64,000 nt of DNA from Ruditapes philippinarum (GCF_026571515.1 NW_026859066.1:62001-126000), one strand, 5' to 3'; numbered from the stretch's first letter, positions 1-64,000 are shown. Numbers and translations: made by a program. The notes: generated by a model from the sequence alone, not told the origin.

Positions 1-1250
1 AAAAAAATAGGGAAGGAGCTCAATTTTTCCAGCATGCTTTTAATTTTTTTATTATTTTTCATTTTTTAGATATTTTTAAATTTTTTGGAATTTGGGAAAA
101 ATTTTCATACATTTATCTGAAGCAAAATCCCAAATTTAAAAAGATCTAGCAGATAAATTACCCGAAGAACGTGCTTCAAAAGTAATCTGACCAATAACCA
201 GGAAACAATATTCGTCTTACTTCAGAAAATGGATTGCATGGTGCGCAACCAGATGAAAATAGCTAAAATATATCCCGCTTTGAATTTTCATTATAATTAG
301 TAATGTTGTTGAACAGTAGTTTCTAATGGCATTGAGTGGGTGCATTATTTTAGTGGAAAAAACCCCATGCGAGTCAAAAACGGTTAATTCAGTTTTAACT
401 GCTGCAAAAAAGTTGTGCGGTTTCACCCAGTATAATAAGAAAAAGCTTTTGACATCTGAAGATATTACAAAAATGTTTACATTTCTTTCCGCCTGACGTA
501 GTAGATTTGTACAAAATTAAGGAACATTAACTTTTGTTGTATAGGTTTTGCCGGATTTCTTTCGCATTTCAGAAATTAAGAAATTTGAAATGTTCTGACG
601 TAAATATTTAAGAAGATCATCGCATTTATTTATGAAAGATCAGTAAAAAGATAAGAACAAAAAAGGAAGAAGTCCTCAGCGAAAAACAGGAAAAAAAACC
701 TGTCCTTAAATACGCTAAAGCCTTTTATTTTAAAAAAGGGGAAATTAAACTAGGCGATGATTTTTTCTATTTGAAAAAATTTCTTTTCAAAAAGCAAAAA
801 AACATTGTTTTAAAAAAAATTTGGGTTTTTTTATACACAAGATTAGGGAATTTTTCCGGGAAGTACTGTCAGAATTGGTTTGGAAACCTGATTTTTACGG
901 CACAAACAGTTTTAAAACGCGGGGGTGCTAACCGGGCCCGGTAACTGGCTTTCAAAAGATTAATTTAAAAAGCCCAAAAAGGAAAGGTTTCAAAATGATA
1001 AAACAAAAAGGTTAAGTTGCCCAAAAATTTTCGGGAAAAAATATCAGTTACACAAAATTAGGAAATTTAAAAATGCTTTTGAAAATTACTATATTATGCT
1101 CTTTCGCATTAAAGAATTGAATTGCCCTTGGTCGTTTTTAAATTATATCTTCAATAATTAAATACTTAACTTTAATCTTGTTTACAGGATTTTATTTTAG
1201 CATTTTAAAATATCAATGATTATTTTTTGATTTCCCCTTCTTTATTTTTC

Positions 1251-2141
1251 GACGGCTTAACGGCATGCCCCTCTAACCTTGTTTTATGTTATGTTTTTTC
1301 TTTAAAGCTGCATGCTTGAATGAAGGTGTATGTTGGAGGATAATAAATAATTTATGCTCATTTGAGAGCATCGAATAAGAGCATAAATTTATTTATTTAC
1401 GGTGCATACACCGTGTCTTTCCACATATGGTAATTCCTCGTGTTTTTAATGGTTATAGTTTTGGCGGTAATTATGCACGATTTTACGTGTAAGTTGATAA
1501 AATATAGTCATTCGAGGCATTACGTTCACGCCGTCCATTTGTGAAATTTCTTTAAATATAATTTTCATATATTACGAAATATCATGAATAAATTTATGTA
1601 TTTAACATTGCCTTAAACAGATTTTTGATATCTTGTTTTATCTATTTCAGATTCTCAGTCTTCGTTTGAACATGGATGTAAAAATTTTAAAAAAAAGGTG
1701 ATTGAAGCAGCCGCTTGTCTAGAGCTTTGGAGCTTCCTACCTCCCCCTCCCAAGACGGAGTAGGGTTGGGTAGCCCGCTCGCAGCATTTCTGACTTTGGC
1801 TTTTTCCAATTATTTTATATTTGATTAATTCTACCTGCGATTGATTAAAAATAGTATTTCTTAGAAATCGAATTTCATTAGGTTTGGTTGGTTGGATCGG
1901 AGAGCAGAGCACGAAAATTTTAGAAGTACACTTGCAGTTTTTCTTCAAGTATTGATCAATGGAGTTGTTTCTTTTGTTTCCTGTAAATCTTTTGTCAAAT
2001 AAACGGGACGGCTTAACGGCATGCCCTCTAACCTTGTTTTATGTTATGTTTTTCTTTAAAGCTGCATGCTTGAATGAAGGTGTATGTTGGAGGATAATAA
2101 ATAATTTATGCTCCTTTGAGAGCATCGAATAAGAGAATAAA
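1251..2141 (+). repeat. Dispersed ~137-bp direct duplication (1251-1387 and 2007-2141)
   Basis: GACGGCTTAACGGCATGCCC...GAGAGCATCGAATAAGAG occurs twice, nearly identical. Copy 1 continues into a hairpin (AATAAATAATTTATGCTC...GAGCATAAATTTATTTATT). Confidence 0.85.
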
Positions 2142-2403
2142 AGGAACTAATTCGCTATATGCTTACAAGGAACTCCGGATATAAGGATATACAGCATTCC
2201 AGTGAAAAAAAAGAAAAACAACTGACTTCAAAAATAATAATGTCTTTAATTAATCTGTGAGTTATATAAAACATCCATTAAACCTCTCCTGTGTAAAATC
2301 AGCTGTTTTTGTTTACATTCTCTCTGCAGGTTAACACTGCATGCTATTTATAGTTCAGGGTTTATAACCGACAGTTTTACATCACTGATTAGTCAGGAAA
2401 AGA

Positions 2404-2462
2404 GTCAACTCGGCCCTATACCAACTCGGCACGGGTCAACTCGGCACGGGTCAACTCGGCCC
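2404..2462 (+). repeat. Short tandem array of CAACTCGGC (4 copies, ~15-bp period), probably a subterminal repeat of a DNA transposon
   Basis: gtCAACTCGGCcctatacCAACTCGGCacgggtCAACTCGGCacgggtCAACTCGGCcc is read directly; the transposon origin is inference. Confidence 0.6.
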
Positions 2463-2912
2463 ACTTTACAAAAATATATAGGCCTATATCGTATTGACTT
2501 TGCTTTGCATGTTGTTAAGGTAAATGAATAATAAGAAATATTTTATTATTATTATATAATTATACACTGTACCTCTGCTGAAATAAAGTATATTTAGAAA
2601 AAAAAGTTATTTATTTGTCTTGCAGATTATTAGATAAAATTAATATAGACACAGGCACGATTATCGAACCTGGGAAGAAAAAATATGAACAGATTGATAA
2701 AATAACTTCATATTTTTACTTCCCAGGTCCGATACTTGTGCCTGTGAATATAGATATAATAAAAATGTGTTTCCTTAGATGCATTTTGTTTGTAAAGTAA
2801 TGTTGCCCCTTTAAGCAGATAATACTTCATGCCTTGAAAATGATTTTTAGATATCTTTTCTCATTGCATGAAGGGGGACCAGGAACCAAAAACTCTTTAA
2901 GTTAAATATTAA

Positions 2913-3247
2913 AGCAGCACGCCTCCAGATTCATGTTAATTTTCATAAAAATTTTGGAATTGTATTTAAAAGTAAAATATTGTGAGGTGAACAAGTAAAG
3001 CAATTTACATATTACAATCGGCACTTACAATCCAAGGAAACTACCAAAAAGTGCAAAAACAACCTTTACTGCAAAAGTAACGCAGTAGAAATCAAATATA
3101 TGATAAAATACTGCAAAAGCAGTTTTAAACAGCCTATAGCATGTAAATATCCTTTGGATCTTGAATGTTTTCACCTTTTTTTGAAATTTTAGTATACCAT
3201 ATTTTTCTAAATATTGATTTTTTTGGCTCATCTGGAGGCGTGCAGCT
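2913..3247. mobile_element. Non-autonomous TIR element (MITE), Kolobok-like
   Basis: 18-bp TIRs AGCAGCACGCCTCCAGAT / ATCTGGAGGCGTGCAGCT (17/18 match). TTAA on both sides (2909-2912, 3248-3251). AG..CT termini with a TTAA TSD are typical of Kolobok. Confidence 0.8.
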
Positions 3248-3444
3248 TTAATATACAATGTTTAATTGAACTTTTTATGTAATTGAACTAATTATTCAAA
3301 ATAACTTTATAGTTTTAAATGGAGTAATGATAATTGCATGGTTTAGACCATTAAGTGGGACAATGTAAGATGTAGCAAGTAAACAGTCATTCATTAACAT
3401 TTACAAATTTGGTCTTAAACAGAATATTATCATATAAATGTATC

Positions 3445-3866
3445 TACCTAACAGGGCAGAGATCACAACAGTCAGTGTCTTCAGGCATATGGCCAGAGAT
3501 GAGCTAACTGTCATCTTTATGATTTTTTTGTTAATTCATCCACTTCCTTGCAGATGTACTTTTTCCCGTTGGGATACGTTTTTATTTTGAATGTATCTTT
3601 GGTCATTGAATACATGTTTTCATTTAGTCTTCTGCAAAAGTAGAGGCGGATGTTCATTTGAACCCGATTCAGTAATCCTGTCTGAGTATTTGGAGAAGAC
3701 ACTGTGATACAATTTCACGAGATCACTGTCTTCAATTTTAGGATAATGGTCGACAGACCCTTTTCCAGATCTTTTAATTTCTGACTGTGCTGCCTTGTAC
3801 GCTTCATTAGCAACTGCGAATTCAGGGCTACTTATTATGTCAAAAGGTTTACTGTGTGGTGGTAAT
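3445..3866 (-). pseudogene. Crypton-type tyrosine recombinase (DUF3504-like) fragment
   Basis: Frameshifted ORFs 3620-3943 and 3517-3702 join as PPHSKPFDIISSPEFAVANEAYKAAQSEIKRSGKGSVDHYPKIEDSDLVKLY...GLLNRVQMNIRLYFCRRLNENMYSMTKDTF...DELTK(NH)...GHMPE...LCPV. This matches my recollection of the Crypton/ZMYM-KCTD1 DUF3504 pattern (FDII..EF..AN; LYFCRRG.EN; DELTKNH; CPV). Confidence 0.75.
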
Positions 3867-4395
3867 ATGATAATATGGTGATATGCCTTCTTCATTTCAG
3901 CTACTATGAGCAAACATTTTTTGAAGATGCTACCACAAGACATCTCCTGAAGGGTTTCACAGCAGATTCAGCTCGTGGCGTATCACCTCTGAGTGAATCC
4001 GATAAAAATAAGCTTCTGTCGTCAGTGAAGAAAGTTTCTGAGCCACTGTTTGATATTATCAACGAGATTGATGGTAACCCAACACTGCTACCATTGTATC
4101 GTATAGTTTTGTACAGCATTGCCTTTCCATCTCCAGTAATGTATGTTCTTTTGTTCGCCCATGTAACCCAGTAGAATCCCTGGTAAAAGCTATTGTTTCA
4201 GGGATTAACATCAGGGAAGAACCTTTGATGTGGAAAACTGTTCATAATTTTTTACCCGTATTATTTGAGGTTTTCGAAAATCAAAATGTTACTCCAAATA
4301 TGCAGCTACTGGTTAACCAACTGTGGAATATTGCAGTGTCACCATTTATATATGCAAAAGAGGATCATCAAAAATCAACCTTGACCTACAGTCAG

Positions 4396-4614
4396 TGTAG
4401 TATGTTTACCATACTGTTATCTTGAAACAGACTATAGCTAGTCTATACATGTAACCTGGCTGGAATTATCCGTCAGTCGTTGACCAGCTACACTTGTAGT
4501 AAGATCGCTTGATCATATCTTTATATTACTAGTCTTGTAAATAAACTGTATATATATGTATATCGGACTTTGTTATTATACTTGACTTTATTATATAGTT
4601 ACAACGATACAACA
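4396..4614 (+). repeat. 5' LTR of the Gypsy element
   Basis: TGTAGTATG...GATACAACA; no differences from 8913-9131 on manual comparison. Confidence 0.97.
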
Positions 4615-4625
4615 TGGTGTCAGAA
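4615..4625 (+). promoter_or_regulatory. Primer-binding site (tRNA-Leu type)
   Basis: TGGTGTCAGAA directly follows the LTR and is complementary to the ...TTCTGACACCA 3' end of tRNA-Leu(CAA). Confidence 0.8.
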
Positions 4626-4691
4626 ATTTTGTGGATTTAATAACTACTGTATTATTTAACAACGTGTATTTAAAGTGGATATTTAATAGAC

Positions 4692-6083
4692 ATGGACATG
4701 TCTGGAATTACACCGCCCAGAATGGACTGGGATAGTTCGAATCTGCCTGAAACATGGGAAAGATTCCACAGGCATGTAGAATTAATTTTCAACGGACCGT
4801 TGAAAGGAAAAGAAGAAGAAGAAAAAATTGCGTATCTCCTAATATGGGTAGATGAGAAAGGGAGAGACATCCAACAAGCTTGGAACTTATCAGCAGACGA
4901 CAAAAAGAAATTAAACATCCAGTATGAAAAATTCAAAGAACACGTACAACCAACGCTTAATCCTGTATTTGCCAGGTATCGTTTCAATAATGAAACACAA
5001 GGATCCGACTCGATTGACAAATTCGTAACACGCCTAAGGCTCCGTGCTAAAGACTGCAGATACGGCGGCATGGAAGACGAGTTAATTCGTGACCGCATCG
5101 TTTTTGGCACGAACAATTCAAGAATTCGTGAGAAATTAATAAATGAGGGAGAAAAACTAACTCTAACAAAAGCCGTTCAAATTTCTCAGAATTTCGAATA
5201 CTGTCAACAGCAAATGGCGACAATGAGCATCGGTGACAGGCAATCACAATATCACACCGGTAATGTAGACGCTATACGGAGAAGACGCCCCGAACAGCCT
5301 ACACACCAACGGAGAGAATACGCACCTCTTCCTGTGAAGCAATGTGGAAATTGTGGACAAAAACATGATTTGAGAGACAGAACTGTTTGTCCCGCATATG
5401 GAAAAACTTGCTTAAAGTGTAAAAAATTGAATCATTTCAAGAAAACGTGTCGCGCTAAAACTAGAGTGCATGACATTGAACAAAGTTATTTTAATGGTTT
5501 AAGTGCTGTGGGACCATGTGATACTCATTTTGAGGAGAGATCACAATACTTCATTGATACGGTAAGCGCTTCATTTTCACCACACAAAACTCCAGACCGT
5601 GCTTTTGTTTCCCTCCAAATCGGCCCAGAAAAGCTGCGCTTAACATTCAAAATTGATACCGGAAGCGCATTAAACATAATCTCGCGCCAAATCTATAATC
5701 AGCTCAGACTGAATTTCCCACTTGAACCCCCGGACAGTAAACTTACTTCATATTCAGGGGATCTCATTAAAGTTCAGGGAAAGGTCACGTTGCAGTGCAC
5801 CTATAGAGAAACTAAAATCAATACAACTTTCTATGTAGTAGACACTTCCGCCCCATCTCTTATAGGTTTAAAGTCAAGCCTCGACCTAGGTTTATTAAAC
5901 CTTACCTACTCAGTAGATAAATCGCCAGTACATAATATTGAGCTCATGACCAAACAAATAGTTATGTCTGACTATGGGGACTTATTCAAAGGTATTGGTA
6001 AACTTCCCGGTAAATGTAAATTACATGTAAAAGAAACTGCGGTTCCTACAGGTAACCCCCTCGCAAAGTACCAGAGGCACTGA
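4692..6083 (+). CDS. gag: Gag + aspartic protease (N-terminal part of Gag-Pol)
   Basis: IRDRIVFG motif, two CCHC knuckles (CGNCGQKH..C, CLKCKKLNHFKKTC), protease FKIDTGS. One extra C at the C5 run near 6056-6060 would join it in frame to pol (NPPRKVP). Confidence 0.9.
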   Translation: MDMSGITPPRMDWDSSNLPETWERFHRHVELIFNGPLKGKEEEEKIAYLLIWVDEKGRDIQQAWNLSADDKKKLNIQYEKFKEHVQPTLNPVFARYRFNNETQGSDSIDKFVTRLRLRAKDCRYGGMEDELIRDRIVFGTNNSRIREKLINEGEKLTLTKAVQISQNFEYCQQQMATMSIGDRQSQYHTGNVDAIRRRRPEQPTHQRREYAPLPVKQCGNCGQKHDLRDRTVCPAYGKTCLKCKKLNHFKKTCRAKTRVHDIEQSYFNGLSAVGPCDTHFEERSQYFIDTVSASFSPHKTPDRAFVSLQIGPEKLRLTFKIDTGSALNIISRQIYNQLRLNFPLEPPDSKLTSYSGDLIKVQGKVTLQCTYRETKINTTFYVVDTSAPSLIGLKSSLDLGLLNLTYSVDKSPVHNIELMTKQIVMSDYGDLFKGIGKLPGKCKLHVKETAVPTGNPLAKYQRH

Positions 6084-6112
6084 AAAACAGGCTTAAACAA
6101 GAACTTTCACGT

Positions 6113-8671
6113 ATGGAAAGTGATAAAATAATTGTCAAGGTTACAGAACCCACAGACTGGGTAAATTCTATCGTGGTTGTTGAAAAACCAAAAACTGGCC
6201 AACTTAGAATATGTATAGATCCGAAAGCGTTAAATGACGCAATCTGCAGGCCCCATTATCCGATGCCTACACTGGAAGATGTGACGGCTAATCTCACAGG
6301 TGCGTCACACTTCAGTATACTTGACATCACTCATGCATATTGGAGTGTAGAATTAGAGAAAGAATCGTCAATGTTGACAACTTTCTCGACGCCATTTGGC
6401 AGATATCGCTACTTAAGGCTGCCATTTGGCATATCTTCATCTGGCGACATTTTTCAACAAAAGGTATACGAAATATTTCAAGGTCTGCCAGGCGTTCACG
6501 CTATTGTTGACGACATACTTATTTGTGGTCGCACAAAAGAAGAGCATAACGCAAACTTGCGTAACACCCTTGATCGCGCACGGGAGGTAGGAATTAGGTT
6601 TAACCCTGATAAATGCATCATAGGTGTTCCTGAAGTTCAATTTTTCGGACACATTATCTCAACCCAAGGCTTAAAGCCCGACCCAAGCAAAATCGAAGCC
6701 ATCACGAGGCTTGAAATCCCAAACACACGTGCTAAGCTTGAAACGTTTCTAGGGATGGTCAATTATATGGCAAAATTCGCGCCAAACTTGGCTGAGGTCA
6801 CTTCCCCTCTGCGTAGCCTCATGCAAAAGGATGTTGAGTTCACATGGGAAAATTCCCACACTCAAGCATTTCAGGAGGTCAAAAATATCATTACGAATGC
6901 CCCAGTTCTTGGTTACTTCGACCCAGACAAACAACTTGTCCTTGAGTGCGACTCGAGCCAGAATGGAACTGGTTGTTGTCTCATGCAAGGAGGCAGACCA
7001 ATTGCATACGCATCAAAAAGTTTCACTAATACTGAAAAAATGTATGCGCAAATTGAGAAAGAAATGTTAGCCATTGTTTTTGGCTGTAAGCGATTCCATC
7101 AATTTACATATGGAAGACCCATAATTGTTAAAAGCGATCATAAACCGATCGAGTCAATTATGAAAAAACCCCTTTCGGCGGCCCCTCCTAGACTTCAGAG
7201 AATGCTGCTGCAGTTACAAAAGTACAAAGTAACTGTAGAGCATGTTAGCGGTAAGAATATACCGGTCAGCGATTTTTTATCGCGACATTCACTACCTGAA
7301 ACAATGCCTACATTGATTGAAGGTCTCGATCTGCATGTACATTCAATTACGAAACAGTTGTTCGTTACTGATAGACGTTTAGATATCATTAGGCAAGCTA
7401 TTACGCAAGACAAATCCATGCAGATATTGAAACAAACTATACTAGCAGGCTGGCCTGAAATGAGGTCACAGTGCATCCCAGAAATAACCGAATTCTGGAA
7501 TCACCGGGACGAATTATCAGTGGAAGATTCCTTGATATTTCGTGGTCAAAAGGTCATAATACCACATAACCTTCGCCAGGAAATGCTGACGCAGGTTCAC
7601 ACAGGTCACTTAGGCGTTACCAAAACTATTGAACGCGCGAAAGATAACATGTTTTGGCCAGGAATGGCAAAACAAATCACAGATTATGTTTTAAAATGTC
7701 CTATCTGCTTAAAACATAGAGATTCAAATGCGAAAGAGCCGTTGCTCCCGCATGAATTTCCAAGCCGACCCTTTGAAAAAATAGGGACTGATATTTTCCA
7801 GTTTGATGGAAAGCAATATCTTGTCACAATCGATTATTACAGTCGATTTTTTGAAATAGACTTATTACCTGATACAAGGTCAGGCACAGTTATCCAAAAA
7901 CTGAGAGTACATATGTCGCGTTATGGTATATGCGATATATTAATCAGTGACAATGGACCTCAATTTTCCTCGCAAGAATTTGAAGATTTCACGCGCGAGT
8001 GGAAATTTGAGCATAAAACATCTTCTCCATATTTTCCAAGATCAAATGGTATGGCAGAGAAAGCTGTTTCAATTGCTAAAAGGTTACTTACTAAAGCAAA
8101 AGAAAGTGGTCACAACCCGTATACAGCTTTGCTCGAATACAGAAATACCCCCCTCGACTGTGGTTTTACACCAGCGCAGTTACTTATGGGTCGTAGAACT
8201 AAGTCAATTCTCCCAATCACACCCAAACTGTTACAACCTAAAACCATATCTTCTTCCCTCGTCATAAAAAATAACGATAGGTCAAAGTTTACGCAAAAGA
8301 AAAATCACGACAAAAACGCCAAGCCCCTATGCCCCCTTTATGTAAATGACTCTGTTAGAATACGTTCAGGAAAAATTTGGGAACCAGCCAAAATCATCAA
8401 TAAACATGATGAAAGGTCATATTCCGTTGTTACACAAGATGGAACTGTATATCGTCGTAACAGGCAACATCTTTTGAAAACAGAGGAAAATTTCTCACAC
8501 TTTGACCCCATGCAACTCAATATTTTTGCTGATCCTGTTATAAGTAAAGAGCAAACATGTGTAAACAATCAAGATCAGATTAACCCCAATACTGAAGGCC
8601 CTTATATAACACGGTCAGGGAGAGTGGTGAAAAGCAATCAGCGCTATTCAAGTAGTCAGTGGGTGAAATAA
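6113..8671 (+). CDS. pol: Pol: reverse transcriptase, RNase H, integrase
   Basis: RT (LRICID, LPFG, IVDDIL), RNase H (CDSSQNG, YAQIEKE, SDHKP), integrase HHCC and D,D35E (GTD, SDNGPQF, NGMAEKAV). Confidence 0.95.
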   Translation: MESDKIIVKVTEPTDWVNSIVVVEKPKTGQLRICIDPKALNDAICRPHYPMPTLEDVTANLTGASHFSILDITHAYWSVELEKESSMLTTFSTPFGRYRYLRLPFGISSSGDIFQQKVYEIFQGLPGVHAIVDDILICGRTKEEHNANLRNTLDRAREVGIRFNPDKCIIGVPEVQFFGHIISTQGLKPDPSKIEAITRLEIPNTRAKLETFLGMVNYMAKFAPNLAEVTSPLRSLMQKDVEFTWENSHTQAFQEVKNIITNAPVLGYFDPDKQLVLECDSSQNGTGCCLMQGGRPIAYASKSFTNTEKMYAQIEKEMLAIVFGCKRFHQFTYGRPIIVKSDHKPIESIMKKPLSAAPPRLQRMLLQLQKYKVTVEHVSGKNIPVSDFLSRHSLPETMPTLIEGLDLHVHSITKQLFVTDRRLDIIRQAITQDKSMQILKQTILAGWPEMRSQCIPEITEFWNHRDELSVEDSLIFRGQKVIIPHNLRQEMLTQVHTGHLGVTKTIERAKDNMFWPGMAKQITDYVLKCPICLKHRDSNAKEPLLPHEFPSRPFEKIGTDIFQFDGKQYLVTIDYYSRFFEIDLLPDTRSGTVIQKLRVHMSRYGICDILISDNGPQFSSQEFEDFTREWKFEHKTSSPYFPRSNGMAEKAVSIAKRLLTKAKESGHNPYTALLEYRNTPLDCGFTPAQLLMGRRTKSILPITPKLLQPKTISSSLVIKNNDRSKFTQKKNHDKNAKPLCPLYVNDSVRIRSGKIWEPAKIINKHDERSYSVVTQDGTVYRRNRQHLLKTEENFSHFDPMQLNIFADPVISKEQTCVNNQDQINPNTEGPYITRSGRVVKSNQRYSSSQWVK

Positions 8672-8900
8672 ACATCATAAACATATCATTTTACCTTTCA
8701 CACCACTTGTTGTACTCTAATCAAAACAAATTATTATTTTGATATGTACTATAATTTTTTATAGATTTTATTCATTTCTGAACATACAATGTTTCATCTA
8801 TATTTAATTTTCTGAATGAAAAAGTGCTAGTTGTTTTACACCTTATTACAATTATGAATTGATTTCTGATAATAAAAGAATATTATTTTTTTTAATACTT

Positions 8901-8912
8901 AAAGAAGGGAGA
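8901..8912 (+). promoter_or_regulatory. Polypurine tract
   Basis: AAAGAAGGGAGA immediately precedes the 3' LTR. Confidence 0.9.
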
Positions 8913-9131
8913 TGTAGTATGTTTACCATACTGTTATCTTGAAACAGACTATAGCTAGTCTATACATGTAACCTGGCTGGAATTATCCGTCAGTCGTTGA
9001 CCAGCTACACTTGTAGTAAGATCGCTTGATCATATCTTTATATTACTAGTCTTGTAAATAAACTGTATATATATGTATATCGGACTTTGTTATTATACTT
9101 GACTTTATTATATAGTTACAACGATACAACA
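8913..9131 (+). repeat. 3' LTR of the Gypsy element
   Basis: Identical to 4396-4614 and followed by the TSD GTCAG. Confidence 0.97.
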
Positions 9132-12100
9132 GTCAGGATGATGAATTATCATTTTTTCCATGTTTGCCGAAGTACAGGTCCAGGGGTCGGTTCCAAAAAG
9201 ATGCATCGCAAGTGAAGAACAAGGTACATTGCACCAAGAAGTATGCTGGACATCCTAGCCTTTTACCAGGGGTCTTCACTATCTTCTGTCCTCATGGTGA
9301 GTAATCTATATATATAGTTACCTTGTTATTGTTGTTGGTTTAAATGCTTTTGATGTTAAAATTCAAGACTGAAATATATATAGTATAATAAGTACTTTAA
9401 ATAGTCACCCACAGACACTAAATCAAGAAACTACCACCCTTCTATACTGATACATCTTTGTTGATTTGATTTATACTAGATTTTGGGATGAACTGGTATT
9501 TGTCTGAATATCTTCACTAATACAGTATCATTGATGGTGTCTTGTTTCTAGTATTCTTTAAATAATATACTTGGCTCATTGTTTGTATGGGACAACAGTC
9601 TGTTCAAGTCCCATTCATCACTGTTACATGTAATTTTCACATAATGACAGTGCTCTGCTTTTAACCATTTGCAGAGGAAAACTGTGCTTTCTTACTTCTT
9701 CAGGTATATACTATGGTTTTCAAGTAATGGCTTCAAATGAGTCTCCAAATGTACCATTTACTATTCTGAGGACTAGATTCAAACGTGGTGAGTGCAGATA
9801 TTATATACATACTTTTTCTAAGATACAGTTACTGTATCAAATGACCCTATGTCATCAACAACAATTAAAGAATGAGAATTGACTTTTTTGTCCCCTGTTT
9901 GTCTCTGCATGTGTCAGTAACAAGCTGACTGGAGACTGAAGCTGAAACTATGTCAGTTTGTAAGTTGTCTATAACGTAAAAATGGATATATCTTATAATG
10001 GAAAGCTCATTACATAAGAAATATATAACTATATAACCTTATAAAGCATAATTTTAGAATAACTGCCAAAATTGTTTTTTACAAAAAAAAGTGTCTCAGA
10101 AGCAAAAGTGATAAAGTATTTGGTACAATCTGAAACATCATAAATCGATATATATGGCATTAAGGGGATAACATTTTCCAAGAAACATATAGATTTTACC
10201 ACTAATCTGATAATAAGAATTAGATATGTCAGGGATCTATGCATAATGACAATCTTCAATTGTATAGAAACAAAAAATAATTCTGTTTCTACACTACTAT
10301 TTAGTGTTGTATTAATGCGGTGGCATAGTTTTTATCACAAATGCAATCTTGTTTTGCCTTATTTTGCAGATAAAAATAAGTTTGCTGCTAAATTCTTTTT
10401 TTAGGTGTATAACCAATGTAAACACCAAAATTATGCCCTATCATACAATTACCAATTATGCAACTTTTGTGTTTTTACTTTTAATTTCAGCCCCAAGACA
10501 AGTTATATATGACAATGCATGCAAGCTGCATGAGTATTGTCTTAACAGAGATCCACTGTTCTTTAAAGAAACAGAATTTTATATTGACCGACTGCATTTG
10601 GATAACCATACTAGTAAGTTAAATGTAATTATATTAAATTGAAGGATAAAAAGGTTAATGTAGCATTTTTCCAGCGTTAACATTTGCAAAAGCTTATATT
10701 GCATTGAAAGCCCAATCATGTGAAAAAGGCCTCTTTCAATGATTTTGAGCTCAGTCGTACATAATATATGGAGAGCTGTCCTACTCGCTCAGGCGTCGGC
10801 GTCCATGTCTGCGTCCAGATTTCAGATTCAAGTTTTGGTGCAGTGAAATATTTTTCACTATTAACTTTTTCATTTCTTAAGGTATCAACTTCAAACTTCA
10901 AATATATGTTCCTTATCATTAACCACATGCTATGTGACAAGGTTCTTAACTCTAGCACAAATATTGCAAGAATTATCTTCTTCATGAACTTTTTTAATTG
11001 AAAAATGTTACTTTTTAATATAATAGCTTCTTTAGTTTTGGAGGTATCCACCTCAAATTTCAAATACATATTTATTATCATCAATTACATCTTATGTGAC
11101 AAGGTTCATAACTCTTGAAGCAATATTTTTAGATTTCTCTCCATTTGAACTATGGATTTTTAAAGAAATATTTTAACTTCTTTACTTTTTAGCTCACCTG
11201 TCACAAAGTGACAGGGTGAGCTTTTGTGATCGCTTTTCGTCCGTCCGTCCGTCGTCCGTCCGTACACTTTTACTTAAAATGACATCTCCTCATAAACCAC
11301 TAAGCCAATTTCATCCAAACTTCACAGGAATGTTCCTTTGGTGGTCACCTTTAAAAATTGTTCAAAGAATTTAATTCCATGCAGAACTCTGGTTGCCATG
11401 GCAACCGAAAAAAAAACTTAAAAAATTTTCTTTTAAAAAACCCTAAGAGCTAGAGCTTAGATATTTGACATGAAACATCTTCTAATAAGTGTCTACCAAG
11501 TTTTTTCAAATAAAAGCCCTGGGATCAAAATTGGCCCCGCCCCAGGGGGTCTTTGATTTTACCTATATGCATATAGTAAAAACTTAAAAAATCTTCTTTT
11601 AAAGAACCCAAAGAGCTAGAGCTAAGATATTTAGCATGAAACATCTTCTAATGAGTGTCTACCAAGTTTGTTCAAATAAAAGCCCTGGGGTTAAAATTGT
11701 CCCCGCCCCAGGGGTCTTTGATTTTCCCTATATGCATATAGTAAAAACTTAAAAAATCTTCTTTTAAAGAACTCAAAGAGCTAGAGCTAAGTGGAAATTT
11801 GAGCATAAAACATCTTCTCCATATTTTCCAAGATCAAATGGTATGGCAGAGAAAGCTGTTTCAATTGCTAAAAGGTTACTTACTAAAGCAAAAGAAAGTG
11901 GTCACAACCCGTATACAGCTTTGCTCGAATACAGAAATACCCCCCTCGACTGTGGACTGAATCACTCCCAAACTGTTACAACCTAAAACCATATCTTCTT
12001 CCCTCGTCATAAAAAATAATGATAGGTCAAAGATTACGCAAAAGAAAAATCACGACAAAAACGCCAAGCCCCTATGCCCCCTTTATGTAAATGACTCCGT

Positions 12101-12658
12101 GAGAATTCGTTCAGGAAAAATTTGGGAACCAGCCAAAATCATCAATAAACATGATGAAAGGTCATATTCCGTTGTTACGCAAGATGGAACTGTTTATCGT
12201 CGTAACAGGCAACATCTTTTGAAAACAGAGGAAAATTTCTCACACTTTGACCCAATGCAACTCAATATTTTTGCTGATCCTGATATAAGTAAAGAGCAAA
12301 CATGTGTAAACAATCAAGATCAGATTAACCGCAATACTGAAGGCCCTTATATAACACGGTCAGGGAGAGTGGTGAAAAGCAATCAGCGCTATTCAAGTAG
12401 TCAGTGGGTGAAATAAACATCATAAACATATGATTTTACCTTTCACACCACTTGTTGTACTCTTATCAAAACAAATTATAATTTTGATATGTACTATAAT
12501 TTTTTATAGATTTTATTCATTTCTGAACATACAATGTTTCATCTATATTTAATTTTCTGAATGAAAAAGTGCTACTTGTTTTACACCTTATTGCAATTAT
12601 GAATTGATTTCTGATAATAAAAGAATATTATTTTTTTTTAATACTTAAAGAAGGGAGA

Positions 12659-12879
12659 TGTAGTATGTTTACCATACTGTTATCTTGAAACAGACTATAG
12701 CTAGTCTATACATGTAACCTGGCTGGAATTATCCGTCAGTCGTTGACCAGCTACACTTGTAGTAAGATCGCTTGATCATATCTTTATATTACTAGTCTTG
12801 TAAATAAACTGTATATATATGTATATCGGACTTTGTTATTATATACTTGACTTTATTATATAGTTACAACGATACAACA
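12659..12879 (+). repeat. Third copy of the Gypsy LTR, created by the duplication
   Basis: Same LTR with +2 bp (AT), preceded by the PPT and followed by GTCAG. Confidence 0.95.
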
Positions 12880-14937
12880 GTCAGGATGATGAATTATCAT
12901 TTTTTCCATGTTTGCCGAAGTACAGGTCCAGGGGTCGGTTCCAAAAAGATGCATCGCAAGTGAAGAACAAGGTACATTGCACCAAGAAGTATGCTGGACA
13001 TCCTAGCCTTTTACCAGGGGTCTTCACTATCTTCTGTCCTCATGGTGAGTAATCTATATATATAGTTACCTTGTTATTGTTGTTGGTTTAAATGCTTTTG
13101 ATGTTAAAATTCAAGACTGAAATATATATAGTATAATAAGTACTTTAAATAGTCACCCACAGACACTAAATCAAGAAACTACCACCCTTCTATACTGATA
13201 CATCTTTGTTGATTTGATTTATACTAGATTTTGGGATGAACTGGTATTTGTCTGAATATCTTCACTAATACAGTATCATTGATGGTGTCTTGTTTCTAGT
13301 ATTCTTTAAATAATATACTTGGCTCATTGTTTGTATGGGACAACAGTCTGTTCAAGTCCCATTCATCACTGTTACATGTAATTTTCACATAATGACAGTG
13401 CTCTGCTTTTAACCATTTGCAGAGGAAAACTGTGCTTTCTTACTTCTTCAGGTATATACTATGGTTTTCAAGTAATGGCTTCAAATGAGTCTCCAAATGT
13501 ACCATTTACTATTCTGAGGACTAGATTCAAACGTGGTGAGTGCAGATATTATATACATACTTTTTCTAAGATACAGTTACTGTATCAAATGACCCTATGT
13601 CATCAACAACAATTAAAGAATGAGAATTGACTTTTTTTGTCCCCTGTTTGTCTCTGCATGTGTCAGTAACAAGCTGACTGGAGACTGAAGCTGAAACTAT
13701 GTCAGTTTGTAAGTTGTCTATAACGTAAAAATGGATATATCTTATAATGGAAAGCTCATTACATAAGAAATATATAACTATATAACCTTATAAAGCATAA
13801 TTTTAGAATAACTGCCAAAATTGTTTTTTACAAAAAAAAGTGTCTCAGAAGCAAAAGTGATAAAGTATTTGGTACAATCTGAAACATCATAAATCGATAT
13901 ATATGGCATTAAGGGGATAAACATTTTCCAAGAAACATATAGATTTTACCACTAATCTGATAATAAGAATTAGATATGTCAGGGATCTATGCATAATGAC
14001 AATCTTCAATTGTATAGAAACAAAAAATAATTCTGTTTCTACACTACTATTTAGTGTTGTATTAATGCGGTGGCATAGTTTTTATCACAAATGCAATCTT
14101 GTTTTGCCTTATTTTGCAGATAAAAATAAGTTTGCTGCTAAATTCTTTTTTAGGTGTATAACCAATGTAAACACCAAAATTATGCCCTATCATACAATTA
14201 CCAATTATGCAACTTTTGTGTTTTTACTTTTAATTTCAGCCCCAAGACAAGTTATATATGACAATGCATGCAAGCTGCATGAGTATTGTCTTAACAGAGA
14301 TCCACTGTTCTTTAAAGAAACAGAATTTTATATTGACCGACTGCATTTGGATAACCATACTAGTAAGTTAAATGTAATTATATTAAATTGAAGGATAAAA
14401 AGGTTAATGTAGCATTTTTCCAGCGTTATCATTTGCAAAAGCTTATATTGCATTGAAAGCCCAATCATGTGAAAAAGGCCTCTTTCAATGATTTTGAGCT
14501 CAGTCGTACATAATATATGGAGAGCTGTCCTACTCGCTCAGGCGTCGGCGTCCATGTCTGCGTCAGATTTCAGATTCAAGTTTTGGTGCAGTGAAATATT
14601 TTTCACTATTAACTTTTTTCATTTCTTAAGGTATCAACTTCAAACTTCAAATATATGTTCCTTATCATTAACCACATGCTATGTGACAAGGTTCTTAACT
14701 CTAGCACAAATATTGCAAGAATTATCTTCTTCATGAACTTTTTTTAATTGAAAAATGTTACTTTTTAATATAATAGCTTCTTTAGTTTTGGAGGTATCCA
14801 CCTCAAATTTCAAATACATATTTATTATCATCAATTACATCTTATGTGACAAGGTTCATAACTCTTGAAGCAATATTTTTAGATTTCTCTCCATTTGAAC
14901 TATGGATTTTTTAAAGAAATATTTTAACTTCTTTACT

Positions 14938-17900
14938 TTTTAGCTCACCTGTCACAAAGTGACAGGGTGAGCTTTTGTGATCGCTTTTCGTCCGTCCGTC
15001 CGTCGTCCGTCCGTACACTTTTACTTAAAATGACATCTCCTCATAAACCACTAAGCCAATTTCATCCAAACTTCACAGGAATGTTCCTTGGTGGTCACCT
15101 TTAAAAAATTGTTCAAAGAATTTAATTCCATGCAGAACTCTGGTTGCCATGGCAACCGAAAAAAAAACTTAAAAAATTTTCTTTTAAAAAACCCTAAGAG
15201 CTAGAGCTTAGATATTTGACATGAAACATCTTCTAATAAGTGTCTACCAAGTTTTTTCAAATAAAAGCCCTGGGATCAAAATTGGCCCCGCCCCAGGGGG
15301 TCTTTGATTTTACCTATATGCATATAGTAAAAACTTAAAAAATCTTCTTTTAAAGAACCCAAAGAGCTAGAGCTAAGATATTTAGCATGAAACATCTTCT
15401 AATGAGTGTCTACCAAGTTTGTTCAAATAAAAGCCCTGGGGTTAAAATTGTCCCCGCCCCAGGGGTCTTTGATTTTCCCTATATGCATATAGTAAAAACT
15501 TAAAAAATCTTCTTTTAAAGAACTCAAAGAGCTAGAGCTAAGATCTTTAGCATGAAACATGTTCTAATGGGTGCTACAAAGTTTGTTCAAATAAAAGCCC
15601 TGGGGTCAAAATTGGCCCCGCCCCGGGGGTCGTTGATTTTCCTTATATGTGTATAGCAAAAACTTAAAAATCTTCTTTGAAAAAACCAAATAGCTAGAGC
15701 TTAGATATATTAGCATGAAACGTCTTCTAGTGAGTGTCTACCAAGTTTGTTCAAATAAAAGCCCTGGGGTCAAAATTGGCCCCGCCCCAGGAGCTCATTG
15801 ATTTTCCCTATATGCATATAGTAAAAACTTAAAAAATCTTCTTTTAAAGAACTCAAAGAGCTAGAGCTAAGATCTTTAGCATGAAACATGCTCTAATGGG
15901 TGTCTACAAAGTTTGTTCAAATAAAAGCCCTGGGGTCAAAATTGGTCCCGCCACGGGGGTCATTGATTTTCCTTATATGTGTTTAGACAAAAACTTAAAA
16001 AATCTACTTTGAAACAAACCAAATAGCTAGAGCTAAGATATTAAGCATGAAACATCTTCTAGTGAGTGTCTACCAAGTTTGTTCAAATAAAAGCCCTGGG
16101 GTCAAAATTGGCCCCGCCCCAGGGGGTCATTGATTTTCCCTATATGCATATAGTAAAAACTTAAAAAAGTCTTTTTTTAAAGAACTCAAAGAGCTAGAGC
16201 TAAGATCTTAAGCATGAAACATGTTCAAATGGGTGTCTACAAAGTTTGTTCAAATAAAAGCCCTGGGGTCAAAATTGGCCCCGCCACGGGGGTCATTGAT
16301 TTTCCTTATATGTGTATAGCAAAAACTTTAAAAATCTTCTTTGAAAAAAAAAACAAATAGCTAGAGCTTAGATATTAAGCATGAAACATCTTCTAGTGAG
16401 TGTCTACCAAGTTTGTTCAAAAAAAAGCCCTGGGGTCAAAATTGGCCCGCCCCAGGGGGTCTTTGATTTTACCTATATGCATATAGTAAAAACTTAAAAA
16501 ATCTTCTTTTAAAGAACTCAAAGAGCTAGAGCTAAGATATGTAGCATGAAACATCTTCTAACGGGTGTCTACAAAGTTTGTTCAAATAAAAGCCCTGGGG
16601 TCAAAATTGGCCCACCGCCACGGGGGTCATTGATTTTCCTTATATGTGTATAGCAAAAACTTAAAAAATCTTCTTTGAAAAAAAAAACAAATAGCTAGAG
16701 CTAAGATATTAAGCATGAAACATCTTCTAGTGAGTGTCTACCAAGTTAGTTTAAATAAAAGCCCAAGGGTCAAAATTGGCCCCGCCCCAGGGGGTCATTG
16801 ATTTTCCCTATATGCATATAGTAAAAACTTAAAAAATCTTCTTTTAAAGAACTCAAAGAGCTAGAGCTAAGATCTTTAGCATGAAACATGTTCAAATGGG
16901 TGTCTACAAAGTTTGTTCAAATAAAAGCCCTGGGGTCAAAATTGGCCCCGCCACGGGGGTCATTGATTTTCCTAATATGTGTATAGCAAAAATTTAAAAA
17001 ATCTTCTTTGAAAAAAACCAAATAGCTAGAGCTTAGATATTAAGCATGAAACATCTGCTAGTGAATGTCTACCAAGTTTGTTCAAATAAAAGCCCTGGGG
17101 TCAAAATTGGCCCGCCCGAGGGGGTCTTTGATTTTCCCTATATGCATATAGTAAAAACTTAAAAAATCTTCTTTTAAAGAACCCAAAGAGCTAGAGCTTA
17201 GATATTTAGCATGAAACATCTTCTAATGAGTGTCTACCAAGTTTGTTCAAATAAAAGCCCAAGGGTCAAAATTGGCCCCGCCCCAGGGGGTCATTGATTT
17301 TCCCTATATGCATATAGTTAAAACTTAAAAAATCTTCTTTTAAAGAACTCAAAGAGCTTTAGCATGAAACATGTTCTAATGGGTGTCTACCAAGTTTGTT
17401 CAAATAAAAGCCCTGGGGTCAAAATTGGCCCCGCCCCGGGGGTCATTGATTTTCCTTATATGTGTATAGCAAAAACTTAAAAATCTTCTTTGAAAAAACC
17501 CAAATAGCTGGAGTTTAGATATTAAGCATGAAACATCTTTAAGTGAGTGTCTATAAAGTTTGTTCAAATAAAAGCCCTGGGGTCAAAATTGGACCCGCCC
17601 CGGGTGTCATTGATTTTCCTTATATGTGTATAGCAAAAACTTAAAAATCTTCTTTGAAAAAACCCAAATAGCTAGAGTTTAGATATTAAGCATGAAACAT
17701 CTTCTAGTAAGTGTCTACAAAGTTTGTTCAAATGAAAGCCCTGGGGTCAAAACTGGCCCGCCCCAGGGGTGTCATTGATTAAAAAACACAATGAGCTAGA
17801 GCTTAGATGTTTAGCATGAAACATCCTCTTATTGGTGTCTACCAAGTTTGTTCAAATAAAAGCCCTTGGATTAAAATTGGCCCTGCCGGGGGGGGGGGGC

Positions 17901-18088
17901 AGGTTGGAGGTGGGGGGTAGATCGTTGTTTTTCATTATATGTGTGTAGTAAAAACTTAACATCGTGAAACATCTTCTAATGGGTGTCCTCCAAGTTTGTT
18001 CAAATAAAAGTCCTGGGGTTTAAACTGGCCCCGCTGCGGGTGCCTTTATACAGGTGAGCGACCTCAGGGCCATCATGGCCCTCTTGTT
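14938..18088 (+). mobile_element. Helentron-like non-autonomous element carrying a ~165-bp satellite array (partial duplicate at 11187-11790)
   Basis: 5' TTTTAGCTCACCTG + hairpin (TGTCAC aaa GTGACA) + (GTCC)n; about 17 tandem monomers (AAAAGCCCTGGGGTCAAAATTGGCCCCGCCC...); 3' CAGGTGAGCG (subterminal inverted repeat) + GGGCCATCATGGCCC hairpin + TCTTGTT. Confidence 0.85.
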
Positions 18089-19597
18089 AAGGTATCTACT
18101 TCAAATATATAATTTTTTTTACTCTTAACACACAGTATGTTGGTAACAAGGTTTCAAATCTACGCGTGACTCATTTCCAGAATATCCCCCTTGAACTTGG
18201 GAATTAATGTAAACAAATGTTATTTTTTTTGCTATAACTCAATACATGATTATACATAATTGATTTTCTTTCATAGATTTGCCTTCCTTACTGCGTCCAG
18301 TATTTCATTAGAGGAGCTTCGCTGTCTCCTGTGACAGCTCTTCTTTAAATGGACTTCAAGTTGACCAGAAAGACTTTGACCTTCACTCATAAATGTCCTT
18401 GACCTCAAATTATTGAAATGTTCACGTTTTTGTTGTAACTGACTATAATTTTAATATAAATGAAAGAATTGAATGCATTTTATAACAGAACATTCTTTAG
18501 GATAAAACCTTTATGTCTTTTATGACCTTGAAGGTTAAATTATTGATAATTGAAATTTAATTTTTGTAAATTGTTACAATTTTGTTATTAATGTACAGAT
18601 TTTATTTAAAATTATATCAAACAAGATTTGCAACCCAACAAACATCTTGAATATTTTAAATATGACATTAATCCTAAATTAACCCTTACTGTCAAGGTCA
18701 AATAAATGAATGCTTTTAAAATAAGTTAAAATAAAGCGTCGCCCCTGCCCGGCAATTTAAATAATGCTAATGAAATTCACTTACGCTAGATCCTGTCTCT
18801 GCTCGATTGTCACTGCATCTTAATTATCGTAATTCCTTATTTTACAGGTTGCAGCTATGGATATAACTTGTCTATGTATCCAGAACTTGAGAAGCTCAAC
18901 AGCCAGTGCAATGAACAAGCTAATACTGGACTTAAAAGAATAAAAGACCAACTTTCCTATATGACAGCCTGAAACTTTATGACCCATTGTGCATTTTATT
19001 TAAGACACCAAAACATTTGCAAATTGAAATCTATTTAATGCTTATTCAGGTATGGTTAATCCATTGCCTATAAATGAGTCATTTTATACAAAGATAAAGA
19101 CCAGTGAGAAGAACTGCAGTGTCTAAGAACCAAAGCCATATTCCTACTTTTGGAGATATACTTATCTTCCTTGATATCATTTTATGATGCTTGTTACACT
19201 TTTGCTTGTACAATTTTTTCTAGCTCGAATTCTCTCATTTATGACTTTGGATCTCATTGGATAGAACTGCAATGCTAACAAACATTAACACAGCCTTGTC
19301 TAATTTTGGAGTTATTGCCCTTAGTTCATTTTTACACTTTGACCACCATAGACATGTAAGTCTCAATATCGTATGTGCCTTGTTAATGTATGTCTTGGAG
19401 CCTTTATTTGGAAGTATTTATATTACAGTAGTATTGTTTTATAAGGGATGCCGTTTACTGGATAGTTGCATGCGTATTTGCTCATTTCTCTGTACCAATA
19501 AATATATGCATTGACTACCAAGTGTTGTTGTTGTTGTATAAGTATATATACTATTTTGAAATATCAGTGCCGTCTTCTTGAATGTAAATCTATTAGT

Positions 19598-19657
19598 TTT
19601 TAGCTCGGCTATAGAAGTATATGGAGAGCTGTTCTACTTACCCTGGCGTCGGCGTCA
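19598..19657 (+). mobile_element. Truncated 5' end of the same HINE family as 10743
   Basis: TTTTTAGCTCGGCTATAGAAGTATATGGAGAGCTGTTCTACTTACCCTGGCGTCGGCGTC resembles 10743-10803. Confidence 0.6.
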
Positions 19658-21479
19658 AATTTTAAATAGTTATCGTATCGGTTTCATATTATCCTAAACA
19701 GTTCAAGTTTAGCCAAGGCTTTCCAGAAAAGTAATAGCAGTATCTTTAAGAGCATACTATAGACAGTTCTTTTTAAGAATTTAATTTTACGCTTTATATC
19801 AATGTTACAAAAATGACGAGCAAAAGTAAGTAAATGAAAACAAGGTTAACAAAATGCTTTTATACACGCGCATCTTTCAAAATAAAAGACATTGTTGCAT
19901 CAACTAAATCCTTAGCTATTCAAGGGACATAGTTTTTACATATACATGACTTTTATCTTTGGGTTTAGCGTGTGTGTAAACATACTCAAAATTTCAATTT
20001 AACAGTTATTGAATGATAAAAATGAATATGCACTGACTGAATAGCAAACACGGGTGACCATGATCAGACAGTACGGGTGTGTAAAAGGTAAAATTTCACA
20101 AGAAATACAAACCAAATTATAGTTCAACTATTTTGAAAAGACAAATTGATGTATTCGTTCAGAACAAAAGTCTGGTCTCTTCAGTGACTTTTTACATGAA
20201 GAGACCGTGTGCCAAAAAATATAAATTTTCAGTTTACATTTATACCACTATAATGAAAATTACAAAAAAATACGTAAGAAAAACAAACCAAATTATAGTT
20301 AGAAGAGACCGTTCGCCGAAAAAGTCACAATAAATTTAAGTCAGTATGATAAAAATATGTTAGAAATACAAACAAAAGAAAATTGAAACTGTTATGGCAA
20401 AAGCCAAGTTAATGTTTTTCCTCTTATAATAATTGCAACGATCATATGTTTGAGAGTAAAAATGTCCTTTGTACGTGTTTAATGATGTAAAAATATTACT
20501 CGTTCTAACGTGCTTAAAACCAAAATACTAGTATGTCTGATTGATTAGGTGAAGTACTGATATTATAAAAGTACACACATATATTGTCAAAAAGAAAATC
20601 GACGTTTTCGTTCGTCTGTATGATGTGATTATCAATCGTTTTTCGTCATAAACAATCTTTATGATACGTTTTAAATAGCCACTAAAAGTATTATAAATTA
20701 AATGCAAAAATCTTTGTGACAAGATAAAGGGAAGTATCCTTTGACACGAGCAATATATATTCTGATCCTATTTGTTCATCTGTTTACTGGCCGCGTGTAC
20801 ACATATATATTATTAGTTATAAAAAAATGACAGGTCATATGGTATATGAACGGTTGTTTCGATACATAACCGACAGCTAGACGAATTTATAAAACAGCAA
20901 GCATCTTTTATAAGAAAAAAAGTGATATTCCTTCATAAATTTTTAGCAGGCGTGTATACAATACAATAGAACCCTCACGATAATCATGACTTTTTTTTAT
21001 TTCCTCAGCTGACATTTATGGTGCTTTGAGATTGCTGAACTACAGATTTTACCTTTTCCGGAGTTACCCGATGCAATAATGCTTACTTGTTGTAACCCTT
21101 ATAGCTGTTGTGTCAACAAACAGTCTGTCTTTCAAGCTTAAGCGAGTTTTACGGCCAACATACCTTTCGTAGTCCCTGCCTTCTTTGTGTCTTCAGTATT
21201 CACACCGTAAGATAGTTAGTAGAAGATAAGGTACGGCCCTATTATAATGAATGATACAGATAGTTTTGCGTATTAAACCAGAAACACAAATCCAGGAGTT
21301 TCCAATTACATGACATATCTATCATAACCGAGCAGAACCACACTACTTTGATGGTTTTATCCAATTTCAAATGCACCAACTATTTGAAAAGTGAAGCATT
21401 TTCTGTGATATAGACAGAACGACACATTTGTGTATAGCAAATCAAATACATCTTGATACTTTCCAATATCACTTCTCAT

Positions 21480-24400
21480 TTCATGGGAAAAAAATTTTTT
21501 TACATGTATAAATGATTAAGCTCTAAATTAGCTAAAAAAATTAACACGACCAAAAAAAAAAAAAACGTTTCGTAAAACAAAATTTAAATATTAGCTAAAT
21601 TATAATACGGTTTTCAATGCATAAATTTAAAATAAATTTTAGAGAATCAATCGCTCTTAAAAAACCCTTGATTTATTTTTGTCATTTTTTCTGCCCAACA
21701 TATCTTTTTCTTTTAAAATAAGAGCCTTTTCCCGGGGATTTTTCCCGAATGTTTTTGACACAAAAAAGAAACCCCTTTGTTTTACAGATTATCCCTGGAC
21801 AATTTCAAAGGCAAAAATTTTGATAAAAAGGAAAAGTTTTTCTAATAAATGGACCTTTGCCTACAAAGTTTTTTTGACCCTGTTATGGAGTTATGTACAT
21901 GCCAAAGTTTAAAATGTAAAAATTAACAAAGGGCAAAAACTCCAAAATTATAATTAAGGTTGCATTATCAAAGACACAAGGCTGACGTTTTTCGCAGCTT
22001 TAAAATTCATAAAGAAAGTTTTTTCCACATTAAAAATTTTAAAAATGAAAAAAAACGCAATATTTATAAAATTAAATTTCATTGACACTTGTTTAATTTA
22101 GAAAAACGTCGGTAGGTTAATTACCTAATAAAAATTCTTTGGTTTATTGGTCAGGTAAAACCGTAACTTCACGTTCAAAAATTTCTAGCACAAAATTGGT
22201 GTATTTTTGTTTTTTTTACGAATTTTGAAAAAAGAATTTTTGGCCAATATTGAATCCCCGAATTTATACCTCACGAAATTGCCGTTTGCCCGGAAAAAAA
22301 AGAAAATTATGCCCTCGATTTAAAAAATTGATTTCACAGTTAGAAAGGGCCAGTTAGTTTTTTGAAACTGAAAATTCAAAAACCTTTTATTGAGATTATG
22401 TACCACAAATTTTCATGTTAAAATCTCTTAAAATTTATAGAGTGATGTCTCAGACATGACCTTTCCTAAAAGGGAGATAATTCAATTACAGGGCTAACCA
22501 GTTATGGTTTTTTGCAATGCATTTTCAACCCAATGAGATCTACGTACAACAGTTTTCATGTTGATATTCCTTATAATTTTAGAGTTTACGTTCTGGAAAA
22601 AGTGTAAAAAATGAACAAAAAAGGCAATAACTCCAAAATTAGGCATGGCAGAGTAACGTTTTCTGTGTACTGCACAGCTACCACTGGAATCTATCTACCT
22701 ACAAAGTTTCATGTTGAATATCTCTAATAGTTTAGAGTTATGTCCAGTACAAAATTTTTTCTAAAAGCAGGATAATTCAAAAAACAGGGGCTGAGAAGAG
22801 TTATGATTCTTTTGCACTGCACTTCCACCCGATGAGATCTATCTCACAAAGTTTCATGTTGATAATCTTTTATAATTTTAGAAGTAATGTTCCGGACACA
22901 GTTATAAGTGTAAAAATGAACAAAACTCCAAAATTAGGTAATGGCAGAGTTACAGTTCTTGTGCACTGCACTCCCCTTGATGTGCCTCATTCTAACCACT
23001 GTGTGAAGTTTAAACAAATTATCTCTTAGGGTGTTTAAGTTATGTTTCGGACAAGACAACGGTCGGACAGGACAGACAGACAAGGCGGCGACTATACGCT
23101 CATAAAAATAGTGCATCTCTTCAATTTACAAAAGACCATATTGAAAAAAATCACCCTTTATTTAAAAAATTTAAATAATTTTCCCAACATTTTAAAGTAC
23201 ATTTTTGCCCGATCAAAAGGGGAAATAGTGAGGGGAACAGGAAAAGGGGAAACTCAATTTAACTATGGGATAAATTTTTTAAATTTTTTAAATTTTAAAT
23301 TCTACAAGGACTTTTTTTTAATTTACCCGAGAAAAAAATTTAAAACATTAAAAAGAATTTTCATATCACGGTTTATTTTATAAAAAAATGGGAGAACATT
23401 TTTTTTTCTTGGAAGTTTTTATCTTTCATTTCCAAACGTTTGTCAGTATTTAAAAAAAATATTTGTCAAAACCCCCATTCTAACAGGCCCGTTTTAAAGA
23501 AAAAAATAGTAATTCAGGGAATTTTCCAAAGATTAAAATACATTGCAACATTTAAAAAATTTATTACATAACATAACAGTGTTGCTATGTGAATTGGGGC
23601 CCAATTAAATTTAAAAGGGCTTTTTAAGCAATTTAAATTTGGGTTTTAGTATTTAAACCCAAAAAAATAGCAATGAAAGAATTAAAAATGAATAAAAATC
23701 TTTTTATAAATTAAAGAAAATAATGGTTCTAGACCAAATTTAAATTTTCCATTTTTATACGAGATACTAAACTTTTCAAAAAAAATAGAACTTTTTTTTC
23801 CTTTAGGTATTCAAAATCTGGGTTTCAATATTTTTTTTCAACATTTGGGGAAAACCGCTATTTTTTTATAGGTGTTTGTTTAAAAAAAATAATATTTTCA
23901 AAGATAAAAATTCATTTTTAAAAATACAATGTTTTAAACATGGCACTAATAAAAAAGAACAGGGATTTACGAAATTTATAATAACCATGTCAAACGTATC
24001 AACAACTTCACAAAATGAGTTGAAATAAAATGATAATTACTTTGTGCTTCTTTAGTAGTAACACGGTATGACATAGGAAGATAATGATCCAACAAAGTAA
24101 ACAATATTTCAATTATCACAGTAAATGCACAATAATAAAATAATAATCAGTCACACTAATAACAAAAAAAACAAAACATCTTAAAACAAGCCTATAAAAA
24201 ATAATAATAAAATAATCAAAACTAAATTAAAAAAACAACACTTAACAATACACACACAAAGTTATCTATATTTGAAAAGAATTAAAAGGGTTTGTAAAAC
24301 TACATGTATTTCAAAAAATATTTGTCTTAACATTTTCTACTGTAAAATAAGAATTGAAATTTTCAATCCATCTTTAATATCAATCATTAAGATTCTGAAC

Positions 24401-27400
24401 CTTTCATCTATTAAATATTTGTTTCTTAGAGTCAATTAAGCTATTTCACAGTAGAAATAATAATACTCTTAAAAGAAAACTTTTTGATTAAAAAATTTTT
24501 AATATTTTAATTCTATTTTTTTAAAAATTTGATCTGTCACTCCCTTTTTTCAAAAAAAATGCTGTTTAAACTCCCCTTTTAATTCATGACTTTTATTATA
24601 AATAAAATTTCAAACAATTTTTAAAAGTAAAATTTTTATGTCTTAAAAACTTTTTTTTTAAAATTTTAAAATTTTTTTTTTTTAAAGCAAAAGTGGGTTA
24701 TTTTTAATTTTAATTAAATTTCTGTTTAGACTTTTTTTTAAATATATAACAAAAATTTTCATGCACAAATTAAATTTGGGGGGGTTTAAGGGCTTTTTTA
24801 AGTCAAAATCCACAAATTGCCCTTTAAAATTTTTGCAATTTTTTAGAATAAACAAACTGGGGCCCCGATTGGTTTCAATGGTTCAGCAACCTTTTGTTTT
24901 TCCGGTGTTATAAATATGGGTTTATTAAACCTTTTCCAAAAATCGGGTTTTTGTTTTTTTCTCACTCTTTTAAAATCACCTTTCCAAAAAAGGTTAAAAA
25001 GGAAAAAATTTTTGGGAAAAAAGAAAAAGAAAGGACTGATTGAAAAATTATTAAATTGGGGACAAAGAAGGGCTTTGGGAAATGGAAAAATAAAAATGTT
25101 GTAAAATAATGGTAAAAAAAATTTCTTTTTGGGTAAAAATGAAAAATTTCCCTTAAAGTTCTAACATTCTTAAAATGAGGAAAAAAGCTTTGACCCCTTT
25201 AAAAACAACATAAAAAGTAATGTGGAACGATTTTTTTTTGGTTTTTATACAAATTTAAAATTGTCTTGCAAAATTATCCCCGCCCATCTAATTCTTATTA
25301 TCGAAAAAGTGGTTTTAAAATTTTGTTAAGCAAAAAAAAGATAGTTAGGGAATTTTTGCATTGAGTTAGTGAATTTTGGGGGTGAAAGGGGCCTTTAAAA
25401 TTTTATACTTCAAACAAAGGGCAACACGTAAGGGCAAATTTGTAAAAAATTTGGTAGTGTTCAAAATTCCTTTCATCTTAATTTTATGCACTTGGTTTTA
25501 AATTTATTTGGGTGTCATCAAAGGCAAAAAGTAGGCAATTTGGGCAAAAAGTTGGTCCCTGGTTCAAAAGCCCAATTTTAAAATTTTTTTAAAATGTGCC
25601 AAAGGGCAAAATTTTCATTGGCCCTTTTAAGGGACAAAAAAGTTTTGTTGAGGGAACATTTTGGGCCCCAAAGGGTTTTTCAAAAAATTTTGATAAAAGG
25701 TTTTCCACCCAAACGGGGATTTCAAAGTCAAAGTCTAAACTGTAGCTTTTCTATTCAAAAAATTTGTTTTTTTTTGTTTTTTTTTTGTTTTTATTTGTAA
25801 AAAACCAACAGGTGAAACGCTATATGCCCCGCTGCAGATTCTGCGGGGGGCATAAAAAAAATTTTATAGACAATAAAGAAGGGGGGTTATATTTGTTTAA
25901 ATTTCATTCTAAAGAATGAATTCCCCCTTTGGGAAATAGATATTTGGGGAAACAGAAATTTTTCTTTTTTTCTAATATTCTAAAAACTTCTGGTTTCACT
26001 ATCCAAACTTTCAAAAAAGTATTAAAATTTGATGTCTATTTATTTTCCAAATTGCTTTTTGAAAAATGCTTGCCCCACTATTCATTTAAAAGAAGTTTTT
26101 TTGTTTCTATACAAACTAAAATTTGCCTTAAAACAGTTTTGGGTTTTTAAAAATTGGGGCAAAGGTTTTTCAGCTGTGAAATTTAAAGTAATTTTGGGGA
26201 ATTGTTTTTTTTGGTACAAAAAAATGTGCCTAATTTATTAAAAAAATAGTTTTACTAGATAAAAAAAAATTTTTTAATGAAAAAACGGGGCTTTGGGGAA
26301 AATTTTTTGTTTTTTTATTTTTGTGGTTAATTTTGGTTTAAAAATGACTCTTTTAAGGAAAATGTTCCCGGAAATGATTTGCAAAACCTTTAAAAAAGAA
26401 AAAAGGTTAAATTTTTATAAAAAATCTTCTTACATGGACCTAGGAAATTTTAGTTTCCTTTCCCTTCTGTGGCTTTGCCCCCATACAAAATGTTCTAGGG
26501 TTTTCGGTAAAAGTTTGTGCAATTTCCCGTAAAAAGGGAGGTGATGATTTTTAAAATTTGGGAAATGGGAAATAAAAATTGCATACATTTGTTTAAAAAA
26601 AAAAATTTTTTAAGGAAAAAACTTTTTCATGGGAAATTATTTTTGGGTTAAAAAGGTGTACGTTTTAAAATTTTTAAAAATGTGGTTCTTTTTAAAGGGT
26701 ATTTTTTAAGTTGGTTCCCCCTTTAAAAAAAGTTTTTTAAGGGGAAATTTTTAAATTCAAAAGAAGCTTTTCAAATGCTTTAAGATTTGAAATTTTTACA
26801 TTAAAATTTTGGGGATAAGGTTTGGTAGATCTCCAATCAAAGTGTATTTGAGCTAAACTTTAAATTTAAATGTTAAAAATCAAAAAATGTTAAATCGTTT
26901 TTTTTGGTTCAAAGGCTTTTTGCCCTAAATTATAAAATCCTTTTAAAAAAATTTTTTGGTGTCCCCTTTTGGTAGAAATTTTAAGGGTTAAAAAGGGAAA
27001 AAAAAACTTTCTTAAAAAGAAGTTATATGAGTTTTTTAGACCCTTTAAACACCCCCAATTTGGGTCAGTCTTTTCAGAGTCCTTTTTTAAAAAAATTAAA
27101 GACCCTGCAAAAAATGGTAAATGTGGAATTTTTTTTCTATAAATTATAAAATTTAAATTTTGTTTTTTTTTCTAAAAAAACATGTTTTTTTTAAACCCTT
27201 TTTATCGGCCCTTTTCCCTTTTTTCCGTACAAACCCCAAAACCAAATTTTCCCCGGGTTTGTTTTTGGGTTGAAAGTTTAGGAAATGTTTAAAAATTGGT
27301 TTTCCCCATTCAAACCCAGTATTGGGGTTTTTTTTAAGGCATTAGCCCATAACCCCCCAAAGCCCAAATTTTCTTTATGTGAAAATGGCCCCGGGTTTAA

Positions 27401-28200
27401 AAACGCTGGACCCAAAGATTTATTCTGGTATCTGAAAGGAAAATTTTGTAAGGGTTTTGTAGTTTAAAACTTTAGAAAACATTTATGGTTTGGAGTTTTT
27501 TTACCAAAAAAATTTCCCACCTGAAAAACTCCCACTAAAATGGTTATTTTTTCATTTTAAATAAATTTAAAAAAACAGTTTCAAAATTTCTTTAATCCGC
27601 AAAAATTTTTTGAACATTTAAAATTTCTTTATATTGTTTCTTAAAATTTCTTGGGTTTTTTGGTTTGGGCCCCCCTTTAAAAGTGCAGGGGTTACATCAG
27701 TTTAAAGGGGGGGTAAGCGCTCTTAAAAAATTTGGGGGCATTCTCCTTTAATTCGTGTCTGTATTTTGGGTTTTAAAAAATGGGCCTGGATGAAGGGGGC
27801 TTTAAAAAAGAAAAAAAGGTTATTTTTTTTTCTTTGATGTTCAAATTTTTTTTTTTAAATTTAAATCCCTATTTTTTATTCATGTTTTAGAAATTTGCAA
27901 AAATCCCCCCCTTTTAAAACCCCTACGGTAAAAAAATCTTTTTTTTAATTTAAAAGGGTCTTTGTGTTTTTTTGTGTTTGTAAAAAAGAAATTTTAAAAA
28001 AAATAAGGAAATGTTTTTGAAAAATTTAAATTTTTCTTTTAAGGTTTTAAGGGGGAAAATTTTTGAACCCTTAAAAATTTTAAAAAAAACCAATTTTCAT
28101 TTGGAAACCCTTTAAAAAAATCAGCTGGTCCTTTTTAAAACCCCCCCGTTATTTTACATTTTGTTTTTTGGTTTTAACTGTCAGTTAATTAAAACCATGT
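21480..28200. other. Low-quality, homopolymer-inflated assembly segment (also 1-1250)
   Basis: Abrupt excess of A/T/G/C runs; recognisable repeats are distorted into homopolymers; ORFs here are F/K/L-rich noise. Confidence 0.75.
21925..23108 (-). mobile_element. Degenerate HINE-like element with AAGGGCAATAACTC-type core repeats
   Basis: Repeated units (GGCAATAACTCCAAAATTAGG..GCACTGCAC..GAGATCTATC..AAAGTTTCATGTTGA) ending in (GACA)n and GGCGGCGACTATA..CATAAAAA. Confidence 0.6.
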
Positions 28201-28839
28201 TTTATTCAGATGGCAACATTTTCAAGTTATTATCAAGAAAACTTAAGAAATTCACCATATTTTCAGAAAGATATAACAATAAACATACTTCCATCCTTGT
28301 TAGGGCGATTTTACCATCTCCAAACAATTCCTGTCTCAGCAGCAACTCTAGCTGCTCAACTGTCAACTCATTTATCTGTTGAACTTCAGTTGAACTAGGG
28401 CGACCCATTCGACCACTGAATCTTTATATTCTTCGAGGGATCTGTAAAAAATAACCAGCTTTGTACTAGTGCAAGTCTTGTACATATAAACTGACCTGTT
28501 ATTGATGCTTCTGTAAATATCTTAACTTTACAACTTATTAGTAAATGTTCTTAGACCAAAATCTATTCATTAAAATATTTCTAGTTTGCAATCATCACAT
28601 TGTTTTAAAGGACATAAGTTGGTATGAATATAGTTATTTTCAAATAATAATAATTTTAATGTTCAATGATAAAAAATTGAAACGATCATTTCTAAAGATT
28701 TTACTTTAAATAGTTATTCTTGCTCAAGCAGCCCATAAATGAACTAGGACTCTGTGTGTCGCCTTGTGAACAGTATATTTGTTATACTACATCACTTAAG
28801 CATTTTCTTCTTAAATGTAGGTTATTTATAAACGCTGCT

Positions 28840-29771
28840 TAAGGGCAATAACTATAAAATTAAGAAGTGCAGAGTACCAGTTCTTGTGCACTGCACTTCT
28901 TCTAAATGAGATCTATCATCCTAGCTTGAATCCATAGCTTTTATAGTTGAAGAGAAATGGCTCAGACAAAATTAAAGTATGAAAATAAATAAAGGGCAAT
29001 AACTCAAAAACCATGGAGTACCTGTTTTTGTGCACTCGCATCATCTCGATGAAGTTTCATGTCCAAAGCTTTTATAGTTTAGGAGAAATGGCCCAGACAA
29101 AAATAAAGTATGAAAATAAAAAAAATAAGAAGTGCAGAGTACCGGTTCTTGCACTTCTTCTTTATGAGATCTATCATTCTATGAAGTTTCAAGTAAATAG
29201 ATTTCATTGTTTAGGAAAAATGGCCCGAACAAAAATAAAGTATTAAAATTAACAAAGGGCAATAACTCAGAAAATAAGAAAAACAGAGTGCCAGTTCTTG
29301 TGTACTGCACTTCTTCTTAATAAGATATATCATCTTATGAAATTTCAAGCCCATAGCTTTTATAAATTATGAGAAATGGCCCGGACAAAAATAAAGTATG
29401 AAAATCAACAAAGGGCAATAATTCAAAAAATAAGATATGCAGAGTACCAGTTCTCTGCACTGTACTTCTTCTTAGTGAGATCTATCATCCTATGAAGTTT
29501 CAAGTCCATAGCTTTTATAGTTGAAAATAAATGGCCTGGACAAAATTAAAGTATGAAAATTAACTAAGGGCAATAACTCAAAATTAAGAAGCGCAGAGTA
29601 CCGGCCCTTGTGCAATGCACTTAAGGTTATTAAAAGAAGCATGCATATCAAGTTTGAAGTCAATCCGACTTATAGTGACTGAGTTATGCTCCAGACAAGC
29701 TTTAGGGGACGCCGACAACGCGGCCGACAAAAGTAACCCCTATATGTCGCCTATTCAAGGCGCCACAAAAA
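28840..29771 (-). mobile_element. HINE-like element with a ~150-bp core tandem array (intronic)
   Basis: About 5-6 units of AAGGGCAATAACTC..AGAGTACC..GCACTGCACTTC..ATGGCCC.GACAAAA; terminal hairpin TGTCGCC tattcaa GGCGCCA + CAAAAA. Confidence 0.75.
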
Positions 29772-30078
29772 CCAACATTTTAATGTAGATCTGAACTCAA
29801 CTTACATATTTGGAAAATGGCAAGATGTCTTCAACCATCCGTGCAGCTGACAGAAGACGCAATGTCATTGCCATTTCTTCATTGCCATATATAACTGTGG
29901 AAACTGTATTAAAAATGCAGTTTCCATAAGCTGTGGCTCCCAGAACTATCCTTTCTCAAATAGTCATCGGTATAAAGTCCTTATACCTATGAATGAAAGT
30001 GGTGCAGTCAATTTACTCAAGAGAAATGGACCCATTAAAATTAATCAAATAAAAAACTGTGTATATTATGAAATATAT

Positions 30079-30487
30079 TAATCTTACATACTGCCGGTGC
30101 AGACGGGATATCTAGCTCGAGGGTAACTGTTTAAGGCGGTTACGAGGCTCTGTCGAGTTTACGCTAAACAGTTACCCGAGAGCTAGATATTCCCGTCTGC
30201 ACCGACAGCCGGTGCTTGATTCTTTTTCTTGCATATTACATACCAATTATTTTAAGAACAGAAACTATGAAAACTGATATTCTAATTACACACTTCCTTC
30301 TTATAGTAGCAAATGCACTTACAACTTCATTCATATGGCATCCTTAGAACGCAATATTCATTCATAAAATGCGCGCCACAATGAAATCATTTAAAGCACG
30401 CAACTTCATGGGAGGGGGTGTAAGACACTAGCACTGGTTTCTAGCACTGGTGTAAACGGTAGATAATCCTATCTGATATGCAAGAAT
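30079..30487. mobile_element. Palindromic non-autonomous element, Crypton-like
   Basis: Long hairpin 30091-30208 (GGTGCAGACGGGATATCTAGCTC..GGGTAACTGTTTA / TAAACAGTTACCC..GAGCTAGATATTCCCGTCTGCACC) with a CGAGGC..TCGAG centre, plus a second inverted pair TTCTTGCATAT / ATATGCAAGAA. The family assignment is inference. Confidence 0.55.
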
Positions 30488-31532
30488 ATAACTGTCTTAC
30501 TTGCCAAAAACTTAATTGCCAAAGGCATGGAGAATAAGACAATAAATTATATCTGACTTTCTCAATGAAACATACCAAGTATCAGATTGTATCACTGAAA
30601 TAATTATGTTAATTAAGTCATTTCACCTTATATCCTAAACATATGAACTAATCACTACTTATTTCCAAGTAAAGTGTTAAATAACAAACAGTAAAAAAAT
30701 ATACCTATTGTCTGTCTCCAACAAGGGTTTGCTTTGCCATGTAGTTGCCAAGGTGGTCTCTGGCTTGAGAAATACAGACAGGATGGTGTCTGCCAGCCCC
30801 CATAAATGCTCCCAGCTTCTAATTTTGTTCATGATCAGCAATGATCTCTACAAGGCAATAAAAAGCACATTTTTAAGCATAAATTATTCCAAACTGTTTA
30901 ATCATTGTGATGTACATTACAGTTGAAACTCAATGTTAAAATCTTCAATAAATTCAGTAAATGAATGAATTCAGTTTAATACAATTGTCATCAATAAAAC
31001 TGTGTCTCCTGCAGTTCTGTCTCCATTGCCATTAATCACAATTTGGTATACCTGTGATGACAGATATTTTTGTTGTTGAAAATAGCATGAAATTGAGTTT
31101 GAGTTTTAGTAGGTCATCAGCACCAAGCAATAATGCAATGAATAACAGATTTAATATTCATAAAAAAAACTAGGTTGAAAACATTCCAGTCATATACCGG
31201 TGGATCTTTATTTTAACTTAACTTTTCTTTCACACAAAAACAAATGACCTATTACAATAAATGTCTCAATTTTTTCTGGAGTTGTTTCAATAACTAAACA
31301 TCAAAAAGGTTTTTATACACAAAAATTGGATTTAGCTAATATACTTTGTATGTATCTTTGTCACTTACATCAGTATTTTCCAGGAGTTTTATCTCCTGTC
31401 TTGTCTGATGAAGTCCTTCTAAATCAATCTATAAAAAACATCAACGCAGCTGTCATAGTTGTACTAGAAGATCTGTATATTATCAAAAACTTTTTATGTA
31501 CTCCGGCCATAAGCAATTGCTTTATCAGAAAA

Positions 31533-32525
31533 AAACTAGAAATGTGTCATCATGCCACGGATGCCCCCGCATGCAGCCAAAATTTCAGATGTTATAATAT
31601 TTAGTTCCAAATTTGTTTGCACAAATTATTTGTTTCATTTTAAGTTCAAAGCCCTTAAAAGTTTTCAATGTTAACACAAACCATTTTCATACAATGTTCA
31701 AGGCACTGAATTTATTCAGTCTTAACCTTTTGAAAATAGCATATTGCATATTTGTAGTCAAAATAATGGCTACATACATTTCCACAAAAGTATGAGTGCT
31801 GAAACTGAAAGTTCAAAATTTTTCCAACATTCAGGAAAGATAAGTTTGACCAAAATCATTCAACCACGACCAAATTCAAACTTAAACTGCTTATTCCTAA
31901 GATGTATCTATATTATTTTCAAAGTGAAAGGGACATTACTCTGCCAAAAAATCATCGAACCATCACCAAATTCCAACTTGACCTGCCCATTCCTTAGACA
32001 TATCCATATGTCAAATTTGAGTTGAATATGTAACACTGTTGGGTAGATAATGAACAGAAACTGTAAATTTCATATTATTTTCAAAGTGAAAGGGGCATTA
32101 CTCTGCCAAAAATCATTGAACCATGACCAAATTTGAACTTGACCTGCGCAATTTTTTAATGTATTCATATGTCAAGTTTGAGTTGAATGTGTTGTACCGT
32201 TGGGGAGATAATGAACGGAAACTGAAAATTTAATCTTATTTTCAAAGTAAAAGGGACATTACTCTGCCAAAAATCTTTGAAACATGACCATATTCGAACT
32301 TGACCTGTATTTTCTCATGACATATTCATATGTCAAATTTGAGTTGAATGTGTGCAACCGTTACTAAGATAATGAACGGAAACTGATGATGACGGAATGA
32401 CAGAATGACGGAAGGATGGAAGGACGGAATGACGGAACAGGGTAACACTATATGCCCCGGCCATTACATGGCGGGGGCATAATAACACTATATGCCCCTG
32501 CCATCACATGGCGGGGGCATAAAAA
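31533..32525 (-). mobile_element. HINE-like element with ~160-bp core repeats and a duplicated terminal hairpin
   Basis: AAACTAGAAATGTGTC..GGATGCCCCC at one end; 3-4 units of AAAGTGAAAGGG.CATTACTCTGCCAAAAATC; (GACGGAAT)n; TAACACTATATGCCCC..GGCGGGGCATAA present twice. Confidence 0.75.
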
Positions 32526-33306
32526 TGCAAAAATAATTTTACTTCCAAATTAGAAATTTGTGGAAAAGGTTTAGGAAACTAATGCTAAACTCATCAGATC
32601 ACAATGTACTTAAGAGCCAAAATCTGCAAAATTAAAAAAAATACCTACATCTGTAAGACATTCATTGTTTTCACTCATCATCTCAGCCTCACCAGAAATT
32701 ATATCCTGATCAGGATTTACACCCTACAATATATGTTTAATTTAACAGATATGTGGTTCAAATAATGGAGCAAATCCATATTAGGTGACATGAGCTTAGA
32801 ACACAAAACGTAATAATCTATAATGCAAATGGAAATTTCTTGGCTCTGAAGGTCAGCGTATCAAAATCACACCGTCTGTCCGTTTGTATATTTTGAGTTA
32901 CATGCAACACAAGTTGAAAATTGAAAAATTTTACTAAGTCAAGGGCAATAACTTTAAAAAGACTAAAACTAAAAATATCCACACGAAAATACCCAGGTGC
33001 ACAACTTCACATGCTGAGCAACATTCTTGTAAGGTTTCATGACTCTAGGTCAATTACTTTTTGAGCTACGTGTGACACAAAAAGAGAACGGATGGACGGA
33101 AGGACGGACGGACGGACAAGGGTAAATCTAAATGATCCCCCCCCCTATAATGGGGGCACAACATTTATATATAAAATGGGTAAAAGACAGAAAAGGCCAG
33201 GTTGCATTTGTATACAAAATATCATGATGATGTGATACTACAAAAAATTTTACCAATTACCATTAGTGTCGAAAATTTAACTAAGTTTGTAAACAGGAAG
33301 ACGATG

Positions 33307-36300
33307 GTGCATGGTGGTGTAATTGTTTATTAATTGCTTCGGGAGTTGGAGAGCCGATCCTTGTCCAAAATCAGAGATTTCACTGCCCTATATACTCTCT
33401 ATTCTCTTTCAAGAAACCACAAACCAAATCATTCCAACGACTTGTATGGCTTTACGATCAAGGAGACTATGTTTCTCTCCGAAACAGCATTAGTAACACC
33501 GAATGGAATCTGTTGAAAACAGTGATCAATATCTTTACTTCCTCATTTACAAACTAACTCCTAGAACTATCTAAATCATTCATCCCAACGAGGCAAGTAA
33601 AGTTAAGCCTAACGATGCTCCGTGGATTACAACAGAAATAAAGAAACTAATACATAAGCGCAAAAAATATTACCACAGAGCCAAATACTCACAAAACTCG
33701 CACCACTGGTACAAATTTAGACAACTCCGTAATAAAATCGTTACACTTATACGCACGGCTAAACATAACCACTTCTTACAAATGGCAGAGTCTCTCAAGT
33801 CAGACTGTACTACACAGAAGGACTGGTGGAAACTAATCAAATACCTTATCTCTCCCACTGAAAAGACAAAACATTCTTCAACTTAAAAACCCAATCAATG
33901 ATGAACTTGTTTTTGATTCAAAATTGGAATCTGACCTTTTGAATGACTTTTTCTGTAGCCAGTCGTCGCTAAATAATTCCGATAAAGAACTTCATTTTAA
34001 TGATTGTAATATGCCTATAAACACACTTTGTTCTATTTCTATCTCTCCTCAGGATGTTGAAGACGCTCTGCGGTCACTTAAAACAAACAAAGCTTCAGGT
34101 CCTGATGGGGTCAGTAACCGTATATTGCGGGAAACTGCTTCAGTTATTAAATTTCCCCTATGTTCGTAGTTCAATCAGTCTCTTCAGACTTGTAAATTAC
34201 CATTTACATGGAAAAAGGCCAATGTTTGTGCTGTCTTTAAAAAAGGTGATCCATCTGTTCCAAATAACTTTCGTCCGATTTCCTTGTTGTGCTGCGTAGA
34301 AAAGGTTTTTGAACGTATCATATTTAAGTATCTATTTAATTTTCTTCAAGATAATAACTTCCTTTCTTCCGTACAGTCAGCCTTCAGACCAGATGACTCA
34401 ACGGTAAACCAGTTAACGTACTTGTACAACACATTCTGTAAAGCTTTAGATGACGGATTAGAAGTTAGAGCTGTGTTCTTTGATAAAAGTAAAGCGTTTG
34501 ATAAAGTCTGGCACAAAGGTCTTCTCTTTAAGCTGAAAGCTGCTGGAGTAGACGGTTGTCTACTTACCTGGTTTTCTGACTATCTTACTAACAGGCACCA
34601 GGCGGTCCTACCTGGGGTCCAATCAGACTGGTCGATAGTAAAGGCTTGAGTACCCCAAGGCTCCATCCTTGGGCCGCTACTATTTCTTGTTTTCATCAAT
34701 GACATCGTGGAAGATATAGGCTCTAAAATTAATCTTTTTGCTGACGATACCAGTTTACATATTATTGTTGACTACCCTGGTTTTGCTGCTGAAACACTTC
34801 AATCTGATATAGACAAGATATCAGCTTGGGCTGAAAAATGCTGGTTACTTTCAATCCATCGAAGTATGAATCTATGGTTATCTCTCGTAAAAGAAATAAA
34901 CCCTTTCATCCTTCACTTCTTATGCATAACCAACAAATAACAACCGTAAACAGTCACAAACATCTTGGCCTCCACCTTTCAGACGATTGCTCGTGGCATT
35001 GTAACATTAACTATATTACCGAACGAGCCTGGAAGAGGATACACATTATGAGGAAATTGAAGTTTCAGCTTGACCGTATATCTCTTGAAGTGATATATTT
35101 AACTTTCATCCGACCGATTTTGGAATACGCCGATGTTGTCTATCTAAACTGCACACAATATGAGAAACTTGAGCTTGACAAAATTCAAAATGAAGCGTCT
35201 CGTATTGTGTGCGGTGCTACAAAACTTGTATCATTAGATAAACTTCATAGTGAAGTTCCTTGGGAATCCTTAGAATCTCGAAGAAATAATCATATGCTTA
35301 TCTTACTTTATAAAATGAAAAATGGCTTAACACCAGATTACTTGTGTTCTTTACTTCCACCTACTGTAGGCGAAAATTCACGGTACGATCTACGCAATGC
35401 TACAAATATTCAGACTATTCGAACACGAACAACTCTTTATCAAAATGCTTTTCTTCCAATTTCTCTGAATAAATGGAACGCCCTTTCAACTGAAGTACAA
35501 AATATACGTTCACTGTTTCCTTTCAAATCCCATTTGAGACGAAGCAGCTATAGTTGTCCGATTTATTTCTATGAAGGCGATAGAAAATGGCAGATCTATC
35601 ATGCTCGACTTCGTAGTGAATGTAGTTCTCTAAATCAGCATCTATTTAAGAAAAAATATGTCTCCATCTCCTCTTTGTCAGTGTGGCATAGTGGAAAGTA
35701 ATTACCACTGTTTCTTTGAATGTCAACGCTATGCTGACAGCATGGCCTCTTTTCTTAACACTATATCTACTATTTGTTCAGCAACTCTCCAAAAGTTATT
35801 AAATGGAGACCCAAACATTAGTGATAATGCAAACAGAAGACTGTTTGAAGCCGTTCATACATACATCCGAGAAAGCAAGAGATTCTCTTAAGCATATTCA
35901 CATCAGCTCAAATCACTAAATACTTCCCATTTAAATCGTCGAACTATCCGAATGATCCACATTTCATTTCTTTCTTCTTCTTTTCTATTTTGCTGAAAGT
36001 TTCTTCCTTCATTTCTTTCTATCTTAATTTACGTTATTTCTTTTCAATTCTATATAACAAAATGATGCAGTCTTGTATTCTCATTTCTTTTTTTTTGTAT
36101 ATATTTTTGCTTTATATTATAACTAAATGTAGAAACAATTTTGACTTTAACTTCTTTAAAACAATGTAAAATAAGATATATTTCAAGCCAGTCACATATA
36201 CTGTCATACCGTATTTTATGCATTGTAAAACTATAAGGAGAAGGCCTTTATAAGCTCAGCTTTCGGACCCAATCCTTTTTCAACATATCATGTATGTATT

Positions 36301-36365
36301 GTGTACATTATTGTCTGTATATATATTGTGAATTTGTTCGAAATAAACTATGTTTAAACTAAACT
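33307..36365 (+). mobile_element. 5'-truncated CR1-group LINE, decayed
   Basis: Fragments of endonuclease (HGGVIVY; HCPI) and RT (KASGPDG, FRPISLL, QSAFR, FFDKSKAFDKVWH, VPQGSILGP, LFADDT), C-terminal CxC..HxFFxC; AATAAA + (TAAAC)n tail; 12-bp TSD AGGAAGACGATG at 33295-33306 and 36366-36377. Confidence 0.9.
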
Positions 36366-37354
36366 AGGAAGACGATGAGCAACAGACCTGAAATCGAATT
36401 CCACGGTATGGGACCACCTGTCAATTCTGTATGCCAAATATCAAGAGGCTGTGATAAGTAGTTGCCGAAAAAAATGTTAACGAAAATTTCCTACCATTAC
36501 AGTCAAAAAATTTTAATTAGTCAGCAAACAGGAAGTGGATGAGTGACAGCCTGCCACCGCCCAACATTCACCATACTATAACCCGGGTTTGCACCTGTGC
36601 AACCCGGTCTATAACCATTATAAAAAATTGAATTTAATAGATACATGGATCATACATTGTATTCTTCCACTTCATTTATATCTTCTTCTATCTCTTCTTC
36701 TTCATCTGCAGTATCCTAATAAAACAACTATTTTAATGAATAAAATAAGGTTAAAAACATTCTGAACATATCCAAACAGCAAGGATCACACGCTTAACTT
36801 CTCTGATTGTATATGTATACAAAATGATTTAAGTGTTCCTTTATTGTTCAGCAATCTTTAAGAATACAAAGAAAAAGCTCAATCTACCTTAAATGAAAAT
36901 CTTTTTTCTTGCACTGATACCAAAATTCATGCACATCTGCCCCACCACCCCAATTTTCTGTATGAAATTCTGGAAAATCAGCTGTATGAAATTGACAGAA
37001 TGCAGTGTTCGGATTTAATGTAGTAATTGGTAATTTTAGAATAGTACTACTTCTTAACAAACTTACCATATCATGCGCAATAGGATCATAGGCCACATTA
37101 CAAGTATCTTCCTGAATAGCAGAATAAAAAACAATTAACAACTTTCTTCGCACATCTATAAGATAAATTAAAAACTATGCATGAGACTTTACAATAACCA
37201 TTTACAATTAATCCAATAGCACTCCACTGCCATTTTTCGACACGAAAATACTGGGCATTTTATTTTTTCAAGAGAACATTTGTTTGGCCTAGTATATTTA
37301 CACTGAAATTCATGTCTAATTCAAACCACTTTTTAAAGAATATTCATTTTTTTT

Positions 37355-37998
37355 AAACAAGATCGATCAGTGATCACATGTGTCGCCTCATGATGGCCAA
37401 TTTCATGTTGGGACAAGTTTTGTGACAGACGGAGAAGTGATAGGAGTAGTGGCGACATAAATTCCTGTAAAGTTAGGATGAAATTGCCCCAGTAGTTTAT
37501 GAGGAGTAGTGGGGACAAGTTTTGTGACAGGCGGACAGACAGACAGTGCACAACTAGACTTGGTACTGATCATTCCTGTAAAGTTTGGATAAAATTGCAC
37601 CAGAAGTTTATGAGGAGTAGTACGGACAAGCTTTTGTGTATCTGGCAACACACAGAAAATAACACCTTTTTATCAAAGGGCCATAACTCGGCCAAAAATC
37701 ATTCAACCGGAAAACCCGTGCAATATGCGCAAGGACTTGAGCTACAGATCAATTCTGTAAAGTTTCATTGACATTTCTTTAGTGCTATAAGAGAAGTAGT
37801 CCGGACAAACTTTAAATATAAAAATTATTAAAGGGCCATAACTCTAACAAAAATCATTGAACCGGAAAATGCTGACAATATGTACAACTAGACTTGGTGC
37901 TGACCATTCCTGTAAAGTTTGGATGAAATTGCACCAGTAGTTTATGAGGAGTAGTGATCCCTATATGTCGCCACTACTCCGTAGAGGTGACACAAAAA
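37355..37998 (-). mobile_element. HINE-like element with core repeats (intronic)
   Basis: AAACAAGA..TGTGTCGCC at one end, repeated ATTCCTGTAAAGTT..GAGGAGTAG units, terminal hairpin TGTCGCC..GGTGACA + CAAAAA. Confidence 0.7.
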
Positions 37999-40900
37999 GA
38001 CCTTAAAGTTGAGCCACTGAGATACTATAAACTTGAATCTGATTAAGATTTTTACAAAAAAAATCAATATCAATTAAACTAACAAGAGATGCCACAGGAG
38101 ACAAAAAAGCTTGACTAATTAAATATTTGACACAGTAAAGAATGAAATAATAATGACAAAAAAAATAATTATGTCACGTCACGTCAAAATATATGCGCGG
38201 CCGTGCAATTCCATATTTATGGAGTCAAAAAATCAGCACGGGTGTGTGATAAAGATCAATATCCTAAGATCAAATGCAGGAAACACAAGAAGCTTACCAT
38301 TTGTAAGGTATGACATAAAATATAATGATTGCAATCAAGAATAAGTAAAATTGTCATCATTAATCATCAATTTTCTTGAGCCAATACAATACATAATATA
38401 TCCAAATGTGTCACAATTGCTAAATGATGTATGCTGCTTTAACATAATAGTAATTGATTTTGGGTTTTTATGAATACATCTACCTGGACCTCTTTGATTC
38501 ACTGATTGGAAAGCTATGCCAGTACGTCTCCACCATGCAGGGCAATTTCTGTCCTGATACCAATTTCGCCTTCCACTTTTGTCTGAAGTTAGAAACAAGT
38601 GGGCATAGATGGTCCTGTATCAACAACTGACATACATTGCTCAAAAATTAATCAATTAAGTTGAAATTGGTCAATCATACTTAACCTCAGCTGTAGGATT
38701 TAAAACAAGGGGCATTATGGTCCTGGATTGCTTACCTGCTACAGGAAAACTATATAAGCTCTAGACATTGTAGAAATAACAGGATCTTGAAACATTTCAT
38801 TTTAAAATCTTTTAATGTATCAGACTAGAATCATTCATGTAACTTTCACAGAGTGCCATGTAAGGATCATTCCTGTGAAGATAGTCAAAATCCACAAAGT
38901 GTTTTAAGAAGGATGTTGTTTATTAACACATTATAAAAAGGCAGATTGACAAACATCATGCCATTACAAAAGTTCACCTCCAAGTAGTTTAAAATTTACA
39001 TATTTAAACTACTGCACATTCATAACACAGTACACATGCAATACTTCACAATTACATTTTTCAGTACATTATAGATATTATAAATACATGTACCTAAAGC
39101 AAACCCAATTTTACTTAGTAGATACATAAGAAATCTAATGATACTAAGTACTAATTCAATATACAAACTTGATAATGAACTTGATGGACCAGCAACAGTT
39201 GACAATATTGATCTCATCATGTCCACATTTAGATCAAAAACATGTTTATCAAGACATTCCTTGTATGAACAGTCTTCAGATGTGCCCTCTGAAATATACA
39301 TCAATTCAATATTACCTTGGTCACTTTAATAATAAAATTTTGAGCATCACTAATAAAGCCAGTTGGTAGGAATGACATCCTTTAAGAAAACTTACAGCCA
39401 AATAAGATTTTTTTTCCATAATACCATCAAAAGAAATTAACAGTCACCAATAGTGCCATAGCACTTGTAGAACCTTCATATGTGTATATGTTTCAACAAA
39501 CAGAGGGATGGACAAATCCACACCTATATGCTTCCTCTTCAAGAAAGCAAACAAAAAGTGTATTTTAACTTTCATGGATGCTCACATTCAACTCATAAAC
39601 TTATTTCAATTTAATCTGTACAAGACAACCAACCTTCAGTCTCACCATAGCTGTGATTCAAAACAGCTTCTTTGTAGGCAGTCTGAACTTCAGTCTTTAA
39701 AGCGAAGTTAGTCCTTAACTCTGTAGGACCTGAAGTTGGTAAATATACACTTTATGAAATTTGCTGAATGACATCTTAAAATTTAGTATTGGATATGATT
39801 GTTATCTTAAATGATAAATACACACAAAAAATAGGTACGTTGTATTATTTTTTGATAATATGATTGTAAGTACACACTTACTGAATAAACGTTTAAAGAT
39901 TTTAAAACATGGAATAATCAGTGGTTACCTGTAACTTGTATATCTTTATCCAGTACCCCAAAACACAAAAGGTTCATTGACTTGTATTTTTCATTGTACT
40001 TAGCAATCTGAAATAAATACATGATAATTACATAAATTAATATAGTTAGAGGTACAAATGTGCCCAGAGTACATGGATACTCCCCCCTCCCCCTTATCGC
40101 ACTGTTTGTAAGTATACAGAGTGGCCTGGGATAATTAAAACATGAAATTGAAATTATGATGAGGGATTGTAAAAAACAAGATTAAATTATAAATAATATA
40201 CAAGTAATATATAACAAAAAGTATAGCTATGAAATCATTTGCTAAGAGTATGTTTTACCTTCAAGAAAATGATTATTCATTTTAAGAACAGTATTTGCTA
40301 TTTCAGAAAATTTTATTAATTTCAAATTTTTCCATAAGGTCTGGCAGCGGCTAATACAGAGCACTGCTACAGTTCCATACTATGAACATAAGTGTGCAAG
40401 AATAATGAAAATCACCTTATAGAGCCAATTTAAAGATCATAATGCTAATATTTTTACAGTGATAAAAGCAAGGGTACCTGATTCTAGAATAAACTATTCA
40501 ATATCTATTGGAAGCAATGAGTTAACCCATAAATAATCTATTATTTTAAAAAAGAAAGAAGTTAAAAGCAAAAGGAAAACCAAACAGCTGATGTGAAAGA
40601 AGTGCAAAAATAAAAAGTGCCCAATTAGAGGTTTAAGTGCAATATACACTAAAGCTATATCTGAATTACAGCTGTAACTACAGCTGTAACTAACAAGGCA
40701 GCAAATTTTATGATTTGGTGAGAAACAAATTTTCAGCAGACTGCAAATTTTACAATTCTAATAATTTTCTACTAAATACAGGATATACCTTTTTATCCTT
40801 ACTTACTACCAGAAGAAAGAGGCATTCCCATTGCAAATTTTTTTTTCCAAATTGAGAAGTAGAAATGCCCATTCATCATTAATATTGGTGATGATTTTCA

Positions 40901-41026
40901 TTGAAAAATATTTTTTTATAAAAAGATTTATAATTTAAAAGTGTATGTATAAGATCTAAGTTTTTAAAACTATAAACCAATTTTTCAATAAAAGGACAGG
41001 AAAAAGTTTTCAAATTATTTGAGCCT

Positions 41027-42167
41027 TTAACAAGAGCCACCGCCGGGCGGGGGCAACGCTCGACTTTTTACTTTCTCTAAAAGCAAACAAAGAAATGTTC
41101 GAACAAAATATTAACGTTTCATTTAAATATAAAATTAATCATTCTGTTTTGTCACATTAGTTTTGTCTATATATTTTATATATATAAATTTACTAATTTA
41201 TATATAAATAAAGACACCCAATTCGAAGTCACATGGTGCTGTCACGTGGTGAAGTCTCGTGGTGGAGTCACGTGGTGGAGTCACGTGGTGAGGTCACGTG
41301 GTGGAGTCACGTGGTGGATTCATGTGGTGGAGTCACGTGGTGTAGTCACGTGGTGGAGTCACGTGGTGTAGTCACGTGGTGGTGTCACGTGGTGGAGTCA
41401 CGTAGTGGAGTGACGTGGTGTAGTCACGTGGTGGAGTCACGCGATAGTCATGCGGTGAAGTCACGTGGTGGAGTCACGTGGTGAAGTCACGTTGTGAAGT
41501 CACGTGGTGGAGTCACGTGGTGGAGTCACGTGGTGGAGTCACGTTAAACAACAATGTCTTGTCTTTAAGTATGTTCTGTTATAATATGAAGTTGATCCCT
41601 TCAATAATAGCAAAGTAACAGCCAGTTACAGCCAAAACAAAGTCAAGGTCATTCATGAGTGAAGGTCAAGGTCTGTCGGGTTATTTTTAAGGGTTATCCT
41701 TGAAGATTATTATGTTCAAGTTTGAAGACAATCCATTCAAAAATAACAAAGTTACAGCCAATAATAGCCAAAAACATGAAAATTTCAATAATTTGACCTT
41801 CAAAGTCAAGGTCATTTATGAGTGAAGGTCAAGGTCTGTCAGGTTATTTTTAAGGGATATCCTTGAAAATTATTATGTTCAAGTTTGAAGACAATCCATT
41901 CAAAAATAACAAAGTTACAGCCAATAACAGCATGAACAACTTTTAACCTTGAAGGTCAAGGTCATTTATGGATGAAGGTCAAGGTTAGTGTGGTCTACTG
42001 AAAGGTCTTGTCCCAAAGGTTGTTGTGGCCAAGTATGAAGACAATGCACCAAGAAGAAAAAAGTTTATGATCCAGGTACAAGTTTGCGGACGGCAACAAC
42101 GGCAACGCCCGACCGACTATAACAATACCTCTACTTTTTTTTTTTCAAAAATAAAAGGTCGAGCTAA
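41027..42167 (-). mobile_element. HINE-like element containing a 13-bp minisatellite
   Basis: AACAAGAG..GCTCGACTTTT at one end and AAAAGGTCGAGCTAA at the other (subterminal inverted GCTCGAC); internal AAGGTCAAGGTC core units. Confidence 0.75.
41227..41544. repeat. Minisatellite (AGTCACGTGGTGG)n, ~24 copies
   Basis: 13-bp period read directly; most units contain GTCACGTG. Confidence 0.95.
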
Positions 42168-42759
42168 TAAAAGGACAGAAAAAAGTTTTCAAATTAATTG
42201 AGCCTCACTTAACAAAACACATCAAAAACTTACATTTTGCTGAAAATCTATTTCCAGGCATATTCTTGGAATAAATAGCATAATGATGTTGAACCCTCAC
42301 CTGATTTGCCACCCTGATTTCCATGCCTTTGTCGCCATACCTGCTAAATCTATACAATTTGTTAAGGACACATATATTATGATTGAAATTGATGTTCATT
42401 AAATATTAAATATTTGCATATCCAAATAGTCTTAAAATGGCCAGTTTTGAAATATCCAAATAGTCTTAGAAATGGCCAAACAAATAAATACAAATAATAA
42501 AAGATTTTAAGACATAATACTTAAGAAATTAAAAAAAAAACTATTAAGGTTAGTAGCGCCATGGAAAATACATGTATTATCTGAAACAGGAACGTGTTTG
42601 TTAAACACAAATGCATCAGGCTCAGATTCTTGTCACTTACATAAAAAATAAGTGGGCATGACAAGCATTGACTTGTGATGAAGTTGAATAATATTCAATT
42701 ACAAATAAAAATTCATTAAATATATAAATATTAGACATTGGTAAAAATTACAACAAAAG

Positions 42760-43700
42760 CTCTATAAAAAGTATATTTTTAGCACAGGTGACCTTGACCT
42801 TGTTATTTTTGGTGCCATTGATCTTGAACCACTGACCCCTAAAACAAACCAAAGAAAGAAAATCCCTTGAACAATGAAAGCTATGAACAGGAAACAAAAT
42901 ATACCCTATAAAAACCATGTTAAGCTTTGACCTCCAAGTGCGGCCTTGACCTTGGAAATGGGGATCCAATGTTGAGTATGACACATTGTCTTACTTTTTT
43001 CAACAATAGTGGCCAGTATTTACAAAATAACTAGATTTCAGAAAAAGTTATGGATGGTACACCACACAATACCCTCAAACAGACATTGTTGAGCTGTTAT
43101 CACTAATAGTGAGCTTGACGTTAAAGGACAGGCCTCTGAGTGTTGCACACAACGTATCTTCTTACTGTGTACTAAGTAATTTCAAATAAATTATACCCTT
43201 CAACTGACCATATTAAGCTTTGATCTCCAAGTGAGACCATGACCTTTGAGGAAGAGGTCTGGGTGCTGCACATGACACTTCAGTCTTATTATTGTAAACA
43301 TTTGTGCCAAGTATTTTCAAAATCCCTTGATCTATGTTGAAGTTATGGACCACACAAAAAATATACCCTTTAACAGTATACGTTAATCTTTGACCTCCAA
43401 GTGTGACCTTGACCTTGGAAGTAGGTGGTTACACATTGTCTTATTATTGATAACATTTGTGCTACGTATTTTTTTCAAAATCCCTTCATGAATAAGAAAG
43501 TTATGAACCGGACATGACATATACCCTCATGACATATCGTTGCATGACATCGTATTATTGTAACAAACATTTTTGCCAAGTTATTTCAAATTACTATAAT
43601 AAATAACATAGTTATGGACACAGAAGTGACGGCCGTCCAGATGGAGCCTATTTCTATATCCACCATTTTTCTTCTAAAAGGCGGGGGGGTGCAAAAAAAA
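42760..43700 (-). mobile_element. Degenerate HINE-like element with TGACCTTGACCTT core repeats
   Basis: Repeated TTTGACCTCCAAGTG..CCTTGACCTTG units; ends in a CCCACC..GGCGGGG hairpin + A-run. Confidence 0.55.
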
Positions 43701-43854
43701 ACAAGCAACAATATCCTGTGCTCCTGTGAATCTTGGTGCAAGGGGGCGTGGACGGTAACTTGCACTTTCCAGTACCGTCCATGAACAGGCTCAATCAAAC
43801 TGAGCCTGCAACATTTTCAATTATGTTGTGTTGGACTTTCTTTAGGGATTCTTA

Positions 43855-44928
43855 TGTTCCAGACTCCGAATGTTGGTGCTGGTTTTAATTATCAGAGACC
43901 GGTTTAAAATGTTTAGATAATTGTTTTGATTTCAATAAATCATGCCAACTGTCCAGCGCAGTGTTATTTTAGTGCGCTCTGGTCCCTGCCAAGACTAAGC
44001 GTTCCCTATAGTAACTAATGATCCCCATATTTAGAAAATCAAATTTTACTTTTATTTTCTTAGAGGGCGCTTCCTGCATTTTGGTTGGTCAAAACTGTCC
44101 CTAGAAATAATAATTATATGCAAATGCAAGATTTGCCGCCTTTCCAAGGCGCAGTTGAAAATAAGATTTTGGAATGTGAAGTACAGATCTTGTGAATTTC
44201 TATTTATTAAGTTTCGGACACAGATACCATTGTTCAGTAAGTTTATTTTTGTTTTTATTTGCCTTCGTTCGAGAAAATTATTGTTTATATTAATTTTTGT
44301 TCTAAAATAATTACATTTATTATTGTTAAGGTATATACATTAACAATTTTATGTTAAGATAGATAAAACTGTATCCTAGTTAAAATTTTGATGTAAAAGT
44401 AAATAATCTGTAATTCTATCAATTAATAAATTTGTTAACATTACTAGCAGCAGGATTCCCACAGTATTTGTTAAGGATGAATTATATATGTGACTTGTTT
44501 ATTTGTAAGTATGTATGCATTATTTGTATGTTGTTTTAATTGTTATTAATGGAAGTATAACTGTTTAACTTTCAGATAACCGCTATATACGCTATATACG
44601 CTATATACGTTAGATACACTATATACTCCTTAGACTATGTGTTGTTTCTGGAATAAAAGTTGAAAATATAGCGCGTGAATTGCATCTTTTTGTTGCCCAA
44701 ACTTGGTGAAGCTGCCCATGACGACTGTGTCGTAGTGTCTTTGTAATTTGGTGAACAGTTGAAGTGAACACCCGTATTAACGTGTTCTCTCTCAGCCATC
44801 CACGTAATCTACACTGTGTTCTTAAAGTGATTGAACAGTATAGTTCCTACAGTTATTGAACACTGTGTTATTCTACAGTTATTGAACAGTATAGTTCCTA
44901 CAGTTGTTGAACACCGTGTTATCCTACA
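43855..44928 (+). repeat. 5' LTR of the BEL/Pao element
   Basis: TGTTCCAGAC...ATCCTACA; matches 50518-51597. Confidence 0.93.
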
Positions 44929-45029
44929 GTTATTGAACATAATCTATTAACGAAATGGTGAAAGTTAATTGGATTTAACCGTATTTATTTGGATTATATT
45001 CGTAAACATATATTCCGTATCATCTAAAG

Positions 45030-48000
45030 ATGGCAAGTAATGTAACCAGCAACGAAGCTGAAGTGAATATGAATAATAATTCAAGAGGGCACGAGCTGCA
45101 CTAATTCCGTTGTAACATGTAGCTCGACAGCCTCACGCAAGCGGAGGGCAGAACTGCGCCTCCGTCAGCTGAAAGAAAAACAAGAAACAGAGCGCAGAAG
45201 CGAGGAGGTTCGCCGGGAGCTCGAACTGCAGTCGGCCCGGCACGAGCTAGAACTAGCTGAGATGGAGGAAGAAGATTCCGACGATAGTGGAGTGCTATCC
45301 TTACCTGACGAGCCAGCAACATATGTTCGAGTTGAAAATTACGTGAAGGACTTACCTGACAATACAATTAGTGAAAATCTTTATGATAATATACCATCAA
45401 GACAAATTTATTCTCAAAACGTTTATGGTTTACCTAAACCGGAGTTAATTAAATTTAGTGGGAATCCTGCTGATTATTGTAAATTCATCAGCAATTTTGA
45501 AACCAATATCGAGCCTAGGGTTAGTGACAATAGATTAAAATTAAATTATTTAATTCAATTGTGTCAGGGTGAAGCACAATATTGTATCGAAGATTGTGTA
45601 ATTTTGTCTCCGGACGAAGGCTATTTAAGGGCTAAAGAAATCCTTAAATCTAGGTACGGTAAACCACATTTAGTGGCCCGGTCCCATGTAGATAGTTTAG
45701 TAAATGGCAGTGCCATAAAAAATAATGACGTAAAGGGTCTAATGAACCTGTCACTCCATATGGAGAAATGTCATATGACCTTGACACAGCTAGGTTTTAT
45801 GTCCGATGTGAATAATACGGAAAACCTACGCAAAATAGTTAGGAGACTTCCACTTCACATTCGGTCCCAGTGGGTCGAACGTGCAAGTAGCCTGATAGAG
45901 CAGGGGCTCGAACCAAATTTTAACCATCTTCTAACCTTTGTGAGGGAACGGTCAATTGTAGCCAATACAATGTATGGTTATGACCTTGCGAATGAGTCAA
46001 AACAAACAGTGAATTCGCAAAGAAATTCCCACATAAACCCTCCTCAGCGTAATAAAGTAGTTACACTGTCCACTGGCTCTGATAAGAGAAATTTAGGTAA
46101 ATCTCCCTTAAAGAAATCCGCTAGGGGACGATTATCATGTATTTATTGTAAAAAGGCCCATAAATTAAGGGCATGCGCAGAGTTTCGCTCCATTGATATT
46201 GATTCAAAGCTGAGAGTTATCAGAGAGCATGAAATGTGCGAAAACTGTTTGTATTTCAAACATGTTGCCGAAAATTGTAGGCAAAATAGTTTTTGTGAGG
46301 TTTCAGGTTCTACCGGGAAACATAATACAATGTTTCACCGAGATTCTAGTAAAATCGACAAATTTACAAATGTTGAGGATAAATATGTTGCGGCTTCCGA
46401 ATCGAGGTGTAAACAAAACAAGGTAAGTTTACGCATAGTTCCTGTCGTCGTCGGAACGAAAACTATGCAAGTAGAAACGTACGCTCTCCTTGATGAAGGG
46501 AGCGATGTAACGCTTTGTAGCGAAAGCCTTGTAAAAAGGCTTGGGGTTAAAAGTAAACCATGTAAGTTCACGTTAACTACAGTGAACAAGTCTGGTCATA
46601 ATATAAATGGCAAGGAAGTTAAACTACAGGTAAGTGCATTAAATGACGGTCAGGTCATTGACCTTCAAAAGGTATGGTCTGTAAAAACCCTGCCTATATC
46701 CTTGCAGTCGTTGCCAGACCAGTCTGTGACAGGTAAGTGGAAACACCTTAATGGTACAATTTACCGAAGATTGATGTAAACAAAGTTGAGTTGCTTGTGG
46801 GAAGCGACACCCCAGACGCATTCTGGGTAGAAGAGCAGCGAAGGGGGAATAAAGGTGAGCCCTATGCAATTATGTCAATATTAGGCTGGAGTATTATAGG
46901 ACCCACATGTAATGGATCGTCAAATGATCAAGGTAGTATCAATTTTCAGTTTGCATCTAGTACACAGTTGCAAATCGATAAGTTATGGGCAACCGACTTC
47001 CCAGATGTCAAGAGCTGTGGCACAGGAATGTCACAGGAAGACTGTCGTGCACTTTCAGTAATGAAAGGTACAGTAGTAAAGGAAAACGGTCATTACGAAT
47101 TGGGACTCCCGTGGAGAAACCAAGACGTAAGTCTTCCAAGTAATGTGAAGATGGCTACGGTAAGATTATCTCACTTGAAGCGAAAACTTCAAAGAGATAA
47201 TAAGTTATTTGATATGTATAAAGAAACGGTGAATGGGTATATTGATAAGGGTTATGCTTCCTTATTAGAAACCAGGACGGGATTCGAACCCGGACGTATT
47301 TGGTATTCACCTCATCATCCAGTTCTTAACCCAAAGAAGCCGGGTAAGGTAAGAGTTGTCTTTGACTGTGCTGCTAAGTATCAAGGCACATCATTGAATG
47401 ACAATCTGTTACAAGGTCCCGACCTAACTAACAGTATTACTGACGTACTTATGCGATTCCGGCAGGCCCCATTGGTTGCGGACATAGAAGCCATGTTCCA
47501 CCAGGTAAGAGTATGTGAGCATGATAGGGATTCTTTAAGATTCCTTTGGTGGCCTCAAGGTAACTTGAACAAGGAACCAAAGGAGTATCGTATGAACGTC
47601 CTCTTGTTTGGTGCAACTTCGTCACCAAGTTGTGCGGCTTTCTGTTTAAAGCGCACGGCAATTGAAAATACTGATAAATTCAGTCAAGAAGCGGTAAGTA
47701 CGGTCGAACGTCATTTCTACGTTGATGACCTTCTTAAGTCAGTATTAGACTCAAGTTCGGGAATTAGACTTGCCGCAGAAATGAAAAAAACTTCTTTCTT
47801 TAGGGGGCTTCAGACTGACAAAGTGGCTCTCTATTTGTGAACATGTCATGAATTCGATCCCGGAAGCGGATCGAGCTCAGTCAAAGGAAAAAATAGACCT
47901 TGACAACGAATCGTCATGTGAGCGAACACTTGGGTTACAGTGGCATGTTAAGCATGACCATTTTGTGTTTGATGTAAATCTCCGTGACAAAGGTACGACA

Positions 48001-50323
48001 AGACGTAATATCTTGTCGGTTGCCAGTTCATTGTATGATCCGCTTGGGCTTGTTGCGCCAGTGACGTTAACACCAAAATTGATTCTACAACGTGCTTGTA
48101 GAACAAACCTAGGCTGGGACGAACAAATTCCAGATGCGGATGCTGAAAAATGGTTGCAGTGGCTAGCCAGCCTACCAGCACTATCGAAGGTAAGTATAGA
48201 TAGATGTATAATACCAGGTGAGCTCGACAGGTCAACCTTGACAGCTGAACTGCATATGTTTAGTGATTCATCTGAGTATGCCTATGGATCGAGCGTGTAC
48301 TTAAAAGTGTATGACGCGAAGGGGCTCAGTAAATGCAGTCTAGTTATAGGTAAGTCTAGGTTAGCACCTATAAAGGCTTTTTCGTTACCAAGACTCGAAC
48401 TTGCAGCAGCTGTAGTTGCTGTAAAACTGTATCAGATTGTCATAGAGGAGCTTGATGTCAAAATTACTGAAAGGTACTTTTGGACGGACTCTATGATTGT
48501 GTTAGGTTACATAAGAAATGAAACGAAAAGGTTTAAGACTTTCGTTGCAAATAGACTATCAATAATTCATGAGGTGACGTCACCACATGACTGGAGGTAT
48601 GTACCCTCAAAGCGTAACCCTGCCGACATTGCGTCAAGGGGAGTTAATCCGTAAGAAACTGAAAGGCTTGACATATGGTTGAATGGCCCCGAATTCCTTA
48701 AAAGGAATGAAGCAGAGTGGCCAGTGCAGGTAAGTAATGTAAATGAGGATGACATAGAGCTCAAACCTCAGGCTAGTGTACTAAACACTCATGGTAAGTA
48801 TAATTTAAGTATGAATACGTTACTAAGTAAGTTCTCCGACTGGCATAAACTTCAAAATGCAGTCGCTTGGCTACTACGTTTTAAGTGTTTCTTAAGTGAG
48901 AAATACTTACCCCAAAGACGAAGTCTTTACAGTAAGGTAAGTAGCAAACCCCTAAGTGTGTGGGAAATTAAAATGGCACAAACAGCCATCTTTAAATTAG
49001 TTCAAACGGAGGCGTTTGAAAATGAAATAAGTGAATTAAAGGCTAAGAGGCCAGTTCCGAGTTCGAGCCCTCTGAAAAGGCTATGTCCTATATTGAAGGA
49101 TAATGTAATGCGAGTCGGCGGACGACTAGCAATGTCCGACCTACACGTAGATGCTAAGCATCAAATTATCTTGCCGAGTAGCCATCACGTGACAAGAATC
49201 CTGATACAAAATTGTCATGAACAGAATGCGCACATGGGTCCAGTTCACATTCTGGCCATGTTGCGACAAAAGTATTGGATAATCCACGGTCTGCAAACAG
49301 TTAAGTCTGTTATCGGTAGGTGCATAACATGCAAACGACAGTTACAACGACCGGAATTGCAACAGATGTGCGACCTTCCAGAAGAAAGGCTCACGCCCGA
49401 TAAGGCACCGTTTACGTATGTCGGTGTCGATTATTTTGGCCCGATGACTGTGAAGTCTGGAAGACGACATCTGAAAAGATACGGCTGTATATTTACGTGC
49501 TTGACCACCAGAGCAGTGCACATTGAAATTGCTCATAGCTTAGATACGGACTCTTTCATCTGTGCACTGCAAAGGTTTTGTAAGTCGTAGAGGCCGTCCC
49601 GAAAAAATATACAGTGACAATGGGAAAAATTTTTGTATCAGGAGATAGAGTTTTGCGTGATAGCATTCGGCAATTTAATCAAACTCGACTCGCAAAAATT
49701 ATGTCAACAGCAAGAAATAAAATGGCATTTTTAATCCTCCATATGCAAGTCATATGGGCGGTATTTGGGAACGGTTAGTACGGTCCACAAAAGGGCTATA
49801 AAATCAGTCATTGGAGAACAACTTCTCAACGATGAGGCTCTGTTAACTTTAGTTACAGAGATAGAAAAGATTCTCAATGATAGACCGATTACCCAGGTAA
49901 GTAGTGATCAAAGGATCCAGAACCCTTATCCCCAAATAAAACTTTTGATTATGAGACCAAATGCTTCATTCCCACCAGGTTTATTTGATAAGCGAGATGT
50001 TTATTGTAAACGCTGGTGGCGACAGGTACAGTATCTAGCGAATGTTTTCTGGAAAAGGTGGGTTCGAGAATATCTGCCGACCTTACAGGTAAGACAAAAA
50101 TGGCATAACATTCAAAGGAATGTGTCCGTAAATGACCTCGTTCTCGTCTGCGACGAGCAATTATCTCGGGGGCAAATGGCCATTAGGCCTCGTTCTGGAA
50201 GTAAACAAAGGTAGAGACGGACTTGTAAGGTCATGTAAGGTCAAGGTAAATGGGTCCGTGAAAGTACGGCAGATTTCGATGTTATGTGTATTGGAACAGG
50301 AAATCGTCAGAATTAACGTTTAA
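45030..50323 (+). pseudogene. BEL/Pao Gag-Pol polyprotein (frameshifted; internal stop at 48652)
   Basis: KFSGNPADY (DUF1759-like gag), three Cys/His knuckles, protease LLDEGSD, RT (RVVFDC, ADIEAMF, FGATSSP, FYVDD), Pao RNase H (LYDPLG, HMFSDSSEYAYG, PRLEL), integrase (GVDYFGP, CLTTRAVHIE), C-terminal FWKRWVREYLPTLQ. Confidence 0.93.
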
Positions 50324-50517
50324 TGAGCGACCTTGTTTGCCTCGCTATAAAGACGTTACGATATTTAAAAAAGTGTATATATGTGTAACATAATCTAGAT
50401 TAGTAAAAAATTCTAGAACTTGTGAATGTTTTGATTATTACAAAACGAGTATTAAATTCTTCGTCTTCCCTTAATATATAAGAATGAACTTATGTAAAAA
50501 AGTTCATTGAGGGCCGG

Positions 50518-51597
50518 TGTTCCAGACTCCGAATGTTGGTGCTGGTTTTAATTATCAGAGACCGGTTTAAAATGTTTAGATAATTGTTTTGATTTCAATA
50601 AATCATGCCAACTATCCAGCGCAGTGTTACTTTAGTGCGCTCTGGTCCCTGCCAAGACTAAGCGTTCCCTAGTAATTAATGATCCCCATATTTAGAAAAT
50701 CAAATTTTACTTTTATTTTCTTAGAGGGCGCTTCCTGCATTTTGGTTGGTCAAAACTGTCCCTAGAAATAATAATTATATGCAAATGCAAGATTTTGCCG
50801 CCTTTCCAAGGCGCAGTTGAAAATAAGATTTCGGAATGTGCAGTACAAATCTTGTGAATTTCTATTTATTAAGTTTCGGGCACAGATACCATTGTTCAGT
50901 AAGTTTATTTTTGTTTTTATTTGCCTTCGTTCGGGAAAATTATTGTTTACATAATTTTTGTTCTAAAATAATTACATTTATTATTGTTAAGGTATATACA
51001 TTAACAATTTTATGTTAAGATAGATAAAACTGTATCCTAGTTAAAATTTTGATGTAAAAGTAAATAATCTGTAATTCTATCAATTAATAAATTTTCAACA
51101 TTACTAGCAGCAGGATTCCCACAGTATTTGTTAAGGATGAATTATATATGTGACTTGTTTATTTGTAAGTATGTATGCATTCTTTGTATGTTGTTTTAAT
51201 TGTTATTAATGGAAGTATAATTGTTTAACTTTCAGATAACCGCTATATACGCTATATACGCTATATACGCTATATACGTTAGATACACTATATACTCCTT
51301 AGACTATGTGTTGTTTCTGGAATAAAAGTTGAAAATATAGCGCGTGAATTGCATCTTTTTGTTGCCCAAACTTAGTGAAGCTGCCCATTACGACTGTGTC
51401 GTAGTGTCTTTGTAATTTGGTGAACAGTTGAAGTGAACACCCGTATTAACGTGTTCTCTCTCAGCCACCCACGTAATCTACACTGTGTTCTTAAAGTGAT
51501 TGAACAGTATAGTTCCTACAGTTATTGAACACTGTGTTATTCTACAGTTATTGAACAGTATAGTTCCTACAGTTGTTGAACACCGTGTTATCCTACA
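50518..51597 (+). repeat. 3' LTR of the BEL/Pao element
   Basis: Preceded by GAGGGCCGG (BEL-type PPT) and followed by the TSD TCTTA. Confidence 0.93.
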
Positions 51598-52111
51598 TCT
51601 TATTTTCTCTATTTTATCGCCACATCAGCGTTGTTTGTGCCGTGTGGAGGCTGTAAAAAGTCGCCCCGTACATTCAATCAGAGATGTTATATTTCCGATC
51701 CTTAAAGATCGTTCAGCACGACATTATTGTTGTGCTTGTGGTATTTTTAGTTTTAACTTTTCGGCATTTTCTAGTTGGGTGGTTCCAATATTCCTTCTTG
51801 AATAATGTTAAATCACCCTTAGGATATGTTGCTTGCTTTTTAACTTTGTCTTTTGACGTCTTATCTGTGATATGCAGGCTTCATAACCTCTGATCCCCTT
51901 TCAAAATTCCATTTTATTTAGTTCCGCCCATTGTTTTCTCGTTTAGGGCACACGCTTTTTATTACTTGGGGACCATACGCCGCTTTTCATGGAATGGCAC
52001 GGAAGTGTCACGTTGAAGGTTCCATGATGACCGCCGTATGAACACATCTGCGGATGTTTCGAAATTAAAAATTTATCATTTCATGTTTAAATGTTGAATT
52101 CTGCTTAAGCC

Positions 52112-52360
52112 GGTGCTAGGGGGCGTGGACGGTAACTTGCACTTTCCAGTACCGTCCATGAACAAGCTCAATCAAACCGAGCCTGCAACATTTTCAATTA
52201 TGTTGTGTTGGACTTTCTTTAGGGATTCTTATTTTCTCTATTTCATCGCCACATCAGCGTTGTTTGTGTCGTGTGGAGGCTGTAAAAAGTCGCCCCGTAC
52301 ATTCAATCAGAGATGTTATATTTCCTATCCTTAAAGATCGTTCAGCACGACATTATTGTT
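52112..52360 (+). repeat. Uninterrupted second copy of the sequence the BEL element inserted into
   Basis: Matches 43735-43854 joined to 51603-~51732 with a single TCTTA (GGGATTCTTATTTTCTCTA). Confidence 0.9.
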
Positions 52361-53657
52361 GGCTACAGTAATAATAATAATAATAAAAGTACAAATATAT
52401 CTTTCAAGTTTGTCATCTCCTTATGGTGAGAAAAAAAGAGCGTTTAGTTACAGTTGAATAACATCAATGGAAATCATATACACATGTACATAATTAATTA
52501 TACAGTGATTAATTTTAGATGTGCGACCTGCGTAAAATATGTAAAAAAAATAGAAAAGAAGCAGTTTTAGAAATATGTGGGTCTCATTTGACGCATGCAA
52601 ATCTGGTTGTTTATAATCCAAAATATCACAGTTATTGATTTCTATGTACCGTTTTATTAGTTTAATTTCATCAGTTGAAGAATTTATCAATTTCATCATT
52701 TGAATAATTTAATTTCAGATGATCATAGGCACAAGACTCACCCCCTATTTGCCGAAAGCAAGTGTTGCTTGTGATCGGTAACCGCCCATTATCTGCATTA
52801 GCCAATCAGAGTGTCCCTTTTGCATGACAGCAAATCAATCATCCGCCTACAATTGTGAAATATCAAACGAAATGTTTCAATAAATGCTTGAGATATATTT
52901 TGTCCACACAAAAACTCATAATATCCATTCTAAATATGTAAATATTAACAGTTGCTTAATATCTGAAGCGGACAATGTAAAAATAAAACAAGATTCATCT
53001 CATGGTAAATAACATAATTATATTGGGCTGGTGATTGTCGGCATGCCTTTTTGATGAGATAAAAGGTGTGTTGGGTTTTTTGAACTTTGTCAAAATAACC
53101 TTTTTAAAATGTAAACGTCATGATGTGAAAAGTGGTTTAATTTTCACTTAGCCTACTGCACATGTCTGAGTGTTTTGGTTTTTTTATCTGGAATGATACA
53201 AATAGCAAAGGTAATATTTAAACGTAATTTAAATAATTATATGCTCAATAATATTGATGAGTAATCAAAAAAATTTATAACAGAATTAGAATGGATGCTC
53301 TTTAATTAAAAATAAAACTCGACAAAGATGTTTATAAATATTAAAAAAATTGTTTGAAAAATGTAAATTATGAAAAAATCGAAAAAAAAAAGAAAAAAAA
53401 ACAACAGTCATTTAACCTTTATGCATGTCTCTAAGTGTTTCAACATTGTCTACTGAAGATAATAAACAGCTGTCTCGCAAACTGATTTCTGTATTGCTCT
53501 TCAGTTTTGCAAACCATATAGTCTAGCATCTTAATTGCCTGGCAAAATACAGCCCTAGTATGTAGGAAAGAAACCTCTTCCTTATCCCATTAATGCAGTG
53601 GTTGCAGTGCTTGGATTTTGAATATAATCTTGAGCATTTTATCAAACTGCACTAAAT

Positions 53658-53697
53658 CAGGGTCTTTCAAATAGAAAATTCTATTTGAAAGACCCTG
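53658..53697. mobile_element. 40-bp perfect palindrome with a 7-bp TSD (minimal TIR element)
   Basis: CAGGGTCTTTCAAATAGAA-AA-TTCTATTTGAAAGACCCTG flanked by ACTAAAT on both sides. Confidence 0.75.
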
Positions 53698-54856
53698 ACT
53701 AAATCAAATATCTTTTAACGTCTGGTGGGTTTTGTATTTATAAAATATCTATAAGATAAAATAAAAACACAATTATATGTATACATATGAAAATGACGAC
53801 TGTAAAAAAATTCCAATAAAATGTGATTTTTGCGACGGACGCGCCCTCATGCGCGTTCAGAGCTATGTCATCTACACATGGAATTTCGACATCTACAATA
53901 GAAAAAGTGTCCCGAACCGAATAACATCTAAGAAATAGTGCACGATTTAATCATTTAAAGCACACCCATTATGTCGAAATATGCGAAAAGCGTCTATGTT
54001 CCAGTTTGATTGCAAAGACCGTTAGTTATCCGACTTAAAAGATAAACAAATGAATATCATATAAACGAGAAAATATCGTAATAATTGCACCACTTTGACC
54101 TTATTTGTCCAATCCGATTTACAGCCAAACACGGTTTTATGAATGAAAGTCGTAAGCAGGAAAAGTAGAACGACAAGTTATATAGAAAATAGTAATAGTT
54201 CATTTTAATGTAGAGCAAAAATGTTAGTAAAAACATTAGGAAGTAACTATTATGTGAAAAATATGTGCCAAAATATCTTTTTGTGGTGCCTGAAATAATT
54301 TTCTAAATAACTATTCCTCCGCTTAGAAGCACTATTTTTATCAATGAGATTGTACAGACACGTCACTCCTCAGACATTTTAACTTTGGCCATTTTGCAGA
54401 CACTTAACCTTCAGACACTCATATTTTTAAGAAATTTGATTGAGACACATTTTCAATTTTTATTTTTTTCTGTTGAACGATAAATAATGTTAGAAACGAT
54501 AAAAATATTCAATATTGAAGTATCTTGAGGGTCGGGTGTGGCTTGAATTGTCCGGGGGATTAGTGTCTTTTTCCCATTAATCTGACCTAGTTTATCGACG
54601 ATCATATCAAGCATCAAACTGCAGTATTTTCATGTAAAATGTGTTTAGATATTAATTTCCTTCATTTGCAAAAAATGTGTAAATTATGCGATTACGCATA
54701 TTATGTTAATTAAAGCAACTAAAAATAGTGTATACGTGTAGAAGTTCGTTCTACGGTAAATGTTACGACCGAGTTATATCCCTTTACTTTCGAAAAACCT
54801 AGCTTAACACCGGATTCCGGCACGTTACGGATTTAGCTGCGGGAAATTTACACTAA

Positions 54857-57800
54857 TAGTGGGGCGGGAAATAAGGTATCTGCTTTCAAAATAGATCAAA
54901 TTGTGATACAAGCATTAAATTTTCAGGAAATCATCTTTTGACCATGTAGATTTCAAAAGTGATGTGGGCCCAAAAATATCTCTGCTCATTCAAGATGGCC
55001 GTTATTTTCAAAATGGCCGCCAAATAAATTTAACGTACATAATTGCTTATTCATTACAATTTTTTGTTCAGACCTGAAACTTACACCAAAGCATGCACAT
55101 AGTTTCTCCTTTTCAAAAATTTAAAACTTACAAAATTTAGCTTTTATACCTCTTCAGAATCAAAGATGGCGTCCAATATGGCCGCCAATTTTACGCAAAA
55201 CTGATATATCTCTTTTGTAGTATAATATGTTGCACAAAGTGTGCTTATTGCCATACAAAATTGTTTAAATATATTGGAAAAAATCAAATTATATATTAAC
55301 CACATTGTTAGTCAAGTTTTTAAAGTTTTTATACAAAACAAATCTTTAAAAATATCAAAGAAAAAGTACCATTTTTTGCATTTTTCTCTAACATGGTTTT
55401 CTAGGCCTATGTAAGTAACTTAGTTTCTTATAGTGTATTTAATATTCAATCAACACAATGTTTTATTGTAAAAATGAAAGAAAAACATAAATGTGAAGGT
55501 TTTATACTTAGTCAAAGTGGGTGGGGTAAATTTACCTGACAATTGTAATACAAAATAACGAAATTTGCAAAGGTAACTAATATTCATTTCTTTGCTTTGA
55601 TAATTTTTTCATGAATTCTTATGCAAATATTCACTGTATTCTTCCTTCAGTAATACAAATACAATTATTTGTATACATTCAGTTATAAAACTTGTGTGCA
55701 TGATATAAGTTCTTAATATTATTTGTTAATTGCACTGAAAGAAGACTGAATATACATCAACTAAACATATGTTAGATAAAATTATGCCTGTACATGAGTG
55801 AAATATTGTCTATTTATGAATACAATTATTTCCTGGACAATTTAGTCTTACTAAAAGCTTGTAACTGAATGATTAAAGTTATATTTACTTTCAAATCATT
55901 GTAATTAAGTATAATTGAATTAGTACTATCCATTTTTAATAACTTATGTAGACATGATATTTCCAAAAGATACAAAAATAATGGCGACTGATACATCATA
56001 ATTATTAGGTATCAATAATATCGCTTGACCTACATAGCTTATGATTTGAAATGCAAACTAAATGTATTCATACTTAATTTTCCCCATTAAACAAGAGGGA
56101 ATTGATGACCCTAGATCACTTGCCTAAGATCCACTGCTGGAAAAGGGCTATAATTATTTAATACTGAAGTACGCTAACATCATATATGGAGTATCACTTT
56201 TTTCATTATAAACTATTTGAAAAGAAACATGCCCAATACCTAGGCTCTCGGAACTCAGAACACGAAGAATAATATAACTTAATTCCAATAAGAGTCCAAG
56301 GAAACTAAGTGATTTTGGCCCTTTGCCAAAAGTTCATAATTTTATATAGTATCACAATGTGATGATATACGATATTTTTCTGCTCTGTGCACTTCTTCGG
56401 AGAGAATTTTACAACTACAATGCCTAGAGCTTAGACAGTCAACATATTACCTTGCCAAGTAGAGAAGACATCTTTTAACGTTACATAAAACGCTTTTGGA
56501 TCATGTACATGCAGAATAATAAAGCTTCTCAAAAAGCAAAATGCACAGAGCACAGGTATTAAGCATGTACCACCTTGTGTCTTTGTTAACATATTTAATG
56601 AATCATGCTTATAGAGCCACCTGGGTTCACAGACTTGTATTGGGAAACACATTAAAAACTTCTAGTGTTAAATAATAAAGGCTTGAGCTAAGATATTTGG
56701 GATGTAGCATGATATAACATGCATAAATTTGTGTGATGCTACTGCATTTGCAATGGGTATCACTTAATTTACATAGACTACTGTAATTAAATCTTGTTTT
56801 CTCTAAACCACAGTAGACCGAAGCATAGAAATTAATCGTGTATGTCATAATTGTCATTTTCACAATATTTGATTAAATCATTGACAAGATGGGGTCCTAA
56901 ATTTACCAAGCACGCAGGGGTCACTAAGTTTCATATGCCTCAATATATGAATATGGTTATTTAAGTCCTCTCGTGTGAAACAATATTTAGAAACTAGATA
57001 TTGGGCATAAATAATTAAAAGCAACCTGATACAAATATTACACAAATAATGTGTGTTCTGACGTAATTGACACGCTATATATAATCGTGTCACATACCTT
57101 TATTAAAGAATTGAGACCTTTTTCAAACAATGATCTTTGGTGAGTGATCCAGGGTCATCATTACAAAAAAAAATGAGATATGATTACTTTAAGAAATACA
57201 CGTAGTTTATATCTTAACTTATGCAAGCCAGGCCATATCATTGATATATCTGTTTCTCATCACATATATGAGGTGATGTGGCAGCAGCCTTATTTTTACT
57301 TTGTATGTTCAGACATTGAATAAAAAACACACAACATTATATCAGTTTGTTGGCTTTTAAGCTTTTTATATTATTAATAATATGAAATTGTGAAGGAGTC
57401 AAAATATGCGTTTATGGACTACCTTTGTACCTTACATTCATGTGTATGCTATTTAAAGCACGCTTAGTTGATTTTATTGTCTTCTTATTAACAATTAATA
57501 TATGATATCAAATATATTGAAACAAGAATAATTATGCAACCAAATTTAATAACTGAATGTATTCATTCATGAATGTATTATGAATAACTTCTTGCTCACC
57601 CACTTGACCCGAAGGAAGACGAAAATACTTTATCCAATAAACAGTTCTTTTAAGATGGAACATTTGTACAAGAAATAGAAATAGGCATACCTATCTATAT
57701 TTTTTGTTGTTTTTTCTTTTACAATTAACCCACCCACTTTCACAAAATATAAAACCTACAAATTTCATGTTTTTCTTACATTTTTACAATAAACGCATGT

Positions 57801-58309
57801 TATAACTGATATGCCAAATACAGTTTAAGAAATACTTTTTTTTAATTTTGTACATTAATTTAGAAAATCAAATTTGTGAAATATGCAAAAATTGGAATTT
57901 TTTCTTCATAGTTTCAAAGATATTTTTAAGACAAAACTTTTAAATGTTTACTTTTATTAAGATAAACATATAATTTGATTATCTCTGATATGTTTAAACA
58001 CTTTTTATCATAATAAACATAATTTGTGCAACAAATTATACTATAAAAATGATATAACAGTTTTTGCACAAAGTCGGCGGCCATATTGGATGCCATATTG
58101 GATTCTGGAGAGGTATGAAAGCGAAATCTTGTAAGATTTAAATTTTTGAAAAGGAGAAATTATATGTATGCTTTGGTGTAAATTTCAGGTCTGTACAAAA
58201 AATTGGAGTAAATGACCTATTATGTACGTCAAATGTATATGGCGGCCATATTGAAAATGGCGGCCATCTTGAATGAGCAGAGATATTTTCTCAATTTCCC
58301 GCCCCACTT
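54857..58309. mobile_element. Non-autonomous long-TIR DNA transposon, Academ-like
   Basis: Inverted arms ~54857-55535 and ~57720-58309 (right arm lacks ~100 bp); termini TAGTGGGGCGGGAAAT / ATTTCCCGCCCCACTT; TAA on both sides; repeated CAAGATGGC/AAAATGGCCGCC motifs; no coding capacity seen inside. The Academ call is inferred from the TAG terminus and 3-bp TSD. Confidence 0.7.
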
Positions 58310-59923
58310 TAATCGATGAACATAACACAATAACATGATATTTCTATTTTTCTATCATTACTTTACCGTTTAAGGTGAAAATAATTGATGTGTTTGAAAA
58401 TTATCAATATTTCTTTTATATCTATTGCAAATTTTTTAACAAATATATATTGTTTATAATGAAAATCAATAAAATTAAAACAGTCGTTGTAGTGGCATCT
58501 TCCATTATAAACAGAGTAATTTCTAGGTTTTTTGCGAATAAGTGAATAATACTTAATGTAAACAGTAGAGATGTGGCGCGGAAAAATATTAAATTCTGGA
58601 AAATAAAACATGAAAGAGAACAATATCCCAGGCAGTAAGACAAAAACAGTCGTTGTAACATTTTCCCTGAAGATTTGGTTTCAAAGAGCAGTTCTTTTTT
58701 CACGGGTGGCACACTTTCTTTATAACATGCATAAGACCATTTATTTCAGACGAACTATTTTTTATTAAGCTATAGAAATACGACCCATACAAATTATTAA
58801 AACATTTGAAATCGAATATTGTTTATTTTTTATTATTTTAAACCGTAGACTGACATTACAAAGAAACTTTATAGCGAAAGAAAAGAATCGACAACAAGTT
58901 ATATTTTCTCCAGCATCACACACTGAAGTAAGTTATGAACTGGACCTGCGATCTATATTCTAAGACCAAATACGATACGTACAAGTTTTGTAACCTAAGA
59001 TTTAAAGTACTGTTCATTCTATAAGACTAAGACATGTCTGCAAATTGAACATTTTTTATGGAAAATTAAAATTGAATTGACCATGTTATTTATGATATTT
59101 TTTCCATAATAAATTAGACTTATTTGATGATATCAGGCACGGGATACACGGCAGGGAGCTGAAGGGCTGAAGCCCCCTTCCGCCAGACACCCCTGGCCTG
59201 AATTGTTTTCCTATAAAAAAAACAGCGCAATTTGAGAGCTAAAATAATGATATAAATCTAAGTCGCTTTTTTTTTATTTGAAACCTGGACCCCAGCTGAG
59301 TTTCCTGTCCATTTTACAATTAGGTGCGAGACTTAAATACTATGGGCTTAGTACTAAATACATACATGCAGACACTTAATTAGTTCTCTTGGTCAGTGTA
59401 GATGGCAGTTTAAGCACCTTGATAATACTGAATGAAAGAGCAACTTATTCGTAGTACAGTCTAAATACATTTTAACTTTTGGAACTATAAATAGCCCCGC
59501 CTATTGAATATTGAATGTGTGATTGAATGATTTTTTCGTATATATATTGCAGCATTTTTTTATAATACTGAAGCGAAGTGATGTAAATTTAAATTATTTT
59601 AATCTTAAAGCACGCTTTTTAGGGTTAAATGTAAAACATATCTTACCCTCTGGAAAATTCATTAAAAATAATAGCTTTCCCATAGATGTAGATTAAGTTT
59701 TTTTTTCTTCCAGTTTTGCAGAAAAATCATTTTTGTGAAAAATATGTAGAACACTTCAGTTTCAAAATGTGCAAATAAAATGCACCAAAAGCCATAAGGT
59801 AACATATGATTTCATCTATTTCCTGGGAGAAAACCGCCAGACCTTCCGCTCAATGCAAAGGGGAAGTTTGGTCATTTCAAACACATACCCCCGCCCCCCT
59901 ACGAATTCTTATGGCCCGGCGCC

Positions 59924-62900
59924 TGTAATAAAAGAGTATGTCTACTTGTCTTTCGAATGATATTCTCCCCTTCACAAATCTTGACCTATTTCATACTTGT
60001 ACTGTATATGAAAACTCAATATCATAAACTATTCTAATATTTATTTTACAGAAGTCTTAACAGAGGTCTTGCTATAATGCATGTATAAGTGTAAAGTTTC
60101 TATCAAAAAAGAGGGCTCTGAGAGAGAGTTTCTCAGAGTGTTGCATTATTTAATCAAGTAGGCGGAGCTAATCTCTTAATACTAACAACACTACATCTCC
60201 GCCCTTGCTTAGGTTTTAAAGTTCGCTGGTCAGTCCTAATGAAGGACATTAATTATTTGTCTGATAGTAATGTTATTGTCTCAGATATCGCCATAATGAT
60301 TCACAGGTGTTTATTTCACGCTGGCACTGCCACTACAAGTTAATGATCATTTTATATCCAGTTATGATAGTCTCTTGATTGCTATCACATTTAATATCAG
60401 GTTTATGTTCTAGTGGCAATTAGTGGTAGAAAAGTTTACTGACTGTCCGTAGTCCAATAAATTATCTTTATTGTCTAAACTGTGTTGTTGTGAAATTTTC
60501 AATGTTTTACAGAATACAAAACGGGTTTTATCAGCATGAAAATAAAACAAATTAGAATAAAGATTGAAGATAGAATCTAAATGATACACAATTAAGTTTA
60601 AGTATCAAAATGCCAATTGAATGTTTCATTTATACTTGTATTCCATTTTCTCTGGAGATTTAAGCACACATAGTAAAGAATTGTATGATTATCAGCAGTT
60701 ATATTATATTCGCCTGTTTAGAATGTTTGTGCACGAGCCGACAGTTTTAAATAATCGAACTCTATTTGTCTTGAATGAATGTTCCTTTTAAGTTGAAGCT
60801 AACTTTTAGTGGATTATTATGCCACTGTTTAACACTGTTTACACATTTTATTCTTCTAAATAGTCATATATATAACAGGTGGTTTTTTCACTCATTTAGC
60901 TAACTTTTAGTGGATTATTATGCACTGTTTAACACTATTTACATATATAAATCCTTTAAATAGTCAGGTGGTTTTCTGTGCCTTTCAGATCTTCGCAAAG
61001 AAGTATACTCATTTGATGTAGGTAAAGTTTCAAACATTGTGCTTTCATCGGATTGTGATTCTATGCTCGTTTCGTTGTAAATTGGTTCTGTATTGCTGTG
61101 TTCACCCTCGCTATTTAAAGGAGAATTTCCATTTAGACTTTGGGTCTGAGAGTTGCCGACACGTTTAAAATGTGATGAATTTCTAGTGATTTGTTTGTCT
61201 TCTCGCTCTGCCGTTATCATTGATCCTTGTTTTGTTTGGTTTGCTTTACTAACACACTGTCGCCTATTTTAACTTCAGTTTTTCGAGCGTTTCTTCATTT
61301 ATCAGCGTGTTCTTTACTTTTTTGTTTTGATTTTCTGTCATTTTCTCTGGCCTTTATGTCCTTTTTAGATTTATTTTGTTTTTGAACCATGGGAATTTTG
61401 ATGTTAATAGGCCTTCCGTAGAACAACTGTGCAGGAGTTTCGGCCGTTGTCCCATGTGGTGTAGATCTATAATTCCTTAAAAATGCATACATGTCTTGTT
61501 TCCAGTTTGTATGGTGCACATGAGAAGCTCGTATTGACTTTGTTTTCATGAATCGCTCACATTCAGCATTTGCTTGTGGCCATAACGGGGTTATTTTCCT
61601 ATGTTTGAAGCCCATGTGTTTTGCAAAACTTTTAAATAGGTGAGAGTTCATAGGACTGCCGTTGTCTGACTTGAGAATTTCAGGAATTCCGGTTTCTGAG
61701 AAAATTTTGTCCAGCACAGGGATCACTGTATTTCCTGTTATGGAATTTAAGACTTCTACGAAAGGAAAACGTGAATATTCGTCAATTAGTACAAGCAGAT
61801 ATTTTCCATCTGGAAATGGGCCACAAAAATCCAAACTTATCATTTAAAATGGGTATTTTGGCATATCACTCATGTTTAAAGGTTCATGCTGTTTTGAATT
61901 TGTTGCTGCTAAGCACGGGATGCAGCTTTTGCACATATTTCAACTTGTTGATCCATGCCTGGGAAGTACACTTTCTCTCTTAGAAGTTGTTTGGTTTTAA
62001 CAATTCCCTGATGACCTTCATGAGCTAATGATATCTCTTTATCTTGCAACTGCCTAGGAATAACATTTCTTGATTCATGCAGTAAGATTTCTTACCTCCC
62101 TTGAGATTTACTACCGATAATTCATTCTTACAGCGAGAGAACGTATCAAATACTTTATGTTTATTGGTGTTGCTCCAACAACCCGTCTTTATGGATTTAA
62201 TGGCCATTTGGAGGTCATTGTCCGTAGAAGTTGCCTGAATAATTTCATTCATGTTCATTGAAACAGGTACATCATGATATGCAAGAAAACTTACATATTC
62301 TTAAGCTATGCTTGATTTGCTGCCTTTTCCTGTGTCTAGATGTCTGCTTAGATAATCTGACATGTTTGGCTCTCCAGGTTTGTGCACGATCCTGAAGTCA
62401 TATGATAACAGGCGCATTCTCCAACGTTCCAGTCTTGCAGATCCAAGTTTTGATTTAGGATTATTTTAGATATTCTCAAGAAATTTTGCATCAGTTATGA
62501 CTGTGAATTTATGTCCAAATAAGTATATGTGCCAATGTTCTAATGACCAAACTAATGCTAAGTTTTCTTTCTCTTGTTGACTGTAAGAGCTTCGTTCAAT
62601 ATCTGTCAGGGATCTGCTTGCATAACACACAACTTTACCTTCTTGGAGCATAATTGCAGCCACTCCGACAGGAGATGCATCTGTGATTATTTGTGTTTCC
62701 TTATTAGGGTCAAAGTATGTCTATGACTGTATCACTACTCTCAAATAGATTTCAGTTTGTTGAATGCTTCGTCATGTTCATTTTGGCCATGCCCATTTTG
62801 CGTTTTTCTTTATCAGACGACGTATTGGCTCTGCTATAAGGTGCTGTAATTTGGGATAAAGCGTGACACGTAATTTGTCATTGCTAGGAAACTTCTGACT

Positions 62901-64000
62901 TCTGAAACTGTTTTTGGAGGCTGTGTCCTTTTAATTGTATCAATTTTCTTAGGGTCTGCTGACAAACCATCTTTACTGAAAATGTACCCAAAGAATTCAA
63001 GTTTTTGCTTATTAAACTCACATTTGCTTAAAAGTTAAGTTTTTCTGCTCAAGTCGCTTTAACACTTCCTCAAGTCTTCTGTCATGTTCTGCTTGGTCGC
63101 CAGCCCATATAATGACATCATCGGAAATGTTTCTCACGCCGTTAAGACCTTCTAGAGCCGTACTTAAAGCATTTTGGAATATTTCTGCTGCACTATTGAT
63201 TCTATTGAGGCGTTTATATCGTCTTAATCCAACATGTGTTGTAAATGTTGTAATGTTGCGTGATTCCTCTGACAGTTCTAATTGGTGATATCCATGATTT
63301 CAATCTAGTTTAGAGAAAACTTTTGCACCATTTAAGTCCACAATCATGTCATCAATTGTTGGAATAATATGTCTTCATACGCTTTATGGCTTGATTCGGT
63401 AGCCTCATGTCAACACATATCTTTATTTGGTTGGTTTTTTGGCTTTGGAGCTACTACAATGGGTGATACCCAGTCTGTGGGACCCTCAACTTTTTCAATG
63501 ATATCTAGGTCCTCAAGCCTCTGGAGCTAATTTTCAACTTGTTTTCTTAGGTGGAAAGGTATTCGTCTATGTGGTTGCGTAACAGGTTGAACATTTTTAT
63601 CCACATATAGTTTGACTATTGTTGCTTTCATTTTCCCAATGCCTGTGAACACGGTTTGGTACTTTTTGCAGAGTTCATCGACCTTGCTGTCTGTGACTGT
63701 GTTTATTTCTGGAATGATATTGAGGTCAACAGATGTCTGATAAGAGAGAAGATTACCGCTCGTGCCCGTTGTCACATATACTGGAGCTGTTGTTATTTTG
63801 TTTTTAGATTCAATTTGTGCTTGGAACTTGCCTAATAAGGTAACTTTACTAGCACCATATGCATAGACTTTGGTGTGTGCTCTCTTAAGATGAACTTTAT
63901 TTTGAAGCCTTGAGTACGTGTTTTTCGTCAATTACATTTATTGATGATCCTGTATCAGTTAATGCTTTAATTTTACAGCCGTTGATATGCACTTTCAGCC
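59924..64000 (-). mobile_element. Gypsy (Mag-like) LTR retrotransposon, decayed, continues beyond the window
   Basis: Minus-strand pol fragments; PPT AAGCAAGGGCGGAGA (60196-60210); putative 3' LTR 60195-59924 (TGTAGTG..TATTACA). The distal LTR end is unconfirmed because the partner LTR is outside the window. Confidence 0.85.
60939..64000 (-). pseudogene. pol: Gypsy Pol (protease, RT, RNase H, integrase) with many frameshifts
   Basis: DTGSS protease, QPHRRIPFHLR, RT with NISDDVI, RNase H (TDASPVG, YASRSLT, YSQQEKE), integrase (LDFCGP, SDNGSP, QANAECERF, YRSTPH). Confidence 0.9.

Follow-up and report, generated by a model that had tools for sequence, protein, structure and literature searches.

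A probable dead Zisupton-type KDZ transposase gene, interrupted by a Gypsy retrotransposon, in the clam Ruditapes philippinarum

Introduction

When a retrotransposon splits a reading frame, the question arises what the frame was before the split and whether it was itself part of a mobile element. We met this question in a stretch of 64,000 nt from Ruditapes philippinarum (GCF_026571515.1, NW_026859066.1:62001-126000), here called the window, which is AT-rich animal DNA. From this sequence it had been predicted that 3901-19038 holds a spliced transposase of the Kyakuja-Dileera-Zisupton (KDZ) kind, visible only after removal of the retroelement and of a type apart from Zisupton. Here we examine the anatomy of this gene, its family, its damage, its state in other clam samples and the mobility of its relatives.

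Results

The interrupting element is a Gypsy-type LTR retrotransposon (4396-9131; plus strand, as are all oriented features below), recognised by LTR comparison and domain matches. It has the paired LTRs, the short target-site duplication (TSD) and the RT-RNase H-integrase order of Ty3/Gypsy elements. The two LTRs (4396-4614 and 8913-9131) are identical at 219 of 219 nt. RT, RNase H and integrase were found by domain search in the frame 6056-8671, and the frame 4674-6083 is gag-like, with a weak match to a zinc knuckle. The 5-bp TSD, GTCAG, stands at 4391-4395 on the left and at 9132-9136 on the right, and thus the exon is back in frame once 4396-9136 is removed, which rejoins 4395 to 9137. 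As had been claimed, the retrotransposon hides a KDZ exon, and the LTRs and the duplication agree with this.

A search with the piece 9137-9295 gave three proteins. P0001 is a R. philippinarum gene model which is identical over this piece and whose second half (165 aa) is 100% identical to the window; P0002 is an unnamed protein of 252 aa, 89% identical to the window product over 220 columns; and P0003 comes from Mercenaria (hard clam), where P0005 is its longer isoform. In tblastn with P0005 all pieces of the window were matched in order, with 61-89% identity. The interrupted exon consists of a 5' part with the helical insert region (3901-4395; 61% identity to P0005 236-412) and a remainder with a terminal CPH (9137-9296; 76% to P0005 402-455, and placed by the empty-site joint 4387>9129 described below). 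It is followed by an exon with the ESP motif (9704-9787; tblastn with P0005, and covered in X17, a run guessed to be RNA), by an exon with the putative second catalytic Asp in YDNAC and with DxxHxxxH (10491-10613; 86% to P0005), and by the last exon, in which the predicted catalytic Glu lies in NSQxxEQ (18848-19038; 89% to P0005). The last intron contains an array of ~165-bp tandem repeats (15163-17900), found by repeat analysis.

GT donors are present at 9297, 9788 and 10614, and AG acceptors, each behind a pyrimidine tract, precede 3901, 9704, 10491 and 18848. The three later introns are all in phase 1 and the joined length is divisible by three, which is what had been predicted for three further GT-AG introns. 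The splice sites are supported by gene models of other molluscs, which at the positions of these three introns either end or read on into the intron. The motifs regarded as the catalytic core were also located in the exons, namely C-x-H as CPH/G, split by an intron (9287-9705), ESP (9739-9747), YDNAC (10508-10522), DxxHxxxH (its DxxH from 10586) and NSQxxEQ (18898-18918). The window product, with X at the breaks, has 349 aa, is 75% identical to P0005 237-584 (349 columns) and scored 439.5 bits when matched to a profile built from 30 relatives. This score and the ordered tblastn matches exclude chance as the origin of the exon chain.

Against the Pfam KDZ profile (PF18758) P0001 reached 42.1 bits, with a cut-off of 26.6. 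P0005, the closest full relative, gave no Pfam KDZ match, and the six single exon pieces gave no Pfam match at E<=0.1. Among 25 relatives searched at E<=0.01, KDZ was found in nine and CxC4 in 13, and eight had no Pfam match of any kind. The CxC4 cut-off of 26.9 was attained by six of the 25; P0005 (23.0 bits) and P0004, a second Ruditapes model (20.2 bits), are both under it, and the region lies outside the window. A SWIM-like CxC..CxH pattern, defined by a regular expression, occurs in eight of nine long relatives (~850-950 aa); the Pfam search of the relatives gave no SWIM match. The family comprises 7514 representatives at 50% identity.

In 45 aligned relatives (P0005 numbering) position 208 is D in all 41 rows with a residue and position 490 in all 38, and position 546 is E in 31 of 38. 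The window holds the second D, the E, CxH and DxxHxxxH. The first catalytic Asp had been expected to lie outside the window, and indeed it is carried by the public clam model P0004. Conservation, together with the motif names, suggests that the D-D-E residues and the motifs have catalytic roles. The AlphaFold model of P0005 (mean pLDDT 87.5) was compared with known structures by VIA-align, in which ranks 1-32 were all transposases or integrases. The best match was the IS256-family transposase ISCth4 with a modest Z of 9.0 (rmsd 4.5, 264 aligned). Foldseek with the same model returned nothing at E<=0.001, with ISCth4 at rank 1 (E 0.49), and a sequence-profile search of the PDB yielded no solved relative and only two rows at chance level. 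In the Atlas, P0005 most resembles clusters of the KDZ/CxC kind (best 0.96). The prediction of a spliced animal KDZ transposase was thus supported by the Pfam score of P0001 and by the match of the P0005 model to RNase H-like DDE transposases and integrases.

This gene is damaged at several places besides the retroelement. A 5-nt insertion near 4139-4143, which had been predicted, is present outside any homopolymer and shifts the frame in the exon 3901-4395. A premature in-frame TGA (18970-18972) lies 21 residues ahead of the last stop (19036-19038). The window deviates at four of the 62 conserved columns that it covers, C457Y among them, and W519L (both in P0005 numbering) is a further change at a conserved site. 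P0004, which comes from a contig as long as that of P0001, contains CxC4 and the first Asp and is 80% identical to P0005 58-232, enters 3901 in a different frame. Hence the gene extends upstream, and from these models it is likely broken upstream of the window as well.

A tandem duplicate of ~3.75 kb (11790-15565; 97.8% identity), copied from ~7998-11818, spans the retroelement's 3' part, its 3' LTR and second copies of three exon segments (12885-13044, 13452-13535 and 14240-14362). The gene model P0001 carries the same repeat. The two copies differ in the retroelement part by 17 substitutions and by deletions of 34 and 13 nt; from 8886 on they differ by one substitution and 11 indels of 1-2 nt, mostly in homopolymer runs. 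This pattern suggests an artefact of long-read assembly, which we consider the somewhat likelier origin of the duplication. The duplication, the TGA at 18970 and the changes at conserved sites were all absent from the original prediction.

Four of the 24 public runs listed (X1, X5, X16 and X17) were examined over 2200-10800; X16 and X17 are RNA by guess, the RNA source of the runs not being on record. An empty-site joint 4387>9129, which skips 4741 nt, was found in X5, X16 and X17, and was absent from the matches listed for X1. By this joint, other copies or alleles lack the retroelement. A single 1357-nt contig of X17 covers 3899-4387 and 9129-9295; compared with the window, 5 nt are missing from the first piece of the contig, as expected if it lacks the frameshifting insertion. 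X17 has no cover in the bin 9375-9661, within the preceding intron, and a depth of 6.6 in the bin that follows, as would result if only the 84-nt exon were covered there. This cover points to splicing in X17, with no intron joint among the 15 listed of 135 joints.

P0002 has neither the insertion nor the frameshift, and full-length clam forms of 130-415 aa beyond P0001 and P0002 were not found. Nine of the 12 best-supported exon variants listed change a residue; at six of these nine Mercenaria has the residue of the other samples, and at none that of the window. Residue changes number nine derived in the window versus four derived in P0002, too few to prove relaxed selection. At low depth, letters of the window type are present in X1 and X5 too, where mixed letters at unequal depth are no measure of copy number.

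The relatives of the gene are dispersed in several species. In Solemya velum nine gene ids occupy six or more scaffolds of chromosome size, over 130 Mb, so that the family is not single-copy. Two loci with an identical protein occur in Patella, two loci that are 99.8% alike in Saccostrea, and duplicated loci in Clytia; for Mercenaria the search returned only one locus. In two trees, both from quick searches, Mytilus coruscus has three separate lineages. The rows of Mytilus, Crassostrea and Branchiostoma are spread over several clades, and the trees conflict with the species tree. The clade of the window has 10 rows, of which the named ones are bivalves only, as for an inherited gene; this speaks against a transposon, as does the single locus returned for Mercenaria.

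Between P0190 of Solemya and P0199 of Mytilus trossulus, 790 of 802 residues are identical (98.5%). Solemya and Mytilus belong to different bivalve subclasses, which split in the early Palaeozoic. Judged from the proteins, such identity suggests a recent horizontal transfer between the two lineages, with contamination as another possible source. With the window product the Solemya/Mytilus lineage shares just 51% identity. On the basis of the dispersed multi-copy loci and the near-identical copies across species, the KDZ family of the relatives is mobile.

Element ends were sought in 80 metagenome loci, none of which is similar to the window in DNA and which do not include the contig of P0002. 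A common 3' end is present in five of the 80. Two of these five, L015 and L021, which resemble the fungal relative P0046 and are distant from the clam gene, have 9-bp flanking direct repeats and no terminal inverted repeat (TIR), with chance expectations of ~0.014 and 0.03. They were kept because their 3' end had been fixed beforehand by alignment and enough upstream sequence was available. Direct repeats after CCG in 19 loci included many chance matches, and all but those of L015 and L021 were dropped. Another distant relative, L005, has a 32-bp TIR, with no TSD found. The terminal motifs of L015 and L005 were not found after 19038 in the window, and no credible inverted repeat was found between 1-3900 and 19039-33000. 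Viral contigs gave 27 pattern matches and no relative.

Discussion

The claim of a type apart from Zisupton found no support in the comparison with published systems. As marks of the Zisupton type we took SWIM, CxC4 and KDZ, an 8-bp target duplication, and TIRs in most members. In the literature SWIM + CxC4 + KDZ is termed the canonical Zisupton structure (PMC11343200), a TSD of 8 bp is given for Zisupton and Dileera and of 7 bp for Kyakuja (PMC12730594), and Zisupton elements are described as multi-exonic, with best matches in lancelets and mussels (PMC9297572). Since the relatives of the clam gene have SWIM-like, CxC4 and KDZ regions and multi-exon Zisupton elements are in print, a distinct type is unsupported. 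Compared by domain layout and exon structure, the clam gene appears to be a Zisupton-type KDZ gene and no new type.

KDZx1 of Cryptococcus deneoformans, an element whose insertion was observed directly, with a target duplication of 8 bp and no TIR (PMC11343200), has the domain set SWIM (SWIM-like in the relatives of the clam gene) + CxC4 + KDZ in common with these relatives. It also lacks a TIR like the distant relatives L015 and L021, with 8-bp repeats against 9-bp repeats in these. Unlike KDZx1 the clam gene has an animal host and at least three phase-1 introns and is dead; a second ORF is a further difference of KDZx1 from the clam gene. The Zisupton elements of fish and Pristionchus are similar in their multi-exon KDZ genes, patchy distribution and horizontal transfer (PMC9297572, PMC12062965). 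Their proteins in fish and nematodes, compared by description only, reach ~1400 aa versus ~850-950 aa here, and fish Zisupton has CxC7, whereas the relatives here have CxC4 and no further Pfam domain was found in them. With ISCth4 (IS256/Mutator-type; PDB 6xg8, 6xgw), the best structural match, P0005 has 10% identity, and the likeness is one of structure, seen in a predicted model.

We regard it as probable that a dead, intron-bearing KDZ transposase gene of the Zisupton type is represented in the window by its 3' part; the gene is likely a decayed copy of a low-copy cut-and-paste transposon of a venerid clam. Going by the relatives, the intact spliced mRNA would encode a protein of ~850-900 aa, in which SWIM and CxC4 clusters would bind zinc and D208, D490 and E546 (P0005 numbering) would form an RNase H-like core. 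This D-D-E core is predicted to excise the element and to reinsert it with a short target duplication. The clam copy, which stands ~5% from the X17 contig, would first have gained the frameshift, the stop and the conserved-site changes. The Gypsy insertion was likely the last event, as its LTRs are still identical.

HMGXB3 is a KDZ-derived gene domesticated in vertebrates. Likewise, the clam gene could descend from a KDZ transposase that venerid clams have domesticated as a host gene, with a null allele in the window. The spliced-looking, insertion-free contig in the guessed-RNA run X17 would fit this, and so would intron positions common to other molluscs, host-like introns filled with repeats and the one locus in Mercenaria. 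However, the closest sister lineages have multiple dispersed copies that are near-identical across distant species, a copy that has suffered several independent lesions is still present, its letters recurring in X1 and X5, and Zisupton elements are known to be multi-exonic (PMC9297572). We therefore consider a host gene unlikely. Very unlikely, and less probable still, is that the gene is intact save for the retroelement and that a noisy long-read assembly produced the frameshift, the stop and the duplication by error. Errors of this kind would account for the host part of the duplication, which differs almost only by homopolymer-rich indels of 1-2 nt, and 1-1200 and 21.4-28 kb appear error-rich as well; yet the 5-nt insertion lies outside homopolymers, many substitutions hit conserved sites, and the window-type letters recur in independent runs. 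Thus assembly error is plausible for the duplication, but not for the whole decay.

A larger picture can be drawn, in which a mollusc lineage of intron-rich CxC4-KDZ transposons remains active and crosses bivalve subclasses together with its introns, Manila clams transcribe and splice an intact copy, and the full clam element may be a giant one with an OTU-like gene, 9-bp TSDs and no TIRs. We hold this picture as a whole to be doubtful. Such a giant unit would take in the OTU-like gene on the minus strand at 21-40 kb, which is convergent with the transposase and decayed to the same degree; searches for Crypton-like and OTU-like readings gave no significant match.

Taken by itself the locus is an ordinary case of nested decay, in which mutation and a retroelement have killed a transposase of a known kind. 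KDZ domains have been counted in oysters (PMC10546077). The main text of a survey of bivalve transposons mentions neither Zisupton nor KDZ, and calls the horizontal transfer of bivalve DNA elements poorly explored (PMC10294476). In the literature searched we found no paper joining Zisupton with HMGXB3 or the Ruditapes assembly with Zisupton, and no description of the Solemya/Mytilus lineage; Iyer 2014, Bohne 2012 or Repbase may already have the family. The Solemya/Mytilus lineage is a better lead than the clam locus, which is valuable as a pointer to a large family with a seemingly active, horizontally transferred sister lineage. The near-identical copies of Solemya and Mytilus would supply the ends of the element and a testable animal KDZ transposase.

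Features in and beside the transposase gene

The exon interrupted by the retrotransposon carries a second disturbance. At the site of the 5-nt insertion (4137-4143) the sequence reads TA, three bases, TA, which we take to resemble a Tc1/mariner excision footprint; a small local duplication is also compatible with the insertion. The Gypsy element (4396-9131) is young and polymorphic, and much of it is covered by the public sequencing run X16, which is RNA by guess only. In size and layout the Gypsy element resembles Steamer-like elements as described in PMC11046912.

Directly upstream of the first transposase exon, the intron contains a frameshifted coding fragment on the minus strand (3520-3898). 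We presume a likeness to Crypton/DUF3504 tyrosine recombinases, and no significant match was obtained for this Crypton-like reading. The fragment is covered by another run likewise guessed to be RNA (X17).

Neighbouring features

Convergent with the transposase lies a decayed multi-exon gene on the minus strand (21085-40004), which could be cargo of the KDZ element or an unrelated neighbour. A GNC motif is present in one of its pieces (29806-29955), which matches OTUD1 weakly (E 0.35) and gave no match in Pfam. A LINE-like RT remnant is located at about 33300-36350, and a tandem repeat of a 13-bp unit, with a CACGTG palindrome in every unit, at 41228-41544. Further downstream follow a BEL/Pao LTR retrotransposon with broken frames (43855-51597; LTRs about 1.08 kb, 97% alike) and a probable non-autonomous DNA transposon (54973-58289), in which 2.2 kb are enclosed by long arms in inverted orientation, each of about 560 nt and 79% alike. 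On the minus strand, a second integrase-bearing LTR element is truncated by the window end (about 61000-64000).

Related KDZ elements

Two metagenome loci hold fungal-type KDZ elements of 4.4-4.7 kb that look complete (L015:140-4594 and L021:4903-9586). They have a common 3' end, no TIR and 9-bp direct repeats on their flanks, whereas the duplications published for KDZ elements (PMC12730594, PMC11343200) are 7 or 8 bp. At a third locus, a distant KDZ relative lies between the arms of a 32-bp inverted repeat (L005:50-7897); a target duplication was looked for there and not found.

Within the sister KDZ lineage (proteins P0190, P0194, P0195 and P0199), identity between Solemya velum and three Mytilus species is 90-98.5%. 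The lineage is present in multiple copies in Solemya velum. Judged from these sequences, it is a candidate for recent horizontal transfer involving Solemya velum and Mytilus.
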